Source: Gaiellaceae bacterium (GTDB lineage: Bacteria > Actinomycetota > Thermoleophilia > Gaiellales > Gaiellaceae). From it: a DNA stretch of 64,000 bases. The translations under genes and the position numbers were made by a program. How positions within the stretch are numbered: the first letter of the stretch is position 1; every line of letters starts with the position of its first letter. Of this stretch, positions 1-64,000 are shown piece after piece. The notes beneath the pieces are model-generated. The model ran no database searches. It saw nothing but the letters and a program-made list of their open reading frames with translations, and was not told where the DNA came from. Location: the NCBI GenBank assembly GCA_035764085.1, contig DASTZY010000082.1, forward strand, positions 11,218 to 75,217, read 5' to 3'.

Positions 1-1
1 A

Positions 2-901
2 TCCCTCCTCGTGACGGGCGGCTCGGAGGGCTGGCGCACGGCGACTCTCGTCGAGCGGACGCTGGCGGCGCGCGTGCCGCTCTTCGGCGTCTCGCTCGTC
101 CTCAACCACCCGCACTTCACGGGGCCGCTGCGGGGCTATCCCTACGAGCTCGACGCGGCCGACCGGATCGCGCGCTCGCCGCTACGGCTCGCGTTCGCCG
201 CCGCTCCGGAGGCCGTCCGCCGCCGCGTACTCCGCTCGCTCCGAGGCGTGCGCACGGTGGCGGCGGTGCTCGCCGGGCCGCCGTCGGTCGTCCACGCCGA
301 GGCCCTGCTCCGCGCGATCGAGCTGCGGCGGGCGATCCTCGACGAACCCCTCGACGCGCTCGTGATCGCGATCCCGGGCACCACGCCGTTCCTGCCGCGG
401 GAGAAGCCGAACCCGCTCCTCGCCGCCCACCTCGGCCTCGGCCACGCCCTCGGCCTGTGGCGGGACGCCTTCCCCGTCGCCGACGGCGGCGTCGTCATCC
501 TCGTCCACCGCTTCCGCCGCGTCTTCGCCCGGCCGACACAGACGCCGTACCACGTCTTCTTCCGCTCCGACCCCATCGCCCGCGACCCGGCGCTGCTGGC
601 CGCCGCGGAGGATGCGGTCGCCGCCGACGCGCGCGCTCTCGAGGACTATCGCGCCGGCCGCACGGTGCATCCGCAGCTGCCGTTCCGCGACTGGGATTCG
701 TGCCGGCCGGCCCTCGAGAGGCTGGGCGCCGTCTACGTCGCGGGCGCGCGCGACGCCGCCGCGGTGCGGCAGCTCGGCTTCGTCCCGATCGGCGGCGTCG
801 GCGCCGCGCTGCAGATGGCGCGCGGGCACCGCGGCCCGGACGCGCGGATCGGCTTCCTCCTCGCTCCGCCCTACTTTCCCGTCGTCGTCGGCGAGTCATG
901 A
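2..901 (+). CDS. Hypothetical protein, C-terminal part (open at the window edge); weak resemblance to the C-terminal domain of LarA/lactate-racemase-like proteins
   Basis: Track ORF 11..901 stays open back to nt 2 in the same frame and has GC-rich third positions. The segment DALVIAIPG...PNPLL...GGVVILV recalls LarA-like C-terminal halves, from memory only. Confidence 0.5.
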   Translation, partial: SLLVTGGSEGWRTATLVERTLAARVPLFGVSLVLNHPHFTGPLRGYPYELDAADRIARSPLRLAFAAAPEAVRRRVLRSLRGVRTVAAVLAGPPSVVHAEALLRAIELRRAILDEPLDALVIAIPGTTPFLPREKPNPLLAAHLGLGHALGLWRDAFPVADGGVVILVHRFRRVFARPTQTPYHVFFRSDPIARDPALLAAAEDAVAADARALEDYRAGRTVHPQLPFRDWDSCRPALERLGAVYVAGARDAAAVRQLGFVPIGGVGAALQMARGHRGPDARIGFLLAPPYFPVVVGES

Positions 902-1009
902 CGCTCGTAATCTCATCGGCAACCGAATAGGATCGAGGCCCCGCGCGCTGGGCCGCGGCACCCGAGAGCACGGGGGAGTCGCCGGTCGTCGACGAAAGGA
1001 CGGGTGTCA

Positions 1010-2314
1010 ATGAGCGTCAGGAAGCTGGGGGGCCTCGTGCTCCTCGCCGGGGCGACAGCAGCGCTGGCAACGGCCGCCGCGAGCGCCCATCTCATGTCCG
1101 GGAGCCACACAGCCGGCCTCCCGAACACCTGCAGCAAGCCCGTAGGCAAGGGCAAGTACGTGATCGCCAGCGACTTCCCGCTCCAAGGGTCGCTTCGTCC
1201 GCTCTCCGTGCAGATGTCGCAGGCGGTCAAGTTCGAGCTGCAGAAGATGCACTTCAAGATCGGCAAGTACACGGTGCAGTACGTCAGCTGCGACGACTCG
1301 ACCGCCGCCAAGGGGTCCTGGGATCCGCAGACCTGCACGAACAACGCCAACAGCTACAGGAGCGTCTCCAACCTCCTCGGCGTGATCGGCACCTACAACT
1401 CGGGCTGCGCGGAGATCATCGCGCCGATCCTGAACCGCGCTCCCGGCGGCGGGATCCCGATGGTGAGCCCCGCGAACACCTACGTCGGCCTGACGAAGGC
1501 GGACGGTGTGGCGGGTGAGCCGCAGAAGTACTTCCCGACCGGGAAGCGGAACTACGCCCGCGTGGCGGTGCCCGACAACTTCCAGGGTGCGGCGGACGCG
1601 GTGTATCTGAAGCAGAAGAAGATCAAGACCGTCTATGTCCTCAACGACGCCGAGGCATACGGCCTCGGAATCGCGAACAACTTCGTGCGGGCCGCGAAGA
1701 AGCTCGGGATCAAGGTGCTCGGCAACTCGAAGTGGGACCCGAACCAGCCGAACTACCAGTCGCTGTACCAGGGCATCGCCTCGAAGCACCCGCAGGCGAT
1801 CTTCCTCGGCGGCATCGTCTCGAACAACGGCGGCCAGCTGATCAAGGACAAGGTGTCCGTCCTCGGCAACAACTCGAAGGTGCTGCTGCTCGCGACCGAC
1901 GGCTTCAACGACTCGGCGACGGCGAAGGACGCCGGCTCGGCTGCCAACGGCATGTACGTCACGATCGGCGGCTCCGATCCGAACAAGCTGTCGAACGCGA
2001 GTGGACGCGCCTTCGTCAAGGCGTTCCGGAAGGCGTACCACGTCAAGCAGCTCGAGGCCTACACCGCCTACGCGGCGCAGGCGACGCTCGTGCTGGCGAA
2101 CGCGCTCGTGAAGGGGAACGGGACGCGGGCCTCGACGGATCAGCACCTCTTCAACCAGAAGTTCCCGAAGGGGATCATCGGCTCGTTCAAGATCGACTCG
2201 TCCGGCGACCCGACGCTCGCCGGGGTCACGGTCGACGTGATCAAGGGCGGCGTCATCAAGGCCGTCACCGAGATCAACCCGCCGATCGCCCTCGCGAAGG
2301 CGGCGCTCGGCTGA
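1010..2314 (+). CDS. ABC transporter substrate-binding protein, LIV/HAAT family (LivJ-like), secreted
   Basis: Track ORF 1004..2314. ATG 1010 lies 9 nt after GAAAGGA (994-1000). It has a signal-like N-terminus (LVLLAGATAALATAAASA) and sits directly upstream of livHMGF-type genes. Confidence 0.85.
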   Translation: MSVRKLGGLVLLAGATAALATAAASAHLMSGSHTAGLPNTCSKPVGKGKYVIASDFPLQGSLRPLSVQMSQAVKFELQKMHFKIGKYTVQYVSCDDSTAAKGSWDPQTCTNNANSYRSVSNLLGVIGTYNSGCAEIIAPILNRAPGGGIPMVSPANTYVGLTKADGVAGEPQKYFPTGKRNYARVAVPDNFQGAADAVYLKQKKIKTVYVLNDAEAYGLGIANNFVRAAKKLGIKVLGNSKWDPNQPNYQSLYQGIASKHPQAIFLGGIVSNNGGQLIKDKVSVLGNNSKVLLLATDGFNDSATAKDAGSAANGMYVTIGGSDPNKLSNASGRAFVKAFRKAYHVKQLEAYTAYAAQATLVLANALVKGNGTRASTDQHLFNQKFPKGIIGSFKIDSSGDPTLAGVTVDVIKGGVIKAVTEINPPIALAKAALG

Positions 2315-2338
2315 TCCTCTAGCGGAACGAGCTGAGTC

Positions 2339-3412
2339 ATGGGGACGAGCGTGGGGACGGCCGCCGCGAGCAGGCGGCCGATCCTCGCGCTCATCCCCCG
2401 CGTGCGGAGCCGGATCGTCACCGGGCTCGGGTTCCTGCTGCTCGCGTTCGTGGTGTTCTGGCTCGTCGAGAACGCCGTCCACAACATCCAGCAGTTCGGG
2501 CTCGTCTCCCTGAACGGGATCACGAACGGCTCGATCTACGCACTCGTCGCAATCGGGTACACGCTCGTCTACGGGATCATCGAGCTGATCAACTTCGCCC
2601 ACGGGGACGTCTTCACGTGGGGGGCGATGATCACCTACAGCGTCGGGATCAGCTGGCTCGGCGCCGACACCCACTCGGGCTTCGCGCTGTTCGGCATCCT
2701 CGCCGTCGCCCTCGTCTGTGCGGCGGCGTTCTGCGCCGCGCTCAACATGGCGGTGGAGCGGGTCGCGTACCGGCGCCTCCGGAACGCGCCTCGCCTGGCG
2801 CCGCTGATCACGGCGATCGGCATGTCGTTCATCCTCTCGAACCTGATCGCCGTGGTCTTCGGCTTCAACTACGTGAGCACCGAGCCGCTGCTGCCGCGCG
2901 ACGCGATCTTCACGATCGGGGGACAGCCATTCGGCTGGGACAAGCTGATCGTGCTCCTGATCACGGTGCCCACCCTCATCGTCACGATGGCCGTGGTCAA
3001 GCGGACGCGCTGGGGCAAGGCGATGCGCGCGACCGCCCAGAACCGCGACGCCGCCCGGCTGATGGGAATCAACATCGACCGCGCGATCGCCTTCGCGTTC
3101 GGCCTCGGCGGCGCGCTCGCGGGCGTCGGCGGCTTCGTCTACTTCGTCTACTTCACGCAGGCACGCTTCGACCTCGGGTTCCAGATCGGGCTCTTCGCCT
3201 TCACCGCGGCCGTCCTCGGCGGGATCGGGAACATCCTGGGCGCCGCGCTCGGCGGCTACATGATCGGCTTCATCGAGAACTTCAACAGCGGGCTCACCTG
3301 GCACGCGCCCGGCCCGAGCTGGACGACCTCGCTCATCTTCGTGATCCTGATCCTGACGCTCGTCTTCAGGCCGCAGGGCCTCCTCGGCGAGGAGCTGAGC
3401 ACCCGGTCGTGA
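2339..3412 (+). CDS. livH: Branched-chain amino acid ABC transporter permease (LivH-type)
   Basis: Multi-TM protein with the LivH-like N-terminal core NGSIYALVAIGYTLVYGIIELINFAHGD. Second gene of the SBP-permease-permease-ATPase-ATPase operon. Confidence 0.9.
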   Translation: MGTSVGTAAASRRPILALIPRVRSRIVTGLGFLLLAFVVFWLVENAVHNIQQFGLVSLNGITNGSIYALVAIGYTLVYGIIELINFAHGDVFTWGAMITYSVGISWLGADTHSGFALFGILAVALVCAAAFCAALNMAVERVAYRRLRNAPRLAPLITAIGMSFILSNLIAVVFGFNYVSTEPLLPRDAIFTIGGQPFGWDKLIVLLITVPTLIVTMAVVKRTRWGKAMRATAQNRDAARLMGINIDRAIAFAFGLGGALAGVGGFVYFVYFTQARFDLGFQIGLFAFTAAVLGGIGNILGAALGGYMIGFIENFNSGLTWHAPGPSWTTSLIFVILILTLVFRPQGLLGEELSTRS

Positions 3413-4611
3413 GGGGCATCCCGCGTCCGCATCCGAGGCCCGAGACGAGGAAGCGGCTCGTCCGGCTGCTGATCGGCCTGGTCTTCGTCCTGCTCCTGAT
3501 CTACCCCTGGCTCTACTCGAACTACCTGACGACGGTCCTCACGCAATGGCTCCCGGACACGTCGACGGCCTTCGTGATCCTCGCCTTCACCGTCATGGGG
3601 CTCGGGCTCAACTTCGTCGTGGGCTACGCGGGCCTGCTCGACCTGGGCTATGTCGCCTTCTTCGCGGCCGGCGCGTACGTCGCCGGCTGGCTCGCGTCCG
3701 AGCAGTTCGCGAACGCCGGCTCCGTCATCTTCGGCGGCACCGTGCTGCCCGGCACGCCCGGGATCCACCTCTCGCCGTGGCTCGTGCTCCTCATCGCGGC
3801 GGTCTTCGCCGCGCTCCTCGGCGCCCTGATCGGCATCCCGACGCTGCGCCTGCGCGGCGACTATCTCGCCATCGTCACGCTCGGATTCGGAGAGATCATC
3901 CCGCAGTTCGTGCGCAACGGCGACAGCCTCGGCGGCTTCAACCTCACCAACGGAGCGTTCGGGATGAACGGGATCGACGGCCTCGGCTTCGGCGTCGCCG
4001 TCCACCACACGATTCACCAGCTGCCGGAGAACTTCCTCAACGAGCTGGACTCGCGCTGGTTCTACTGGACGGCGCTCGCGCTCGTCGTCGTGACCATCGT
4101 GACCTCGCTCCTCCTGCGCGACTCGCGGATCGGCCGGGCCTGGATCGCGATTCGCGAGGACGAGGATGCGGCCGCGGCGATGGGAGTCCCCCTGATGCGC
4201 ACCAAGACGCTCTCCTACACGATCGGAGCGTTCTTCGGCGGCGCCGCGGGCTGCCTGATCACGCTCCAGGCGGGCTCCACCTCGCCCGACGCGTTCAGCC
4301 TCCAGGTGTCGATCTTCGTGCTGTGCATGGTCATCCTCGGCGGGATCGGCAACGTCTGGGGCGTCACGCTCGGAGGCCTCCTCCTCGCGTACGTCAACTA
4401 CAAGGGCCTGTTCGCCGCCGGGCACACGTTCAACTCGACGTTCGGCACCAACATCGACATCCCGGAGTACTCGTACCTCATCTACGGCGTGGCGATCGTG
4501 CTCTTCATGCTGATCCGGCCCGAGGGCCTGATCCCGAGCGCGCGGCGGCGGGCCGAGCTGCACGAGGAGGAAGAGGAGGAGAACGTGATCCCGGAGGCCT
4601 CGACGGCGTGA
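3409..4611 (+). CDS. livM: Branched-chain amino acid ABC transporter permease (LivM-type)
   Basis: In-frame tail of track ORF 2617..4611. GTG 3409 overlaps the livH stop (GTGA). Hydrophobic protein with LLDLGYVAFFAAGAYV, typical of LivM. Confidence 0.85.
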   Translation: MRGIPRPHPRPETRKRLVRLLIGLVFVLLLIYPWLYSNYLTTVLTQWLPDTSTAFVILAFTVMGLGLNFVVGYAGLLDLGYVAFFAAGAYVAGWLASEQFANAGSVIFGGTVLPGTPGIHLSPWLVLLIAAVFAALLGALIGIPTLRLRGDYLAIVTLGFGEIIPQFVRNGDSLGGFNLTNGAFGMNGIDGLGFGVAVHHTIHQLPENFLNELDSRWFYWTALALVVVTIVTSLLLRDSRIGRAWIAIREDEDAAAAMGVPLMRTKTLSYTIGAFFGGAAGCLITLQAGSTSPDAFSLQVSIFVLCMVILGGIGNVWGVTLGGLLLAYVNYKGLFAAGHTFNSTFGTNIDIPEYSYLIYGVAIVLFMLIRPEGLIPSARRRAELHEEEEEENVIPEASTA

Positions 4612-5390
4612 GCGCCGACGCGCTCGTCGACGCCCGCTCGGTCCGGAAGGAGTTCGGCGGGCTCGTGGCGTGCAGCGACATCGACTTCACCGTCGAGCGC
4701 GGCTCGATCGCGAGCCTGATCGGCCCGAACGGCGCCGGGAAGACGACGTTCTTCAACATGCTGACCGGTGCCTACACGCCGACCGCGGGCGAGATCGTGT
4801 TCGACGGCCGCGACATCGTCGGCCTCCCGCAGCACAAGATCACGGCGCTCGGCATCGGCCGCACGTTCCAGAACATCCGCCTCTTCGGCGCGATGACCGC
4901 GCGGGAGAACGTGCTCGTCGGGATGCACTCGCGCCTGAGTAGCGGCCTCTTCGGGAGCCTGTTGCGCACGCCGCGGCAGCGCCACGAGGAGCGGGAAGGG
5001 CGCGCGCAGGCCCGCGACCTGCTCGCCTACTGCGGCGTGCCGGCGCGTGCCGAGCACCAGTACGCGCGGCACCTCTCGTACGGCGACCAGCGTCGCGTGG
5101 AGGTCGCCCGCGCGCTCGCGACCGATCCGAAGCTGCTGCTGCTCGACGAGCCGACCGCGGGCATGAACCCAAGGGAGACGACTGCGTTCGTGGAGTTCGT
5201 GCGGCGCGTGCGGGACGAACGCGGGCTCACGGTGCTCCTGATCGAGCACGACATGAGGGTCGTCGTCGAGGTCTCCGAGCGCGTGACCGTGCTCGACTAC
5301 GGAGAGAAGATCGCCGAGGGCACGCCGGACGAGGTCACCGCCGACGAACGGGTGCGCTCGGCCTATCTCGGCACGAAGCCCGTCGCATGA
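4608..5390 (+). CDS. livG: ABC transporter ATP-binding protein (LivG-type)
   Basis: Tail of track ORF 3546..5390. GTG 4608 lies in a GTGA overlap. Walker A GPNGAGKTT, signature LSYGDQRRVEVARAL, Walker B LLLLDEPTAG. Confidence 0.9.
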   Translation: MSADALVDARSVRKEFGGLVACSDIDFTVERGSIASLIGPNGAGKTTFFNMLTGAYTPTAGEIVFDGRDIVGLPQHKITALGIGRTFQNIRLFGAMTARENVLVGMHSRLSSGLFGSLLRTPRQRHEEREGRAQARDLLAYCGVPARAEHQYARHLSYGDQRRVEVARALATDPKLLLLDEPTAGMNPRETTAFVEFVRRVRDERGLTVLLIEHDMRVVVEVSERVTVLDYGEKIAEGTPDEVTADERVRSAYLGTKPVA

Positions 5391-6127
5391 GCGAGGCGGC
5401 GACGAACGGCGCCCAGCCGCTGCTCGAGCTGGAGGCCGTGCACGTCTACTACGGCGCGATCCACGCGTTGAAAGGCGTGTCCCTGCGGGTCGATCCGGGC
5501 CAGATCGTGACGCTGATCGGCGCCAACGGCGCAGGCAAGTCGACGACGCTGCGCACGATCTCCGGGCTCCTGCGCCCGCGCAAGGGGACGATGCGATTCG
5601 CCGGCGAGGACATCGTGCGCGCAAGCTCGCAGAGGATCGTCGGGCTCGGCATCGCGCAGGCTCCGGAGGGCCGCCAGCTGTTCTCGCGCATGACCGTCCT
5701 CGAGAACCTCGAGATGGGGGCGTTCCAGCGGCGTGACCGGGAGGAGGTCGCGGCGGACATGGAGCGCGTCTACACGCTCTTTCCCCGCCTGGCCGAGCGC
5801 CGGACGCAGAAGGCCGGGACGCTCTCGGGCGGCGAGCAGCAGATGTGCGCGATCGGCCGGGCCCTCGTCGCACGGCCGCGCCTGCTCATGCTCGACGAGC
5901 CGTCGATGGGTCTCTCCCCCCGTCTCGTCGACCAGATCTTCGAGGTGATCGCGGACATCAACCGGCAGGGGACGACCGTCCTGCTGGTCGAGCAGAACGC
6001 CGCCCGGGCGCTCGAGATCGCCCACCGCGGCTACGTGCTGGAGACGGGCCGGGTCACGCTCGCCGACGCGGCGGAGGCGCTGCGCTCGAACGAGCGCGTG
6101 CGCGCGTCGTACCTCGGCGAGGGGTAG
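5387..6127 (+). CDS. livF: ABC transporter ATP-binding protein (LivF-type)
   Basis: ATG 5387 lies in an ATGA overlap with livG. Walker A GANGAGKST, signature LSGGEQQM, Walker B LLMLDEPS. Confidence 0.9.
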   Translation: MSEAATNGAQPLLELEAVHVYYGAIHALKGVSLRVDPGQIVTLIGANGAGKSTTLRTISGLLRPRKGTMRFAGEDIVRASSQRIVGLGIAQAPEGRQLFSRMTVLENLEMGAFQRRDREEVAADMERVYTLFPRLAERRTQKAGTLSGGEQQMCAIGRALVARPRLLMLDEPSMGLSPRLVDQIFEVIADINRQGTTVLLVEQNAARALEIAHRGYVLETGRVTLADAAEALRSNERVRASYLGEG

Positions 6128-6128
6128 G

Positions 6129-6683
6129 TCAGGCCGGGCGCAGCCCGAGGACGTCGGCGGCCGCGGCGACCTCGTCGTCCTCGACCGCGAGCGGGCGGGC
6201 CGAGACGAGCCGGAGCGCGGGGGCGGCGCGATCGAACAGCGTCACGTTCAGCCACTGCGACTCGAACGTCGACCACCAGCGCAGGCCTGCCGCGCCGGGG
6301 TGACGCTCGTAGAGCGCCCGCGCCTGCGGCTGCGTCACCTCCCGCGCGCGCGTGGCGACGACGGAGGGCCGCAGCTGCTCCCTTCGCAGCACCGCCGGTT
6401 CGTCGAGGTCGACGAGCTCGGCGTCGTCGGCCAGCTCCAGCTCGGCGAGCGCGAGGGGCAGGCCGCGCCGCACGAGCAGGGCCGGAAGCAGACGCTGGCC
6501 GCGGAAGCGCGCGAGCTGCTCCACGACGCACGAGAGCGGCCGCTCGGACAGGTAGAGGCAGCCGTACAGGTCGGCGTTGTCGTGGCGGCCGTCTCCCTGG
6601 TACGGGCGCGGGAACCAGACGGCGCCGTCGAGGCCGTCGGGACGAGCGCGCCGGTTCCAGGCGAAGCAGCGGTACAGGATCAC
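6129..6683 (-). CDS. RES domain toxin (MbcT/ParT family)
   Basis: Tail of track ORF 6129..6845. GTG 6683 overlaps the antitoxin stop (GTGA). R/E/S-type motifs GDGRHDN, LYLSERPLSCVVE and LRWWSTFES. Confidence 0.8.
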   Translation of the reverse strand: MILYRCFAWNRRARPDGLDGAVWFPRPYQGDGRHDNADLYGCLYLSERPLSCVVEQLARFRGQRLLPALLVRRGLPLALAELELADDAELVDLDEPAVLRREQLRPSVVATRAREVTQPQARALYERHPGAAGLRWWSTFESQWLNVTLFDRAAPALRLVSARPLAVEDDEVAAAADVLGLRPA

Positions 6684-7012
6684 GCGAAGACGTCCGAGCG
6701 CTCGGCCCGGATGGCGCGCATCAGCTCCTCGGTGCGGCCGGCGCGGATGAGGTCGATCGGGCGCCGGTCGCCGAGGAACGGGTTGAGGCCGAACAGCCAG
6801 GCGAGCGCGGCCTCGCGCTCGTAGAGGCGGAGGAGGTTCGCCCACACGAGCTCGAGCAGGTCGACCTTCTCGGCGTTGAGGGGGTCGATGCCGGACCCGC
6901 GCAGCCAGCGTGTCACCTGCGCACGACTGACGCCGAGCATGTCGGCCAGCCGCGCGGCCGAGCCCACGTCGATCCGGAGCGCGTCCACCTTGGCAGCGAT
7001 CGCGACGGGCAT
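6680..7012 (-). CDS. Xre-type antitoxin with a DUF2384 (MbcA/ParS) toxin-binding domain
   Basis: ATG 7012 is preceded by AAGGTGA. HTH segment LADMLGVSRAQVTRWLRG. C-terminal AALAWLFGLNPFLGDRRPIDLIRAG is typical of DUF2384. Confidence 0.8.
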   Translation of the reverse strand: MPVAIAAKVDALRIDVGSAARLADMLGVSRAQVTRWLRGSGIDPLNAEKVDLLELVWANLLRLYEREAALAWLFGLNPFLGDRRPIDLIRAGRTEELMRAIRAERSDVFA

Positions 7013-7025
7013 GTGGCTCACCTTA

Positions 7026-7063
7026 GCGCAACGGTTGTTGTTGCGCAACATATTCTGTTGCGC
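7026..7063. promoter_or_regulatory. Putative operator array: perfect palindrome GTTGCGCAAC flanked by two half-sites at 17-bp spacing
   Basis: GCGCAAC at 7026-7032, GTTGCGCAAC at 7040-7049, GTTGCGC at 7057-7063. The arrangement is symmetric in the AT-richer spacer between the antitoxin start and tRNA-Leu. Confidence 0.5.
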
Positions 7064-7085
7064 TGAACGTGCGCCGGGGCACCAG

Positions 7086-7091
7086 TACAAT
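7086..7091 (+). promoter_or_regulatory. Candidate -10 hexamer TACAAT for tRNA-Leu (and pfk) transcription
   Basis: TACAAT ends 8 nt before the mature tRNA 5' end (7100). No convincing -35 element was seen. Confidence 0.3.
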
Positions 7092-7099
7092 CGCGGAGC

Positions 7100-7184
7100 G
7101 CGGCGGTGGCGGAACTGGTCTACGCGCCGGACTCAAAATCCGGTGCCCCTCTGGGGCTTGTGGGTTCGACTCCCACCCGCCGCA
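7100..7184 (+). tRNA. tRNA-Leu (anticodon CAA), type II with a long variable arm, no encoded CCA
   Basis: Acceptor GCGGCGG/CCGCCGC, anticodon stem CCGGA/TCCGG with loop CTCAAAA, long variable arm, T arm GTGGG-TTCGACT-CCCAC, discriminator A at 7184. Confidence 0.9.
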
Positions 7185-7188
7185 CTCG

Positions 7189-8220
7189 ATGGCGAACACG
7201 ATCGGAATCCTCACCGGCGGCGGCGACTGCCCCGGACTGAACGCGGTCATCCGCGCAGTCGTGCGCCGCGCCGACGCGGCTGGGTGGGACGTGGTCGCGG
7301 TGCGCGAGGGGTGGCGCGGCCTGGTCGAGCCGATCTTCGAGGACCTCGGGCCGCAGCAGGTGTCGGGGATCCTGCCGCGCGGCGGCACGATCATCGGCAC
7401 GAGCCGCACCAACCCGTTCAAGGTCGAGGGCGCGGTCGAGCGCGTGCTGCAGAACTTCTCCGACCGCGCCCTCGACGCGCTGGTCGCGATCGGCGGCGAG
7501 GACACGCTCGGCGTGGCGGCGCGACTGTACGCCGAGCACGACTTCCCGGTAGTGGGCGTGCCGAAGACGATCGACAACGACCTCTCGGGCACCGACTACA
7601 CCTTCGGCTTCGACACGGCGGTCTTCATCGCGACCGAGGCGATCGACCGCCTCCACACGACCGCCGAGTCTCACAACCGCGTCATGGTCGTGGAGGTGAT
7701 GGGCCGCCACACCGGCTGGATCGCGGTGATGAGCGGCATCGCCGGCGGCGCCGACGTGATCCTCGTCCCGGAGATCCCCGTCGACTTCGACGAGGTCGCG
7801 GAGTCGATTCGCAAACGGCACTCCCGCGGCAAGAACTTCTCCATCGTCGTGGTCAGCGAGGGCTGCGAGCTGCCCGGGCTCGCGGACGGCGGCGAGCAGG
7901 ATCAGTTCGGGCACGTGATCCTGGCGAAGCGCGGCGTCGGGGAGGCGCTCGGCCGGGAGATCGAGCAGCGCACGGGCTACGAGACGCGAGTCACGGTGCT
8001 CGGCCACGTACAGCGCGGCGGCTCCCCCACTCCGCGCGACCGCGTGCTGGCGACACGATTCGGCCTCGAGGCCGCCGACCTCGCCGTGGCGGGGAAGTTC
8101 GGCCAGATGGCGGCCCTGCGAGGGGACGACGTGGTCGCCGTCCCGCTCGCAGAAGCGACCGCCGAGCTGAAGGTCGTGCCGCGCGAGTGGTACGACGTCG
8201 CGCGCGCCTTCTTCGGCTAG
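7189..8220 (+). CDS. pfkA: 6-phosphofructokinase (ATP- or PPi-dependent, not distinguishable here)
   Basis: Tail of track ORF 7069..8220, starting at ATG 7189. Motifs GILTGGGDCPGLNA, IGGEDTLG, PKTIDND, VMGRHTGWIA. Confidence 0.9.
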   Translation: MANTIGILTGGGDCPGLNAVIRAVVRRADAAGWDVVAVREGWRGLVEPIFEDLGPQQVSGILPRGGTIIGTSRTNPFKVEGAVERVLQNFSDRALDALVAIGGEDTLGVAARLYAEHDFPVVGVPKTIDNDLSGTDYTFGFDTAVFIATEAIDRLHTTAESHNRVMVVEVMGRHTGWIAVMSGIAGGADVILVPEIPVDFDEVAESIRKRHSRGKNFSIVVVSEGCELPGLADGGEQDQFGHVILAKRGVGEALGREIEQRTGYETRVTVLGHVQRGGSPTPRDRVLATRFGLEAADLAVAGKFGQMAALRGDDVVAVPLAEATAELKVVPREWYDVARAFFG

Positions 8221-8223
8221 CGG

Positions 8224-9699
8224 CTAGGCCGTGGGTACCGCCTGCGCCTCCGGCGCCGGCGGGGCTCCGTCACCTCCTTCGGCCAGCACCGACCCGAACT
8301 GCGCGACCTTGTCCGGCGCGCCGACGTGCAGCCACAGCAGGTAGGCGACGCCGAGCACGAGCCAACCGAGCGCGACCCAGATCGAGTAGCTGGTCGGCGC
8401 CGGCGGGCGGGGAGTGATCGACCAGTAGATCGTCAGGCCGCACACGACGATCGCGGCCACCGGCAGGACGACGTCCCAGAGGACGTTGTACGCGACGGCC
8501 GACGCGGTCCGCGTCCTCCAGAAGTACGCCATCCCGCCGAGTGAGACGAGGATGTACGTGCCGAGGATCCCGAAGGTCGCGGTCGTCGCCATGAAGGCGA
8601 AGTACGTGAACGGGTCGTTCCAGACACCGCGCGCGAGCCAGCTCACGAGGATCACGGTGAGGGCGAGAGACGCGATGATGGCGACCCACGGCGTCCTGAA
8701 GCGCGGGTGCGTCCACGCGAACCCCTTTGGCAGGCCGCCCTCGCGTCCCATCGCGAACGCGGTGCGCGAGACGAGCGCCGTACCCGCCAGCGCGGCCACG
8801 AAGGCGTCGACGACGACTGCGACGTCGACGAGGGTGGCGAACCAGCTGCCGACGTACCGCGTGGCGAGCGTGTCGAGCGCCGCGGGGTTGCTCGCCCACG
8901 CGGCCGAGTTGTTCACGCCGAAGCCGACGGACATCGCCCACGTCACGAAGACGTAGAAGACGAGCGCGACCAGCACGGCCGAGAGGATCGCCTTCGGGAT
9001 CACCTTGAGCGGCTCCGCCGACTCCTCGCCGAGCGACGCCGCCGCCTCGAAGCCGATGAAGCCGGTGAAGGCGAAGACCATCGCGTAGAAGAAGTCGTGG
9101 GCGCTGTGCGCCTGGTTGAAGTTGAACGGCTGGAGCGTCACTCCCGAGGCGCCGCCCTTGCCGAGGATCACGAACGCCATGATCACGAGCAGGAGCACGC
9201 CCAGGCCCGCGAAGAGGAGCTGCGTGCGGGTCGCGAGCCGGATCCCGAGCAGCGCGAACACGGTCAGCAGCGCGACGAGGATCCAGAAGCACTGGAACCA
9301 GCTCAGGTCGAGCGACGTGTGCACCGTGAGGACCGTCGAGAGGAAGAAGGACGAGATGATGAGCACGAACGAGATCCCGGCGGCGAAGCCCCACGCGTAG
9401 AGCCAGCCGCCGATGAAGCCAGCGTTGCAGTCGAGGCCTCGCGCCGTGTACGTGTAGAGGCCGCCCGCGCTGGCCATCCGCCGGGTGAAGCGGATGATCA
9501 CGGAGGCGAGACAGAGCGAGCCGACGCCGGCGGTGAGGTAGACGAGCGGCACGGTGGGCCCGGCGAAGCCGGCCGCGCTGCTCGTGGCGAGCGAGCTCGC
9601 CATGACGAGGGCGAGCAGGGCGAGGGAGAGGCCAAAGGTCTCCCCCAGGCCGAGGATGCCGCGGCGAAGGGATCCAACGCGGCCGAGCGATTCGAGCAT
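8224..9699 (-). CDS. APC-family amino acid/polyamine permease
   Basis: 491 aa with about 12 hydrophobic segments. The N-terminal region GLGETFGLSLALLAL...AGGLYTYT is typical of the APC superfamily. Confidence 0.8.
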   Translation of the reverse strand: MLESLGRVGSLRRGILGLGETFGLSLALLALVMASSLATSSAAGFAGPTVPLVYLTAGVGSLCLASVIIRFTRRMASAGGLYTYTARGLDCNAGFIGGWLYAWGFAAGISFVLIISSFFLSTVLTVHTSLDLSWFQCFWILVALLTVFALLGIRLATRTQLLFAGLGVLLLVIMAFVILGKGGASGVTLQPFNFNQAHSAHDFFYAMVFAFTGFIGFEAAASLGEESAEPLKVIPKAILSAVLVALVFYVFVTWAMSVGFGVNNSAAWASNPAALDTLATRYVGSWFATLVDVAVVVDAFVAALAGTALVSRTAFAMGREGGLPKGFAWTHPRFRTPWVAIIASLALTVILVSWLARGVWNDPFTYFAFMATTATFGILGTYILVSLGGMAYFWRTRTASAVAYNVLWDVVLPVAAIVVCGLTIYWSITPRPPAPTSYSIWVALGWLVLGVAYLLWLHVGAPDKVAQFGSVLAEGGDGAPPAPEAQAVPTA

Positions 9700-9726
9700 C
9701 TTTCCCTCCCTGCTGGTCGGAGCTTG

Positions 9727-10365
9727 CTAGTCCGGGACGAGGGCGAGCACGCGCGCGGGCGCTCCGTTCGCCGCGCGCACCTTCAGCGGCGCGACGACGA
9801 CCTGTGTCCGCGCCGGCAGAAGGCCGAGGTTGGTGAGGTTCTCGAGGATCATTCGACCCGCGCCGAGCCAGACCTTGTGCAGGTCGAAGGTCTCGGTGTC
9901 GACCGGGTCGGCCGACGGCCCGTCGAAGCCGATGCCGACGATGCCGCGCTCGGCGAGTGCGCGCGACGCCTCGGCGTCCGGATAGGACCAACCCGTCCAG
10001 TAGTCCTCACTGCCCCAGTTGCGGCCGTTGTCGGAGTAGAGGAAGAGCCAGTCCCCCTCGTGGAGGTCCGCGGCCAGCGGCTCGAGCTCGCTCCACCCCA
10101 CGGCACCGGGCTCGCGGCCGGAGAGGTCGAGGGTCACCGCGTCGGTGACGAACGACTCGAGCGGGATCTCGTCGTGGCTGGCCCCGCCCGCGATCTGGTG
10201 CGAGGGGAAGTCGACGTGGGTGCCGATGTGGTTGAGCAGGGTGTACTCCGACATCGCGTAGCCGTCGCGCTCTACCTGCGCGAAGTCGTGGAAGGACGGC
10301 GAGGGGAGCCCCGGATAGAGCGGCATGTCGTCCGCGTAGGCGTGGCTCAGGTCGACGATCCGCAC
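9727..10365 (-). CDS. Putative cyclase / kynurenine-formamidase-like hydrolase (PF04199-like)
   Basis: Tail of track ORF 9727..10584, starting at GTG 10365. Motif HIGTHVDFPSH fits HxGTHxDxPxH. Confidence 0.75.
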   Translation of the reverse strand: MRIVDLSHAYADDMPLYPGLPSPSFHDFAQVERDGYAMSEYTLLNHIGTHVDFPSHQIAGGASHDEIPLESFVTDAVTLDLSGREPGAVGWSELEPLAADLHEGDWLFLYSDNGRNWGSEDYWTGWSYPDAEASRALAERGIVGIGFDGPSADPVDTETFDLHKVWLGAGRMILENLTNLGLLPARTQVVVAPLKVRAANGAPARVLALVPD

Positions 10366-10400
10366 GGGGCCGAGTATGCAGCCGCGCGCGGCGGTCGTGC

Positions 10401-10886
10401 TTAGCGCAGCCGCGCCGCGACGATGACCGCCATCTCGGGAGTAGCGAGGATCTCGGCGGCAGCGAGCCGCGGGTCGCGGAGGAGGAACTCGCGCACCTCG
10501 TCTCCTTCGACAGGGCGGCCCGGGGTCAGGTCGTCCTTGACCAGGATCCCGCCAGGCTCGACGAGGGCCAGGATCGCCTCCCACTTCTCCTCCGTCACCG
10601 GCCGCAGCCCGGCGTCGACGAAGACGAGGCCGAAGGGGCCGCGGCCCTGCAGCAGCTCGTAGGCGTCGCCGTCGAGCAGCTCGACGTTAGGGATCCCGGC
10701 GAGGCGCTCGCGTGCGACCGCGACGCGCTTGGGATCCCGCTCGACGGTGACCACGCTGCGCGCGGTCTCGGCGAGGATCGCGGCCGTCTCGCCGAACGCG
10801 GCACCCATCTCGGCGACGTCCCGTCCCGCGGCGAGCACGCGTAGCAACGCCTGGACCTCGGGGATCGCGGTCGCGCCGTAGGTCAG
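10401..10886 (-). CDS. Class I SAM-dependent O-methyltransferase-like protein (short); start uncertain (CTG 10886 or TTG 10847)
   Basis: Motifs EMGAAFG, VVTVERD, FGLVFVDAG, VEPGGILVKDD. Homology-like residues TYGATAIPEVQA continue upstream of TTG 10847 to a CTG that overlaps the upstream stop (CTGA). Confidence 0.65.
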   Translation of the reverse strand: MTYGATAIPEVQALLRVLAAGRDVAEMGAAFGETAAILAETARSVVTVERDPKRVAVARERLAGIPNVELLDGDAYELLQGRGPFGLVFVDAGLRPVTEEKWEAILALVEPGGILVKDDLTPGRPVEGDEVREFLLRDPRLAAAEILATPEMAVIVAARLR

Positions 10887-11386
10887 AGGAGTTCTCGGTC
10901 GCGGACGATCACCGCGTCGACGCCCGCCCGCTCAAGCTCCTCGAAGAACGCCTCGTCCGTCTCTCGCAGCTCGGCGATCACGAGCTTCCCGGCCGGCACG
11001 TCCGCGAGCAGGTCGAGGACGCTCTCGAAGGTGCCGTTGAGCAGGAGCAGCTCCGGATCGAACCGCTCGAGCACCTCCTGGAGCTGCTCCTCGTCGTCGA
11101 CCCACAGCGCCAGCTCGAGGTCCTCTCCCGCCTCGACCCGATGCGCGTCAGAGGCGCGGACGACGCAGGCGTCGGCATGCCGGATCCCGTCCTCTCCGGC
11201 GTTGACCCAGAAGCAGAGGATCGGCAGCGTGGTCGCGTCCCGCACCGCGGCGACGTCTCCCACGACGGCGACCGCCTCGGCGCCGTTGGCCTCGGCTGCT
11301 CGTGCGGTGTCGGCGTCGCCGACGAGCGCGACGAGCGAGATGCCGTCGCCCTCGGCGATCGCGTGGCTGACCGGGCGGTCGGTCAC
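10883..11386 (-). CDS. Small TIM-barrel-like protein resembling a truncated indole-3-glycerol-phosphate synthase fold; function unknown
   Basis: Tail of track ORF 10883..12016. GTG 11386 lies in a GTGA overlap. Segments GISLVALV, TTLPILCFWV, ELALWVDDEEQL and GVDAVIV recall IGPS strands, but the catalytic motifs are not evident. Confidence 0.55.
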   Translation of the reverse strand: MTDRPVSHAIAEGDGISLVALVGDADTARAAEANGAEAVAVVGDVAAVRDATTLPILCFWVNAGEDGIRHADACVVRASDAHRVEAGEDLELALWVDDEEQLQEVLERFDPELLLLNGTFESVLDLLADVPAGKLVIAELRETDEAFFEELERAGVDAVIVRDRELL

Positions 11387-12183
11387 TGCCCCATCGGGTG
11401 CCAGACGGTCTTCAGCTCGAGGAAGGAGGCGATCTCCCACGGGCTCTGCACGTCGGTGCGACCGCGCACGACGCGCTTCACGTTGTCGGCGGCGAGGCGC
11501 TCGAGATCGGGCGCGTCGCCGTCGGCGCCGCAGAGGTCGATCGCGTTCACGTCCATGTGGGACGCGAGCACGGGCGCGAGCTCGGCGTGGTGGCCCGTGA
11601 GGAGGTTGACGACGCCGCCGGGCACGTCGCTCGTCGCGAGCGCCTCGGCCAGCTCCACCGCCGCGAGCGGGCGCGTCTCGGACGCGACGGCGACGACGGC
11701 GTTCCCGCCGACGAGCGGCGGCAGGAGACGTGTCAGGAGCCCGAGCAACGGCGGCTCGTCGGGCGCCAGCACGGCGACGACGCCGGTCGGCTCCGGGACC
11801 GTGAAATTGAAGTACGGGCCGGCGACGGGGTTCGAGCCGCCGAGCACCTGAGGCAGCTTGTCCGCCCAGCCCGCGTACCAGACCACGCGGTCGATCGAGC
11901 GCTCCACCTCGTCGCGCCCGCTGCACAGCTCGGCGAACTCGGCCGCACGCGCCTCGACCATCTCGGCGATGCGGTAGAGCACCTGGCCGCGGTTGTACGC
12001 GGTGGCCGCGGCCCACTTGGGCTGCGCGTCGCGGGCGGCGCGGACGGCGTCGCGGACGTCCTTGCGCGAGGCACGGGCGACGTTCTGGCCCTCGGCCTCG
12101 TACGTGCGGCCCGACTCGCTGCGCGGGAAGGCGCCGCCGATGAACAGCTTGTACGTCTTCTTGACGGGAAGGCGCTCAGCCAC
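11383..12183 (-). CDS. Aldehyde-dehydrogenase-family paralogue lacking the catalytic domain (266 aa)
   Basis: Keeps ALDH N-terminal and cofactor-domain motifs (KLFIGGAF, GVVAVLAPDEPPLLG, GNAVVAVASE, PGGVVNLLTG). No ELGGK or catalytic Cys motif. ATG 12183 overlaps the upstream ALDH by 8 nt. Confidence 0.8.
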   Translation of the reverse strand: MAERLPVKKTYKLFIGGAFPRSESGRTYEAEGQNVARASRKDVRDAVRAARDAQPKWAAATAYNRGQVLYRIAEMVEARAAEFAELCSGRDEVERSIDRVVWYAGWADKLPQVLGGSNPVAGPYFNFTVPEPTGVVAVLAPDEPPLLGLLTRLLPPLVGGNAVVAVASETRPLAAVELAEALATSDVPGGVVNLLTGHHAELAPVLASHMDVNAIDLCGADGDAPDLERLAADNVKRVVRGRTDVQSPWEIASFLELKTVWHPMGQ

Positions 12184-13684
12184 CGAACGTCTCCGAATCC
12201 TCGAACTTCAGGTACGGCTCGAGCCCGTGCAGCCCGCCCTCGCGGCCGAAGCCGGACTCCTTGTAGCCGCCGAACGGCGAGGTCGGGTCGAAGCGGTTGA
12301 ACGTGTTCGCCCACACGACCCCGGCGCGCAGGCGCTGCGCCATCCAGAGGATCCGCGAGCCCTTCTCCGTCCAGACGCCGGCGCTCAGGCCGTACGGCGT
12401 GTTGTTGGCCTTCTCGACCGCTTCGTCCGGCGTGCGGAAGGTGAGGACGGAGAGGACGGGGCCGAAGATCTCCTCCTGCGCGATCCGGTAGCTCTGGGCG
12501 ACGTTGGTGAACACGGTCGGCGCGAACCAGTAGCCCTTCTCCGGTAGCACGCAGGGCGGCTGGTAGATCTCGGCGCCCTCGTCGACGCCGGACGCGACGA
12601 GCTCCTGGATCTTCTCGAGCTGGGCGGCGGAGTTGATCGCGCCGACGTCGGTGTTCTTGTCGAGCGGGTCGCCGACGCGCAGGGTCGAGAGGCGGCGCTG
12701 GAGCTTCGCCACGAGCGGCTCGTAGATCGACTCCTGGACGAAGAGGCGCGACCCGGCGCAGCAGACGTGGCCCTGGTTGAAGTAGATGCCGTTGACGATC
12801 CCCTCGACGGCCTGGTCCAGCGCCGCGTCGTCGAAGACGATGTTGGCGGCCTTGCCGCCGAGCTCGAGGGTCAGCCGCTTGCCGGTGCCGGCGAGCTGCC
12901 GCTGGATCGCCTTGCCCACCTCGGTCGAGCCGGTGAACGCGATCTTGTCGACGTCCTCGCTCTCGACGATGGCGGCGCCGGTGCTCCCGTCCCCGGTGAC
13001 GATGTTGACGACGCCGGCCGGGAGCTCGGCCTGGCGGAGCACGTCGGCGAAGAGCAGAGCCGTGAGGGGTGTCGTCTCGGCCGGCTTGAGCACGACCGTG
13101 TTGCCGCACGCGAGCGCCGGCGCGATCTTCCACGCGAGCATCAGCAGCGGGAAGTTCCACGGGATGATCTGGCCGGCGACGCCGACCGGCCGCGGGCGGC
13201 GGTTGGGGAAGGCGTACTCGAGCTTGTCCGCCCAGCCGGCGTAGTAGAAGAAGTGGGCCGCCGCGAGCGGGAGGTCGACGTCGCGCGATTCCTTGATCGG
13301 CTTGCCGCCGTTGAGCGACTCGAGGACGGCGAACTCGCGCGAGCGCTCCTGGAGGAGGCGCGCGATGCGGAACAGGTACTTCGCCCGTTCGGAGCCGGGA
13401 AGCGACGACCAGCCGTCGGCGTAGGCGGCGCGGGCGGCGGCGACGGCGCGACCGACGTCGGCGGGCGTGCCCTGGCCGACGGCCGCGAGAGGCTCCTCGT
13501 CGCGCGGCGCGATCGTCTCGTACGTCTCCGCCGCCTCCAGCCACTCGCCGCCGACGAAGTGGCCGTAGCGCTCGGCGATGTGGACGATGTCGCGCGACTC
13601 GGGCGCGCTCGCGTACGTCCAGTCGCCGGGGACGCCGACCTCGCGCTGCTGCTTGTCGAGCTCAGACACGCCCGCTCCGGACAT
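12176..13684 (-). CDS. NAD(P)-dependent aldehyde dehydrogenase (full length)
   Basis: Track ORF 12176..13741, ATG 13684 chosen. Motifs IPWNFPLLM, GNTVVLKPAE, LELGGKAANIV, NQGHVCCAGSR. Confidence 0.9.
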   Translation of the reverse strand: MSGAGVSELDKQQREVGVPGDWTYASAPESRDIVHIAERYGHFVGGEWLEAAETYETIAPRDEEPLAAVGQGTPADVGRAVAAARAAYADGWSSLPGSERAKYLFRIARLLQERSREFAVLESLNGGKPIKESRDVDLPLAAAHFFYYAGWADKLEYAFPNRRPRPVGVAGQIIPWNFPLLMLAWKIAPALACGNTVVLKPAETTPLTALLFADVLRQAELPAGVVNIVTGDGSTGAAIVESEDVDKIAFTGSTEVGKAIQRQLAGTGKRLTLELGGKAANIVFDDAALDQAVEGIVNGIYFNQGHVCCAGSRLFVQESIYEPLVAKLQRRLSTLRVGDPLDKNTDVGAINSAAQLEKIQELVASGVDEGAEIYQPPCVLPEKGYWFAPTVFTNVAQSYRIAQEEIFGPVLSVLTFRTPDEAVEKANNTPYGLSAGVWTEKGSRILWMAQRLRAGVVWANTFNRFDPTSPFGGYKESGFGREGGLHGLEPYLKFEDSETFGG

Positions 13685-13816
13685 GGTCGGGGCGGACGGG
13701 TGTGGTGTGCGGAGCGCGCGGACCCCAAACCCGCCCCCCACCCTTGTGGGAGGGGGCGAGCTTAGGCTCGCAGGGCTTGTGCGATCGTGCCGATTGCGTC
13801 ACGAAACCGTGCCTTC

Positions 13817-14755
13817 TCAATCCTTCGTGAAGTAGTCGCCGCTCTGGTACGCGCCCGTCTGCTCCTTGCGCAACTGCATGAGGATGTCGTTCAGCAGCGA
13901 CGAGGCGCCGAGCCGGTACAGCTCCGGCCGCAGCCACTCCGGCCCGAGCGTCTCGTGGACGAGTACGAGGTGCTGCACCGCCTGCTTGGCCTGCCGGATC
14001 CCGCCCGCGGCCTTGAAGCCGACGCGGCGCCCAGTCTCCTCGTACACGTCCCGGATCGCCTCGAGCATGCAGAGCGCGACCGGGAGCGTCGCGGCAGGTG
14101 CGATCTTGCCGGTCGACGTCTTCACGAAGTCTGCCCCGGCCGCGATCGACAGCAGGGTCGCGCGCCTCACGTTGTCGTACGTCCCGAGCTCGCCGGTCTC
14201 GAGGATCACCTTCAGATGTGCGCCGCCGCAGGCCTCCTTGACCTGGACGATCTCGTCGTACACCTTCGCGTACCGGCCGGAGAGGAACGCGCCGCGGTCG
14301 ATCACCATGTCGATCTCGTCCGCACCCAGCTCCGCCGTCGCGCGAACGTCCGCGACCTTCACCGCGGTCGGGTACTGCCCGGACGGGAACCCGGTGGCGA
14401 CCGCCGCCACCTTCACCTCGCTGCCCGCCAGCCGCTCGCGCACCGCCGGCACGAGGTTCGGATACACGCAAACGGCGGCCACCGCCGGCACCGAGGGGTC
14501 GGACGGGTCCGGCCGGCGTGCCTTCGAGGCGATCGCAGCCGCCTTGCCGGGCGTGTCGGCTCCCTCGAGCGTCGTCAGGTCGGTCGTCCGGATGGCGAGC
14601 TGCAGCGCCCAGACCTTCGCCTCGCGCTTGATCGAGCGCTTGGCGAGGGACCCCGCGCGCTCCTCGAGCGCGACCGCGTCGACCGCGCCGATCCGCGGCA
14701 GGCGGGCCTCGAGCGGCAGCTCGAACCCGGCGGGAAGCACGGGAGCCTGGGCCAT
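13817..14755 (-). CDS. deoC: Deoxyribose-phosphate aldolase (long actinobacterial form)
   Basis: 312 aa. Schiff-base lysine context FVKTSTGK, plus VAAVCVYP and KVILETGEL. Confidence 0.9.
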   Translation of the reverse strand: MAQAPVLPAGFELPLEARLPRIGAVDAVALEERAGSLAKRSIKREAKVWALQLAIRTTDLTTLEGADTPGKAAAIASKARRPDPSDPSVPAVAAVCVYPNLVPAVRERLAGSEVKVAAVATGFPSGQYPTAVKVADVRATAELGADEIDMVIDRGAFLSGRYAKVYDEIVQVKEACGGAHLKVILETGELGTYDNVRRATLLSIAAGADFVKTSTGKIAPAATLPVALCMLEAIRDVYEETGRRVGFKAAGGIRQAKQAVQHLVLVHETLGPEWLRPELYRLGASSLLNDILMQLRKEQTGAYQSGDYFTKD

Positions 14756-14834
14756 GCGTTGAGTCTAGTCCGGGCCGCGTCCCGGCAATCGCCGTCCACG
14801 AGGAGGCCGGAGAGGAGGGCTACCCTGTGGACTC

Positions 14835-15938
14835 GTGAAGAGGGCGATTGCCTGTCTCGCGGCCGTCGCGGCGGTCGCCGTGGTGACGGCGTGCGTCAAG
14901 CCGGGTCCGACGAGCTCGGGCGTGGCGGCGGCGACGCACACGCACATCACCGCGACAGCCGGCTTCTCGAACACGGCCGAGACCGTGATGGGCACTCTCG
15001 TCGCCCCGCCGAGCGCGAGGTTCCTCTCCCGGATCCGCAACGGGAAGATGGGCGGCGTCCTCCTCCTCGGCAACGGCTGGCTGACCCGCAGCACGGCCGC
15101 CACCGTCACCGCCGAGCTGCAGCGGGCCGCCTGCACGCGGGGCGAACCGCTGCTCATCGCGGTCGATCAGGAGGGCGGCATCGTCAGGCGCCTCGCGTGG
15201 GCGCCGCCGACCGAGGCGCCGGACGAGATGGCCAGCGCCACCGCCGCGCAGGAACAGGCGTCGGAGGCCGCGGCGGCTCTCCGCTCCGTCGGCATCGACG
15301 TCGACTTCGCGCCCGTCGCAGACACACCCGGCTCGGCGCGCAGCTTCCTCGGCTCGCGGGCCTTTTCGCATTCCCGCACCTGGAACGCGCAGATGGCCCA
15401 CGCCTTCGTCGACGGAATGCAGGCGGGCGGGATCGCGGCCACGGCGAAGCACTTCCCCGGCCTCGGCCTTGCGGGCGGGAACACCGACCACGGACGGATC
15501 ATGATCCGGTCGGCCGCCTGGAAGGTCCGGCAGGGGCTGCTCCCCTTCAAGAGTTCGGTCGAGGCCGGCGTGCAGCTCGTGATGCTCTCGACGGCGATCT
15601 ACCCGAAGCTCGACCCGGCGGACAGGCCTGCCGCCTTCTCGCCGGCCATCGTGAGCGGGATCCTGCGCAAGCAGCTCGGCTTCAAGGGCGTGACGGTCAC
15701 CGACTCCCTGACCGCCCCGGCCGCCGACCGGATCCCGCACACCGCCACGCGGGCGATGCTCGCCGGTTCCGACCTGCTCATCTTCGGCGCCGAGAGCGCG
15801 AGCGAGCGCGGCTACGCGACGCTGCTCGCGGACGAGGCCGGCTCACCTCGGCTGCAGGCCCGGCTCACGCAGGCCGCGGCCCGCGTCCGGGCGCTGAAGG
15901 CGTGGCTCGCCGAGCACGGCAGCGCCACCTGCTCCTAG
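14835..15938 (+). CDS. Glycoside hydrolase family 3 N-terminal-domain lipoprotein (NagZ-like beta-N-acetylhexosaminidase)
   Basis: Lipobox-like AVVTAC. Motifs AVDQEGGIV and KHFPGLG. Confidence 0.8.
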   Translation: MKRAIACLAAVAAVAVVTACVKPGPTSSGVAAATHTHITATAGFSNTAETVMGTLVAPPSARFLSRIRNGKMGGVLLLGNGWLTRSTAATVTAELQRAACTRGEPLLIAVDQEGGIVRRLAWAPPTEAPDEMASATAAQEQASEAAAALRSVGIDVDFAPVADTPGSARSFLGSRAFSHSRTWNAQMAHAFVDGMQAGGIAATAKHFPGLGLAGGNTDHGRIMIRSAAWKVRQGLLPFKSSVEAGVQLVMLSTAIYPKLDPADRPAAFSPAIVSGILRKQLGFKGVTVTDSLTAPAADRIPHTATRAMLAGSDLLIFGAESASERGYATLLADEAGSPRLQARLTQAAARVRALKAWLAEHGSATCS

Positions 15939-16799
15939 CTAGAGCCCGAGCCGCTCGAGCGTCGAGGTGTCGCGACGCCAGCGCGGCCGCACCTTGACCT
16001 TGAGCTCGAGGAAGACCGGGTGGCCGAGCAGCGCCTCGATCTCCGGCCTCGCCCGCGTCCCGATGCCCTTCACGACCGAGCCGCTCTTGCCCACCACGAT
16101 CTGCTTCTGCGACTCGGTCTCGACGAGGATCGACGCGCGCACGACCTTCTCCTCGATCTCCTCCACCTCGACGGAGATCGCGTGCGGCACCTCGTCGCGC
16201 GTCAGCCAGAGCGCCTTCTCGCGGATCAGCTCGGCCAGCTGCAGCTCCAGTGCGAGGTCGGTTCGCTGCTCCTGCGGGAAGTAGAGCGGCCCCTCGGGCA
16301 GGAGTGCGACCAGCTCGTCGCGGAGCGCCTCGATGCCGTCGCCGGTCTTCGCGCTGACCGGGTGGAGCGCGTGGAAGTTGCCGAGCTTCGCCGCGGAGTT
16401 CATCTGCGTCGCGATGTGGCCCGCCTTGAGGCGGTCGACCTTGTTGAGCGCGATCACGACGGGGACGCCGAGCCCGTAGACGCGCGACGCGATGAAGCGG
16501 TCGCCGGCGCCGATCCGCTCCCGCGCCGAAAGGACGAACAGGACGGCCTCCACCTCCTCGAACGCCGCGTCCACCGTCTTCTGCATGCGCTCCGTGAGCT
16601 CGTCGAGGGGACGCTGGAAGCCCGGCAGGTCGGCGAGGACGAGCTGGTGGTCGTCGCCGTTGGCGATCCCGAAGATGCGCCTCCGCGTCGTCTGCGGCTT
16701 GTCGGAGACGATCGCCACCTTGCCGCCGCAGAGCGCGTTCACGAGCGTCGACTTGCCGACGTTCGGGCGGCCGGCCACCGCGACGATCCCCGACTTCAC
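15939..16799 (-). CDS. era: GTPase Era
   Basis: Tail of track ORF 15939..17492. GTG 16799 lies in a GTGA overlap. G1 GRPNVGKST, DLPG, NKVD, KH-domain C-terminus. Confidence 0.9.
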   Translation of the reverse strand: MKSGIVAVAGRPNVGKSTLVNALCGGKVAIVSDKPQTTRRRIFGIANGDDHQLVLADLPGFQRPLDELTERMQKTVDAAFEEVEAVLFVLSARERIGAGDRFIASRVYGLGVPVVIALNKVDRLKAGHIATQMNSAAKLGNFHALHPVSAKTGDGIEALRDELVALLPEGPLYFPQEQRTDLALELQLAELIREKALWLTRDEVPHAISVEVEEIEEKVVRASILVETESQKQIVVGKSGSVVKGIGTRARPEIEALLGHPVFLELKVKVRPRWRRDTSTLERLGL

Positions 16800-17245
16800 A
16801 GCTCCAGCCCCATCCACGGAGCGACGCGTCCCCACTCCGTGACGTGGTCGCGCAGCCTCCGGCCGCCGAGCTTCTCGTAGAAGCCGACGGCGTTCACCTC
16901 GGCGCTCCACTCGAGCCGCCGGGCGCCGAGCTCGCGGGCGCGGTCCGCCGCGAGCCGGAAGAGCCGGCTGCCGAGCCCCCGGCCCATCGCCGCCGGATCG
17001 ACCCAGAGGTGGTCGAGCACGGCGACGCCGTCGGTCGGCGGCGTGAGCCCGGCCCACGCGACGATCTCGCCGTCCTCCTCGGCGACCCAGCGCTCCTGCT
17101 GGGCGGGAAAGTCGAGCCCGCCGGCCCAGCCGCGCACGAGATCGCGGTCGTAGCCCCAGTGCAGCTTCGACGCGAACGTCAGCTCGCGCAGCTGCCCGTT
17201 GTCCGCGGCCTCGCCGGCCCGGACGGTTACGACGGGAGATCCCAC
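16796..17245 (-). CDS. GNAT-family N-acetyltransferase
   Basis: Tail of track ORF 16796..18091. Motif LWVDPAAMGRGLGSRLF and GFYEKLG. Start at GTG 17245 is tentative and would overlap cdd by 19 nt. Confidence 0.75.
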   Translation of the reverse strand: MGSPVVTVRAGEAADNGQLRELTFASKLHWGYDRDLVRGWAGGLDFPAQQERWVAEEDGEIVAWAGLTPPTDGVAVLDHLWVDPAAMGRGLGSRLFRLAADRARELGARRLEWSAEVNAVGFYEKLGGRRLRDHVTEWGRVAPWMGLEL

Positions 17246-17598
17246 GTGTCGGGGAGAAGCTCGTCGGCGGCGTAGGTGGCGATCGTCCCGTCGGCCCGGC
17301 GGAAGTGGACGCGCTCGAAGCGCCACTCGTGCAGCCACTGGCGGCAGCCGCCGCACGGCGAGGCCGTGATCGCGATCGCCTCCACGTCTCCCGGCCGCAG
17401 TCCCTCGCCCGCCGCCCGGGAGATCGCAGACCGCTCCGCGCAGATGCCGAGGGGATAGGCCGCGTTCTCGACGTTCGCGCCGGCGTAGACACGCCCGTCG
17501 CGTGCCAGCACGGCCGCTCCGACGAGGTAGCTCGAGTACGGCGCGTAGGCGTTCGCCGCCGCCGCGTCCGCCTGCGCGAGCAGCTCCTCGGCCGTCAC
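17227..17598 (-). CDS. cdd: Cytidine deaminase
   Basis: Tail of track ORF 17227..18723. GTG 17598 lies in a GTGA overlap. Zinc motifs CAERSAI and PCGGCRQ. Confidence 0.9.
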   Translation of the reverse strand: MTAEELLAQADAAAANAYAPYSSYLVGAAVLARDGRVYAGANVENAAYPLGICAERSAISRAAGEGLRPGDVEAIAITASPCGGCRQWLHEWRFERVHFRRADGTIATYAADELLPDTWDLPS

Positions 17599-18326
17599 GC
17601 GAGCGCGCCCCCGCCGACCAGGAAGTGGCCGTTCGCCGTGTCGCAGAGCCGGAGCTCGAAGCCCAGCGGACGGACGCGCTCCGCGAGCTCCGCCGGGGCC
17701 CAGCGCCGCTTGACGATGCGGAAGGTGCGCCCGTCGGCGAGCGAGCGCGTCTCCTCCTCGCCGGCCTGGTCGGTGCCGGTGTGCGCCGTGTCGCCGGCGC
17801 CGCTGTCCACGAGGAAGACGCGGCCGCCCGGCGCCAGCGCCGCGCGCACGAGCGACCAGAACTCGTCGAAGCGCTCCTCCGGCACGTGCGAGAGCCAGAA
17901 GGAGAAGAACACGAGCTCGAACTGCTCGGCCGGAAGCGTCGTCGGCCAAGCCGACGACGCCCGGCCGGAAACCCCGGGCGCCTCTTGCGCCCGGTGGGCC
18001 GGCCGCCACTCGAAGACGTCGGCCTGCACGAGCTCGGCGTCCGTCGTGTTGAGCGCGAGCGTCTCGGCGTTCGCGTCCACCGCGACGACACGGTCCGCGA
18101 GCTGCACGAGCTTGCGCGTCCAGATTCCCGTCCCGGCCGCCAGCTCGAGCGCGGCGCCGCCGGGCGCGAACGCCTCGAGCGCAGCCTCCGCCTCCGCCAC
18201 GTCCGCCTGCCAGCGCGCGAGCGCCTCGGGCTCGAGCTCGTAGCGCCCGCGGCGGTGCCACCAGTCGTCGTACTCCGGCGCGCGCTCCGCGTAGTAGCGC
18301 TTCTGCTCGCCCAGCAGCTCGCTCAT
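17595..18326 (-). CDS. Class I SAM-dependent methyltransferase
   Basis: Tail of track ORF 17595..18839. ATG 18326 lies in an ATGA overlap. Motifs LELAAGTGIWT, VVAVDA, FFSFWLSHVP. Confidence 0.8.
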   Translation of the reverse strand: MSELLGEQKRYYAERAPEYDDWWHRRGRYELEPEALARWQADVAEAEAALEAFAPGGAALELAAGTGIWTRKLVQLADRVVAVDANAETLALNTTDAELVQADVFEWRPAHRAQEAPGVSGRASSAWPTTLPAEQFELVFFSFWLSHVPEERFDEFWSLVRAALAPGGRVFLVDSGAGDTAHTGTDQAGEEETRSLADGRTFRIVKRRWAPAELAERVRPLGFELRLCDTANGHFLVGGGALA

Positions 18327-19027
18327 GCCGCCGCCTCCTCGACGAGGAACGTCTCGACTCCGTCGAGCGAGTCGGCGTAGCGAGCGGCCCGCGGGTCGGG
18401 TCGGCGCACGAGCACCGCCGGCAGTCCGACCGCCTCCGCGCCGAGCACGTCCACGACGACGTTGTCGCCGACCATCCACGCCTCTGCCGGACGCAGCCGG
18501 CCCAGCACCGACGCGTACGCCTGCGCGTGCGGCTTCTCGTAGCCGGTCTCCGCCGAGCAGGAGACGAGCTCCACCAGGTCGTCGAGGCCCAGGGCCGTGA
18601 CGATCTGCCGCAGCTCCGGCACGTGGTTGGAGAGGATCGCGTGCGTCCAGCCCGCCCGGGAGAGCCGGTCGAGCGCAGGCAGCGTGTCGTCGAACAGCTC
18701 CCAGCCGACGTTCGGGTCCACATAGAGCCGCCGCGCCGCCGCCGCGAGCTCGAGCGCCCGGGCGGGCGGATAGCCCGCGGCCTCGTACGCGCGCGCGAGC
18801 ACCGGCTGCACCGACGCCCACCAGGACTCGGCCTCGCACAGCTCCGGGTGCGCGACCTCGGGCGTGTGCCAGGGAAAGCCGTCGCGCAGGTGCGGCCGGA
18901 ACGTGTCGGCCGAGTGCCCGTGCCCCGGCTCCTCGGCCTCGAGCGCCTCGGCGAGCAGGATGCTCCAGCCCGTCTCGCCGCGCCGGTGCGCGAGCGTGCC
19001 GTCGAAGTCCCAGATCAGCAGCCGCAT
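18323..19027 (-). CDS. HAD-superfamily hydrolase
   Basis: Tail of track ORF 18323..19912, starting at ATG 19027. Motif I LIWDFDGTL, plus ILSN and MVGDN. Confidence 0.85.
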   Translation of the reverse strand: MRLLIWDFDGTLAHRRGETGWSILLAEALEAEEPGHGHSADTFRPHLRDGFPWHTPEVAHPELCEAESWWASVQPVLARAYEAAGYPPARALELAAAARRLYVDPNVGWELFDDTLPALDRLSRAGWTHAILSNHVPELRQIVTALGLDDLVELVSCSAETGYEKPHAQAYASVLGRLRPAEAWMVGDNVVVDVLGAEAVGLPAVLVRRPDPRAARYADSLDGVETFLVEEAAA

Positions 19028-19038
19028 CGCGCCCGCGC

Positions 19039-19827
19039 TCACCCGAGCAGCTGGAAGACGACGAGCGTAGTGAGGCCGCCGAGCGCGGCGCCGTACGTGA
19101 CCTCGAGGAGCGAGTGAACTCCCGATTCGACGCGCGTCTGCGCGACGAGCAGCGCCATGATCAGGGTCAGGGACGAGACGACGAAGCGGTGCTCGTCTCC
19201 CACAAGGTACGTGATCGCGACCCAGCCCGCGAAGGCGAGCGCGGCGTGCCCCGACGGCAGCCCACCGCGCAGCGGCGTGCCGCGCCCCGTCCAGGCCTTC
19301 GTCGCGATCACGAGGAGCACTACGAGGACGAGCGCCACCAGCGTGATCTCGGCCGGCCCCTTCCGGACGCGGTCGATGACGTGCGTCGTGCGGCTGCCTG
19401 CGGCGCTCTCGAACACCAGGTAGCCGACGGCGACCGCGGTGATCGATGCGATCAGGACGGCGCCGGCGGCGATGTCCTTGGCGAGCTTCGCGTTCGGGTC
19501 GAAGGAGGTGGTCGAGACGTCGATCACGCCCTCGATCGCCGTGTTCAGCATCTCCGCCACGAGCACGAACGCAATCGCGAGCACGAGCGCGATGAGCTGC
19601 ACGCGCGAGACGCCGACCGCGATCGCGCCCCCGAAGACGAGCACGGCGGCGAGGAAGTGGATGCGGAGGTTCCGCTGCGTGCGGAGGACGTGGATGATCC
19701 CCTCGAACGCATAGTTGAAGCTGTCCAGCAGCGACGGCGCGCGGCCCGGGGCCGGGGGCGAGGAGCGGCGCGCAGGCCGTTCGCGCTGCTCCTCCTCGGG
19801 GTCGCGCGGGAGAGGGGTGACGGTCAC
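19039..19827 (-). CDS. dgkA: Fusion protein: DgkA-type diacylglycerol/undecaprenol kinase (N-terminal) plus PAP2 phosphatase (C-terminal)
   Basis: GTG 19827 lies in a GTGA overlap with ybeY. DgkA motif EMLNTAIEGVID. PAP2 motifs KAWTGRGTPLRGG, PSGH, TRVESGVHSLLEV. Confidence 0.8.
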   Translation of the reverse strand: MTVTPLPRDPEEEQRERPARRSSPPAPGRAPSLLDSFNYAFEGIIHVLRTQRNLRIHFLAAVLVFGGAIAVGVSRVQLIALVLAIAFVLVAEMLNTAIEGVIDVSTTSFDPNAKLAKDIAAGAVLIASITAVAVGYLVFESAAGSRTTHVIDRVRKGPAEITLVALVLVVLLVIATKAWTGRGTPLRGGLPSGHAALAFAGWVAITYLVGDEHRFVVSSLTLIMALLVAQTRVESGVHSLLEVTYGAALGGLTTLVVFQLLG

Positions 19828-20201
19828 GGTGCGTACACCGCCTCGCGCGCCTCCATCTCGGGGCCGTGGTCGTAGCCGACGAGGTGGAGCAGCGCGTGCA
19901 CGAGCGGGGCACGCCATGCCTCGCCGACCACCTCGGGGCAGACGACGACGTCGCCGAGCTGGCGCGGCATGCCGTCGGGCAGCGCCGCGAGCCCGTCGAT
20001 CGGGAAGGCGAGCGCGTCGGTCGCCTCGTCGACGCCGAGGTGCTCCTGCTTCAGCGCGCGGCTCTCGTCCGGCCCGACGAACGCGAGCCCGAGCTCTCCG
20101 GCGTCGACTCCTTCCCCCACGAGGACGTTCCGCGCGAGATCGGCCGCGGCCTGCTCGTCCACCTCACGTCCGGACCGGTTGACCACCTCGATCTCGATCA
20201 C
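19824..20201 (-). CDS. ybeY: rRNA maturation endoribonuclease YbeY
   Basis: 125 aa. Zinc motif HALLHLVGYDH. GTG 20201 lies in a GTGA overlap with phoH. Confidence 0.9.
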   Translation of the reverse strand: MIEIEVVNRSGREVDEQAAADLARNVLVGEGVDAGELGLAFVGPDESRALKQEHLGVDEATDALAFPIDGLAALPDGMPRQLGDVVVCPEVVGEAWRAPLVHALLHLVGYDHGPEMEAREAVYAP

Positions 20202-21157
20202 CGGCTCCGTTGCGTCCCGGTCTGCTCGGCGTGCCGCTTGTACGCCTCGACGATGCGCTGCACGAGCTTGTGGCGGACGACGTCCTGGTGGGAGAACTCG
20301 ACGAACGCGATCCCGTCGACGGTGGCGAGTATGTCGCGCACCTGGATCAGCCCGGACGCCTGCTCGCGTGGCAGGTCGACCTGCGTCACGTCGCCGGTGA
20401 CCACCATCTTCGAGCCGAAGCCGAGGCGGGTCAGGAACATCTGCATCTGCTCTGGCGAGGTGTTCTGCGCCTCGTCGAGGATGACGAAACTGTCGTTCAG
20501 CGTGCGGCCCCTCATGTAGGCGAGCGGCGCGACCTCGATCGTGCCGCGCTCGAGGTAGCTGTTCAGCCGCTCCGGGTCCATCGTGTCGTAGAGCGCGTCG
20601 AACAGCGGGCGCATGTACGGATCGACCTTCGCGAGGACGTCGCCGGGGAGGAAGCCGAGCCGCTCGCCGGCCTCGACGGCGGGCCGCGTGAGGATCAGCC
20701 GGCCGACCTGGCGCTCCGACAGCGCGGCGACCGCGAGCGCGATCGCGAGGTACGTCTTGCCGGTGCCGGCGGGCCCGATCCCGAAGGTGACGGTGCAGTC
20801 GCGGATCGCGTCGACGTACCGCTTCTGCGTGACCGTCTTGGGCGTGATCCGCTTGCCGCGGTGCGACCAGACGACGTCGGAGAAGATCTCGTGAACGTCC
20901 TCGGCCTCGTCGATGGCGCCGAGGATGGCGTCCACGGTGCCGGCGCCGACCTCCTGACCCCCCTCCACGAGCTCGACGAGCTCCTCGACGACCGCCTGCG
21001 CCTCGGCGACCTTCAGGTCTTCTCCGGCGAGCGTGAGCCGGTTGCCGCGCAGGTTGACGGTGCAGCCGAGCCGGTCGCGGAGCGCGTCGAGCACGCCGTC
21101 GCCGATGCCGGCGAGCTCCGCGGCGACCTCGTTCGAGACGTCCAGGACCGTCTGCAC
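20198..21157 (-). CDS. phoH: PhoH-like ATPase
   Basis: 319 aa. Walker A GPAGTGKTY, ILDEAQN, and a KH-like N-terminal domain. Confidence 0.9.
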   Translation of the reverse strand: MQTVLDVSNEVAAELAGIGDGVLDALRDRLGCTVNLRGNRLTLAGEDLKVAEAQAVVEELVELVEGGQEVGAGTVDAILGAIDEAEDVHEIFSDVVWSHRGKRITPKTVTQKRYVDAIRDCTVTFGIGPAGTGKTYLAIALAVAALSERQVGRLILTRPAVEAGERLGFLPGDVLAKVDPYMRPLFDALYDTMDPERLNSYLERGTIEVAPLAYMRGRTLNDSFVILDEAQNTSPEQMQMFLTRLGFGSKMVVTGDVTQVDLPREQASGLIQVRDILATVDGIAFVEFSHQDVVRHKLVQRIVEAYKRHAEQTGTQRSR

Positions 21158-21199
21158 GCGCTCAAGTGTAGGTAGGTCGGCGGCGCCTCCCCGCTGCCG

Positions 21200-21277
21200 G
21201 AAGGGCGGGAACGAGGGTTCGTGGCGACGGCCACGAACATGACTCCGTCGGGTTCATCCGCTAACGTCCCGCCCTTC
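21200..21277. promoter_or_regulatory. Nested stem-loop structure in the phoH / NlpC-P60 divergent spacer (candidate structured leader)
   Basis: GAAGGGCGGGA (21200-21210) pairs with TCCCGCCCTTC (21267-21277). This outer stem encloses the perfect 9-bp hairpin GTTCGTGGC-GACG-GCCACGAAC (21217-21238). Confidence 0.4.
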
Positions 21278-21302
21278 GGGTCCTCCTTGCAACGCCGTTC
21301 CC

Positions 21303-22445
21303 ATGCGACGTCACGGTCTCGTACTCCTCTGCACGCTCGGCCTCGCCACACTCGTGGTCACCGGCGCAGGTGCTCATTCGACGCCGCAGATCCGCGCGCA
21401 GCAGCAGCGCGCGCGTTCGGTTCTCGCGCAGGTCGACCAGATCGGGCAGAACCTCCAGGTCGTCGAGGACCAGGCCTGGAACGCGCAGCAGCGGCTCCAG
21501 CTCGTCAAGCAGAGCCTCGTCAAGAACGAGTACGAGCTGCAGGTCGCGAGGGCCAATCTCCACGCCGCCCAGCAGCGGATCATGTCCCGGCTCTACTCGC
21601 TCTACGTGAACGGCGAGCCGAGCACGATCGACGTGATCGCCGGCGCGAGCAGCATCTCGCAGATGATCGACCGCGCGGAGTCCGCCAAGGTGCTCTCGGA
21701 CCAGGATGCCGCGCTCGGCCGGCAGGCGGTCAGCTTCGAGCAGTCGGTGCAGCAGCGGGAGCGCCGGCTGAAGGCGCTCAAGCGCAAGCGCGAGGCCGCC
21801 CTCGCCGAGCTCGAGGCGAAGAAACGGGAGAAGCAGTCGGAGCTCGCGCAGGAGAAGCGCCTGCTCGCGTCGATCCACACGACGATCCAGCACCTGCAGG
21901 CGCAGGAGGCCGAGCGGGAGCGGCAGCTCAAGGCCGCAGCCGAGGCGCGGCTGCGGCAGCAGCTCGCCGAGCAGGAGGCGGCGAGAAAGGCGGCGGCGGC
22001 CGCGGCCCAGGCGCCGACGTCCCCCTCCCCGTCGCCATCGCCCGGAGACTCCTCCGGCGGGGTCGTGCCGCCCCCGGTGAGCGTTCCGGTCGCGAACCCG
22101 GGCGTCGGCCACCCCGAGGCGGCCTCGATCGCGCTCCGCTATCTCGGCGTCCCGTACGTCTGGGGCGGCTCGAGCCCGGGCGGCTTCGACTGCTCCGGGC
22201 TCGTGATGTACGTCTATGCGCAGCTCGGGATCTCGCTCCCGCACTACACCGTCGCGCAGTGGAGCTCCACGATCCCGGTCTCGTCGCCGCAGCCCGGCGA
22301 CCTCGTCTTCTTCAACGGCCTGAGCCACGTCGGGATCTACATCGGCGGCGGCCAGTTCGTCGACGCGCCGCACACCGGCTCGGTAGTCCGCATCGACAGC
22401 ATGTCGGGCTTCGGCGGCTTCGACGGCGCCCGCCGCGTCCCGTAG
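21303..22445 (+). CDS. Secreted NlpC/P60 peptidoglycan endopeptidase with an N-terminal coiled-coil (RipA/CwlO-like)
   Basis: Signal peptide MRRHGLVLLCTLGLATLVV. Long Q/E/R/A-rich coiled-coil region, Pro/Ser linker, catalytic FDCSGLV ... SHVGIY. Confidence 0.9.
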   Translation: MRRHGLVLLCTLGLATLVVTGAGAHSTPQIRAQQQRARSVLAQVDQIGQNLQVVEDQAWNAQQRLQLVKQSLVKNEYELQVARANLHAAQQRIMSRLYSLYVNGEPSTIDVIAGASSISQMIDRAESAKVLSDQDAALGRQAVSFEQSVQQRERRLKALKRKREAALAELEAKKREKQSELAQEKRLLASIHTTIQHLQAQEAERERQLKAAAEARLRQQLAEQEAARKAAAAAAQAPTSPSPSPSPGDSSGGVVPPPVSVPVANPGVGHPEAASIALRYLGVPYVWGGSSPGGFDCSGLVMYVYAQLGISLPHYTVAQWSSTIPVSSPQPGDLVFFNGLSHVGIYIGGGQFVDAPHTGSVVRIDSMSGFGGFDGARRVP

Positions 22446-23426
22446 TCAGGCCGCCAGCCGGATCCGCGGGTCGAGCCACGCGTAGGCGACGTCGACCGCG
22501 AAGTTGCACACGATGACCGCCACGGTCACGCAGACGACGACTCCGACGACGACCGGCTGGTCGCCGTTCAGCGCCGAGGTCACGAGCTCCTGGCCGAGCC
22601 CTGGGAGGTTGAAGACGCTCTCGACGAAGATCGCGCTCCCGACAGCCAGGCCGAGATCCATGCCGAGGATCGTCACCACCGGCAGCAGACTGTTCCGCAG
22701 CACGTGGTGGACGAGCAACTGCCGCGTCGACGCGCCTTTCGCCTGCGCGGTTCGTACGTAGTCCTCGGACATCGTCGCGAGCACGTTCGCGCGCACCAGC
22801 CGGGTGTAGAGCGCCGCGAAGAGGAACATGACGGTCAGCCAGGGCAGGATCAGGTGGTAGGCCCACGGGCCGGGCCCGGAGCAGCTGCCGGCCTGGTGGC
22901 TCGGGAAGAAGCTGCAGTACCCCGCGATCGGCGTCCAGCCGAGCTCGAAGCCGACCACGTACGCGAGGACGAGGCCGATCCAGAACGACGGTGCCGAGAC
23001 GCCGACCAGCACGAAGACCATCCCGGCCCGGTCGACCAGGGAGCGCGGCCGCAGCGCCGAGACCACGCCCAGCGGAATCGAGACGAGCAGCCAGAGCACG
23101 GCACCGCCCAGCACGAGCGAGCCGGTGACCGGCGCGTCCTTGGCGACGATCCAGCGGACGGACGCGGCGTCGCGGAACGAGTAGCCGAGCGAGGCGTGCC
23201 GGACCATGTTCCAGACGAACAGCCAGTACTGCTGGTAGATCGGCAGGTCGAGGTGCAGCTCGCGGCGGATCTTCGCGAGGAGCTGCGGAGTCGCGGTGGC
23301 GCCGCTCCCGGCCCTGATCAGCCCGGGGTCGCCCGGGATCACGAAGAAGATCAGGTACGTGACGAGCGTCGCGGCGAGGAAGAGGAAGAGCGCCCAGACG
23401 AGGCGGCGAGCGACGAAGCCGGCCAT
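22446..23426 (-). CDS. ABC transporter permease, DppB/OppB type (no partner genes nearby)
   Basis: Tail of track ORF 22446..23708, starting at ATG 23426. N-terminus FVARRLVWALF...IPGDP and the EAA-like region YVRTAQAKGAS are typical of DppB. Confidence 0.85.
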   Translation of the reverse strand: MAGFVARRLVWALFLFLAATLVTYLIFFVIPGDPGLIRAGSGATATPQLLAKIRRELHLDLPIYQQYWLFVWNMVRHASLGYSFRDAASVRWIVAKDAPVTGSLVLGGAVLWLLVSIPLGVVSALRPRSLVDRAGMVFVLVGVSAPSFWIGLVLAYVVGFELGWTPIAGYCSFFPSHQAGSCSGPGPWAYHLILPWLTVMFLFAALYTRLVRANVLATMSEDYVRTAQAKGASTRQLLVHHVLRNSLLPVVTILGMDLGLAVGSAIFVESVFNLPGLGQELVTSALNGDQPVVVGVVVCVTVAVIVCNFAVDVAYAWLDPRIRLAA

Positions 23427-23440
23427 CCCGCCGCCGCGGC

Positions 23441-24160
23441 TCAGCGAAGGGTCTGGCGGCGCACGAGCGCGCCCTGCCGGTCGTACGCCTCGACCGACGT
23501 GACGTATCTGCCGGCCGGCACGTCGTAGGCGAAGAACCCCGCGTCGATCGGCGCCGAGACCCAGATGAGCCGCGGGCGGACGCTGCTCCCGTCGCGGAAC
23601 CGGATCACGACGCCGGCGACCGGCCCGGTCGTGTCGCCGTTGATCCACTCCGGCACGCCCCCGTGCAGCAACGCCCCGGTGCTGAGCGGCTGACCCGAGG
23701 TGGAGCAACCTCCACCACCCTCGGGGAGCCAGAGTGAGCAGAAGCCGCCGTTCCTGGCGGGCGCGACCCAGAGCGTGCGGGTCGAGCCGCCGAAGTCGAA
23801 CCGACCGACCGACCGCGTCTCGCCGCTGACGGCGTGCGGGCTCATGCCGGGCGGGGAGCCGAGATTCAGCTCCGAGAACACGACCTGCACCGCCCGCGGC
23901 GCGCGCGGCTGATTCCAGAAGGGCAGGACGCCGCGAACCAGGGCCCGCGCGGCGGGAGTGGCGGCCAGGACGGCGGCGAGCAGGACCGCGGCCGCGAGCA
24001 CCACGACGAGCGCGCGTCGCCGGCGCTGCGTTCCTCCCCTCCGCTCCGGCTGTGGATCGGCCGCGAGCGCGAGCAGGCGCGAGCGCAGGTCGAGCGTATC
24101 GGCGAGGCGGCCGGCTTCCTCGAGCGAGACGGGGTTGGCGTGGCGGAGCTCGGTCAGCAT
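23441..24160 (-). CDS. Single-pass membrane protein, probable anti-sigma factor partner
   Basis: Tail of track ORF 23441..24655. ATG 24160 overlaps the sigma-factor stop by 7 nt. Short cytoplasmic N-terminus, one TM (ALVVVLAAAVLLAAVLAA), then an extracytoplasmic domain. No HxxxCxxC motif. Confidence 0.55.
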   Translation of the reverse strand: MLTELRHANPVSLEEAGRLADTLDLRSRLLALAADPQPERRGGTQRRRRALVVVLAAAVLLAAVLAATPAARALVRGVLPFWNQPRAPRAVQVVFSELNLGSPPGMSPHAVSGETRSVGRFDFGGSTRTLWVAPARNGGFCSLWLPEGGGGCSTSGQPLSTGALLHGGVPEWINGDTTGPVAGVVIRFRDGSSVRPRLIWVSAPIDAGFFAYDVPAGRYVTSVEAYDRQGALVRRQTLR

Positions 24161-24696
24161 GAGGCGCTCTCCTCGGCTCGGGCGGCGGCAGCCGGCGACA
24201 GCGGCGGATCGAGGCGCTCGCGGAGCCGGCGGCGCGCGCGGTGGAGGCGGATGCGGTACGCGGTCGCGGAGCAGCCGAGGACGCGGGCCGCCTCGCTCCC
24301 GGAGAGCTCCTCCCAGGCGGCGAGCATCAGGGCCTCGCGCTCCTTCTCCGGCAGCGCCGCCAGCGCGTCGAGCACGCGCCGCGAACCGGGCGAGGCGGCG
24401 GGCGTCTCCCGCAGCGCCGCCGGCTCGGCCGCCGCCACGCGCTCCGCGATCCGCACCTGCCGCCGTGCCGCACGCTGCTGGCCCAACAGCACCCGGCGCG
24501 CGACCGCGTACAGCCACGGGCGCTCGCCGGCCTCGTCGACCTCGTCGAGCCGGCGCCACGCGACGAGGAACGTCTCGGCGACGACGTCGGCCGCGTCCTC
24601 GCGCGACGTGCGCCTCAGTGCGTAGGCGAGAAGGGCCGCCGTGTGCTCCTCGCACAAGCGGCGAAAGCGAGCGTCCCGGTCAGCTGGCGCGGCCAC
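24154..24696 (-). CDS. ECF-type RNA polymerase sigma factor
   Basis: 180 aa. Region 2-like ADVVAETFLVAWRRL and region 4-like LPEKEREALMLAAWEELSGSEAARVLGCSATAYRIRLHRARRRL. Confidence 0.85.
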   Translation of the reverse strand: MAAPADRDARFRRLCEEHTAALLAYALRRTSREDAADVVAETFLVAWRRLDEVDEAGERPWLYAVARRVLLGQQRAARRQVRIAERVAAAEPAALRETPAASPGSRRVLDALAALPEKEREALMLAAWEELSGSEAARVLGCSATAYRIRLHRARRRLRERLDPPLSPAAAARAEESASC

Positions 24697-24734
24697 CTAC
24701 CACTTATGACGAAACCGCGCGAGATGTTTCAGTG

Positions 24735-25178
24735 CTAGGCGAGCTTCTCGCGCACGATCTGGCTGACCTGCGAGCCGTCGGCGCGGCCCGCGATCTGCGG
24801 CATGACGTCGGCCATCACGCGGCCGAGGTCGGCCATGCTGGTCGCCCCCACCTCGGCGATGACGTCGTCGACGATCTCCTCGACCTCGTCCTCGGAGAGC
24901 GGCTCCGGCATGAACTCCTCGAGCACCTCGAGCTCCCGCTCCTCCGCCTCCGCCTGCTCCTCGCGGCCGCCCGTGCGGAAGGCCTCGGCCGCCTCGACGC
25001 GCCGCTTCCGCTCGCGCTGCAGCACCTGCAGCTCCTCCTCCTCGCTCAACGGCCGCTGCAACTCCTTCTGTGAGTTCTTGAGCGCGTTGAGGATCAGGCG
25101 GAGCGTGTCGCGCCGCTCCGCGTCGCGGGCGCGCATCGCATCCTTCAGCTCGTCGTCGATCTCCTCGATCAGGCTCAT
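24735..25178 (-). CDS. yqeY: GatB/YqeY domain protein
   Basis: Tail of track ORF 24735..25598. ATG 25178 lies in an ATGA overlap. MSLIEEIDDELKDAMRARD...TLRLILNALKN is typical of YqeY. Confidence 0.85.
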   Translation of the reverse strand: MSLIEEIDDELKDAMRARDAERRDTLRLILNALKNSQKELQRPLSEEEELQVLQRERKRRVEAAEAFRTGGREEQAEAEERELEVLEEFMPEPLSEDEVEEIVDDVIAEVGATSMADLGRVMADVMPQIAGRADGSQVSQIVREKLA

Positions 25179-25489
25179 TCCCAGCCGCCTTTGATGTGCC
25201 AGTGCAGATGGAAGACCGTCTGCCCCGCGCTCGGGCCCACGTTGACGGCGACACGGTAATCCGTCAACCCCTGGCGTGCAGCGACGTCGGCCACGAACCC
25301 GAGCATCCGCTTCGTCTCCTCGGCCGGGAACTCGGCGATCTCGCGGAACGAGTCGATGTGCCGCTCGGGGAGGACGAGCAGGTGGACCGGCGCCTGCGGG
25401 TTGATGTCGCGGATGGCGACGAAGCCGTCGGCCGCCGCGACATGGTCGCCCTCGCGGTACAGCTTGCAGAAGAGGCAGTCGTCGCTCAT
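25175..25489 (-). CDS. HIT-family (histidine triad) protein
   Basis: Tail of track ORF 25175..26554. ATG 25489 lies in an ATGA overlap. CLFCK and the histidine triad HLHWHI. Confidence 0.9.
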   Translation of the reverse strand: MSDDCLFCKLYREGDHVAAADGFVAIRDINPQAPVHLLVLPERHIDSFREIAEFPAEETKRMLGFVADVAARQGLTDYRVAVNVGPSAGQTVFHLHWHIKGGWE

Positions 25490-26685
25490 GCGGCGAGAAT
25501 CCCCTCCTCCGAGACGGCAGCGCCGCGGACCGCGACGAGCGCGCCGACGGGTGCCGGCTCCGGGACGAGCCACGGCGAGTAGTCGTCGCCGTAGCCACGG
25601 CCCGGCCGGTCGACGAGCACGACGTCCTCGTGTCCGACCTTCGAGCGCCAGTGCTCGAGGCACGCGTCGTGGGACGCTGCGCGCAGCCGGGCGCTCCGCT
25701 CCTTCTTCACCTGCGGCGGCACGGGATCGTCGGCGGCCGTGCTGGTGCCGGGACGCGGCGAGTACGGGAAGACGTGCACTTTCGTCAGGCCCGCGTCGGC
25801 GACGACGCGAAGCGTGCTCTCGAACGCGCGCTCGCCCTCGGTGGGGAAGCCGACGATGACGTCGCTCGTGAGGTTGAAGTCCTCGCGCAGCGGCTCGAGC
25901 CGGCGCAGGTAGGTGGCCGTGGAGTACCGGCGTCCCATCGCGCGCAGGACGGCGTCGTCGCCCGACTGCAGCGGAACGTGGAGATGGCGGCTCGCCGTGG
26001 GCGTTTCGCGGAGCGCGGCGACGAGCTCGTCGTCGACGTGGTTGATCTCGATCGAGGAGAGGCGCAGGCGCTCGAGCCCGGGCGTCTCGCCGGCCTCGCG
26101 GACGAGGCGCGGCAGCTTGTAGCCGGCGGCACGGTCGCGGTAGCAGCCGAGGTTGATCCCGGTCAGGACGACCTCGCGGTGGCCCTGCGCGACGCGGCGG
26201 CGGATCTCGCCGAGCACGGCCTCGGCCGAGCGGCTGCGGGACGCGCCGCGGACGAGCGGGATGACGCAGAAACGGCACGAGAACGAGCAGCCGTCCTGCA
26301 CCTTGACGAAGGCGCGGACGCGGTCGAGGCGGGCGTCCGCCTGCACGCAGCCGATGGCACCGACGTCGCCGGCGACGAACCCGGGCGTCTCCTCGCTCCG
26401 GCGCGCGACGACGACCACGTTGCCGGGTAGCCCGGCGAAGGCGTCGCCGGCGAGGTTCGCGCCGCAGCCGGTCACGTAGACGCGCCGGTGCGTGCGCGCC
26501 GCGCGGGCCGCCTCCTTGCGCGACTTCGCCACCGCCTCGTGGGTCACGCAGCACGTGTTGACGGCCGCCACGTCGGCGCCGGCGTCGAGCTCGGCGTGCC
26601 CGTCGGCCAGCAGCCGCTCGCGCACCGCGTGCGCGTCGACCCGGGAGACCTTGCAGCCGAGGAAGCGGACGGAGAACGTGGTCAC
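25486..26685 (-). CDS. mtaB: Radical-SAM methylthiotransferase, MtaB-like
   Basis: Tail of track ORF 25486..27537. GTG 26685 lies in a GTGA overlap. N-terminal Cys triad (GCKV, NTCCVT, TGCGA) and radical-SAM CSFSCRFC. Sits in the yqeV position after prmA. Confidence 0.8.
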   Translation of the reverse strand: MTTFSVRFLGCKVSRVDAHAVRERLLADGHAELDAGADVAAVNTCCVTHEAVAKSRKEAARAARTHRRVYVTGCGANLAGDAFAGLPGNVVVVARRSEETPGFVAGDVGAIGCVQADARLDRVRAFVKVQDGCSFSCRFCVIPLVRGASRSRSAEAVLGEIRRRVAQGHREVVLTGINLGCYRDRAAGYKLPRLVREAGETPGLERLRLSSIEINHVDDELVAALRETPTASRHLHVPLQSGDDAVLRAMGRRYSTATYLRRLEPLREDFNLTSDVIVGFPTEGERAFESTLRVVADAGLTKVHVFPYSPRPGTSTAADDPVPPQVKKERSARLRAASHDACLEHWRSKVGHEDVVLVDRPGRGYGDDYSPWLVPEPAPVGALVAVRGAAVSEEGILAA

Positions 26686-27386
26686 GGCCGGAATTCGAGC
26701 AGGTCCGCGGCCCAGCCGTCGCGCACGCGCCGCTCGATGCGGCGCCACCCGGCGACGCGCGGCTCGTCGCGCTCCAGATAGCCGGACACGATCGCCCGCT
26801 CGACGGGTAGCCCCGGGAGGAGCCGCTCCACGACGTCGAGCGCGATGTTCATGACGCCGAGCCGCGAGGGCACCGCGTCGGTCACGACGTCGACGGCGAC
26901 TCCGTTGGCGGCGGCGTTGGCCGCGGTCACCTCGAGCGCGACCTCGTCCACGTCGAGCGCGCTCACCGGCGAGAAGCCGAGCTTCGCCGCGGCGACGGAG
27001 AGGACGCCCGAGCCGCAGCCGACGTCGAGCAGGCTCGTGGGCTCCACCTCCTGCATGAGCTCGAGGCAGAGCCGCGTCGTGGCGTGCGCGCCGGTGCCGA
27101 AGGCGCGGCCGGGGTCGATCACGACGGCGATCGCGTCCGGCGGAGGCTCCTCCCAGGGAGGCCCGACCCAGCAGCGGCCGACCCGGACTCCGTGGTGGAA
27201 GGAGCGCCAGGCGTCCTCCCAGCCCTCGGCCACGTCGTCCACCTCGACCACGTCGAAGCCGAGCGGCGCCTCGTCCGCGTACACGGCGTAGGCACCGTCG
27301 AGCTCCTCGACTCCCTCGGGGAAGATGTGGAGCAGAAGGGCGAGCTCCGGCTCGCCGCCGACGACGACGTAGCGCCTCAGGGTCAG
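26682..27386 (-). CDS. prmA: Ribosomal protein L11 methyltransferase PrmA; start uncertain (apparent CTG 27386)
   Basis: Tail of track ORF 26682..28700. Motifs IDPGRAFGTGAHATT and LLDVGCGSGVLSVAA. The N-terminal domain begins right at the dnaJ stop (CTGA). Confidence 0.8.
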   Translation of the reverse strand: MTLRRYVVVGGEPELALLLHIFPEGVEELDGAYAVYADEAPLGFDVVEVDDVAEGWEDAWRSFHHGVRVGRCWVGPPWEEPPPDAIAVVIDPGRAFGTGAHATTRLCLELMQEVEPTSLLDVGCGSGVLSVAAAKLGFSPVSALDVDEVALEVTAANAAANGVAVDVVTDAVPSRLGVMNIALDVVERLLPGLPVERAIVSGYLERDEPRVAGWRRIERRVRDGWAADLLEFRP

Positions 27387-28504
27387 CGGAACGCGCTCTT
27401 GAGCTTCTCGAACAGGCCCTCGGACCGGCCGTACGTGTGTTCGTCGGCGTGCTGGTCGAACTCGCGCAGCAGGCGCTGCTGCTCGTCGGTGAGCCGGCGC
27501 GGCACGAGCACGTTGACGAGGATCCTCTGGTCGCCACGGCCGTGCCCCTGGAGGACGGGCATGCCGCGGCCGCGCAGGACGACGATCTCGCCGGGTTGCG
27601 TGCCGGGCGAAAGGTCGAGCTGCTCCTCCCCGTCGAGCGTCGGGACGGAAAGGACGGCGCCGAGGGCCGCCTGGGTGAAGGTCAGCTCGACGGTCGAGTA
27701 GATGTCGTCGCCCTCGCGCACGAACCGCTCGTCGGGGCGGATCCGCACCTCGACGTAGGCGTCGCCGGCGCGGCCGCCGACGAGGCCGGCGTGGCCCTCG
27801 CCGGTGAGCCGGATCCGCTGGCCGTGGTGGATCCCCGGCGGGATCTCGACGGGGATCGTCCGTTCCTCGGCCACGCGCCCGGCGCCGCGGCACTCGGCGC
27901 ACGCCTGCTCGACCCGGCGGCCTGAGCCCTGGCAGGCCGGGCAGGTCTGCGTGCGGACGAACTCGCCGAAGACACTCCGTGTGACCTGCTGCAGCCGGCC
28001 GCTGCCGTCGCAGGTGGAGCAGGTCGTGATCGCGCTGCCCGGCTCCGCGCCGTCCCCGCCGCACCGCGCGCAGGCGACGGCGGCCTCGAAGGGCACGTCG
28101 CGGGTGACGCCGTGGGCGGCCTCGACCAGGTCGATCTCGACCGCCGCCGCGAGATCCGCGCCGCGGACGCGTCCGCCGCCGCCGCGGCCTCCGAACAGCA
28201 CGTCGTCCCCGAAGAAGGCCGAGAAGAGGTCGGCCAGGTTGCCGAAGTCCACGTGACCGGCCTGGAAGCCGCCGCTGCGCAGCCCGGCATGGCCGTAGCG
28301 GTCGTAGAGCTCGCGCGTCTCCGTCCGCGACAGCACCTCGTAGGCCTCGACCACCTCGCGGAACCGCTCGTCGGCGTCGGGCGCCTCGGAGACATCGGGG
28401 TGGAGCTCGCGCGCGAGCCGGCGGAAGGCACGCTTGATCTCCGCCTCGCTCGCGTCGCGCCCGACTCCGAGCAGCTCGTAGTAGTCGCGGTCGGTGGTCG
28501 CCAT
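27383..28504 (-). CDS. dnaJ: Molecular chaperone DnaJ
   Basis: J domain DYYELLGV...HPD. Four CxxCxGxG repeats (CARCGGDG, CSTCDGSG, CPACQGSG, CAECRGAG). Confidence 0.95.
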   Translation of the reverse strand: MATTDRDYYELLGVGRDASEAEIKRAFRRLARELHPDVSEAPDADERFREVVEAYEVLSRTETRELYDRYGHAGLRSGGFQAGHVDFGNLADLFSAFFGDDVLFGGRGGGGRVRGADLAAAVEIDLVEAAHGVTRDVPFEAAVACARCGGDGAEPGSAITTCSTCDGSGRLQQVTRSVFGEFVRTQTCPACQGSGRRVEQACAECRGAGRVAEERTIPVEIPPGIHHGQRIRLTGEGHAGLVGGRAGDAYVEVRIRPDERFVREGDDIYSTVELTFTQAALGAVLSVPTLDGEEQLDLSPGTQPGEIVVLRGRGMPVLQGHGRGDQRILVNVLVPRRLTDEQQRLLREFDQHADEHTYGRSEGLFEKLKSAFR

Positions 28505-28555
28505 CGTCGGATGAATGTAGCGGCGGCATCTGCCGCCCAGACCGGCGGCAGAGCG

Positions 28556-29596
28556 TCAGGCCTCGTCGTAGATCGACTCGACGAAGCGGGAGAGCTCGAG
28601 CGCGGCGGAGCGCACGGCTCCGAGCGCCTTCTCGTAGTCCATCCGGACGGGGCCGACGAGGCTGACGGCGCCGAGTGCGCGGTGGACGAGGCCGTAGCAC
28701 GCGCCGACGAGCGCGATCTCGGCGAGGGCCGGGTGTGCGAGCTCATGGCCCAGGCGGACGAAGGGACGCTGCGACGCGCTCGGCCGGCCGAGCACGTCGA
28801 TCAGGTCGGCGCGGCGCTCGACGAGCTCGAACAGACTCCTGTAGGCATCGAGCTCCTCCGTGCGCACCTCGCCGAGGAGGTCCGCGGCGCCGCCGACGTA
28901 GAGCCGCTGCTCGGCCGAGACGAGCTCGGTGAACGCCGGCCTCAGCGCGGTGAGGAACGCGCGCTCTGCGTGGCTGAGCCCTGCGTCGTCGAAGCGGCGG
29001 CGGAGCAACGCCGTGCCGAGCTGCAGGCCGGCGACGGCCTCGTTGAGGTAGTCGTTCGCCCACTGCGCGAGGCCGGCGTCGACGGGGTCGTCGAAGTGGA
29101 AGAGCCGCTTCGAGACGCCGCCCGCGGACGTGATCACCACGACCATCACGAGCTGGGGCTGCAGGAGGAGAACCTCCACGTGCCGGACGTGCGTCGCCTC
29201 GAGCGGCGGCGCCGACACGAGCGCGAGCAGCCGCGTCACCTGGGACAGCATCTCGGTCGTCGCCTGGAGGGCCGACTCGACCTCGGTGCTCGTCGTCGTG
29301 AGGTCGAGCGGGAACGCGGGCGGGTGCGGCTCGAGCCGTCCGAGCAGCTCGTCGGCGTAGTAGCGATAGCCCCGCTCCGTCGGGACGCGACCCGCCGAGG
29401 TGTGCGGATGCGAGAGCAGCCCGAGGTTCTCCAGCTCCGCCAGCTCCGCGCGCACCGTCGACGGCGAGACGCGGAGGTCGGACCGCTCGACGAGCGTCTT
29501 CGAGCCGACCGGCTGCCCCGTGCCCACGAACTCCTCGACGACGCGCCGGAGGACGGCCCTCTGCCGCTCGCTCAGCTCCTGCACCGTTCCCTCCAT
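28556..29596 (-). CDS. hrcA: Heat-inducible transcription repressor HrcA
   Basis: 346 aa. N-terminal winged helix LSERQRAVLRRVVEEFVGTGQPVGSKTL. Conserved position upstream of dnaJ. Confidence 0.9.
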   Translation of the reverse strand: MEGTVQELSERQRAVLRRVVEEFVGTGQPVGSKTLVERSDLRVSPSTVRAELAELENLGLLSHPHTSAGRVPTERGYRYYADELLGRLEPHPPAFPLDLTTTSTEVESALQATTEMLSQVTRLLALVSAPPLEATHVRHVEVLLLQPQLVMVVVITSAGGVSKRLFHFDDPVDAGLAQWANDYLNEAVAGLQLGTALLRRRFDDAGLSHAERAFLTALRPAFTELVSAEQRLYVGGAADLLGEVRTEELDAYRSLFELVERRADLIDVLGRPSASQRPFVRLGHELAHPALAEIALVGACYGLVHRALGAVSLVGPVRMDYEKALGAVRSAALELSRFVESIYDEA

Positions 29597-29619
29597 TTGC
29601 AGGAGATTTTAGCCGCTGG

Positions 29620-30689
29620 TCAGGCGAGGATCTCGGCCGTGACCGCGCCGCCGAGGAAGCGGCCGCGCCGCGTGAGCGCGAGCGTCGGTCCGCTGTCGAC
29701 GGCGAGGCCGAGCCGTTCGGCGCGCGCGAGGCCCTCGGCGTCGAGCACCGAGCGCAGGGCGGCCACAGGGAGCGGCTCGTCGAGACGGAGGCCGAGCATC
29801 ACGCGCTCCCGCGCGCGGGTCTCGTCGTCCAGCAGCTCGATCTCGCGGTCGTAGCGGCCCTGCAGATAGCGCGCGAGCCTCGGCGTGTTGCGGCGGCGCT
29901 CGCCGGCGAGCGTGGAGACCGCACCGACGCCTATCCCGAGGTAGTCGTGCCCGAGCCAGTAGCCGAGGTTGTGCTCGGCTCGCTTCCCGTCCCGGCAGAA
30001 GTTGGCCGTCTCGTACCAGCGGTAGCCCGCCCCGGTGAGCGTCGCGACGACGCGCTCGAAGTAGTCCTCCATCTGCTCCGCCTGCCGGTCGAGCTCGGCG
30101 CCGTGCGCGACCGTGAACCGTGTGCCCGGCTTGGCCTCGAGCTCGTAGGCGCTGATGTGCTCGGGGCCGAGCGCGATCGCGTGCTGGAGGTCTGCGGCGA
30201 GCTGCGCCGGCGTCTGTCCCGGGATGCCGTAGATCAGGTCGAGCGAGAGGTTGTCGAAGCCGGCGCCGCGGAGGTGGCCGAACGCGCGCTCGACGTCCTC
30301 CGGCGTCGCCTGCCGCTCGAGCACGCGGAGGAGGTGCGGCTGGAACGTCTGCGCGCCGAGCGAGACGCGGCCGGCGCCGGCGCGGCGCAGCTCGCGGGCG
30401 AGCTCGGGCGTGACCGTCTCGGGGTTCGCCTCGACCGTGAGCTCGTTCGCCGGCGGCAGCGCGCGCAGCAGGCGGAGCAACTCGGGGAGCGCCGTGTAGG
30501 TCGGCGTGCCGCCGCCGAGGAAGATCGTCTCCACGGGCGAGCCGTCGTGCTCCTCGGCGAGCTCGCGCAGCAGCGCATCGACATACGGCTCGTGCAGGTG
30601 GTCGCGGCCGGTCGCCGTGACGAAGTCGCAGTAGCCGCACCGGTGCGCGCAGAACGGCAGGTGGAGGTAGAGATGCCTCACGCGACGCA

Positions 30690-30690
<1 letters not shown>
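29620..30690 (-). CDS. hemW: Radical-SAM heme chaperone HemW (HemN-like)
   Basis: Tail of track ORF 29620..30837. ATG 30690 shares 1 nt with the lepA stop. Motif HLPFCAHRCGYCDF, plus GGGTP. Confidence 0.9.
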
Positions 30691-32480
<1,790 letters not shown>

Positions 32481-32681
32481 GAGCGGCGATGGTACTGGCG
32501 CTCGCCCGCTCCGAACGTGGCCGGTTCGGCCGGGCCGCAGCCGCTCCCCCACCCCGGGTGGGGTCCGTCGTCCCTCCGCCCTCGCGATCGACGCTACCGG
32601 GCCAACCCTCACGGCGAATGCGCGAGTTCGTCGCAGATCAGTGCCGGGTTCCCGCGGCGACCCGCCACGCGTCGGCGGCGG

Positions 32682-34529
32682 TTACGCCCGAGCGCGGCGT
32701 AGGCGCAGCAACGTGTCCAGCTCGCGCACGTTCAGCAACCGGCACGCCCCGAAGAAGGCCGCGTAGCCGAGCACCAGCCCGGCGCCGAGCGAGACGACCT
32801 GCGCCGGGAGCGAGCGGCCGAGGCCCGAGTCGAGCAGGTACCAGATCCCCCATCCCACCGCGGCGAGCGCTAATGACGCGACGACCACCCGGACGAAGCT
32901 CGAGACCGTCTCGCCGAGCTCGAAGCCGGCCATTTGCCGCCGGAAAAGAACGAGCAGCGCGCCCGTGCCCGCGATGTTCACGAGCGAGGTCGAGAGCGGG
33001 ATGCCCCAGATCCCGAACCGGTAGAAGACCGCGTCGAGGACGGCGTTCAGACCAAGGTTCCCGAAGGCGACCCAGCTCGGGATCCACGGCGACTGGAGCG
33101 AGAAGAAGCCGCGGTTGAGCATCAGCATCGTCCCGTTGAACGTGAGCCCGAGCGCGAATGCGGCGAGGCAGGCGGCGACGATCGGGGTGTCGCGGGCCGT
33201 GAAGTTCTGATGCTGGTAGAGGAGCCGCACGATCGGAGTGGCCAGGACGGCGGCGGTCACGCTCGCCGGCACGAGCAGGAAGGAGATCAGCCGGAGCCCG
33301 GTGCCCACGGTGTTCTGGAAGGCTCGCCAATCCTGCCGAGACGCGTGCCGCGAAAGGAGCGGGAACAGGACGGTGGCCACGGCGACCGAGAAGACGCCCT
33401 GCGGCAGCATGTAGAGCCGAAAGGCTCGCACGATCGCGGCAGGCGCGAGATGCGGGTTCAGGTAATGCGTCGCGAACAGCTGGTCGATCACGGCGTTGAG
33501 GTTGATCAGGCCGAGCCCGATCGTGACGGGCACCATCAGCACGAACGTCCGCTTCACCGCCGGGTCGTGGATGTCGATCACCATCTGCAGCCGACCGTCG
33601 AGCCCGCGCAGCCACGGCAGCGGCAGCAGGAACTGCGCGATCGTGGCCACGAGGATCGCGACCGCGTAGATGTAGAGGCGCTCCGAGTGCGAGCTCGTGG
33701 TCTGCACGCCGAGCCCGAGGCCGAGCAGGATGATCAGATTCCACAGCACCGGGCTCAATGCGGGCACGGTGAAATGGTCGTAGCTGTTGAGGATCCCGAC
33801 CACGATCCCGGTCAGCCCGAGGATCAGCACGAGCGGGAAGAGGATCCGCGCGAGCCCCGCGGCAAGAGCGCCGAACTCGTCGTGGGGCCCGTAGCCGAAG
33901 AGCGCCATCACCAACGGGGCGACGACGACGAACAGCGCCGTGAGGCCGCCGAGCCCGAGCAGCATCAGCCAGAAGAGGGACGACGCCACTCGCCAGGCGC
34001 GCTTCCGCTCGCCCTTCACGAGCAGGTCGCTGAAGACGGGAACGAACGCGGCCGACAGCGCCGAGTCGGCCACGAGCGATCGCACGGTGTTCGGGATGAG
34101 GAACGCGATCTCGAACGCGTTGACCGGGCCGGCGATGCCGAAGATGGCCGCCTGCGCGATCTCTCGCACCAGCCCGATCACCCGTGAGAGCCCGGTGGCG
34201 ATCGCGAAGATGACCCCCGAGCGCGCGAGGCCGCGACCCGTCTCCGTCTCCGCCGCCGGCGGCTGCTCCTCGGCCGGGGCCGCCGGAGGGAGAGCCCCGA
34301 CTTGCGCCGCCTGGCCCTCCTGGTCGAGGGCCTGCGCCTCGAGCTCGACCAGCTCGCCGCGATCGCGGCCGGGACGGACGATCATCGTCGGCCGCTCCGA
34401 CGGATCCTGCGCGACCGGCCAGGAGTCGAGCGTCGCGTCGCTCTCGAAGTACGCCGGCTTCCCTTGCTCGCGGCGGCGGCGGTCGCGCGCCTGTCGCCGC
34501 TCATGCCGCTCCCGCTCGGCGTCCTCCAC
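32682..34529 (-). CDS. murJ: Lipid II flippase MurJ (MviN) with a charged N-terminal extension of about 100 aa; start uncertain
   Basis: 615 aa. The conserved MurJ core starts near SGVIFAIATGLSRVIGLVRE...FGIAGPVNAFEIAFLIPN. Alternative start at ATG 34385. Confidence 0.85.
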   Translation of the reverse strand: MEDAERERHERRQARDRRRREQGKPAYFESDATLDSWPVAQDPSERPTMIVRPGRDRGELVELEAQALDQEGQAAQVGALPPAAPAEEQPPAAETETGRGLARSGVIFAIATGLSRVIGLVREIAQAAIFGIAGPVNAFEIAFLIPNTVRSLVADSALSAAFVPVFSDLLVKGERKRAWRVASSLFWLMLLGLGGLTALFVVVAPLVMALFGYGPHDEFGALAAGLARILFPLVLILGLTGIVVGILNSYDHFTVPALSPVLWNLIILLGLGLGVQTTSSHSERLYIYAVAILVATIAQFLLPLPWLRGLDGRLQMVIDIHDPAVKRTFVLMVPVTIGLGLINLNAVIDQLFATHYLNPHLAPAAIVRAFRLYMLPQGVFSVAVATVLFPLLSRHASRQDWRAFQNTVGTGLRLISFLLVPASVTAAVLATPIVRLLYQHQNFTARDTPIVAACLAAFALGLTFNGTMLMLNRGFFSLQSPWIPSWVAFGNLGLNAVLDAVFYRFGIWGIPLSTSLVNIAGTGALLVLFRRQMAGFELGETVSSFVRVVVASLALAAVGWGIWYLLDSGLGRSLPAQVVSLGAGLVLGYAAFFGACRLLNVRELDTLLRLRRARA

Positions 34530-34595
34530 GAGGGCAGCATAGGGAGCGGGGTTGCTACCATCGCCCGGCCCGCGAGCTGCGGGTCTTTTTCCGAG

Positions 34596-34865
34596 ATGCC
34601 CAATATCAAGCAGCAGGAGAAGCGCGTCCGTCTGGCGGCGCGGCAGCGGCAGGAGAACCTGCGCTGGCGCTCAACCGCGAAGACGCTCATGCGGCGCCTG
34701 AACGAGGCGGTCGCCGACGGCGACGCCAAGGAGACGGAGGCGCGGCATCGCGAGCTCGTCCAGTGGCTCGACCGGGCCGCGGCGAGCGGCGCTCTCCACC
34801 GCAACACCGTCGCCCGTCGCAAGTCCCAGGCGGCAAAGCTCGCCGCCGGCGCATCCGAGAAGTAG
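34596..34865 (+). CDS. rpsT: 30S ribosomal protein S20
   Basis: Tail of track ORF 34302..34865, starting at ATG 34596. MPNIKQQEKRVRLAARQR ... HRNTVARRKS. Confidence 0.95.
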   Translation: MPNIKQQEKRVRLAARQRQENLRWRSTAKTLMRRLNEAVADGDAKETEARHRELVQWLDRAAASGALHRNTVARRKSQAAKLAAGASEK

Positions 34866-34879
34866 CTGCCCCGCCCTGC

Positions 34880-35866
34880 CTAGTCGGGGCGGCGTGTGAT
34901 CTCGACGAGCGTCCGCTCCAGCTGCAGCTCCGGGGGGAGGCGCGAGCCGCCCTTCGCTCCCGCGTCGAGCTCGGCCAGACGAACCGTGGCCTGAGCGAGC
35001 TCCTCCGGGGAGAAGTTCGCGGCCTGCCTGGTCGCCTTCTCGGCGACGAAGGGATGCATCTTCAGCCGGCCGGCGATCTCGCTCGAACGGACGCCCTCGT
35101 CGGCCAGGCGCGAGACCTTTCGCACCCGACCGACGTGGCCCACGAGCGAGGCGACGAGCCGGATCAGCTCCCCCGAACGCGCGCGGTGGGAGCGCTCGAG
35201 CAGCGTTTCGGTCGCGCGTAGCGTCGCCCCCACATCTCGGCGTCCCCAGGCATCGGTGACGGCGAAGATCGGAGTCTCGGCGCGTCCGACGGCGAGCTCC
35301 TCGACGGTCGCGCGCGTGATCTGCTCGCCGTTGGCCCACGTCGCGAGCTTCTGGATCTCCGAGGCGAGGTCGCCGACGTCGTCCCCGACGGCTTCGACGA
35401 GCGCCCGGCAGGCGTCTCGGTCGACCGATGCGCCGAGGCGCCCGAACTGCTCGCCGACCCATTCCGGGAGCTGCTTCTTCGTCACGTCGTACGCGAGGAT
35501 CTGGCCCGTCTTGGCGACGGTCTTCGCGAGCGCGGAGTCCTTCTTGATCGCGTCGCCGACGAGAGCGAGGACGGTCGCAGGCGCGGGAGCTGCCAGGTAC
35601 GTCTCGACCTCCTTGACGTCGGCCGCTTTCCACGCTTCGACTCCGTCGACGACGACGAGACGGGCTTCGCCGCCGAAGAGGCCGAGCGCATTGCAGGCGG
35701 CGATCGCGTCCTCGCCGGACGCGTCGGTGGCATGAAGCTGCTCGGTCGCGTCCTCACCGATCCGCCCCCGCAGGCGCTGGAGCGCCACCGCGATCTTCGG
35801 CCGGTCCGTCCCCGTCAGGAGGTAGACCGGCTTCAGGTCGCGTTCGCTCGCCACGCTGCCAAGCAT
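34880..35866 (-). CDS. holA: DNA polymerase III delta subunit
   Basis: Track ORF 34880..35887, ATG 35866 preferred. KPVYLLTG near the N-terminus. Conserved position between comEC and rpsT. Confidence 0.8.
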   Translation of the reverse strand: MLGSVASERDLKPVYLLTGTDRPKIAVALQRLRGRIGEDATEQLHATDASGEDAIAACNALGLFGGEARLVVVDGVEAWKAADVKEVETYLAAPAPATVLALVGDAIKKDSALAKTVAKTGQILAYDVTKKQLPEWVGEQFGRLGASVDRDACRALVEAVGDDVGDLASEIQKLATWANGEQITRATVEELAVGRAETPIFAVTDAWGRRDVGATLRATETLLERSHRARSGELIRLVASLVGHVGRVRKVSRLADEGVRSSEIAGRLKMHPFVAEKATRQAANFSPEELAQATVRLAELDAGAKGGSRLPPELQLERTLVEITRRPD

Positions 35867-37277
35867 AGGCGGCGGCGCCGGCGGCACCCAGGCCGAGGAT
35901 CGCGGCGACGCGGCCGGAGGTCACCTGCGCCCCGGGCAGGCTGCCGAACAGGTGCGCGCATGCGGCCAGGTAGGCGGCGAGCCACCCGTTGACCCATGCG
36001 AGCCCGGCTGCGAGCGGTGGCGCCACCGGCCCGAGCAGCGCGCAGCAGAGCGCGAGTGCGAGCATCGGCGCGGCGACGAAGCCGCCGACCGCGTTGGCGG
36101 GCACCGTGAGCAGCGGGATCTGGTGGAACTGGAACCACGAGATCGGTGCCGTCGCGAGACCGCAGGCCGCGGAGATCGCGACGACAGGTCGCAGGGCGGA
36201 GGGAAGCGGGTAGCCCTCCAGCCACGTGCTGAACCGCGGCGCGAGAAAAAAGATCGCCAGCACCGCGGCGAAGGAGAGCTGGAAGCCCGGGTCCAGCGCG
36301 TTGTACGGACTCCAGGCGAGCAGGGCGGCCGCGGCGACGACGAGGGCATGCAGAGCGTCGCGCTGGCGGCCGGTCAGCCAGGCGAGGGAGCCGAGCGCAC
36401 CGGCAATGCCTGCGCGGACGACGGATGGCTGGGCCCCCACGGCGAGGACGTAGCCCGCGATCGCGGCGAGCACGGCGACCTCCGCAGGCAGGCGCGGCAC
36501 GCCGAGGAGCAGCGCGAGCCAAAGCGTCCCGAGCGCGACCACGGCAACGTTGCCGCCACTGACTGCGAGCAAGTGGTACAGGCCGCTGGCACGAAAGTCC
36601 TGGCGGAGCGCCTCGGACAGTCCCTGGTCCTCACCGAGAACGACGCCTTCGATGACGCCCCTGCGCACACCACCCACGCCGGGAGCCGACGCGGAGCCAA
36701 GCCACGCGTGCAGTCGGTCGGCGAGGCCGGCGAGCCCGCCGCGCCGTCCGACGACGCGCCAGTCGTCCGCGCGCAGCACGGCGTGGATTCCGTGGCGACG
36801 GAGCCAGGTGCGTTCGTCGAAGCCGTGCGACGGCCCGCGCGGCGCGCGGAGCTGACCGATCAGCGCTAGGCGGGCGCCCTGCGGGGGGGCGCGGCCGAGC
36901 GGCAGCTCGAGCTGCACCGGCTCGTGCGGTGACAGGTCACCCCAACGCAGGACGAGTGCTCGGACGCGAAGCTCGAACGGGCCGTGCCGGACGGGCTCTT
37001 CGATCTCGACGACGGCGCGCTCCGCGGTGCCGATGCGCGGGGCGAGCTCGCTCCGGTCGATCGCCGCGAGGCGGGCGCTCCCGAAGGCCCACCCGACCGC
37101 TGCCACCCCGAGCCCGGCGAGTGCCAGCGCCGTACGAGGCGAGGTCGCCGCCAGCGAGACGGCGAGAAGCGCTCCGGCTGAGAGCAGCGCAGGCACGAGG
37201 CCGACGCGTGCGACTGTCGAGGCCGCTAGGCCGAGGCAGAGCGCGCAGCCGAGCGTGTGCGGCACGCGCAGCGTCAC
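35754..37277 (-). CDS. comEC: ComEC/Rec2-family DNA internalization channel (no metallo-beta-lactamase domain seen)
   Basis: Tail of track ORF 35754..37883. GTG 37277 lies in a GTGA overlap. Polytopic, with motif GLYHLLAVSGGNV. Confidence 0.85.
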   Translation of the reverse strand: MTLRVPHTLGCALCLGLAASTVARVGLVPALLSAGALLAVSLAATSPRTALALAGLGVAAVGWAFGSARLAAIDRSELAPRIGTAERAVVEIEEPVRHGPFELRVRALVLRWGDLSPHEPVQLELPLGRAPPQGARLALIGQLRAPRGPSHGFDERTWLRRHGIHAVLRADDWRVVGRRGGLAGLADRLHAWLGSASAPGVGGVRRGVIEGVVLGEDQGLSEALRQDFRASGLYHLLAVSGGNVAVVALGTLWLALLLGVPRLPAEVAVLAAIAGYVLAVGAQPSVVRAGIAGALGSLAWLTGRQRDALHALVVAAAALLAWSPYNALDPGFQLSFAAVLAIFFLAPRFSTWLEGYPLPSALRPVVAISAACGLATAPISWFQFHQIPLLTVPANAVGGFVAAPMLALALCCALLGPVAPPLAAGLAWVNGWLAAYLAACAHLFGSLPGAQVTSGRVAAILGLGAAGAAAYAWQRGERTRPEAGLPPDGDGPAEDRGGAPAPAGADR

Positions 37278-37867
37278 GGGATCACAAGCCCCTTCAGCTC
37301 GGCGAGCCTGCCCGCCCCGATGCCCGGAACGCCTTCGAGCTCGGCAACCGAGTGGAATGCGCCGTGCTCCTGCCGGAAGTCGATGATCTTCTGCGCCGTG
37401 ACCGGCCCGATCCCGGGCAGCCCGTCGAGCTGCTCGAGGGTCGCCGTGTTGAGGTCGAGCGGCGCGGTCGGCGAGGAGCCGGCGGCGGGAGGGGTCGCCG
37501 CCGCAACGCCGCCCGCGCCGCGACCCGGGACGACGACCTGCTCGCCGTCGGCGATCGGAGCGGCGAGATTCACCGCGTCGAGCTGCGCCCTCGCCGTTGG
37601 GCCGCCGGCAGCCGCGATCGCGTCGTCGATCCGCGAGCCGGAACGCAGGCGATAGAGCCCCGGGCGCCGCACTGCGCCGGCGACGTCGACCACGAGCAGC
37701 TTCGCGGCCGCCGGCCGGGCGGAACCGGACACTCGCAGCGGCGTCACGGCTGGAGCCGCAGTCCCGCCGCCCCCGAGATGCCGGATCACGAGGACGAGCA
37801 CGACCACGACGGCCACGGCCGCACCGAGAAGCTGCCGCCGCGAGAGCCCGGACACACGGACGTCCAT
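37274..37867 (-). CDS. comEA: ComEA-like DNA receptor (TM anchor, SLBB-like region, helix-hairpin-helix)
   Basis: Tail of track ORF 37274..38251, starting at ATG 37867. C-terminal LNTATLEQLDGLPGIGPVTAQKIIDFR...LEGVPGIG. Confidence 0.85.
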   Translation of the reverse strand: MDVRVSGLSRRQLLGAAVAVVVVLVLVIRHLGGGGTAAPAVTPLRVSGSARPAAAKLLVVDVAGAVRRPGLYRLRSGSRIDDAIAAAGGPTARAQLDAVNLAAPIADGEQVVVPGRGAGGVAAATPPAAGSSPTAPLDLNTATLEQLDGLPGIGPVTAQKIIDFRQEHGAFHSVAELEGVPGIGAGRLAELKGLVIP

Positions 37868-37936
37868 GCGTCCAGCGTGACAACGCGAGCGTGACGCGCG
37901 GGTCTCAGCTTCGTCGCGGCTCCGTAAACTCGCGCC

Positions 37937-38581
37937 GTGGCCGACTGGGTGACGATCTCCGCCCTCGCCTCCGCCGGCGGGACGCTCGTGCTCGCCGGCG
38001 TAACGGTCGCGTCGGTGCGTTCGGCCAACCGCGCCGCGCGCGTCGCCGAGCAGTCGCTCCTCGCCAGCCAGCGCCCGTTGCTCGTTCCCTCGCGCCTCGA
38101 GGACCCGGCCGTCAAGGCCGGCTTCCAGGACGACGTCTGGTTCTCGGTGCCGGGCGGTCAGGGCATCGCGCGAGCGACGGACGAGGCCGACTACTTCGTC
38201 ATCGCCCTCCGCAACGTCGGCACCGGGATCGCCGTCCTCCACGGCTGGCACCTCCTACCCGAGCCCCGGTTCGGCGCCGACGCCGCGCCGACCTCACTCG
38301 AGGACTTCACGAGGCTCACACGCGACCTCTACGTCGCTCCCGGCGACGTCGGCTTCTGGCAGGGCTCCTTCCGCGACCCGGCGAGCGACGGCTACCGCGA
38401 GGCCCGTCGGGCGATCGAGAGGCAGGAGCGCATCGGGGTCGACATCCTCTACGGCGACTTCGAGGGTGGTCAGCGGGTCGTCAGCCGCTTCACGCTCACG
38501 CCGCGGGAGACCGACGAGGGCGTGCGGTGGTACGCGGCGGTCGGCCGCCACTGGAACGTCGACCGCCCCGATCCGCGCTGA
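37937..38581 (+). CDS. Hypothetical membrane-anchored protein, no recognisable domain
   Basis: 214 aa with one N-terminal TM (ISALASAGGTLVLAGVTVA). Coding-like GC3 and amino-acid composition. Divergent from comEA. Confidence 0.6.
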   Translation: MADWVTISALASAGGTLVLAGVTVASVRSANRAARVAEQSLLASQRPLLVPSRLEDPAVKAGFQDDVWFSVPGGQGIARATDEADYFVIALRNVGTGIAVLHGWHLLPEPRFGADAAPTSLEDFTRLTRDLYVAPGDVGFWQGSFRDPASDGYREARRAIERQERIGVDILYGDFEGGQRVVSRFTLTPRETDEGVRWYAAVGRHWNVDRPDPR

Positions 38582-38585
38582 CATG

Positions 38586-38614
38586 CCGGGCGAAGAGCTG
38601 CGCTCTTCGCCCGG
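38586..38614 (+). terminator. Perfect 13-bp hairpin 5 nt after the stop of the hypothetical gene (no U-tract)
   Basis: CCGGGCGAAGAGC-tgc-GCTCTTCGCCCGG. Confidence 0.5.
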
Positions 38615-38629
38615 GTGATAACGAACTGC

Positions 38630-38658
38630 GCCGACGGGAGACGCGGTCTCCCGTCGGC
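38630..38658. repeat. Perfect 13-bp palindromic hairpin
   Basis: GCCGACGGGAGAC-gcg-GTCTCCCGTCGGC. Confidence 0.7.
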
Positions 38659-38751
38659 TCCGTGCAGTAGAGCTTTGAAGGGCTGACGCAAGGTTCGGAC
38701 CGCGTTTCCGTCGCGAGCGAGCATGCCTGCGGCGTGCACGCTCGCTGCTCC

Positions 38752-38784
38752 GCGGGCGGCGTAACGCACCGTTACGCCGCCCGC
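38752..38784. repeat. Perfect 15-bp palindromic hairpin with a GTAAC-N5-GTTAC core
   Basis: GCGGGCGGCGTAACG-cac-CGTTACGCCGCCCGC. Confidence 0.7.
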
Positions 38785-38837
38785 CTGGACCGCATCAGGG
38801 TTCGAAACGTCCAAACCACAGCCAGCCCAAGTTCGGA

Positions 38838-38865
38838 GGCCAAGCCTCGCGTAGCGGGCTTGGCC
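38838..38865. repeat. 9-bp stem hairpin
   Basis: GGCCAAGCC-(10 nt)-GGCTTGGCC. Confidence 0.6.
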
Positions 38866-38957
38866 GCAGGCCGGGCTGCGCTCGCGCCGGCCTTTGCCGC
38901 GCGCGAGCGCACGAGGGAGCGAGGCCATCAAGGGATCCGGAGAGAACACAGCACGGA

Positions 38958-38987
38958 GCGGGCCGGAAACCGCGCTTTCCGGCCCGC
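38958..38987 (-). terminator. Probable leuS terminator hairpin (12-bp stem)
   Basis: GCGGGCCGGAAA-ccgcgc-TTTCCGGCCCGC lies 43 nt downstream of the leuS stop. On the minus strand it is followed by the moderately U-rich UCCGUGCUGUGUUCUCU. Confidence 0.5.
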
Positions 38988-39029
38988 GCAGTTCCTTCAA
39001 ACAGCGAGGAAACGCGCAGCGTTTGCGAG

Positions 39030-41405
39030 CTAGACGACGAAGTTGACGAGCTTCTTGGGGACGACGATCGTCTTGCGCGGCTCACCGCCGTCGAGGTAGC
39101 TCCGCACGCGCTCGCTCTCGCGCGCCCGGGCCACGAGGTCGTCCTCGCTCAGGCCCGCGTCCACCTCGAAGCGGTCCCGTACCTTGCCGTTCACCTGGAC
39201 GACCAGCTCGAACGTCTCCCGCACGAGTTGCGCCTCGTCGGCCTCCGGCCACGGCTCCTGCCACAGGCGCTCGTGCCCCAGCACCGTCCAGAGCTCCTCC
39301 GCGACGTGCGGCGCGTACGGCTGGATGAGCGAGACTGCCGTCTCCGCGGCGAACCGCGCGTCGGGCGCGTCGACCGCGCCGCCGAGCTCGTTGACCAGCT
39401 CCATCATGGCCGAGATCGGCGTGTGGAACTGGAAGCGGCGCAGCACGTCGTCCGTCACCCGCACGATCGTCTCGTTCGCCTTCTGCGCCAGCCCTCCCTC
39501 GCGCTCGCCCGGGGACGGCGCCGCCTCGGCCACCTCGTGCACGACGCGCCACAGCCGGCGCAGGAAGCGCACGATCCCCTCCACCCCGGCAGGCGTCCAC
39601 TCCATGTCCTGGTCGGCCGGGCCCATGAACAGGATGTAGAGCCGCACGGCGTCGGCGCCGTACGCGTCCACGACCGCGTCCGGCCCCTCGACGTTCCCCT
39701 TCGTCTTCGACATCTTCGTCCCGCCGAGCGTCACCCACCCCTGGTGGAAGACGCGGGCGAACGGCTCCCGGAAGCCGACCATCCCCCAGTCGTTCATCGC
39801 CTTGACGAAGAAGCGCGAGTAGAGCAGATGGCCGGTCGAGTGGTCGATGCCGCCGATGTACTGGGAGACCGGCAGCCAGTAGTCGACGACGAACCGGTCG
39901 AACGGCGCCTCGTCGTTGTGCGAGTCGATGTAGCGGAGGAAGTACCAGGAGGAGTCGACGAACGTGTCCATCGTGTCCGGGTCGCGGCGCGCCGGCGCGC
40001 CGCACTGCGGGCAGTCGACGGCCATGTACTCCTCGTTGGCGGCGAGCGGCGGCTTCCCCTTCGGGGCGTAGTCCTCGATGTCGGGCAGGATCACGGGCAG
40101 GTCGTCCTCGGGCACCGGGACGACGCCGCACTGCTCGCAGTGGATGAACGGGATCGGGCAGCCCCAGTAGCGCTGACGCGAGACGCTCCAGTCGCGCAGC
40201 CGGTAGTTGACGGTGGCCTTGCCCCGACCCTCGGCCTCGAGCGCGGCCACGATCGCGCGCGCGCCCTCCTCGGCCGGCAGCCCGTCGAACTGCCCGGAGT
40301 TGACGAGCTTCCCGCCGTCGTCGATCACGACCTTAGTCGGCAGGACGAAGGTCTCGGCGAACTCGCCGTCGCGCTCGTCGTGGGCGGGGACGGCCATGAT
40401 CGCGCCTGTGCCGTAGTCCATCAGCACGTAGTCGGCGACCCAGATCGGCAGCCGCTCGCCGTTGATCGGGTTGACCGCATGCAGGCCGGTGAAGACGCCG
40501 GTCTTCGTCGTCCCGGCGGCGCGCTCCTCGACGGGCCTCGCGCCCGCGTGCCGCGCGTACTCCTTCGCCTCGCCGCTCCCGTGCGCCTCGACGAACGGGT
40601 GCTCCGGCGCGACGACGAAGAACGTCGCGCCGAACAGCGTGTCGGCGCGGGTGGTGAAGACCGCGAGGTCGTCGCCGGTCTCCTCGACGCGGAAGAGGAT
40701 CTCGGCGCCCTCCGAGCGGCCGATCCAGTTCCGCTGGATCGTCATCGTCCGTGTCGGCCACTCCGCTCCGGGGTACTCGAGCAACTCGTCCGCGTAGGCC
40801 GTCGTCCGCATGTACCACTGCGTCATGTTCCGAAGCTCGACCTCCGAGCCGCAGCGCTCGCAGCGGCCGTCCACGACGTACTCGTTCGCGATCACGGTCT
40901 GGTCGTTGGGGCACCAGTTGACCGGCCCTTCCCTCCGGTAGCAGAGGTCGTGGGCCACGAACTGCTGGAAGAGCCACTGCGTCCAGCGGTAGAAGGTCGG
41001 CTGGTGAGCCGAGACCTCGCGGTCCCAGTCGATCGCCCAGCCCAGCCGCTTCATCTGGGCGCGCATCGTCTCGATGTTCCGCTCGATCGTCTCGCGCGGG
41101 TGCCGCCCCTCCCGGATCGCCGCGTTCTCGGCCGGCAGACCGAACGCGTCCCAGCCCATCGGCCGCACGACGTGCCAGCCGCTCCGCCGGCGCACGTGCG
41201 TCTGCACGTCGCCCATCGTGTAGTTGAGGACGTGACCCATGTGCAGGCTCGGGCCGGACGGGTACGGCAGCATCTCGAGCTGGTACCAGTGGTTCTCGGC
41301 CGCGGGCTCGCCGGGCTGCGGGTTCTCGACCCTGAACGCGCCCTCGTCCTCCCAGACGCGCTGCCACTTGGCCTCGATCGCGTGCGGCTCGTATCTCGGT
41401 GTCAT
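39030..41405 (-). CDS. leuS: Leucine--tRNA ligase
   Basis: 791 aa. HIGH-type motif LHMGHVLNY and KMSKS-type motif GTKMSKTKGN. Confidence 0.95.
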   Translation of the reverse strand: MTPRYEPHAIEAKWQRVWEDEGAFRVENPQPGEPAAENHWYQLEMLPYPSGPSLHMGHVLNYTMGDVQTHVRRRSGWHVVRPMGWDAFGLPAENAAIREGRHPRETIERNIETMRAQMKRLGWAIDWDREVSAHQPTFYRWTQWLFQQFVAHDLCYRREGPVNWCPNDQTVIANEYVVDGRCERCGSEVELRNMTQWYMRTTAYADELLEYPGAEWPTRTMTIQRNWIGRSEGAEILFRVEETGDDLAVFTTRADTLFGATFFVVAPEHPFVEAHGSGEAKEYARHAGARPVEERAAGTTKTGVFTGLHAVNPINGERLPIWVADYVLMDYGTGAIMAVPAHDERDGEFAETFVLPTKVVIDDGGKLVNSGQFDGLPAEEGARAIVAALEAEGRGKATVNYRLRDWSVSRQRYWGCPIPFIHCEQCGVVPVPEDDLPVILPDIEDYAPKGKPPLAANEEYMAVDCPQCGAPARRDPDTMDTFVDSSWYFLRYIDSHNDEAPFDRFVVDYWLPVSQYIGGIDHSTGHLLYSRFFVKAMNDWGMVGFREPFARVFHQGWVTLGGTKMSKTKGNVEGPDAVVDAYGADAVRLYILFMGPADQDMEWTPAGVEGIVRFLRRLWRVVHEVAEAAPSPGEREGGLAQKANETIVRVTDDVLRRFQFHTPISAMMELVNELGGAVDAPDARFAAETAVSLIQPYAPHVAEELWTVLGHERLWQEPWPEADEAQLVRETFELVVQVNGKVRDRFEVDAGLSEDDLVARARESERVRSYLDGGEPRKTIVVPKKLVNFVV

Positions 41406-41427
41406 CGAAGAAACGTCCTCTGGAACG

Positions 41428-41449
41428 AAAAAACCTCTCCGAGGAGAGG
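41428..41449 (-). terminator. Intrinsic terminator-like hairpin plus U6 inside the leuS 5' leader (candidate attenuator)
   Basis: The minus-strand RNA reads CCUCUC-CUCG-GAGAGG-UUUUUU. The U-tract ends 22 nt before the leuS ATG (41405). Confidence 0.6.
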
Positions 41450-41492
41450 CCGTGGGAGGCTGGCGCGGAAGCTCCGCGCGTGTCTCCCTGAA

Positions 41493-41516
41493 CTAGGTAA
41501 GAAGCAGCTCCTGCAT
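41493..41516 (-). promoter_or_regulatory. Candidate leader peptide ORF MQELLLT* (three consecutive Leu codons)
   Basis: ATG CAG GAG CTG CTT CTT ACC TAG on the minus strand, upstream of two hairpins and the terminator. No clear SD. TGCTAGTAT (extended -10-like) ends 10 nt upstream of the ATG. Confidence 0.35.
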
Positions 41517-41537
41517 CGGGGTCTCGATACTAGCACC

Positions 41538-42758
41538 GTGCTCGAGCTCCTTCCCGAAACCGCGCGGATCGAGGACGGCGAGCTGTCGCTGGGCGGCGTC
41601 CGCGTGACGCGGCTCGCGGAGGAGCACGGGACGCCGCTCGTCGTCTACTGCGAGGCCACGATCCGCTCTCAGGTGCGCGCGTACCGCGAGGCCGCGCCGG
41701 GGGCACTCGTCGTCTACGGGACGAAGGCGTTCGCGAACGTCGCGCTGCTGCGGCTGCTCGCGGAGGAGGGCGCCGGCGCCGACGTCTCGACGCTCGGCGA
41801 GCTCGCGTTCGCGCTCGCCGCCGGGATCCCGGGCGAGGGGCTCGTCTTCCACGGCAACAACAAGTCGGAGGAGGAGCTGCGCGCGGCGGCGGAGGCCGGC
41901 GCGCTCGTCGTGCTCGACGGGCCGGGCGAGGCGGAGGCGGCCGCGGCGGCGGGCGTGCGTCGGGTGCTCGTGCGGCTGACGCCGGGCGTCGAGGCGGTGA
42001 CGCACCGCTCGATCCAGACGGCGCACGAGGAGTCGAAGTTCGGGCTGGCCCCCGACGCGGCCGAGCGCGAGGTGGATCGCGCGCGCGAGCTGGGGCTACA
42101 GGTCGAGGGCGTGCACGTCCACGTCGGCTCCCAGCTCGGGCGGGTGGACGAGAGCGTCGTCGCGCTCGAGCGCGCGCTCGCGTTCCTCGAGCGGCTCGAC
42201 TGGAAGCCGCGCACCCTCGACCTCGGCGGCGGTCTCGGCGTCCGGCACAACCGCGACGAGCGGCTCCCGTCCGTGGCCGAGTTCGTGGGCCCGCTCGCCG
42301 CACGCGTCCCGGACAGCGTCTCGCTGATCCTCGAGCCCGGCCGCTCGCTCGTCGGCCGCGCCGGCGTGACGCTGTACCGCGTCGGCTCGGTCAAGGAGTC
42401 CGGCGGCGTCACGTACGCGGCGATCGACGGCGGGATGTCCGACAACCCGCGCCCGCAGCTCTACGGCGCCCGCTACGAGGCCCTGCTGGCGAACCGCGCG
42501 GAGGAGCTGCCCAGCGGCGTCTACCGCGTCGCCGGCAAGCACTGCGAGTCGGGTGACGTGCTGATCGAGGCGGCCGAGCTGCCGGAGCCGCGGCCGGAGG
42601 ACCTGCTCGCCGTGCCGGCGACGGGCGCGTACACGCTCGCGCTCGGCTCGACGTACAACGGCGTCCCGCGGCCCGCGGTCGTCCTGGTCGGCGACGGCGA
42701 GGCGCGTCTGGTGCGGGCTCGGGAGACCGTGGACGATCTCCTACGCTTCGAGAGATGA
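41538..42758 (+). CDS. lysA: Diaminopimelate decarboxylase
   Basis: Tail of track ORF 39228..42758, starting at GTG 41538. Motifs HGTPLVVY, HVHVGSQ, EPGRSLVG, CESGD, GAYT. Confidence 0.9.
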   Translation: MLELLPETARIEDGELSLGGVRVTRLAEEHGTPLVVYCEATIRSQVRAYREAAPGALVVYGTKAFANVALLRLLAEEGAGADVSTLGELAFALAAGIPGEGLVFHGNNKSEEELRAAAEAGALVVLDGPGEAEAAAAAGVRRVLVRLTPGVEAVTHRSIQTAHEESKFGLAPDAAEREVDRARELGLQVEGVHVHVGSQLGRVDESVVALERALAFLERLDWKPRTLDLGGGLGVRHNRDERLPSVAEFVGPLAARVPDSVSLILEPGRSLVGRAGVTLYRVGSVKESGGVTYAAIDGGMSDNPRPQLYGARYEALLANRAEELPSGVYRVAGKHCESGDVLIEAAELPEPRPEDLLAVPATGAYTLALGSTYNGVPRPAVVLVGDGEARLVRARETVDDLLRFER

Positions 42759-43687
42759 GGCTCGCGCGGGTACCGGGGGTCGTCCTCATCGCCGTCGCCG
42801 CGGCGATGTGGGGAACCGACCCGATCATCCGCAAGACGATGAGCGGGACGACTTCGGCGACGACGATCGTCTTCGGCGAACACGTGATTCTCGTCCTCTG
42901 CACACTGCCGTTCCTCCTCCCCGCACTTCGCTCCGTTCGGCGCGCGGGCTCGCGCTACGTAGCCGCCGCGGTCGTGGTCGGCGCGGGCGCCTCGGCGGCC
43001 GCCACGATCCTCTTCACGGACGCACTGATCGGACACTCCGACTTCATCACCCCCGTCGTGATCCAGAAGGTGCAGCCGCTCGTGGCCGTCGGCGCCGCCG
43101 CCCTTCTGCTCGGCGAGCGGCCGCGCCCGGGCTTCTGGTGGTTCTTCCTCCCCGCGCTCGCGGGCTTCTGGCTCGTCAACCAGCCGCACCCGCTCGAGCC
43201 GTCCGCCGGTGGCGTCGTCGTGATCGTGGAGGCGACCGCTGCGGCCGTGCTGTGGGCGCTGGGAACGGTGCTGGGGCGGTACATGTCCCGCGAGCTCGAG
43301 TTCCATCACATCCTCTCGCTGCGCTTCTTCTTCGGGCTCATCGCGAGCGCCGTCGCGTTGCCGATCATGAGCGCGAGCGCCTACTCGAACGGCCACGACA
43401 CCGTGTTGATCCTCTACCTGGCGCTCGTGACCGGCCTGCTCGCGCTGACGCTCTACTACTTCGGGCTGCAGCGCACGCCGGCCGTCCTCTCGTCCCTTGC
43501 GGAGCTCACGTATCCGGCCGTCGCGGTGATCGCCGGCATCTACGCGTACGACCAGCACCTGGTCTGGACACAGTGGCTCGGCATCGCGCTGATCCTCGGC
43601 GCCGTGACGCTTCTGCCCGTGCAGCGGCAGCGGAAGGTCGTGCGGATCGATCCGGGCGACGCCCTACCGGGGGCCGCGCCCGCCTGA
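42755..43687 (+). CDS. DMT-superfamily (EamA-like) transporter
   Basis: 310 aa, about 10 TM segments, two EamA-like halves. ATG 42755 lies in an ATGA overlap with lysA. Confidence 0.8.
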   Translation: MRLARVPGVVLIAVAAAMWGTDPIIRKTMSGTTSATTIVFGEHVILVLCTLPFLLPALRSVRRAGSRYVAAAVVVGAGASAAATILFTDALIGHSDFITPVVIQKVQPLVAVGAAALLLGERPRPGFWWFFLPALAGFWLVNQPHPLEPSAGGVVVIVEATAAAVLWALGTVLGRYMSRELEFHHILSLRFFFGLIASAVALPIMSASAYSNGHDTVLILYLALVTGLLALTLYYFGLQRTPAVLSSLAELTYPAVAVIAGIYAYDQHLVWTQWLGIALILGAVTLLPVQRQRKVVRIDPGDALPGAAPA

Positions 43688-43699
43688 GATAGTCACCGA

Positions 43700-44860
43700 G
43701 TGAACGCCTTCGAGGGCTCGCTCGTCCAGAACGCGATCTACTTCGCGGGCCAGGCCGAGTGGCCGGTCGGGCCGGAGGACTGGGAGGCCGCGGCCGAGTC
43801 GGTCCTCGATGCCGGGGCGTTCGGCTACATCGCCGGCGGGGCCGGCGGCGAGGCGACCATGCGGGCAAACCGCGAGGCATTCGAGCGCCGGCGGCTGCGG
43901 CCGCGCATGCTCGGGGGGAACCTCGTGCGCGACCTCGGCATCGAGGTGCTCGGGACTTCGTCGCCGGCGCCGTTCCTGCTCGCCCCGGTCGGAGTCCTCT
44001 CGATCGCGCATGCGGATGCCGAGATCGGCGCCGCTCGCGGCGCGGCGGCCGCCGGCGTCCCCTTCATCCTCTCGAGCGCGGCGACGAACACGATCGAGGC
44101 GGTCGCCGAGGCGATGGGCGGCGCGCCGCGGTGGTTCCAGCTCTACTGGATCAACGACCGCGAGGTCGCGGCGAGCTTCGTCCGCCGCGCCGAGGCCGCC
44201 GGCTTCTCCGCCGTCGTGGTGACGCTCGACACGCCGACGCTCGGCTGGCGCCCGCGCGACCTGCGGAACGCATACCTCCCCTTCGTCCGAGGCGAGGGAT
44301 GCGGCCAGTTCTTCTCCGATCCGGTCTTCTGCGGCAAGCTCGAGCAGCCGCCGGAGGAGGACATGCTCGCAGCGGCCGCGGCGATGCTCATGACGTTCCC
44401 GAACCTCGGGCTGACGTGGGACGATCTCGCCTGGCTCCGCGAGCAGACGGCCCTGCCGCTGCTCGTCAAGGGCGTGCTGCGCGGAGACGACGCCGAGCGG
44501 GCACGCGAGCGCGGTGTCGACGGCATCGTCGTCTCGAACCACGGCGGCCGCCAGGTCGACGGCGCCGTCGCGTCCCTGGACGCGCTCGTCGAGGTACGCG
44601 AGGCGGTCGGCCCCGGCTATCCCCTGCTCGTGGACGGCGGCATCCGACGCGGCGCCGACGTGATCAAGGCGCTCGCGCTCGGCGCGGATGCAGTGCTGAT
44701 CGGCCGCCTGTACGCGTACGGGCTCGCCGCGGGCGGCTCGGCAGGCGTCGAAGCGGTGATCCGCCAGCTCCTCGCGGAGGTCGATCTCACGCTCGCTCTC
44801 TGCGGGGCTTCCTCCGTACGCGAGCTCGACGCATCACTGCTCGACCGGGGCATCCGTTGA
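43700..44860 (+). CDS. FMN-dependent alpha-hydroxy acid dehydrogenase/oxidase (LldD / lactate monooxygenase family)
   Basis: 386 aa. Motifs WFQLYW, VVTLDTP, VSNHGGRQVD, DGGIRRGADV. Confidence 0.85.
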   Translation: MNAFEGSLVQNAIYFAGQAEWPVGPEDWEAAAESVLDAGAFGYIAGGAGGEATMRANREAFERRRLRPRMLGGNLVRDLGIEVLGTSSPAPFLLAPVGVLSIAHADAEIGAARGAAAAGVPFILSSAATNTIEAVAEAMGGAPRWFQLYWINDREVAASFVRRAEAAGFSAVVVTLDTPTLGWRPRDLRNAYLPFVRGEGCGQFFSDPVFCGKLEQPPEEDMLAAAAAMLMTFPNLGLTWDDLAWLREQTALPLLVKGVLRGDDAERARERGVDGIVVSNHGGRQVDGAVASLDALVEVREAVGPGYPLLVDGGIRRGADVIKALALGADAVLIGRLYAYGLAAGGSAGVEAVIRQLLAEVDLTLALCGASSVRELDASLLDRGIR

Positions 44861-44892
44861 ACCCCCGTTCAACCCGGCGATAGGCTGCCGAC

Positions 44893-46035
44893 GTGGACCT
44901 GCGCGACACGCCGGAGGAGGCGAAGTTTCGCGAGGAGCTCCGTGCGTGGGTCGAGGCGAACCTCCCCGGGGACAAGCGCGGCGGGCGGGGCGGCGCGCAG
45001 CGGTTCGACGATCCGTTCATGCGCGAGTGGAGCCGGTCGCTCTACGAGGCCGGCTACGCGGGGCTGACCTGGCCGAAGGAGTACGGCGGCGCGGGAGCGC
45101 CGCACAGCTTCCAGGCCATCCTCTACGAGGAGCTCGCGGCGGTGCAGGCGCCGACCCACGTCGGCGTGATCGGGCTCAGCATGGCGGGGCCGACGATCGT
45201 CGCGCACGGGACCGAGGAGCAGAAGGCACGCTACCTGAAGCCGATCCTCGCGGCCGAGGAGATCTGGTGCCAGGGCTTCTCCGAGCCGGACGCCGGCTCG
45301 GACCTCGCCGCCGCGCGCACGCGCGCCGAGCGCCGCGGCGACGTCTACGTCGTCAACGGCCAGAAGGTGTGGTCGTCGTTCGCGCACATCGCCGACTTCT
45401 GCATCCTCGTGACGCAGAGCGACCCGGACGCGGAGCGCTACCGCAACCTCACCTACCTGCTGGTGGATATGCACGCACCGGGCGTCGAGGTGCGGCCGCT
45501 GCGCCAGATCACGGGCGAGGCGGAGTTCAACGAGATCTTCTTCAGCGACGTCGAGGTCCCGGTCGAGAACCGTCTGGGCGACGAGGGAGAGGGCTGGCAG
45601 GTGGCGATGACGACACTGCTCCACGAGCGCGCGACGCTCGGGTTCGCGCTCACGGCCACGCTCGACGCCCTGTTCGGCCGGCTGATGGAGGAGGCAGACG
45701 AGCGCGATCCCGCGCCGCACGTACGCGAGGCGCTCGCACGGGAATGGATCGAGCTGCAGGCACTCCGGTACACCAACTACCGCGCGCTCGGCACCTACGA
45801 GCGAACGGGCGTCCCCGGCCCGGAGGGGTCGGGCGTGAAGCTGCGCTGGTCCGAGGCGAACCAGCGGCTGACGAAGCTCGCGCGTGAACTGCGCGGGCAG
45901 GACGGGATCCTCGACGACGGCTGGTGGAACCACCAGCAGCTCCGCAGTCGCGGCAACACGATCGAGGCCGGCACGTCGGAGGTGCTCCGCAACATCATCG
46001 CCGAGCGCGTGCTCGGACTCCCACGCAGTCGATGA
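44893..46035 (+). CDS. Acyl-CoA dehydrogenase family protein (full three-domain, alpha-like subunit)
   Basis: 380 aa. Motifs CQGFSEPDAGSD, VNGQKVWSS, and a C-terminal IEAGTSEVLRNIIAERVLGLP. Confidence 0.85.
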   Translation: MDLRDTPEEAKFREELRAWVEANLPGDKRGGRGGAQRFDDPFMREWSRSLYEAGYAGLTWPKEYGGAGAPHSFQAILYEELAAVQAPTHVGVIGLSMAGPTIVAHGTEEQKARYLKPILAAEEIWCQGFSEPDAGSDLAAARTRAERRGDVYVVNGQKVWSSFAHIADFCILVTQSDPDAERYRNLTYLLVDMHAPGVEVRPLRQITGEAEFNEIFFSDVEVPVENRLGDEGEGWQVAMTTLLHERATLGFALTATLDALFGRLMEEADERDPAPHVREALAREWIELQALRYTNYRALGTYERTGVPGPEGSGVKLRWSEANQRLTKLARELRGQDGILDDGWWNHQQLRSRGNTIEAGTSEVLRNIIAERVLGLPRSR

Positions 46036-46048
46036 AGGGGTCGCGCTG

Positions 46049-46783
46049 ATGGACTTCGCGCTCTCGGAGGATCAGCTCGAGCTGAAGCAGGCCGCGCGCG
46101 CCTGGCTCGCCGACCGCTTCCCGCTCGACCGCGACTGGGACGAGCAGGACGACCGCTGGAGCGAGCTGGAGGAGCTCGGCTGGCTCGACGTCGCGGAGGC
46201 GGGGCTCGGCTTCGTCGAGGAGGCGCTGCTGCTCGAGGAGATGGGCTACGTCTGCTATCCGGGCTTCTATCTCGGACACGTCGCGTCGCTCGCGAGAGAG
46301 GACGACTCAGCCACCGTCGACCCGACGCGCCGCCCCTCGCGTGTCGAGGAGGAGACTCCGCGCTTCCGAGCCGCCTGCGCGGCCGAGGCGCTCGGCGTCG
46401 CGCAGCGGGCCCTCGATCTCGGCGCCGAGCACGCGAAGACGCGCACGCAGTTCGGCAAGCCGATCGGCACGTATCAGGCCGTCTCCCACCCGCTCGCACA
46501 GACGTACACCGACGTGGAGCTCGCCCGCTCGCTCGTCTACTGGGGCGCCTGGTGCGTGGCGGAGAACGACGAGCGCGCACCGGTGGCGGCCGCCGGCGCG
46601 AAGGCCTTCGCCACCGAGGCGGCCGTCGCCGCCTGCGAACGCTCGGTCCAGGTGCACGGCGGGATCGGCTTCACGTGGGAGCACCCGCTGCACCGCTTCT
46701 ACAAGCGCGCGATCTGGCTCGAGGGCTTCGGCCGACGCCCCGCCGAGCTTCGGCTCGAGGTCGCGGAAGCGCTGCTCGCGTAG
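46049..46783 (+). CDS. Short acyl-CoA dehydrogenase-like protein (beta-like; the middle domain appears to be missing)
   Basis: Tail of track ORF 45884..46783, starting at ATG 46049. The N-terminal helical domain joins directly to the C-terminal helical domain (FGKPIGTYQAVSH...VHGGIGFTWEHPLH). No EGT-type catalytic-base motif. Confidence 0.75.
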   Translation: MDFALSEDQLELKQAARAWLADRFPLDRDWDEQDDRWSELEELGWLDVAEAGLGFVEEALLLEEMGYVCYPGFYLGHVASLAREDDSATVDPTRRPSRVEEETPRFRAACAAEALGVAQRALDLGAEHAKTRTQFGKPIGTYQAVSHPLAQTYTDVELARSLVYWGAWCVAENDERAPVAAAGAKAFATEAAVAACERSVQVHGGIGFTWEHPLHRFYKRAIWLEGFGRRPAELRLEVAEALLA

Positions 46784-46787
46784 GAGA

Positions 46788-48398
46788 ATGAGCCGGATGG
46801 AAGGCCTGATGATGGACTTCCCCCTCACGCTGACGCACCTCCTGCGCCGGGCGGAGACGTTCTTCGGCGAGGGCGAGATCGTCACGCGCCTCCCCGACAG
46901 GTCCTTCCACCGCACCAACCACCGCGAGACGCTGCGCCGCGCGCGGCAGCTCGCCGTCGCGCTGCAGAAGGCCGGCCTCGAGCGCGGCGACCGCGTGGCC
47001 ACGCTGTGCTGGAACCACCATCAGCACCACGAGGCGTACTTCGGCGTCCCCTGCGGCGGCTTCGTCCTGCACACGCTCAACCTGCGCCTCCACCCCAACG
47101 ACCTCGCCTACATCGCCCAGCACGCCGGCGACCGCGCCGTGATCGTCGACCGCGCGCTCCTGCCGCTGCTGGAGCAGTTCCGCGACGAGACCTCGATCGA
47201 GCACGTCTGGGTCGTGGAGGACTCGTACGAGGAGCTGCTCGAGACGGCCGATCCGGACGACTGGGAGGACCCGGAGCTCGACGAGCGCGAGGCGGCGGCG
47301 ATGTGTTACACGAGCGGCACGACGGGACGGCCGCGCGGCGTCGTCTACTCGCATCGCTCCTCGGTCCTGCACGCGCTCGGCGTCGGCTCGAACAATCCGC
47401 TCGGGCTCGGCTTCGGAATCGACGACGCCCTGATGCCGGTCGTGCCCATGTTCCACGCGAACGCCTGGGGCTATCCGTACCTCGCCACGATGCAGGGCGC
47501 GAAGCTCGTCTATCCCGGCCCGCACCTCGACCCCGAGAGCCTGCTCGAGAACATGGAACAGGAGCGCGTGTCGTGGGCAGCGGGCGTGCCGACGATCTGG
47601 ATGGGCATCCTCGACCGCCTCGACGCGGAGCCCGGCCGCTGGGATCTCTCCGCGATGAAGGCGATGCTGGTGGGCGGCTCGGCCGTGCCACGGGCGATGA
47701 TCGCCGCCTTCGAGGAGCGGCACGGGCTGCGCATCTGCCAGGGCTGGGGGATGACGGAGACGTCGCCGGTCGCGTCGACGGCGGTCCTTCCCTACGACCT
47801 CGCCGAGGCCGACGCCGAGACGCGCTGGGACTTCCAGGCGATGGTCGGGTTCCCGCTCGCGTTCGTCGAGATCCGCGCTCGCGCCGGCGACGAGGACGTG
47901 CCCTGGGACGGCGAGGCGATGGGAGAGCTCGAGGTGCGCGGGCCGTGGGTCGCGGCGAGCTACTTCGACGCGCCCGAGACCGCGGACCGGTGGTCGGAGG
48001 ACGGCTGGTTCCGCACCGGCGACATCGTCTCGATCCACCCGCGTGGCTTCATCCAGATCAAGGACCGCTCGAAGGACGTGGTCAAGTCCGGCGGCGAGTG
48101 GATCTCGTCCGTCGAGCTCGAGAACGCGCTCATGGCGAACGACGCGGTCGCCGAGGCGGCGGTGATCGCCGTGCCCGACGAGAAGTGGGGCGAGCGGCCG
48201 CTCGCCGTGGTCGTCCTGCGCGAGGGCGCCGCCGCCACGGCGGACGAGCTGCGGGAGTTCCTCGCGCCGAGCTTCGCGAAGTGGTGGATCCCCGACCGGG
48301 TCGAGTTCGTGGACGAGATCCCGAAGACGAGCGTCGGCAAGTTCCGCAAGACGGCCCTGCGCGAGCAGTTCGCGAGCGAGCCGGCCCAGGCGAGTTGA
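46788..48398 (+). CDS. Fatty-acid--CoA ligase (AMP-binding family)
   Basis: Tail of track ORF 46341..48398. Start at ATG 46788 or 46797 (AGGAGA at 46782-46787). AMP motif [12 protein letters not shown], plus GWGMTET and VGKFRK. Confidence 0.9.
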
Positions 48399-49306
48399 GA
48401 GCGGCCGTCCTCCCGGCGGTCGACGCGCCGTTCGAGCTTCGCGACGTCCCCGACCCGGTGCCGCAGGACGGCGAGGCGCTCGTGCAGGTGCGCGCGGCCG
48501 GGATCAACTTCCTCGACGTCCTCATCCGGCGCGGCCGCTATCCGCAGATGCCGGACTTCCCGACGGTGCTCGGCGCCGAGCTCGCCGGCGAGCTCGAGGA
48601 CGGGACGCGCGTGATGGCGCTGCGCACGTCGGGTGCGTACGCCGAGCTCGCGCCCGTTCCGCGCGCGGCGCTGGTGCCGCTGCCGGAGGGCGCGACGTTC
48701 GCCGAGGGCGCGGGCTTCCTCCTCACGTTCCTCACGGCGCACATCCCGCTGACGCGGCAGGTGAGGCTCGCCGACGGCGCGACGGTGCTCGTGCACGCGG
48801 CGGCCGGCGGCGTCGGCACCGCGACGATCCAGGTCGCCCGCGCGCTCGGCGCGCGTGTCGTCGCGGCCGCGGGGTCGCCGGCGAAGCTCGTGCGCTGCCG
48901 CGAGCTCGGTGCCGAGGAGGCGTACGTCTACGACGAGCTGCCGGACGACCTGCGCGTCGACGTCGTCGTCGACCCGGTGGGCGGCGAGCTGTTCGAGGGA
49001 GCGATCGCGCGGCTCCGGCCGCTGGGCCAGCTCGTCGCGATCGGCTACGCGGGCGGGCTCTGGCCCGAGCTGCAGCCGGCCCAGATCGTGGGCCGGAGCG
49101 TCGGCGTGCAGGGGGTGTATCTCGGCAGGCTCCTTCGCCATGCGCCGGACGTCGTGGCCGCGGCGACACGCGAGCTGCTCGAGCTCTGGGGCTCCGGCAA
49201 GATCCGGCCGCTCGTCGGCGCCGAGTTCCCCCTCGACGAGGTCGAGCAGGCGCACGAGCTCGTCGAGTCGAGGCGCAGCGTCGGGAAGGTCGTGCTCCTC
49301 CCGTGA
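48395..49306 (+). CDS. Quinone oxidoreductase / zinc-type alcohol dehydrogenase-like (MDR family)
   Basis: Tail of track ORF 47006..49306. TTG 48395 lies in a TTGA overlap. Nucleotide-binding motif HAAAGGVG and C-terminal SRRSVGKVVL. Confidence 0.8.
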   Translation: MRAAVLPAVDAPFELRDVPDPVPQDGEALVQVRAAGINFLDVLIRRGRYPQMPDFPTVLGAELAGELEDGTRVMALRTSGAYAELAPVPRAALVPLPEGATFAEGAGFLLTFLTAHIPLTRQVRLADGATVLVHAAAGGVGTATIQVARALGARVVAAAGSPAKLVRCRELGAEEAYVYDELPDDLRVDVVVDPVGGELFEGAIARLRPLGQLVAIGYAGGLWPELQPAQIVGRSVGVQGVYLGRLLRHAPDVVAAATRELLELWGSGKIRPLVGAEFPLDEVEQAHELVESRRSVGKVVLLP

Positions 49307-49938
49307 GAGCGATCGTCACCGGCGGCCGCGGCGGGATCGGCACCGCGATCGTCGCGGCTCTGGACGACGCGGAGACCGTGGTGCTCGACCTGCCGGAGTT
49401 CGACGTCGGCGACCCGGATGCGTGGCGGTCGCTCGACGGCGAGTTCGATGCCGCCTTCCTCAACGCCGGGACGAGCACGGGCTTTGCGGACGCAGCCGAC
49501 CTGACGGACGAGGAGTGGCAGCGCATCCTGCGGGCGAACCTCGAGGGCGTCGTCTACGGGACCCGGGAGCTCGCGGCCCGACTAATGCCCGGCGGCGGGT
49601 CGATCGTCGCCACCGCCTCGCTCGCGGGCCTGACGGGGATGCCCGGCGATCCGGCCTACACGGCGACGAAGCACGCCGTGGTCGGCTGGGTCCGGTCGGC
49701 GGCGCCGGCCCTCGCGGAGCGCGGCATCCGGCTCAACGCGCTCTGTCCGGGCTTCGCCGACACGCCGCTCGTCGACGCGGAGCTGCGAGACCGGATCGAC
49801 GTCCCGCTGCTGGAGCCTGCGTTCGTGGCGGAGGCAGCGCTTCGAGTGATGGAGGACGCGGAGACGGGGCGCGCCTGGGTCGTGCAGCCGAACCGCGTGG
49901 AGCCGTTCCGCTTCCCCGGCGTCCCGGGACCGCGATGA
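49303..49938 (+). CDS. Short-chain dehydrogenase/reductase
   Basis: GTG 49303 lies in a GTGA overlap. Motifs TGGRGGIG, NAG, and YTATK (YxxxK). Confidence 0.85.
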   Translation: MRAIVTGGRGGIGTAIVAALDDAETVVLDLPEFDVGDPDAWRSLDGEFDAAFLNAGTSTGFADAADLTDEEWQRILRANLEGVVYGTRELAARLMPGGGSIVATASLAGLTGMPGDPAYTATKHAVVGWVRSAAPALAERGIRLNALCPGFADTPLVDAELRDRIDVPLLEPAFVAEAALRVMEDAETGRAWVVQPNRVEPFRFPGVPGPR

Positions 49939-50363
49939 GCCCGCGCTCGCGCAAGCCGTGGGGCGAGCACCCGCCGCCCGACCCGCACGTCTGGAACACG
50001 CTCGCGTACCGCGGCCTCGCGCAGGCGGACGGCGAGGCGGTGATCGAGTGGGACGCGCCGGTGGAGTACTGCTTCCACTCGCCGAGCGGGCCGATCGTCC
50101 ACGGCGGCATGGTCGCGGCGCTCCTCGACACGGCGATGGGCGGCGCCTGCTGGACGTTGATGGCCGAGGACGAGGACTTCCTCACCGCCGACCTGCGCAC
50201 CGAGTTCCACCGCTCCGCGCGGCCCGGGATCCTGCGGGCGGAGGGCCGCGTCGTGCAGCGCAACCGGCGCGTCGTCTTCTGCGCCGCGGAGCTCTTTCAG
50301 GAGGACCAGCTGATCGCAAGCGCCCGCTGCACGCAAATCGTGCGGCGGGATCAGAGCGCCTAG
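49935..50363 (+). CDS. PaaI-family hotdog-fold thioesterase
   Basis: Tail of track ORF 48855..50363. ATG 49935 lies in an ATGA overlap. The core GPIVHGGMVAALLDTAMG is typical of PaaI. Confidence 0.75.
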   Translation: MSPRSRKPWGEHPPPDPHVWNTLAYRGLAQADGEAVIEWDAPVEYCFHSPSGPIVHGGMVAALLDTAMGGACWTLMAEDEDFLTADLRTEFHRSARPGILRAEGRVVQRNRRVVFCAAELFQEDQLIASARCTQIVRRDQSA

Positions 50364-50450
50364 GAGCGATCTGGTCTGGCGGTCGAGCAGCCGTCATTAT
50401 CGGCGCATGACCTGTGCCATCGTCCTGCCGAGTAAACCCCTCGATCGCGG

Positions 50451-51410
50451 ATGAGAGCGGTCGTCCACGATCAGTACGGCCCTCCGGAGGTTCTGCGCAT
50501 CGACGAGGTCGAGAGGCCGGCACCGAAGGAGGGCGAAGTGCTGGTTCGGGTCCACGCCTCGACGGTGACGCGCGGGGATGCCATGGGCGTTCGCAGCGAC
50601 CACTACAGATTCGCCCGTGTCTTCACCGGCATCCGCCGACCCAGACGAACGGTCTTCGGTACCGAGTTCGCCGGACAGGTCGAGGCTGTCGGGGCCGGCG
50701 CGAGCGAGTTCGCGACCGGCGAAGACGTGTTCGGCGTTCAAGGCGGCGCGAGTGCCGAGTACGTCACCGTGCCCGAAAGCGGTGTGATCGCGGCGAAGCC
50801 GTCGGGACTGACGTACGAAGAGGCGGCAGCCATCCCCGATGGCTCGCTGCTCGCGTTGACGATGCTGCGGCCGCTGGAGCCGTTGCGTGGGAAGCGCGTT
50901 CTCGTCTACGGCGCTGCCGGCTCGATTGGCACAGCTGCGGTCCAGCTTCTCGTGCACCATTTCGAGGCCGATGTGACGGCCGTCTGCGACACCAAAGACG
51001 TCGAGCTCGTGCGCTCGCTCGGAGCACTATGCGTCCTCGATCGCTTCCATGAGGACTTCACCAAGAACGGCGAGACGTACGACGTGATCTTCGACGCCGT
51101 CGGCAAGCACTCATTCCGCCGCTGCCGGCGTTCCCTCAGTTCCGGTGGGGTCTACGTGACGACGGACCTGGGCTTCATGTACCACGTGCTGCTAGCGGCG
51201 CTCGTCACGCGACTGGTTGGACGGAGGCGAGCGAAGCTCGGCATCGGGCGCTATCGCAAGGAGGATCTGATCCTCGTCAGGCAGCTCGTCGACGCGGGGA
51301 AATACCGGCCCGTGATCGACCGGAGATACCTGGTCGACGAAATCGTCGAGGCCACGCGCTACGTCGAGAGCGGCCAGAAGGCAGGCACCGTCGTGCTCCG
51401 CGTCCCGTGA
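50451..51410 (+). CDS. NAD(P)-dependent MDR-family oxidoreductase (compositionally atypical gene)
   Basis: 319 aa. Motif VYGAAGSIG and C-terminal SGQKAGTVVL. Many codons that are rare elsewhere in the window (AGA, AGG, CTA, GGA, AAA, GAT). Confidence 0.8.
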   Translation: MRAVVHDQYGPPEVLRIDEVERPAPKEGEVLVRVHASTVTRGDAMGVRSDHYRFARVFTGIRRPRRTVFGTEFAGQVEAVGAGASEFATGEDVFGVQGGASAEYVTVPESGVIAAKPSGLTYEEAAAIPDGSLLALTMLRPLEPLRGKRVLVYGAAGSIGTAAVQLLVHHFEADVTAVCDTKDVELVRSLGALCVLDRFHEDFTKNGETYDVIFDAVGKHSFRRCRRSLSSGGVYVTTDLGFMYHVLLAALVTRLVGRRRAKLGIGRYRKEDLILVRQLVDAGKYRPVIDRRYLVDEIVEATRYVESGQKAGTVVLRVP

Positions 51411-51431
51411 CCTAAGCGCGTGGCCACGCGG

Positions 51432-51959
51432 CTAGACGGTGTAGGCCCAGCCCGGCTGCCAGGTGAAAGGCTCCCCTACGAGGTCCTCGAGCTTCCTGCC
51501 GTTCGCGGCAACCTCGAGACCGAGCCGCGTTGCGCTGTGGCCGATCACGAGCACCCGCTCACCGTCACGCTCGCGCCGCAACTCGTCGAGGAAGCCCGCC
51601 ACCCGCTCGACCGCCTGCCGCCAGCTCTCGCCGCCGGGATAGGGGACGTCGATGTGTGTCGCGCGATCGAGCAGCGGCTCGGCCGTGCCGTTCAGCTCGC
51701 CGTAGTCGCACTCGCGGAGCCGCGCGTCCCGGAAGAGCGGAAGCGGCGAGCCCGCGAAGGCGATCTCCGCCGTCTCGACCGCGCGGCGCAGATCCGACGT
51801 GAAGACGACCGAGAGCCCGTCGTGGCGGCGCCGCTCGCCGAGCTCCCGTGCCTGCTCGCGTCCCACCGCCGAGAGACGTCCGGGGAGCCACCCCGTCGCG
51901 ATCCCGGCCTCGTTGTCCTCGCTCGTGGAGTGCGTCTCGAAGACGACCTCGACGCTCAC
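51432..51959 (-). CDS. Histidine-phosphatase-superfamily protein (variant N-terminal motif)
   Basis: Tail of track ORF 51432..52439. GTG 51959 lies in a GTGA overlap. ETHSTSEDN stands in place of RHGxxxxN. Second His in VIGHSATR. Confidence 0.6.
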   Translation of the reverse strand: MSVEVVFETHSTSEDNEAGIATGWLPGRLSAVGREQARELGERRRHDGLSVVFTSDLRRAVETAEIAFAGSPLPLFRDARLRECDYGELNGTAEPLLDRATHIDVPYPGGESWRQAVERVAGFLDELRRERDGERVLVIGHSATRLGLEVAANGRKLEDLVGEPFTWQPGWAYTV

Positions 51960-52498
51960 TCCCGCCAGCCGAGCCGCCGTTCGATGCTCGCCTTCGCCTC
52001 GGGCCAGTCGTCGTCGATCACCGCGTACCACGCCGAGTCGCGACGCTCGCCCCCGCGGACGAGCTGATGCTTGCGGGCTACGCCCTCGAACGTCGCACCC
52101 ACCTTCTCGAGCGCGGGACGCGAGCGCTCGTTCAGGGCGTCGGTCTTGAACTCGACCCGGAGGTAGCCCTCGTCCTCGAACGCGTGCCGCAGCAGCAGGT
52201 ACTTCGCCTCGGTGTTCGCGTCCGTCCCCCACGCCCGCGGGTTGAGCCACGTGTTGCCGATCTCGACCACGCGGTCGTCGGGCCGGTCGTTGAGGAAGCT
52301 CGTGTGACCGACGAGCTCGTCGTCGAGGTAGTGCAGGAAGCCCATGTCGACGGACTCGAAGAAGCGCCGGAACTCGTCCCGCTCGTGGCCGTTGAAGCGC
52401 ATCCAGCGCCAGGTGCGCGGATCCTGCGCGACCGCCCACAGCGCCTCCTCGTGCCGCGCCTCGAGCGGCTCGAGCCGGACGCGCCGGCCCTCGAGCAT
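51956..52498 (-). CDS. GNAT-family N-acetyltransferase (RimJ/RimL-like)
   Basis: Tail of track ORF 51956..54589. ATG 52498 shares 1 nt with the upstream stop. VRLEPLEARHEEAL, EIGNTWL, and the ALEKVGATFEGVAR pattern. Confidence 0.75.
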   Translation of the reverse strand: MLEGRRVRLEPLEARHEEALWAVAQDPRTWRWMRFNGHERDEFRRFFESVDMGFLHYLDDELVGHTSFLNDRPDDRVVEIGNTWLNPRAWGTDANTEAKYLLLRHAFEDEGYLRVEFKTDALNERSRPALEKVGATFEGVARKHQLVRGGERRDSAWYAVIDDDWPEAKASIERRLGWRE

Positions 52499-53697
52499 CA
52501 CGTGAAGCGCCAGCCGTCCCCCTCCGCGAACGAGCGCAGGATGCGCCGCGCGACGACCGCCTTGTGCACTTCGTCGGGCCCGTCGTAGACCCTGCCGCTG
52601 CGCGCCATCCGCCACATGAGCGCGAGCGGCGTGTCGTCGGTGAGGCCGAGCCCGCCGTGCACTTGGATCGCGCGGTCGATCACCTCGCCGAGCACGCGCG
52701 CCGCGAAGAACTTGATCAGGGAGATCTCGACGCGCGCTTCGTCCCCCTCGTCGAGGCGATGCGCGGCGGCGACCGTCATGAGCCGGCACGCCTGGATGTC
52801 GGCGGCCGACTCCGCGATCCAGTTCTGGACGGTCTGCTTCTCGGCGAGCGGTCCGTCGAACGCCTCCCGCTCGAGCGCCCGCGCGCACATCAGCTCGAAC
52901 GCGCGCTCCATCTGTCCGAGCCAGCGCATGACGTGGTGGATGCGCCCCGGCCCGAGGCGCTTCTGCGCGAGCCGGAAGCCGTCGCCGGGCTCGCCGAGCG
53001 TGTTCGCCAGCGGCACGCGGACTCCGGTGAATCGCGTCTCGCAGTGCGTCCCCCAGCCGCGGCCCTCGTGCCCCATCACCGGGATGCGACGCACGAGGTC
53101 GTAGCCGGGCGTGTCGGTCGGGACGAGGATCATCGAGGCGCGCCGGTGCGGCTCGGCCTCGGGCTCGGTCACGACCATCACGATCCCGAACGCGGCGCCG
53201 TCGGCTCCCGAGGAGAACCACTTGTGCGCGTCGATCACCCACTCGTCGCCGTCCCGCTCGGCCCGGCCGCGCAACAGCGTCGGGTCGGAGCCGGACACCT
53301 CCGGCTCGGTCATGCCGAAGAAGGAGCGCACCTCGCCGGCGACGAGCGGGCGGAGGAACCGCTCCTTCTGCTCGTCGGTACCGAAGAGGTGGAGGATCTC
53401 CGCGTTGCCAGCGTCGGGTGCCTGGCAGCCGAAGATCAGCTGCGCGACGAAGCTGCGCCCGATCTCCTCGTTCAGGTGCGCGTACTCGAGGAAGCCGCTG
53501 CCCGAGCCGCCCGCCTCCGGCGGCAGGTGCGGCGCCCAGAGGCCGGCGTCCTTCGCCTTCTGCTGCAGGTCGCGCACGAGCGCGTCGGCCGTGTCGTCCT
53601 CCCGAGTCAGCGCCTGCTCGTTCGGATAGACGTGCTCCTCCATGAACGCGCGTGCGCGCTCGCGCCGGTCGGTCACAGCGGCGATGATCGCAGACAT
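52498..53697 (-). CDS. Acyl-CoA dehydrogenase, FadE2/ACAD10-11-like subfamily
   Basis: Tail of track ORF 52498..54003, starting at ATG 53697. FMEEHVYPNE, FGMTEPEVSGSD, and C-terminal YDGPDEVH. Confidence 0.85.
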   Translation of the reverse strand: MSAIIAAVTDRRERARAFMEEHVYPNEQALTREDDTADALVRDLQQKAKDAGLWAPHLPPEAGGSGSGFLEYAHLNEEIGRSFVAQLIFGCQAPDAGNAEILHLFGTDEQKERFLRPLVAGEVRSFFGMTEPEVSGSDPTLLRGRAERDGDEWVIDAHKWFSSGADGAAFGIVMVVTEPEAEPHRRASMILVPTDTPGYDLVRRIPVMGHEGRGWGTHCETRFTGVRVPLANTLGEPGDGFRLAQKRLGPGRIHHVMRWLGQMERAFELMCARALEREAFDGPLAEKQTVQNWIAESAADIQACRLMTVAAAHRLDEGDEARVEISLIKFFAARVLGEVIDRAIQVHGGLGLTDDTPLALMWRMARSGRVYDGPDEVHKAVVARRILRSFAEGDGWRFT

Positions 53698-54616
53698 GCG
53701 CGAGGCGCTCCAGGCGGTGCTCGGCCCGGTCTCGGAGCCGGTGCTGCTCGCGGGCGGTGCGTCGAAGGAGGCGTGGGCGGTGGACGCAGGCGGCGAGCCG
53801 CTCCTGGTGCGGCGCGCGGCCGTCGGCGTCATCCACCGGCACACGCTCTCGCTGCGGCACGAGTTCGAGGTGCTGCAGGCGGCGTACGAGGCGGGTGTCA
53901 GGGCGCCGCGGCCCGTCGCGTACATCGAGGACCTGGACGGGCGCGAGGCGTTCGTGATGGAGCGCCTGGCGGGCGAGACGATCGGGCGCCGCATCGTCCG
54001 CACTCCCGTTTCCGATCAGCTGCCGCTGCAGATGGCGGAGGAGCTGGCCAGGATCCACGCGCTCGCGCCGGAGCGGCTGCCGTTCCTCGAGGCGGCGACG
54101 ATCGACCGGATGGTGGAGGAGCTCGACGAGGTCGGCGAGCCGCATCCGGCGATCGAGCTCGGGCTCTGGTGGCTGCGCGAGAACCGGCCGCCGCCGCGCG
54201 AGGCGGTCGTCGTCCACGGCGACTTCCGCATCGGCAACCTCGTCGTGGACGGGAGCGGCCTGGTCGGCGTGCTGGACTGGGAGTTCGCGCACCTCGACGA
54301 CCCCGCGCGCGACCTCTCCTTCGCGCTCGTCCGCGCCTGGCGCTTCGGCCGCGACGACCTGCGGCTCGGCGGGATCGGTCAGGTCGAGCCGTATCTGGAG
54401 CGCTACAACGAGCTGACCGGCTTCGACGTGCGCCCGGAGGAGCTCGACTACTGGGAGCTCGCGGGCAACGTCGGCTGGGCGACCGGCTGCCTCACCCAGG
54501 CGCGGCGGCATCTGACCGGGCAGGACCGGAGCGTCGAGCTTGCGATCCTCGGCCGGCTCGGCGCCGAGGTCGAGTACGAGATCTGCCACCTGCTGGAGGC
54601 GAGGGGAGTCACATGA
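53696..54616 (+). CDS. APH-fold phosphotransferase family protein
   Basis: Track ORF 53642..54616. Start at ATG 53696 or 53684. Catalytic loop VHGDFRIGNLV and LDWEF. Confidence 0.8.
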   Translation: MREALQAVLGPVSEPVLLAGGASKEAWAVDAGGEPLLVRRAAVGVIHRHTLSLRHEFEVLQAAYEAGVRAPRPVAYIEDLDGREAFVMERLAGETIGRRIVRTPVSDQLPLQMAEELARIHALAPERLPFLEAATIDRMVEELDEVGEPHPAIELGLWWLRENRPPPREAVVVHGDFRIGNLVVDGSGLVGVLDWEFAHLDDPARDLSFALVRAWRFGRDDLRLGGIGQVEPYLERYNELTGFDVRPEELDYWELAGNVGWATGCLTQARRHLTGQDRSVELAILGRLGAEVEYEICHLLEARGVT

Positions 54617-54915
54617 GCGAGCGTCCGACCGCCGACGAGCTCGCCGAGGCGATCGAGGAGTTCCTCGCCGGCGAGATCCTGCCCACCCTCGACGACCACC
54701 GGCTCCGCTTCCGCACGCTCGTGGCGTTGAACGCGCTCGGGATCGTGCGCCGCGAGCTCGCAGGCCTGCCGCCGCAGGACGACGAGGAGCTGCGCGTGCT
54801 CGCGGCCCAGATCCGCGGCGGCGACGTCCCGCCCGGCACGCTCGCGCGCGTCAAGGCAGGCGTCGAGCAGCGGCTGCGGATCGCGAGTCCGAACTACCTC
54901 GACCGATACGCGTGA
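54613..54915 (+). CDS. Small (100 aa) helical protein, DUF6285-like partner of the phosphotransferase
   Basis: Tail of track ORF 52564..54915. ATG 54613 lies in an ATGA overlap. MSERPTADELAEAIEEFLAGEILP...LRFRTLVALNALGIVRREL. Confidence 0.65.
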   Translation: MSERPTADELAEAIEEFLAGEILPTLDDHRLRFRTLVALNALGIVRRELAGLPPQDDEELRVLAAQIRGGDVPPGTLARVKAGVEQRLRIASPNYLDRYA

Positions 54916-55865
54916 GCGCGTTCCTCGTCGAGCGGATCGAGGCGGACGCGGAGATCGAGCGGTCGATCTTCGGCACGGCCGACCCCCACGAGATCTGGCA
55001 CGAGGTCCTCGCGATCTGCCCGGAAGCCGTCGACTGCTTCGCCTTCGAGGTCAGCATCGGCGCACTCCTCGGCCTTCGCCTCGCCGGCGGCGAGCGCGTC
55101 GCGCTGAAGGTGCACCTCGACCGTGCACTCGACGGCTACCTGGAGGCGATGCAGGCCGTCCAGGAACATCTCCGGCGGCGCGGCTTTCCCTGCCCGAGAC
55201 CGCTCGGCGTGCGCGGTCGGGCGACGCTCGAGGAGTGGCGGGACGACGGCGAGTATCTCGATGGGCACGACCCCGCCGTACGCAGGGCACTCGCCGAGCT
55301 GCTCGCAGAGCTGGTCGAGCTGGCGCGTGACCTCGAGCCGAGCCCGTTGCTCGTGCCGTTCCTCCCGCGGCCGGGCGGTCCGCTGTGGCCGAAGCCGCAC
55401 AACGTCCTGATCGACTTCGAGGCCTCCGCACCGGCTGCCGGCTGGATCGACGAGATCGCCGCCGCCGCGCGACGCCGCCGCGACGCCGGGACCGGCGACC
55501 TCGTGATCGCCCACCACGATTGGAACGTGAACCACGTCCGTTTCGACGGGCTGCGGCCGGTCCTCGTCTACGACTGGGACAGCGTGAGCGCCGACTTCGA
55601 GCCGCACTTCGTCGGCGAGGCGGCGGCCGCATTCACCTACACGGAGCACCTTCCGGTCGAGCTCCTGCCGACCCTGGAGGAGTCGCAGGCCTTCATCGAC
55701 GATTACGAGCGGGCCCGCGGACGGCCGTTCACGGACGACGAGCGACGGACCGCCCGAGCCGCGACCGTCTACACGCGCTCGTACTCGACGCGCTGCATCC
55801 ACGCCCTCGGTGGCGACGTGCATGCGCTTCGCCTCCACGAGTACGAGCGCGAGTTGCTCGAATAA
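54912..55865 (+). CDS. Second APH-fold kinase-like protein
   Basis: Tail of track ORF 54540..55865. GTG 54912 lies in a GTGA overlap. Catalytic-loop-like HHDWNVNH and YDWD. Confidence 0.65.
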   Translation: MSAFLVERIEADAEIERSIFGTADPHEIWHEVLAICPEAVDCFAFEVSIGALLGLRLAGGERVALKVHLDRALDGYLEAMQAVQEHLRRRGFPCPRPLGVRGRATLEEWRDDGEYLDGHDPAVRRALAELLAELVELARDLEPSPLLVPFLPRPGGPLWPKPHNVLIDFEASAPAAGWIDEIAAAARRRRDAGTGDLVIAHHDWNVNHVRFDGLRPVLVYDWDSVSADFEPHFVGEAAAAFTYTEHLPVELLPTLEESQAFIDDYERARGRPFTDDERRTARAATVYTRSYSTRCIHALGGDVHALRLHEYERELLE

Positions 55866-55874
55866 GCTCTCGCC

Positions 55875-56810
55875 ATGCCCGATCTGAGCGGCAAGGTCGC
55901 GATCGTCACCGGGGCGGGACGCGGGATCGGCCGTTCGCACGCGCTCGCGCTCGCCCGGGCCGGGGCAAAGGTCGTCGTCAACGACCTCGGCGCCGGGATC
56001 GCCGGCGAGGGCTCCGACTCCGGGCCGGCCGAGGAGGTCGTCGAGGAGGTCCGCGCCGCCGGCGGGGAGGCGGCGGTGAACGGCGAGAACGTCGCCGACT
56101 TCACCGGGGCGGGACGGCTCGTCCAGCAGGCGATCGACGAGTTCGGCCGGCTGGACATCCTCGTCAACAACGCCGGGATCCTCCGCGACCGGATGCTCGT
56201 GAACATGACCGAGGACGAGTGGGACGCAGTCGTCGCCGTCCACCTCAAGGGCCACTTCGCGCCGACGCAGCACGCGGCGGCGCACTGGCGCGAGCGCTCG
56301 AAGGCCGGCGAGGACGTACGCGGCCGCGTCGTCAACACGTCGAGCCCCTCGGGCGTGTTCGGCAACGTCGGCCAGGCGAACTACGGCGCCGCGAAGGCGG
56401 GCATCGCCGGCTTCACGATCATCGCCGCGCAGGAGCTGCAGCGCTACGGCGTCACCGTCAACTGCCTCGCTCCGAACGCGCGCACGCGCATGACCGAGGA
56501 GACGTTCCAGATGGACGCGCCCCCGGAGGGCTTCGACCCGCTCGACCCCGGCAACGTCTCGGCCGTCGTCGTCGCGCTCTGCGCCGACGAGGCGCAGGCG
56601 ATCACCGGCCAGGTCATCCACGTCTGGGGCGGCGCCGTCAACGTGCTGCGCGGCTGGAGCGCCGGGGAGCTGCTCGACGCCCCGGACGGCTGGGAGCCGG
56701 ACGCGCTGCTGGGCGCGCTGCTCGCGCGCTTCCCGGACGGGGCCTCGCCGCCCGGCATGCTCGCCGGCATGCAGTCCGCCGGCGGGCGGTCGCTGCAGGC
56801 GGCGGACTGA
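55875..56810 (+). CDS. SDR oxidoreductase resembling the dehydrogenase domain of MFE-2 / hydroxyacyl-CoA dehydrogenases
   Basis: 311 aa. Motifs TGAGRGIG, NNAG, and YGAAK (YxxxK). Confidence 0.8.
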   Translation: MPDLSGKVAIVTGAGRGIGRSHALALARAGAKVVVNDLGAGIAGEGSDSGPAEEVVEEVRAAGGEAAVNGENVADFTGAGRLVQQAIDEFGRLDILVNNAGILRDRMLVNMTEDEWDAVVAVHLKGHFAPTQHAAAHWRERSKAGEDVRGRVVNTSSPSGVFGNVGQANYGAAKAGIAGFTIIAAQELQRYGVTVNCLAPNARTRMTEETFQMDAPPEGFDPLDPGNVSAVVVALCADEAQAITGQVIHVWGGAVNVLRGWSAGELLDAPDGWEPDALLGALLARFPDGASPPGMLAGMQSAGGRSLQAAD

Positions 56811-56812
56811 CG

Positions 56813-57540
56813 GTGGCCCTCCTCGAGCTCGACCGCGCTCGGCTTCGCTTCGGCGGGATCGTCGCGCTCGACGATGTCTCCCTCGCAGTCGAAGACCACT
56901 CGATCGTCGGTCTGATCGGCCCCAACGGCGCCGGGAAGACGACCGCGTTCAACGCGATCACGCGCCTCTACCGGCTCGACTCCGGCGACGTCGTCTTCGA
57001 CGGCCGCTCGCTCAAGCGCGTCCGGCCGAGCCGGGTGATCAGGCTGGGAATCGCCCGCACCTTCCAGAACCTCGAGCTGTTCCCGAGGATGACCGTGCTC
57101 GAGAACGTCCTCGTCGGCGCGCACGCCGCGACCCGCCTGCGGCTCGAGCGGGAGCAACGGCGGGCCGCGCTCGAGACGCTCGAAGACGTCGGCATCGCCG
57201 AGCATGCGAACCGCCCCGCCTCGGGGCTCCCGTTCGGGACGCTGAAGCGCGTGGAGCTCGCGCGCGCGGTCGCGAGCCAGCCGCGGGTCCTCCTCCTCGA
57301 CGAGCCGGCGGGCGGCCTGAACCACGAGGAGGTCGACGAGCTCGGCGGCCTGATCCGCCGGCTGCGCGACGAGCGCGAGCTGACCGTCCTCCTGGTCGAG
57401 CACCACATGCGGCTCGTGATGGAGGTCTGCGAGCACGTGCACGTCCTCGACTTCGGGCGCACCATCGCCAGCGGCGCGCCCGCCGAGGTGCAGCGCGACT
57501 CCGCCGTGATCGAGGCGTACCTCGGGGGAGAGCTCGCGGC

Positions 57541-57544
<4 letters not shown>
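56813..57544 (+). CDS. ABC transporter ATP-binding protein (LivG-like)
   Basis: Tail of track ORF 55385..57544, starting at GTG 56813. Walker A GPNGAGKTT, signature LPFGTLKRVELARA, Walker B LLLDEPAGG. Confidence 0.85.
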
Positions 57545-58247
<703 letters not shown>

Positions 58248-58248
<1 letters not shown>

Positions 58249-59258
58249 TGGCCGCGCTCGAGTCCTCTCCCCGCCCCAGCTTCCGCAGCCGCGGCGCCGC
58301 GCTCGGCGGCGTGCCGGCCATCAGCCTGCTCCTCGTCGCCGCGGCGGCGGCGCTGCTCGTCGGCTCGCTGCGCAACCAGACCTTCGCCCAGCTGACGGTC
58401 CAGGGGCTCGCCCTCGGGTCCGTCTACGGCAGCCTCGCGCTCGCGCTCGTCCTCGTCTATCGCGCGACGCGCGTGATCAACTTCGCCCAGGGCGAGCTGG
58501 CCATGTTCACCACGTACATCGCATGGCAGCTCATCCAGTGGGGCCTCTCGTACTGGGAGGCGTTCTTCGCCACGCTGGGGATCGCGTTCGTGCTCGGCCT
58601 CGTGCTCGAGGTCGCGCTCATCCGGCCGGTGCTGCACCGGTCTGCGATAGCCGCCGTGATCGTGACGGTCGGGCTCTTCATCCTGATCGACGGCGTCGTG
58701 ACCTGGATCTGGGGAGGCGACTTCAAGTTCATCCCCTCGCCGTTCGGGACGACCATCTACCACGTGGGCGGCGTCTCGATCGCCCGGCTCTATCTCGGGA
58801 TGATCGTCGTCGTCCTCGCCTCGGTGCTGCTCGTCTGGGCGCTCTTCCGGTTCACGAAGCTGGGTCTCGGGATGCGCGCAGCCGCCGTGCGGCCTGCCGA
58901 GGCGGCCCTCGTAGGCGTTCGCGTCGACCGGATGCTGGCGATCGGCTGGGGGCTCGCCGCCGTGCTCGGCGCCGTCGCGGGCCTGATGGCCGAGCCGTCG
59001 CAGTTCACGCTCGAGCCGACGCTCATGCAGCCCATCCTCGTCTACGCCTTCGCCGCGGCCGTGCTCGGCGGGCTCGAGAGCCCGGCGGGAGCACTCGTCG
59101 GCGGGCTCGTCATCGGCGTCTCGCTCAGCCTCATCGTCCAGTACGTGCCGGCGATCACCTCGGAGCTGCAGCTGCCGTTTGCCTTCGCCGTGCTCATCGT
59201 CGTGCTGCTGATCAAGCCGTCCGGCCTCTTCGGTCGCCGCGAGGTGCGGCGGGTATGA
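58248..59258 (+). CDS. ABC transporter permease (LivH-like)
   Basis: Tail of track ORF 57906..59258. ATG 58248 shares 1 nt with the upstream stop. GSVYGSLALALVLVYRATRVINFAQGE. Confidence 0.85.
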
Positions 59259-60187
59259 AACGGCTGCCGGCCTTCGCGTCGCTCGCCGCCGTGGCGGGAG
59301 TGCTCGCGGTGCTGCCGTTCCTCCTCAGCGGCTACCACGTCTCCCTCGTCGCGAAGGTCGGGGTCTTCTTCATCGGGGTGCTCGGCCTGAACATCCTCAC
59401 CGGCTACACGGGACAGATCTCGATCGGCCACGGCGCGTTCATGGCGATCGGCGGCTACACGACGGCAGTGCTGTCGCGCGACCACGACACCAACCTCGTC
59501 GTGACGATGCTCGCGGCCTTCGCCCTCTGCTTCGTCGTCGGCGTGCTCGTCGGCATCCCGGCGCTTCGTTTCTCCGGGGTCTACCTCGCGCTCGTGACCT
59601 TCGCGCTGGCCGTCTCCGTGCCCCAGCTGCCGCTCAAGTGGTCGAGGTTTCTCGGCGGAAGGGACGGCGTCCAGACTTCGCGGACGGTGAGCCACGTCTG
59701 GCTCTACGGCGCTGCCTGGGCGGCGTCGGCGATCCTGTTCGTCCTCGCGTGGCTGATCTTGCGAGGCCGGGTCGGGCGCGCCTTCCGAGCGGTCCGCGAC
59801 AGCGAGATCGCAGCCGTCGCCTCCGGGATCGAGCTGCCCGTCTACAAGACCCTCGCGTTCGGGATCTCGGCCGCCTACGCCGGCGTCGCGGGCTCGCTCT
59901 TCGTCCTCGCGACCAACGGCTTCGCGGCGCCCGACGAGTTCGGCGTCGTGCTCTCGCTCCAGCTCCTCGTCGGCGCGGCGGTGGCCGGGCTCGGGTCGCT
60001 CTGGGGGGTCCTCGCCGGCGCCGCGTTCGTCGGGTTGCTCCCCGCGGTCTCGAGCGGTGTCCCCGTGATCGGCTCCGACCACGGCCGGGACGTCGTGTTC
60101 GGAGCGGCGGTCGTCCTCGTCATGCTCCTGCTCCCCGGCGGGTTCGCCGGACTGATCGCGCGTCTGCGTCGGGTCGCCCGTGCTTGA
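59255..60187 (+). CDS. ABC transporter permease (LivM-like)
   Basis: Tail of track ORF 58175..60187. ATG 59255 lies in an ATGA overlap. GYTGQISIGHGAFMAIGGY. Confidence 0.85.
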   Translation: MKRLPAFASLAAVAGVLAVLPFLLSGYHVSLVAKVGVFFIGVLGLNILTGYTGQISIGHGAFMAIGGYTTAVLSRDHDTNLVVTMLAAFALCFVVGVLVGIPALRFSGVYLALVTFALAVSVPQLPLKWSRFLGGRDGVQTSRTVSHVWLYGAAWAASAILFVLAWLILRGRVGRAFRAVRDSEIAAVASGIELPVYKTLAFGISAAYAGVAGSLFVLATNGFAAPDEFGVVLSLQLLVGAAVAGLGSLWGVLAGAAFVGLLPAVSSGVPVIGSDHGRDVVFGAAVVLVMLLLPGGFAGLIARLRRVARA

Positions 60188-60262
60188 ACCGCGAGTCAAT
60201 CTCAATCAAACTGCTCCCGAAATCGTCTCATCGGACACACCCGCAATCGCAGGAGGGGGCGC

Positions 60263-61528
60263 ATGAGCGTCAACCGTAGGAAGCTCGGAGCGCTGCTCTG
60301 CGCTCTTCTCGTCACAGCCGCGGTGGCAAGCGCAGCGGCTGCGTCGCACACGAGCACACCGGGCGTGACGAAGAAGCAGATCACGATCGGCGGCACGTTC
60401 CCGCTGACCGGTCCGGCGTCGCTGTACAAGACGATCCCGGCGGCGGAGGCCGCCTACTACGCCTACGTGAACGCACACGGCGGCGTGAACCACCGCAAGA
60501 TCAAGGACATCGTCCTCGACGACCAGTACGACCCGTCGCAGACCGTGCCGCAGACCACGAAGCTGGTCGAGCAGGACCACGTCTTCGCCGTGGTCGGCAG
60601 CCTCGGCACCGCGCCGATCCTCTCGACGTGGAGCTACCTGAACAAGAACAAGGTGCCGCAGGTGCTCGTCGCGACCGGCGACGCCTTCTGGGGCAATTGC
60701 GTGCACCACAAGTGCCAGGGCTCGACGAAACCGTGGACGATGGGCTGGCAGCCCACGTACCCGGGCGAGGCGAAGATCTACGCGAAGTACATCCTCGCCA
60801 ACAAGGCGAGCGCGAAGATCGGCGTCATCTACCAGAACGACGCGTACGGGAAGAACTACCTCGCCGGCCTGAAGACCGGGCTCGGCTCGCACGCGAACCA
60901 GATCGTCGACGCCGAGTCGTACAACGTCGGCGACTCCGCCCAGGTGATCGCGGCCCACATCGTGGCCCTGCGGGCGCACGGCGCCGACACGCTCGCGATC
61001 TTCGCGACGCCGACGCCGACGATCCAGTCGCTCGTGGCCAGGACGCTGATCGGCTGGGATCCGCTCACGTTCGTCAACAACGTGTCGGCGAACCGGCTCT
61101 TCGAGCTCGCCGCGGCACAGAACGGCGCCAGCCTGGACGGGATCATCTCCACGGCGTACACCGCCAGCTCGACCACGCAGGCGAACCTGCCGGGGATGAA
61201 GCTCGCGACGTCGATCATCCACCAGTACGCGCCCAGCCTCGACCAGAGCCTCGCCCAGGGCGACGGGAACATCGTCTACGGGCTCGGCGTCGCCTGGACG
61301 TTCGTGGACGCGCTCAAGCACGCGGGCAAGAACCTGACGCGGGCGAGTCTGATGCACGCGCTGCGGAGCCTGAACGAGACGAAGAACCCGTTCATCTATC
61401 CGGGCATGACGGTCCAGACGTCCAAGAAGCGCACCTTCCCCATGGAGCAGCTCAAGCTCCTGCGGTGGAGCGGCGGCAAGACCGGCGACTGGCACGCCTT
61501 CGGCAAGATCTACTCGGGCGTGCACTAG
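60263..61528 (+). CDS. ABC transporter substrate-binding protein (LIV/HAAT family), secreted
   Basis: 421 aa. SD GGAGGGGG upstream. Signal peptide LLCALLVTAAVASAAAA. Last gene of the second ABC operon. Confidence 0.85.
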   Translation: MSVNRRKLGALLCALLVTAAVASAAAASHTSTPGVTKKQITIGGTFPLTGPASLYKTIPAAEAAYYAYVNAHGGVNHRKIKDIVLDDQYDPSQTVPQTTKLVEQDHVFAVVGSLGTAPILSTWSYLNKNKVPQVLVATGDAFWGNCVHHKCQGSTKPWTMGWQPTYPGEAKIYAKYILANKASAKIGVIYQNDAYGKNYLAGLKTGLGSHANQIVDAESYNVGDSAQVIAAHIVALRAHGADTLAIFATPTPTIQSLVARTLIGWDPLTFVNNVSANRLFELAAAQNGASLDGIISTAYTASSTTQANLPGMKLATSIIHQYAPSLDQSLAQGDGNIVYGLGVAWTFVDALKHAGKNLTRASLMHALRSLNETKNPFIYPGMTVQTSKKRTFPMEQLKLLRWSGGKTGDWHAFGKIYSGVH

Positions 61529-61551
61529 TCCGCGCCGCGGTATCCAGACCT

Positions 61552-61577
61552 CGAGGGGGAGCTCCGGCTCCCCCTCG
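61552..61577 (+). terminator. Terminator-like hairpin after the SBP gene
   Basis: CGAGGGGGAGC-tccg-GCTCCCCCTCG followed by TCATTTC. Confidence 0.55.
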
Positions 61578-61582
61578 TCATT

Positions 61583-61624
61583 TCGGGACCTGGCTTTCCT
61601 CGTAACAGACTGTTACTAGCCGCG
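61583..61624. repeat. Direct-repeat copy 1 (about 42 bp) containing the perfect palindrome GTAACAGACTGTTAC (61602-61616)
   Basis: TCGGGACC-N11-GTAACAGACTGTTAC-tAGCCG. It matches copy 2 at 34 of 42 positions by hand alignment. Confidence 0.75.
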
Positions 61625-61685
61625 AATGGCTCGGTCCCGCTGAACCGCTTGACGAGGCCGTTTTCGCCTCGACGTCTGGGCCGCG

Positions 61686-61727
61686 TCGGGACCGGTCTTC
61701 GCAAGTAACAGACTGTTACAAGCCGAG
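61686..61727. repeat. Direct-repeat copy 2 containing an identical GTAACAGACTGTTAC (61705-61719); overlaps the stop codon of the downstream gene
   Basis: It lies exactly 103 bp from copy 1. The TAA stop of the minus-strand gene (61716-61718) is inside the palindrome. Confidence 0.75.
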
Positions 61728-63584
61728 TTCGGCCGGCGCGGTCACGGGTGCCCGGCACGCAAAGTTCGCGCAGACGTAGACCGCGGGCGCGCCCTCGACG
61801 AGGGCCTTGCCCTCCAGCAGCGGCACGTCCTCGGCCGGGCCGAAGGCGACGACCGCGTTCGGGTCGAAGCCGCCCAGCGCCGCGCGGGCGACCTCCGAGT
61901 CCGGGCCGCCGACGATCGCCAGCTCGCGCGGCGGCGAGAGATGGAGATCCACCGCGCACAGCGCCCAGCCGAAGAAGGTGGGCAGCCGCGGCAGCTGGTC
62001 GCGGACGAGCCGCAGCGCTCCCACCGCCTGCCGCTCGAGCTCGTCGTCGCCCCAGATCCGCGCGAGGCGCAGGAGGACGAAGGCGAGCATCGAGTTGCCC
62101 GCAGGCGTCGGGTTGTCGTCGAGGGACTTCTGCCGCGCCACGAGTTGCTCGCCGTCCACCGGCGCGAGGAAGAAGCCGCCGCGTTCCGGGTCGCCGAACA
62201 GCTCGACGGCGGCGAGCGCAAGGCGGCGTGCCTCGTGCAGCCAGCGGAGCTCGCCGCTTGCGACGTGCAGCTCGTAGAGGCCGTGCGCCACGTTCGCGTA
62301 GTCCTCGAGATAGGCGGGGAACTTCGCGCGGCCGTCGCGCAGCGTTCGCCAGAGCGGTTCCGCGCACAGCAGCTCCCCCAGCTCCCGGGCGGCCGCGAGG
62401 AGGTCTCGGCGCTCCAGCCGACGCGCTCCCTCCGAGAGCGCGGCCAGCGCCAGGCCGTTCCAGGACGCGATGACCTTGTCGTCGAGAGCGGGCTGCGGCC
62501 GGCCTTCACGGATCTCGAGCAGCCGCCCACGGATCTCGTCGTCCAGCTCGCCTCTCAGGACGAAGCGCCCGTGCTCGAACGGCTGCAGCAGCTCCGGCGG
62601 CGCTCCCTCCTCGGCCGTCCAGGTGTACGTGAGACCCTCGACGCCGTCGGTGTCCGCGTCCTGCGAGGACGCGAAACCCCCGCCGGGTGGCCGCAGCTCG
62701 CGCACCATGTAGTCGAGCGTCTGCTCCGCCACGCGGCGGTACCGCTCCTCCCCGGTGAGCAGCCAGGCGTGGAGGTACGGCGGGACGAGGACCGCGTTGT
62801 CGTAGAGCATCTTCTCGAAGTGCGGCACGAGCCACTGCGCGTCGACCGAGTAGCGGTGGAACCCCCCGCCGACCAGGTCGTACATCCCGCCCGCCGCCAT
62901 CCCGTCGAGCGTCAGCAGGACCGGATCCAGCGCCTCACGGCGCAGCAGGAACTCGAGCGCCGACGCGGGCGGGAACTTCGGCGCATGTCCGAAGCCACCC
63001 CAGCGCGGATCGACCTGCGCGAGGAGGCCGCGCTCGGCCTCCGCGAGCAGCTCTTCGGTGAGCGGCTCGCGCGACGGCTCCGTCTCGGCCGAGCGCCGCA
63101 CCGCATCGACGAGCGCCGTGGCCTGCGCGGCGACGTCCTCCGGGCGCTCGCGATAGGCGTCCGCGACCGCGCGGAGCACCTGGCGGAACGAGGGCAGCCC
63201 GTGCCGCGGCTCGGGCGGGAAGTAGGTGCCTCCGAAGAACGGCTCGCCGTCCGGCGTGAGGAAAACCGTGAGCGGCCAGCCGCCCTGTCCGGTCAGCGCC
63301 ACCACGGCGTCCATGTACACGGCGTCGACGTCCGGCCGCTCCTCGCGGTCGACCTTGACGTTGACGAAGAGCTCGTTCATGACGGTCGCGGTCGCCTCGT
63401 CGTCGAACGACTCGTGCTCCATCACGTGGCACCAGTGGCAGGCGGCGTACCCGATCGAGACGAGCAGCGGCTTGCCCTCGGCGCGGGCGCGGCCGAACGC
63501 CTCGTCGCCCCACGCATGCCAGTCCACCGGGTTCCCGGCGTGCTGGAGGAGGTACGGGCTCGTCTCCTGCGCCAGCCGGTTCAT
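61716..63584 (-). CDS. Thioredoxin-domain protein of the DUF255/YyaL family
   Basis: Track ORF 61716..63650. ATG 63584 preferred (alternative 63605). [28 protein letters not shown], followed by a long alpha-helical-toroid-like region. Confidence 0.85.
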
Positions 63585-63603
63585 CGCGTTAGCGTAGGCG
63601 CCC

Positions 63604-64000
63604 ATGACCACCCTGCCCGGCGGCACCGTCACGTTCGTCTTCACCGACATCGAGGGCTCGACGCGCCTCCTGCAGGAGCTCGGCGACGAGGGCTACGGCC
63701 GCGTTTCGGGCGACCACCGGCGGATCGTGCGCGAGAGCTTCGGCGCGCGGGAGGGCAGGGAGATCGACACGCAGGGCGACGCGTTCTTCTTCTCGTTCCC
63801 GCGGGCGCGCGACGCGGCGGCGGCGGCGGTCGACGCGCAGCGTGCGCTGGCCGAGCACGAGTGGCCGGACGGGCGCGAGGTGCGCGTGCGGATGGGGCTG
63901 CACACGGGCGAGCCGCACGTCGGCGAGGAGGGCTACCTCGGCCTCGACGTCGTCCGCGCGGCGCGTATCTCCGCCGCGGGCCACGGCGGCCAGATCCTCA
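63604..64000 (+). CDS. Class III adenylate/guanylate cyclase domain protein, N-terminal part (runs off the window)
   Basis: Read by hand from ATG 63604: [23 protein letters not shown]...GDAFFFSF...[10 protein letters not shown]...[18 protein letters not shown]. No stop before nt 64000. Confidence 0.8.

Follow-up and report, generated by a model that had tools for sequence, protein, structure and literature searches.

The window, by which we mean the whole 64,000-nucleotide stretch of Gaiellaceae DNA analyzed here, has a G+C content of 71.5% and includes a divergent spacer of 132 nt between the ATG start codon of leuS (41405) and the GTG start codon of lysA (41538). The minus strand of this spacer carries a set of leader features upstream of leuS, and every sequence feature that a first-pass annotation of this DNA had listed there was found in its place, correct to the base. 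The genes and features are as follows; the entries for the Leu codons, the GGGAGA hexamer, the hairpin core, the U6 tract, and the Shine-Dalgarno (SD)-like element are read directly from the letters.

41538..42758, plus strand: lysA (diaminopimelate decarboxylase), the divergent neighbor (NCBIfam TIGR01048, 392 bits).
41526..41531, minus strand: −10-like hexamer TAGTAT of the putative leader promoter, a TAnnnT box conserved among leaders.
41493..41516, minus strand: mini-ORF MQELLLT* (ATG CAG GAG CTG CTT CTT ACC TAG), from the sequence and the comparison of 58 leaders.
41507..41499, minus strand: the Leu codons CTG CTT CTT of the mini-ORF.
41484..41488, minus strand: P1 5' strand GGGAG, 4 nt after the stop codon, with compensatory changes at all five pairs.
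41488..41483, minus strand: GGGAGA.
41463..41479, minus strand: P2 hairpin GCGCGGA-GCU-UCCGCGC, enclosed by P1, with five of seven pairs changing on both sides.
41454..41458, minus strand: P1 3' strand CUCCC, covarying with the P1 5' strand.
41428..41451, minus strand: intrinsic-terminator-like hairpin GGCCUCUC-CUCG-GAGAGGUU with its U6 tract, from a terminator scan and conservation.
41449..41428, minus strand: the core of this hairpin, CCUCUC-CUCG-GAGAGG, with the U6 tract.
41433..41428, minus strand: the U6 tract.
41416..41421, minus strand: SD-like AGAGGA of leuS; relatives have a GGAG-like element before leuS.
39030..41405, minus strand: leuS (leucine--tRNA ligase, 791 amino acids; NCBIfam TIGR00396, 912 bits against a cutoff of 548).

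The MFE fold of the spacer consists of two hairpins and the GGGAG/CUCCC helix (z = −2.05). The second hairpin and its T run, which the first-pass annotation had taken for an intrinsic terminator, are called a terminator by a consensus scan, and the gap of 22 nt between the U tract and the leuS ATG agrees with its remark that no promoter could fit there. The annotation had also noticed one other A/T run of six, and the window indeed holds exactly two A6/T6 runs. The other, at 36246..36251, encodes Phe-Phe (ATC TTT TTT CTC) in a ComEC/Rec2-like gene downstream of leuS; we rejected it as a second attenuator, the terminator-like match there sitting inside coding sequence. A 177-amino-acid minus-strand ORF (41493..42026), with which the mini-ORF is in frame, was likewise rejected as a gene, being antisense to lysA and extending into sequence upstream of the mini-ORF that varies among relatives.

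No T-box sequence had been seen in the spacer, and Rfam scans bear this out. Nothing matched any family, the T-box included, at E values up to 10 in 41200..41800; no T-box (RF00230) or other relevant family reached the gathering threshold across the whole window; representative Gaiellales and Streptomyces loci yielded nothing relevant; and the enterobacterial and lactococcal Leu leader families of Rfam did not match the leader. The only tRNA gene in the window encodes tRNA-Leu(CAA) (7100..7185, plus strand), an isoacceptor that does not read CUU, CUC, or CUG, the codons used in the mini-ORF.

A LeuS scan limited to one genome per species gave 80 loci, all from Gaiellales or other Thermoleophilia MAGs, with LeuS identities of 53 to 92%. 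The leader is present at 58 of these 80 leuS loci, all from Gaiellales (Thermoleophilia), an order of soil actinobacteria, and runs in the order −10-like box, mini-ORF, P1 enclosing P2, terminator-like hairpin with U5-6, leuS SD, and start codon. The motif CCTCTC-N3-7-GAGAGG, for which 0.09 occurrences would be expected in the window, is found there once, and it is found exactly once per locus in the 58 related loci, always just upstream of leuS. Because they are conserved in relatives, the leader features lie far beyond chance. A covariance model built from 53 leaders recovered the 58 with E values of 1e-5 to 1e-21, the main clade scoring 68 to 99 bits and the divergent members L036, L038, L057, L067, and L076 scoring 35 to 47 bits. 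The gene upstream of the leader varies among the relatives while the leader stays; the leader therefore belongs to leuS and not to lysA, which bounds the leader and is not part of the element. leuS, on the best reading, is the gene that the leader regulates.

Among the 58 leaders, the mini-ORF occurs in 47 distinct sequences. It starts with ATG (37 leaders) or GTG (21 leaders), stops in frame at TAG (39), TAA (10), or TGA (9), and measures 5 to 9 codons, its length changing in whole codons only. The end of the mini-ORF reads Leu-Leu-X-stop, with Leu at codon −3 in 55/58 leaders and at codon −2 in 56/58; CTT, CTC, CTG, or TTG is used at these two positions, each mini-ORF holds two to four Leu codons, and no residue of the peptide besides Leu-Leu is conserved. 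Attenuator leaders are known to employ rare codons whose isoacceptors are sensitive to starvation. CTT had been described as looking rare in this genome, and in the window's leuS and lysA taken together it accounts for just 2 of 100 Leu codons. In the mini-ORFs, CTT makes up 76 of 138 Leu codons (55%), whereas the leuS genes at those loci use it for 64 of 3236 (2.0%), a 27-fold enrichment of the rare CUU over the adjacent leuS genes. CTT can occupy either Leu position, a shift of exactly three bases, and this placement appears to fit a codon-level constraint better than a nucleotide-level one. The switching of start and stop codons, the whole-codon insertions and deletions, the synonymous turnover of Leu codons, and the nearby −10 box support the view that the mini-ORF behaves as a real coding unit and, indirectly, that it is translated.

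A TAnnnT box lies 7 to 10 nt upstream of the mini-ORF start in 53/54 leaders. Transcription would be predicted, from this spacing, to begin 0 to 3 nt before the mini-ORF ATG, and the leader mRNA would therefore be leaderless or nearly leaderless. On the opposite strand, the hexamer GATACT ends 7 nt before the lysA GTG at 41538 (41525..41540), and lysA too appears, from its sequence, to be leaderless. GATACT overlaps the TAGTAT of the leuS leader by 5 nt, and with −10 hexamers that overlap in this way the divergent lysA and leuS-leader promoters would compete for one RNA polymerase site.

Downstream of the mini-ORF, the geometry of the leader is nearly fixed. The spacer from the stop codon to P1 is 4 nt in 52/53 leaders, the junction between P1 and the terminator is 3 to 4 nt in 51/53, and the U run is 5 to 6 nt in 48/53. 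Changes on both sides of a pair were seen at 14 pairs across the helices, a number reached in none of 500 shuffles, with covariation counted on a structure-fitted alignment, which inflates the paired fraction; RNAalifold applied to a plain MAFFT alignment returned the same three helices. The terminator-like hairpin, of 8 to 9 bp and followed by U5-6, lies 14 to 40 nt before leuS at the 58 loci and has the common plan GGCCUCUC-loop-GAGAGGCU plus U5-6. Its six-pair core, CCUCUC/GAGAGG, is invariant in 57/58 leaders, the exception being a compensated change in L057, and the basal and apical pairs that flank the core covary in the model-fitted alignment. Terminator core and P2 are conserved in sequence and not only in pairing; the internal loop and the hairpin loops, that of P2 included, are variable. 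A further helix of two base pairs, P0, which in some folds joins nucleotides after the stop codon to the basal GG of the terminator, was discarded as too weak and is absent from the AGCC clade.

The divergent members vary this plan. L067 and L076, from more distant Gaiellales, have other helix sequences, yet they keep three to four Leu codons directly before the stop codon and, behind it, the series of P1, P2, and terminator known from the main clade. The leader of L057 (3909-3990) is without P2; its ORF is MQELLTTD*, the stop codon of which overlaps the P1 5' strand, and its terminator core, CCUCCC/GGGAGG, is the sole compensated core change in the family. Despite the shifted stop codon, the distance from the Leu codons to P1 in L057 is the same as in the main clade, which suggests that the stop-to-P1 and Leu-to-P1 distances both matter. 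In L060 (3892-3985; peptide MEQPLG*) the first Leu codon is CCT and the stretch is thereby identical to the terminator 5' arm; there and in L044 (3876-3969) the U tract is interrupted (CUCUUUU), and the attenuator may, judging by these changes, be weakened in both.

Other relatives have lost part or all of the leader. The loci L036, L035, and L039, from three related species, illustrate stepwise decay: the leader is complete in L036, with the peptide VATLLH*; L035 keeps only the hairpin, directly after the −10 box; and in L039 the leader is gone and leuS starts 9 nt after the −10 box. L077, like L035, keeps the hairpin without the mini-ORF. L005, a close relative with 91% LeuS identity, has no leader in the 75 nt before leuS (1-75), at which point its contig ends, and only the SD-proximal bases resemble the window; the absence could be a loss, a rearrangement, or an assembly artifact. 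Since the leader is not seen in this close relative and is lost in some others, it must be dispensable. The more distant Thermoleophilia (L061 to L065, L068 to L075, L078, and L079) have leuS without a leader, its start codon lying about 7 nt after a TAGAAT/TATACT-like box, so that leuS itself looks leaderless at these outgroup loci. Three of the outgroup records (L071, L073, and L079) are MAG contigs titled Bifidobacterium, the LeuS and upstream region of which resemble those of the Thermoleophilia outgroup; the source records may carry a wrong taxonomic label.

The conserved leader and the CTT enrichment of its mini-ORFs make a leucine-sensing, ribosome-mediated attenuator, as the first-pass annotation had proposed in general terms, the best reading of this region; the alternative fold proposed with it did not find support. 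We judge it probable, if well short of certain, that the leader is a leader-peptide transcription attenuator, through which leuS transcription is tied to the charging of tRNA-Leu. On this reading, the transcription start would coincide with the mini-ORF start codon or lie no more than about 3 nt from it, and a 70S ribosome would translate the 5 to 9 codons of the mini-ORF, meeting two adjacent Leu codons, mostly the rare CUU, then one further codon and the stop codon. About 70 nt downstream, the hairpin with its U5-6 would end most transcripts before leuS.

To place the ribosome relative to P1, we let its footprint extend to position +15, counted from the first base of the P site. A ribosome with its A site on a Leu codon leaves P1, which then begins at +17 to +20, outside the footprint and free to form; once the A site has reached the stop codon, P1 begins at +11 and must therefore be opened. 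In this model, P1 would be the sole structure identified between the mini-ORF and the terminator that depends on the position of the ribosome. A ribosome that reaches the stop codon would thus open P1, and a ribosome stalled at a Leu codon would leave it intact. Physiology would have the intact P1 of the stalled state favor read-through and the opened P1 favor termination, the sign of the P1 effect being chosen so that the circuit provides negative feedback on tRNA-Leu charging.

The fold put forward in the first-pass annotation was a different one, in which GGGAGA has a choice of two partners: CUCCC, which leaves the terminator free to form, and UCUCCU in the terminator's own 5' arm, which yields an antiterminator, with the stalled ribosome choosing the latter. 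The two pairings are near-isoenergetic in the nascent RNA of the window and of L001, L007, L030, and L080 (ddG of −0.2 to −2.2 kcal/mol, comparing unconstrained folds with folds in which the terminator 5' arm was kept unpaired), but this holds only in the window's own small clade. In the alignment of the leuS upstream regions of the relatives, which showed the Leu-codon run and the hairpin with its U tract to be conserved (58 leaders), the alternative pairing was neither conserved nor covarying: 73% of cells were paired, against 66 to 86% in slid controls. A single compensatory cell across the 58 leaders was matched by 160 of 500 shuffles, and the P1 5' strand drifts (GGAAG, GGAGG, GGGAA) in step with its partner CUCCC, whereas the terminator arm stays invariant. 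Masking by the ribosome also gives no lever that would favor the antiterminator pairing over P1. We consider this switch unlikely.

Nor did folding turn up another antiterminator. We folded the nascent RNA of 54 leaders under constraints representing four ribosome masks, and found no conserved antiterminator overlapping the terminator in the stalled state; the terminator 5' arm was without an upstream partner in most leaders, with a median ddG of 0. Placing a mask over the Leu codons, as the annotation had suggested, left the terminator able to form, with an equilibrium pairing probability of about 1, and the same value was obtained with the mask at the stop codon. Only in the ribosome-free state did the terminator probability fall, to a mean of 0.85. 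Weak alternative pairings occurred in the ribosome-free and stop-codon states, and these, as modeled, point against the proposed direction of regulation. P1 shares at most about 2 nt with the terminator and did not exclude it in equilibrium folding, the overlap being too small for mutual exclusion in free RNA. As folding gives no switch acting on the terminator, the direction of regulation is one that we infer.

The drop seen only in the absence of a ribosome is what would be expected if the logic ran in reverse, that is, if free Leu codons (CUNCUY) mimicked the terminator 5' arm and paired with GAGAGG or with the P1 5' strand, so that occupancy of the leader promotes the terminator and an empty leader is read through. 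In register, 93% of cells of the Leu codons can pair with GAGAGG and 88% with the P1 5' strand, against 55 to 68% and 52 to 77%, respectively, in slid registers; in L015, L022, L024, and L043 the MFE fold of the whole leader uses a long-range helix with the Leu codons. Such pairing would also explain the invariance of the terminator core, which would be tied to Leu codons under coding constraint. However, both sides are invariant and covariation is therefore impossible, leaders with CUG CUU or CUC CUU (19/57) lose the central pair, and complementarity follows whenever any CUN-CUN meets a purine-rich arm. Moreover, termination could equally well result from a helix that ends at the U tract, and LeuRS would be lowered as the charging of tRNA-Leu falls, a positive feedback that seems maladaptive. 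We therefore regard reversed logic as improbable; the complementarities themselves, seen in the alignment, could reflect a 1:2-type pairing that terminates untranslated leaders, the occupancy model just described, or nothing beyond the encounter of CUN-CUN with purines.

A further alternative places control at translation, with a pyrimidine-rich segment sequestering the leuS SD unless a ribosome stalls on the Leu codons, and with the hairpin and U tract secondary. The leader does contain several anti-SD-like tracts, and a small predicted hairpin can include the leuS SD. There is actinobacterial precedent in leaderless poly-Cys sORFs (bioRxiv 10.1101/834739), and a model proposed for the LEU element of actinobacterial leuA has Leu codons pairing with the SD (PMC1262725). 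However, our ribosome masks produced no predicted change in the leuS SD region, the fraction unpaired from −16 to +3 being 0.43, 0.45, and 0.42 with no ribosome, a stalled ribosome, and a ribosome at the stop codon, respectively, and SD-region accessibility improved by more than 0.1 in only 4/54 leaders. Translational attenuation would also leave unexplained the invariant U5-6 directly after the hairpin, and we give it very little credence.

It is also conceivable that the leader does not sense leucine at all and is instead a constitutive leaky terminator or 5' structure, an independent gene for a small RNA or micropeptide, or the binding site of a protein (e.g., in LeuRS autoregulation) or of a tRNA. 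The sequence conservation of the terminator core and P2 is what a recognized site would be expected to show, L035 and L077 retain the hairpin without the ORF, and folding found no antiterminator. These readings nevertheless do not explain the conservation of Leu-Leu, the 27-fold enrichment of CUU, or the fixed geometry from ORF to P1. The variable internal and hairpin loops, the lack of a T-box or other Rfam match, and the lack of conserved peptide residues apart from Leu-Leu also speak against them. A leader blind to leucine thus seems highly improbable to us.

Returning to the leucine-sensing attenuator, how P1 would oppose the terminator is a matter for guesswork. P1 might do so by steric hindrance inside RNA polymerase, or it might compete weakly for the terminator's two basal G residues. 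The first of these can be elaborated into a conjecture that we find doubtful but possible: P1 and P2, lying 0 to 4 nt upstream of the base of the terminator, would sterically block its completion inside RNA polymerase, a ribosome at the stop codon would license termination, this arrangement would be common to the Gaiellales and Streptomyces leaders, and the Leu codons, the P1 5' strand, and the terminator arms would be interlocked. If true, this interlocked set of purine and pyrimidine segments would explain the invariant terminator core. Mimicry of tRNA or binding of LeuRS, a triplex, a put-like modifier of RNA polymerase, and a NusG pause motif were also considered and dropped, none having specific support.

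Leader-peptide attenuators of the classical kind have been predicted for leuS before, in Streptomyces avermitilis and S. coelicolor, where they were compared with pheST (Seliverstov et al. 2005; PMC1262725). In S. lividans, leuL2 (MRAVRLLLSEPR) lies upstream of leuS, has been mapped by its transcription start site as leaderless, and is followed by a hairpin and a U stretch before leuS (Droste et al. 2021; PMC8079986). The first-pass suggestion that such control of leuS was new to this kind of organism is thus not upheld, such control having already been predicted in Streptomyces. Our literature search found no description of a leuS leader attenuator in Gaiellales or Thermoleophilia. Nor did it find an experimental study of any leuS leader-peptide attenuator, those of Streptomyces, predicted for twenty years, included.

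For comparison, we scanned soil metagenomes for Streptomyces-type leaders. The full S. lividans leader-peptide DNA pattern gave no match, and a degenerate peptide pattern with a relaxed Ser codon gave 23 leaders, which are near-identical and amount to about one independent observation. They show a TACCCT box, 6 nt, and an ATG; the Leu codons CTT CTG CTT; an 11-bp P1 in which the end of the ORF (its last codons and the stop codon) pairs with the segment immediately preceding the terminator, with a variable inner hairpin; a 2-nt junction; and a CCCCUC/GAGGGG terminator with U5 and a C(G/A)UUUCC tail. The two kinds of leader resemble each other in preceding leuS in the same phylum, in having a leaderless-type ORF with adjacent Leu codons rich in CUU, and in a P1 that encloses a hairpin and is followed within a few nucleotides by a C/U-rich:G/A-rich terminator. 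In the Streptomyces leaders, too, P1 did not exclude the terminator in equilibrium folding and no overlapping antiterminator was found. They differ in that the Streptomyces ORF has 12 codons and holds the P1 5' strand inside its last codons and stop codon, whereas the Gaiellales ORF has 5 to 9 codons and P1 begins 4 nt after the stop codon; the helix sequences differ as well. The Gaiellales covariance model matches the Streptomyces leaders over their full length and in the right place, at 16 to 21 bits (E values of 0.07 to 0.9), a match so weak that common descent is not established. The Streptomyces-type leaders (L081 to L103) carry a second conserved block, GCCGCUGGCAGAGACGAUCGAUGGAGCUUUGAGGA, within the approximately 60 to 90 nt between the terminator and leuS. 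In sequence this block is similar to the P1 5' strand, and a pairing with the P1 3' strand near the SD would be possible, which hints at an additional, putative translational layer in these leaders.

Control of a tRNA synthetase by leader-peptide attenuation has its precedent in pheM-pheST of Escherichia coli. In the enterobacterial leu leader, the rare codon of choice is CUA. Like the Gaiellales leader, the pheM-pheST, leu, and trp leaders have a short ORF in which cognate codons form a run and rare codons are chosen, with an intrinsic terminator downstream. These classical leaders have an SD-led ORF of at least 14 codons and a well-defined 2:3 antiterminator that overlaps the terminator by several bases, whereas the Gaiellales ORF is probably of the leaderless type, has 5 to 9 codons, and has no such antiterminator detectable by folding; the Gaiellales leader matches no Rfam leader family. 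T-box riboswitches are the usual means of aminoacyl-tRNA synthetase control in Firmicutes, and short translational T-boxes control actinobacterial ileS. As predicted for the Gaiellales leader, an aminoacyl-tRNA synthetase gene there answers to tRNA charging, usually via a terminator. The Gaiellales leader differs in having no Stem I with specifier and no T-box sequence; its sensor appears to be a translated ORF.

Two further actinobacterial systems are related in mechanism. In the model proposed for the ilvB1 uORF attenuator of Mycobacterium tuberculosis (PMC13236596), a ribosome at the stop codon masks a helix just downstream. Like the Gaiellales leader, this actinobacterial element carries regulatory codons in a uORF, which in ilvB1 is translated, and a Rho-independent terminator that has a U tract; unlike the leuS leader, it governs biosynthetic genes, has been drawn with an antiterminator/terminator pair, and has been tested experimentally (PMC13236596). 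The mycobacterial poly-Cys sORFs (Canestrari et al., bioRxiv 10.1101/834739) act on translation and unmask a downstream RBS. What they share with the Gaiellales leader is a short ORF of the leaderless type whose cognate-codon run would serve as a ribosome-stalling sensor, but they have no terminator, whereas the Gaiellales leader has one and its RBS accessibility is predicted to be unchanged.

The Gaiellales leader is thus a further example of a control already predicted for leuS in Streptomyces, and the general picture of attenuation is unchanged by it. The leader is absent from Rfam, and the 58-member alignment could therefore seed a family. To our knowledge, its mini-ORF is among the shortest sensory ORFs known, with five to seven codons, two of which would do the sensing. 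The fixed geometry of Leu-Leu-X-stop, 4 nt, P1, 3 to 4 nt, and terminator makes for a compact system with a 58-member alignment, suited to asking how a leaderless mini-ORF couples to termination and whether antitermination is possible with a helix that only adjoins the terminator, a question that applies equally to the Streptomyces leuS leader. Thermoleophilia is a deep and almost unstudied class of actinobacteria, and on the best reading of these results, leader-peptide control of a tRNA synthetase extends to it.

Follow-up and report, generated by a model that had tools for sequence, protein, structure and literature searches.

The Pseudomonas lva operon encodes the LvaA/LvaB kinase and LvaC (Rand et al. 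2017, summarised in PMC6692424 and PMC9399607). LvaB co-purifies in an LvaA pull-down, and the formation of 4-phosphovaleryl-CoA needs both proteins (PMC6692424). ACAD10 and ACAD11, as well as bacterial orthologues, turn 4-hydroxyacyl-CoA into 2-enoyl-CoA by way of 4-phosphoacyl-CoA and need no external electron acceptor to do so; activity has been demonstrated for a B. pseudomallei pair consisting of a solo kinase and an ACAD (PMC11342911). R626, H634, R637 and the catalytic D753 are residues specific to ACAD10/11 and LvaC (PMC12440821). In addition, according to a 2026 preprint, 1-O-alkylglycerols are phosphorylated by kinase domains of the ACAD10 type, prokaryotic ones included.

In a window of 64,000 nucleotides from a soil actinobacterium of the Gaiellaceae, recognisable sequence homologues of the bacterial LvaA/LvaB kinase and of an LvaC/ACAD10-11-type enzyme are encoded side by side. 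The locus is a further member of a known 4-hydroxy-acid system, and the system itself is not new. Judging from the sequences, it is probably a split, Lva-type entry module taking 4-hydroxyacyl-CoAs into beta-oxidation. The lva reference used was the lvaR/lvaABCDEFG copy on P. aeruginosa plasmid p12939-PER (L292), the lvaR end of which matches the published KT2440 primer exactly. The genes, motifs and overlaps of the original prediction were all found where it had placed them (Table 1).

Table 1. Genes of the Gaiellaceae locus (positions in the window)
Feature	Position	Strand	Basis
Acyl-CoA ligase	46788..48398	+	Pfam AMP-binding, AMP-binding_C
MDR-family (quinone-oxidoreductase-like) dehydrogenase	48410..49306 (start approximate)	+	Pfam ADH_N, ADH_zinc_N, ADH_zinc_N_2; GC3 frame plot
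Short SDR, 211 aa	49303..49938	+	Pfam adh_short
PaaI/4HBT hotdog acyl-CoA thioesterase	49935..50363	+	Pfam 4HBT
Second MDR-family dehydrogenase, variable insert	50451..51410	+	Pfam
Histidine phosphatase, accessory, last of ACAD-GNAT-phosphatase string	51432..51959	-	Pfam His_Phos_1, E 1e-28
GNAT acetyltransferase	51956..52498	-	Pfam Acetyltransf_3
LvaC/ACAD10-11-type acyl-CoA dehydrogenase-family enzyme, 399 aa	52498..53697	-	Three Pfam ACAD domains
LvaA-class APH-fold kinase subunit	53684..54616	+	Pfam APH, E 1e-30
LvaB-family small helical subunit, 100 aa	54613..54915	+	Pfam DUF6285, 43.6 bits (cut-off 28.1 bits)
Divergent APH-fold kinase, accessory	54912..55865	+	AlphaFold model, Foldseek
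MFE-2-type SDR	55875..56810	+	NCBIfam NF005861, 404 bits, over cut-off
LIV-type ABC importer	56813..61528	+	Pfam ABC_tran, BCA_ABC_TP_C, BPD_transp_2, Peripla_BP_6
LivG	56813..57544	+	Importer operon
LivF	57541..58248	+	Importer operon
LivH	58248..59258	+	Importer operon
LivM	59255..60187	+	Importer operon
Peripla_BP_6 binding protein	60263..61528	+	Importer operon

Kinase, small subunit and ACAD

The first kinase starts at 53684 (ATGATCGCAGAC, kept in relatives) or alternatively at 53696, and retains the catalytic HGD....N and DWE motifs as VVHGDFRIGN and LDWEF. It had been predicted to be LvaA-like, and this was borne out by 36.5% identity to LvaA (E 1e-56) and by its placement in the LvaA clade (bootstrap 87), outside the ACAD10/11-type solo kinases. 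Identity reaches 58% with the Thermus APH protein and is 28% with solo-class kinases. Its nearest solved structure is 9o56 (E 3e-12); similarity to the ACAD11 kinase domain is weak (38.8 bits), and the CoA-contacting R86 of ACAD11 corresponds to a His, with an Arg one residue before it, which counts against the Lva-type reading.

As in the Pseudomonas operon, a DUF6285/LvaB small subunit lies immediately 3' of the kinase and is coupled to it; in the Gaiellaceae locus its start overlaps the kinase stop via ATGA. The NCBI-named LvaB of the complete reference operon matches the same Pfam family (E 4.8e-24), and the small-subunit and LvaB-type profiles align end to end over 94 columns (hhalign probability 97.8%, E 1e-12), in agreement with the proposal that the 100-aa protein is LvaB-like; unlike LvaB, it does not have an insertion of about 18 residues. 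It shares 53% identity with the Thermus counterpart, and natural in-frame kinase-DUF6285 fusions exist (P0152 and P0235).

The ACAD is 40.6% identical to LvaC. Among solved structures, mouse ACAD11 comes closest (8v3u; E 1e-94, 320 bits), followed by human ACAD11 (306 bits) and 4hr3 (288 bits), with conventional ACADs at 180 bits or less. In the alignment to ACAD11, its RLGPGRIHHvMR segment coincides with R626/H634/R637 and the YDGPDEVH of its C-terminal end (...RVYDGPDEVH...) with D753, so that the catalytic Asp and the Arg/His/Arg helix are shared with both LvaC and the mammalian enzymes. The tree places it in the LvaC/ACAD10-11 clade, separate from generic ACADs, which together with this signature upholds the assignment originally made. 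From its sequence, the enzyme is predicted to eliminate phosphate from 4-phosphoacyl-CoA.

Within that clade the ACAD joins actinobacterial ACADs partnered by solo-class kinases, not the LvaC subclade, whereas the closest company of the kinase in the tree is Thermus and LvaA. The two thus differ in phylogenetic affinity, a point against the Lva-type reading; the pair is therefore a product of recombination and was not passed on together. The genes had been described as back-to-back; they are actually head-to-head, with start codons overlapping at CATG 53695-53698, and this placement of the ACAD on the opposite strand is another difference from the Pseudomonas operon.

Compared with mammalian ACAD10/ACAD11 (PDB 8v3u, 8v3v and 2wbi), the kinase fold, catalytic motifs and proposed chemistry are alike, but the Gaiellaceae proteins are separate rather than fused and a HAD domain is absent; unlike ACAD11, the kinase belongs with those that depend on LvaB. 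Pairs of a solo kinase and an ACAD, known from Burkholderia and other Proteobacteria (L003, L089-L208), likewise have an APH kinase adjoining an ACAD10/11-like ACAD. Their kinases, however, are about 347 aa long and 50% identical among themselves, and no DUF6285 gene was detected with the DUF6285 model beside the solo kinases of the 80 loci searched (L089-L168).

The position of 9o56 as best solved relative of the first kinase speaks for an alternative in which the kinase acts on a non-CoA lipid alcohol, e.g. 1-O-alkylglycerol, its pairing with the ACAD reflecting a different or dual function. The HYDxK motif of 9o56 fits the Caldalkalibacillus ACAD10-kinase homologue, reported in the preprint to phosphorylate chimyl alcohol, as do several further prokaryotic homologues. 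The Gaiellaceae kinase, however, has HGDFR rather than HYDxK and belongs to the LvaA/LvaB-partnered clade, outside that of ACAD10/9o56; the reported substrate of LvaAB is 4-hydroxyvaleryl-CoA, the paired ACAD keeps its phosphate-binding residues, and ether-lipid genes were not seen in the cluster. We give this alternative little credence.

Conservation of the locus

Kinase, DUF6285 and ACAD genes adjoin in Thermus, Azoarcus, Paroceanicella, Acinetobacter and Azotobacter, representing five other phyla or classes; the set in Acinetobacter marinus adjoins an LvaR-like regulator. The arrangement of the locus is retained in 80 Gaiellaceae genomes. Both findings speak against a chance association. 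The clustering comparison proposed with the original prediction came out in its favour, the proteins grouping with LvaC/LvaA or ACAD10/11. The nearest kinase and small subunit from outside the Gaiellaceae are those of the Thermus thermophilus HB8 pTT27 cluster (L006), which further contains an ACAD of the same family together with SDRs, an AMP-binding ligase and a PaaI thioesterase. It differs in lying on a single strand in the order SDR-ACAD-kinase-DUF6285-histidine phosphatase, in having an ACAD of the LvaC subclade and in being without an ABC importer.

The same data bear on whether the region is an ordinary beta-oxidation neighbourhood, in which a conventional FadE-type ACAD happens to lie beside unrelated APH genes, e.g. 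antibiotic or small-molecule kinases. Many generic acyl-CoA genes do surround the locus (two more ACADs, ligase, thioesterase and SDRs), and the second kinase is truly a passenger. Yet the ACAD has Asp as its catalytic base, set in the ACAD10/11/LvaC signature, as opposed to Glu (YEG) in the generic ACAD that occupies the second-kinase slot in some relatives. The first kinase, moreover, accompanies this clade of ACADs and DUF6285 in different phyla and lies far under all NCBIfam resistance-kinase cut-offs. This explanation is highly improbable.

Neighbouring genes and the proposed route

The plus-strand genes are joined by ATGA/GTGA overlaps and gaps of 2–9 nt. The nearest solved relatives of the SDR following the second kinase are the Candida MFE-2 (3R)-hydroxyacyl-CoA dehydrogenase (2et6, E 2e-96) and then HSD17B4 (E 1e-53), and it is probably, by sequence, a (3R)-hydroxyacyl-CoA dehydrogenase. 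In about half of the relatives it lies directly 3' of the DUF6285 gene, with a gap of 10–40 nt. Its original description as MFE-2-like is thus confirmed by 2et6 and NF005861, but a role as LvaD-type 4-oxoacyl-CoA reductase is not: with 34% identity to LvaD, the level of generic SDRs, it was rejected as an LvaD orthologue. The LIV-type operon, predicted to follow the SDR directly with its ATPase gene first, begins 2 nt beyond the SDR stop and contains a single terminator-like site, not above shuffled-sequence controls. The CoA ligase expected upstream is also present, as its AMP-binding domains confirm; it shares 33% identity with LvaE (E 2e-75), is found upstream in most Gaiellaceae loci of sufficient length, and is a candidate activating enzyme in the role of LvaE. 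A nearby CoA ligase is also a feature of the Pseudomonas operon.

The sequences themselves show the homology and clade placement of the three core proteins, their conserved catalytic residues, the translational coupling and the recurrence of the set across phyla; what the enzymes do, on which substrate, what the SDR contributes and how ligase and importer connect is inferred. The resulting scheme would begin with entry of a 4-hydroxylated carboxylic acid, possibly through the LIV-type ABC system, and its conversion to a CoA thioester, for which the ligase at 46788 is a plausible enzyme. The two-subunit kinase, i.e. the LvaA-class APH protein with the DUF6285 protein, would phosphorylate the 4-hydroxyl with ATP. 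The catalytic Asp of the ACAD would then take the alpha-proton while the Arg/His/Arg helix holds the phosphate, which would be eliminated in a redox-neutral cycle to give 2-enoyl-CoA and some 3-hydroxyacyl-CoA, the latter then being oxidised by the MFE-2-type SDR.

A true levulinate operon, in which a local dehydrogenase converts levulinyl-CoA to 4-hydroxyvaleryl-CoA before phosphorylation as in P. putida lva, would account for the LvaA, LvaB and LvaC homologues and for the ligase related to LvaE, and a 4-oxo reductase could be among the neighbouring dehydrogenases (two SDRs and one of the MDR family). These local SDRs, however, share a generic 34% and 33% identity with LvaD, compared with 41–64% for the SDRs of true cassettes, and in place of the LvaD-type SDR, sigma-54 LvaR and LvaF/LvaG symporter the locus has the MFE-2-type SDR and a transporter of another kind. 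Since there is no clear LvaD orthologue at the locus and the adjacent SDR belongs to the MFE-2 type, nothing points to levulinate or another 4-keto acid as substrate, and we regard this explanation as unlikely.

The connection of ligase and importer with the 4-hydroxyacyl-CoA module is suggested by tight spacing and by synteny inside one family; of these surroundings, only the ligase and the PaaI thioesterase (40% identical to its Thermus pTT27-cluster counterpart) recur in Thermus. The importer, the thioesterase, the first MDR dehydrogenase and the short SDR are syntenic in Gaiellaceae, the last two being putative module parts. As the synteny of ligase and importer is seen within one bacterial family only, shared ancestry could be its cause.

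Second kinase and other inserts

The second kinase (motif HHDWNVNH) gave no sequence matches in Pfam, NCBIfam or PDB. Its AlphaFold model (pLDDT 89.7, pTM 0.90) matched only APH/choline-kinase-fold kinases among the top Foldseek hits in PDB. Two kinase-fold proteins had been proposed as a feature of the system; the fold of the second stands, but it fills this slot in only 11 of 76 relatives. The slot is empty in about half of them; in others it is taken by a cytochrome c, an ordinary ACAD or ECF sigma/anti-sigma pairs.

If the second kinase were a working part, it might share the small subunit or deliver another class of hydroxyacyl-CoA to the ACAD. Its start overlaps the DUF6285 gene via GTGA, the SDR follows 9 nt further on, the same slot is used in the 11 relatives, and all members of its family keep the kinase-core residues Asp203 and Asp221. 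Its absence from most relatives, the varied slot contents, the homologues of about 60% identity in unrelated neighbourhoods and the invariant His in place of the canonical catalytic-loop Asn make such a role quite improbable. Like the histidine phosphatase and the second MDR gene, the second kinase is an accessory insert; the MDR gene lies outside the conserved block (0 of 80 related loci) and has a lower GC3.

Downstream of the ACAD, and translationally coupled to it, follow a GNAT gene and the histidine phosphatase gene, both absent from the original prediction. The GNAT start overlaps the ACAD stop codon; almost all Gaiellaceae loci have GNAT 3' of the ACAD, the cassettes of other phyla lack it, and it is a lineage-specific companion. 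The histidine phosphatase matched none of the Thermus and Azoarcus cassette phosphatases by blastp. Its gene has a GTGA overlap with the GNAT stop and is present in about 9 of 80 relatives; a histidine phosphatase is also often near solo kinase-ACAD pairs (13 of 120 solo loci).

Gene organization of the module

Genes in the window, which has a G+C content of about 72%, were called using ORFs, translations and a G+C frame plot of third codon positions, and domains were assigned with Pfam and NCBIfam. The deduced proteins are 72–94% identical to proteins of Gaiellaceae and Thermoleophilia metagenome-assembled genomes. The genes listed in the original prediction were all recovered, as were two junctions that it had described, an ATGA overlap between the kinase and the small protein and a GTGA overlap between the small protein and the second kinase, both of which are present in the sequence; however, the list had omitted the GNAT and histidine phosphatase genes on the minus strand.

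Genes of the module and its flanks (positions in the window)
Feature	Position	Strand	Basis
CoA ligase	46788..48398	+	ORF, GC3, Pfam
MDR dehydrogenase	~48410..49306	+	
Short SDR	49303..49938	+	
PaaI thioesterase	49935..50363	+	
Second MDR dehydrogenase	50451..51410	+	
Histidine phosphatase	51432..51959	-	
GNAT	51956..52498	-	
ACAD	52498..53697	-	
APH kinase	53684 (or 53696)..54616	+	
100-aa protein	54613..54915	+	Pfam DUF6285
Second kinase-like protein	54912..55865	+	
SDR	55875..56810	+	
LivG, LivF, LivH, LivM, binding protein	after SDR, to 61528	+	

The SDR gene is preceded by a 9-nt gap and livG by a 2-nt gap, and on the minus strand the ACAD stop overlaps the GNAT start and the GNAT stop overlaps the phosphatase start. 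The ACAD and first kinase genes lie head-to-head with no intergenic region, their ATG codons sharing the palindrome CATG at 53695–53698; if a conserved ATG further upstream (53684) is the start codon, the genes share 14 nt of coding sequence. Since the corresponding spacing in relatives ranges from -13 to +15 nt, either the promoters must be located within coding regions or transcription yields leaderless mRNAs. A promoter and terminator scan gave no signal exceeding its shuffled-sequence controls.

Upstream of the ligase gene, the plus strand (42557–46783) encodes an EamA transporter, an FMN-dependent alpha-hydroxy-acid dehydrogenase and two consecutive ACADs. Since the second of these is short (~299 aa), the two might form a heteromeric pair. 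In many relatives, an ACAD gene is located ahead of the ligase gene.

The kinase and its DUF6285 partner

The first kinase belongs to Pfam family APH and retains the catalytic motifs HGDFRIGN and LDWEF (HGD....N and DWE). Its best solved relatives, all with modest scores, are 9o56, the ACAD11 kinase domain (38.8 bits) and 3dxp. It is not recognized as a resistance kinase by NCBIfam, in which the best model, APH(3'), scored 41.9 bits against a cut-off of 205 and the Mph models scored at most 27 against cut-offs of at least 500.

A complete lva operon for comparison was found on the Pseudomonas aeruginosa plasmid p12939-PER by searching plasmids with tblastn, a related kinase serving as query. 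In this plasmid, a PrpR-like regulator gene is divergent from genes for a phosphotransferase, lvaB, an ACAD, an SDR, an acyl-CoA synthetase, a DUF485 protein and a cation-acetate symporter, which is the published order lvaR|lvaABCDEFG; the second gene is named '4-hydroxypentanoyl-CoA kinase subunit LvaB' by NCBI, and the 3' end of the regulator gene exactly matches the KT2440 lvaR primer (PMC10164729). Other searches were less productive: i) the KT2440 PlvaA primer had no match in genomes and only two chance matches in metagenomes, ii) the lvaR-end primer matched P. guariconensis, in which the 8-kb stretch stops short of lvaA, iii) a locus search based on LvaR gave mostly generic sigma-54 activators, plus a cassette of Acinetobacter marinus, and iv) the Azoarcus DUF6285 protein as query reached Rhodocyclales only.

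The window kinase shares 36.5% identity with LvaA of the p12939-PER operon over 307 aa (E 1e-56) and 58% with a Thermus kinase, but only 28% with the solo kinases, i.e. the ~347-aa APH kinases encoded beside ACAD10/11-like ACADs. In the kinase tree, LvaA and the Azoarcus, Paroceanicella, Acinetobacter, Thermus and window kinases form one clade (bootstrap 87), every member of which has a DUF6285 gene downstream, whereas the ACAD11 kinase domain, 9o56 and the solo kinases form a second. Identity, clade and motifs thus identify the window kinase as an APH-fold catalytic subunit homologous to LvaA and apart from the ACAD11/9o56 class. A search with the DUF6285 model detected no such gene in 80 (L089–L168) of the 120 loci with solo kinase/ACAD pairs or orphan ACADs. 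The analysis separates two kinase classes, one LvaB-dependent and the other stand-alone.

This placement also bears on what the kinase may phosphorylate. A 2026 preprint describes ACAD10-type kinase domains, some of them prokaryotic, as alkylglycerol kinases, and on a rival reading the window kinase would act likewise; since it falls in a different clade from the ACAD10-type kinases and lacks the HYDxK motif, we consider the probability of this activity to be low.

The 100-aa protein scores above the family cut-off of Pfam DUF6285, and LvaB of p12939-PER matches the same model over its whole length (E 4.8e-24). An Azotobacter plasmid carries the same operon with its second gene annotated as DUF6285. 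Profiles of the Gaiellaceae and LvaB-type proteins aligned end-to-end in hhalign (97.8% probability, E 1e-12, 94 columns), with LvaB carrying one insertion of ~18 residues relative to the Gaiellaceae profile. As in the LvaABC system, the small subunit of the window, a DUF6285 protein like LvaB, is encoded directly downstream of the kinase, with the ATGA overlap. LvaB pulls down with LvaA, and both are needed for formation of 4-phosphovaleryl-CoA (PMC6692424). Natural in-frame fusions of an LvaA-class kinase to DUF6285 (P0152 and P0235, of 417 and 452 aa) argue for a physical complex. In another protein of the family, P0161, DUF6285 reads through into a histidine phosphatase, the C-terminal part of which looks frameshifted.

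The DUF6285 protein was modelled as a bundle of 4 or 5 helices (pLDDT 86, pTM 0.50), and searches of the PDB by sequence and by fold found no match to it. The idea that DUF6285 is a part split off from the longer solo kinases was rejected, since profile comparison gave a probability of 0.2% and no part of the solo kinases resembles it. Likewise, a small hypothetical gene beside the Streptomyces plasmid kinase showed no resemblance to DUF6285. The family comprises 473 clusters at 50% identity, and tying it to LvaB offers a clue to the function of several hundred of its clusters.

The ACAD and its pairing with kinases

Among all PDB sequences, the best match to the window ACAD is mouse ACAD11 (8v3u; E 1e-94, 320 bits), followed by human ACAD11 (2wbi) and a mycobacterial relative (4hr3), while conventional ACADs all score 180 bits or less. 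Residues R626, H634 and R637 on one helix, together with the catalytic D753, are reported to be common to ACAD10/11 and LvaC only (PMC12440821). In the alignment with ACAD11, the window sequence RLGPGRIHHVMR lies opposite RLGPGRIHHCMR, the segment RLGPGRIHHvMR is present, and YDGPDEVH aligns with the ACAD11 sequence DGPDEVH that contains D753, indicating that all four residues are kept. The window ACAD is accordingly of the ACAD10/11 type by both its match to 8v3u and its conserved active-site residues, and differs from conventional FadE/MCAD-like ACADs, which have their catalytic Glu in a C-terminal YEG motif, in having YDG. In contrast to ACAD10/ACAD11, in which the kinase and ACAD domains are fused, the two are encoded here by separate genes on opposite strands.

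The window ACAD is 40.6% identical to LvaC of p12939-PER. A neighbour-joining tree places it within the LvaC/ACAD10-11 group, apart from generic ACADs but outside both the ACAD11 and the LvaC subclades; it joins an actinobacterial subclade containing Rhodococcus and Streptomyces plasmid genes (bootstrap 100), which is sister to the ACAD11 subclade through a weak link (bootstrap 39). The trees of the two proteins conflict: in the LvaA clade, the Thermus kinase is the sister of the window kinase, whereas the Rhodococcus and Streptomyces ACADs that group with the window ACAD have kinase partners of the solo class. Judged from these trees, the ACAD of the window is from a different subclade than its kinase. 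The conflict shows that kinase and ACAD modules have been recombined, and DUF6285-dependent kinases seem free to recombine with ACADs from different subclades. Nonomuraea gerenzanensis (L296) has an ACAD gene whose product is 52% identical to that of the window and, next to it in the same orientation, a downstream gene for an LvaA-class kinase (together 6062–8163); the sole DUF6285 gene found is on the opposite strand at a distance of 4.5 kb (12620–12937).

The peptide FNCSAPDTGNMET is labelled 'Pseudomonas LvaC' in the supplement of PMC11342911. LvaC of p12939-PER (9343–10515 of that locus) has ALNIHAPDEGNIH and does not contain FNCSAPDTGNMET, and a degenerate pattern of the latter retrieved the 120 loci L089–L208, all ACAD10/11-like, with either solo-class kinase/ACAD pairs or orphan ACADs. 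By these comparisons, the protein so labelled may be a paralogue rather than the LvaC of the operon.

Gene neighbourhood and proposed route

The three core genes, for kinase, DUF6285 protein and ACAD, are adjacent in five other lineages: Thermus, Azoarcus, Paroceanicella, Acinetobacter marinus and Azotobacter. The order is SDR-ACAD-kinase-DUF6285-histidine phosphatase in Thermus pTT27, with an AMP-binding ligase and a PaaI thioesterase encoded upstream, and ACAD-SDR-kinase-DUF6285-histidine phosphatase in Azoarcus KH32C; the Acinetobacter marinus cassette adjoins an LvaR-like regulator gene. In 80 Gaiellaceae genomes, the block begins with genes for ligase, MDR, SDR and PaaI; after a variable stretch come those for GNAT and ACAD on one strand and then, on the other, those for kinase and DUF6285, a slot, and the genes for SDR, LivGFHM and the binding protein.

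The slot between the DUF6285 and SDR genes is empty in about half of the Gaiellaceae loci, where SDR directly follows DUF6285 after a gap of 10–40 nt. Occupied slots contain the second kinase gene (11 of 76 loci), an opposite-strand gene for an ordinary ACAD with the generic YEGTSQ, an ECF sigma/anti-sigma pair, or cytochrome c. The slot is an insertion hot spot between two otherwise neighbouring genes; a second variable stretch lies between the PaaI and GNAT genes. No family match was obtained for the second kinase, but its model (pLDDT 89.7, pTM 0.90) matches only enzymes of the APH/choline-kinase fold, including homoserine kinase (2ppq), amicoumacin kinase, and macrolide and aminoglycoside kinases. 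Both the catalytic Asp and that of the DWD motif are conserved in its family, with an invariant His at the position of the loop Asn, and homologues of ~60% identity are located in unrelated neighbourhoods. The protein is therefore APH-like as originally predicted, but it is a passenger in a variable slot and not a defining part of the system. The slot content, here the second kinase, could tune the substrate range.

The histidine phosphatase of the window was rejected as a conserved member of the module, since it occurs in only ~9 of the 80 Gaiellaceae loci and blastp did not match it to any of the cassette phosphatases; the second MDR gene was found in none of the 80. A phosphatase of the His_Phos_1 family does recur in several phyla beside kinase/ACAD pairs with kinases of either class (Thermus locus L006, 8345–8998; L007, 8372–9049; L213, 2888–3568; and 13 of the loci L089–L208), and recalls the HAD phosphatase domain fused to ACAD10, of which it could be the functional counterpart; the gene at 51432–51959 in the window is a different, variable one. 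The lva cluster of P. citronellolis is also reported to contain a histidine phosphatase (PMC6692424).

The SDR following the slot passes NCBIfam NF005861 and, among proteins of solved structure, is closest to the (3R)-hydroxyacyl-CoA dehydrogenase of yeast MFE-2 (E 2e-96) and to HSD17B4. Its identity to LvaD is only 34%, compared with 41–64% for the SDRs encoded in the cassettes of Azoarcus, Paroceanicella and Thermus. In contrast to the LvaABC system, the adjacent SDR is thus not of the LvaD type that reduces 4-oxoacyl-CoA, and both its MFE-2-type relatives and its distance from LvaD would place it after the ACAD step rather than before. Typing of the genes between 42.5 and 63.7 kb revealed neither the sigma-54 regulator LvaR nor LvaF/LvaG (DUF485 protein and acetate symporter); in place of LvaF/LvaG of the p12939-PER operon, the window has an ABC importer, with a binding protein of family Peripla_BP_6 whose solved relatives are weak (4n03, E 2e-13).

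With a kinase in the LvaA clade, a DUF6285 protein of the LvaB family and an ACAD in the LvaC/ACAD10-11 group, the earlier interpretation as a split Lva/ACAD10-11 module is supported, and Lva-type chemistry is the best-supported reading. By analogy with the characterized enzymes, i) the acid would be activated to its CoA ester, ii) the 4-hydroxyl would be phosphorylated by the two-subunit kinase, iii) the ACAD would eliminate the phosphate in a redox-neutral cycle, followed by beta-oxidation, and iv) the SDR, as placed here, would oxidize the 3-hydroxyacyl-CoA downstream of the ACAD. Redox-neutral phosphate elimination has been shown for ACAD10/11 and Burkholderia orthologues (PMC11342911). 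Levulinate itself is not indicated as the substrate because an LvaD orthologue, LvaR and LvaFG are all absent. In Gaiellaceae, where the pair occurs together with a dehydrogenase of MFE-2 type, a GNAT and an ABC importer, it might instead act on a soil substrate such as medium-chain 4-hydroxy acids or opened gamma-lactones. That all these proposals hold together, with LvaB/DUF6285-dependent kinases being a large, separate class of two-subunit acyl-CoA kinases that recombine with ACADs, a non-levulinate substrate in Gaiellaceae, tuning through the slot and a phosphatase counterpart, seems improbable.

The locus belongs to a known system, its lineage-specific features being the divergent layout, the MFE-2-type SDR, the ABC importer and GNAT. 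Gaiellales are abundant and almost uncultured soil Actinomycetota, and the kinase-plus-ACAD route for 4-hydroxy acids, previously characterized only in Pseudomonas, Burkholderia and mammals, is here extended to them. Current understanding is not overturned; the value lies in annotation and in the choice of enzymes for levulinate and hydroxy-acid conversion. Convergent to the ABC operon, the minus strand (61716–63650) encodes a 644-aa protein with a CHWCHVM motif, which is syntenic in many Gaiellaceae loci.
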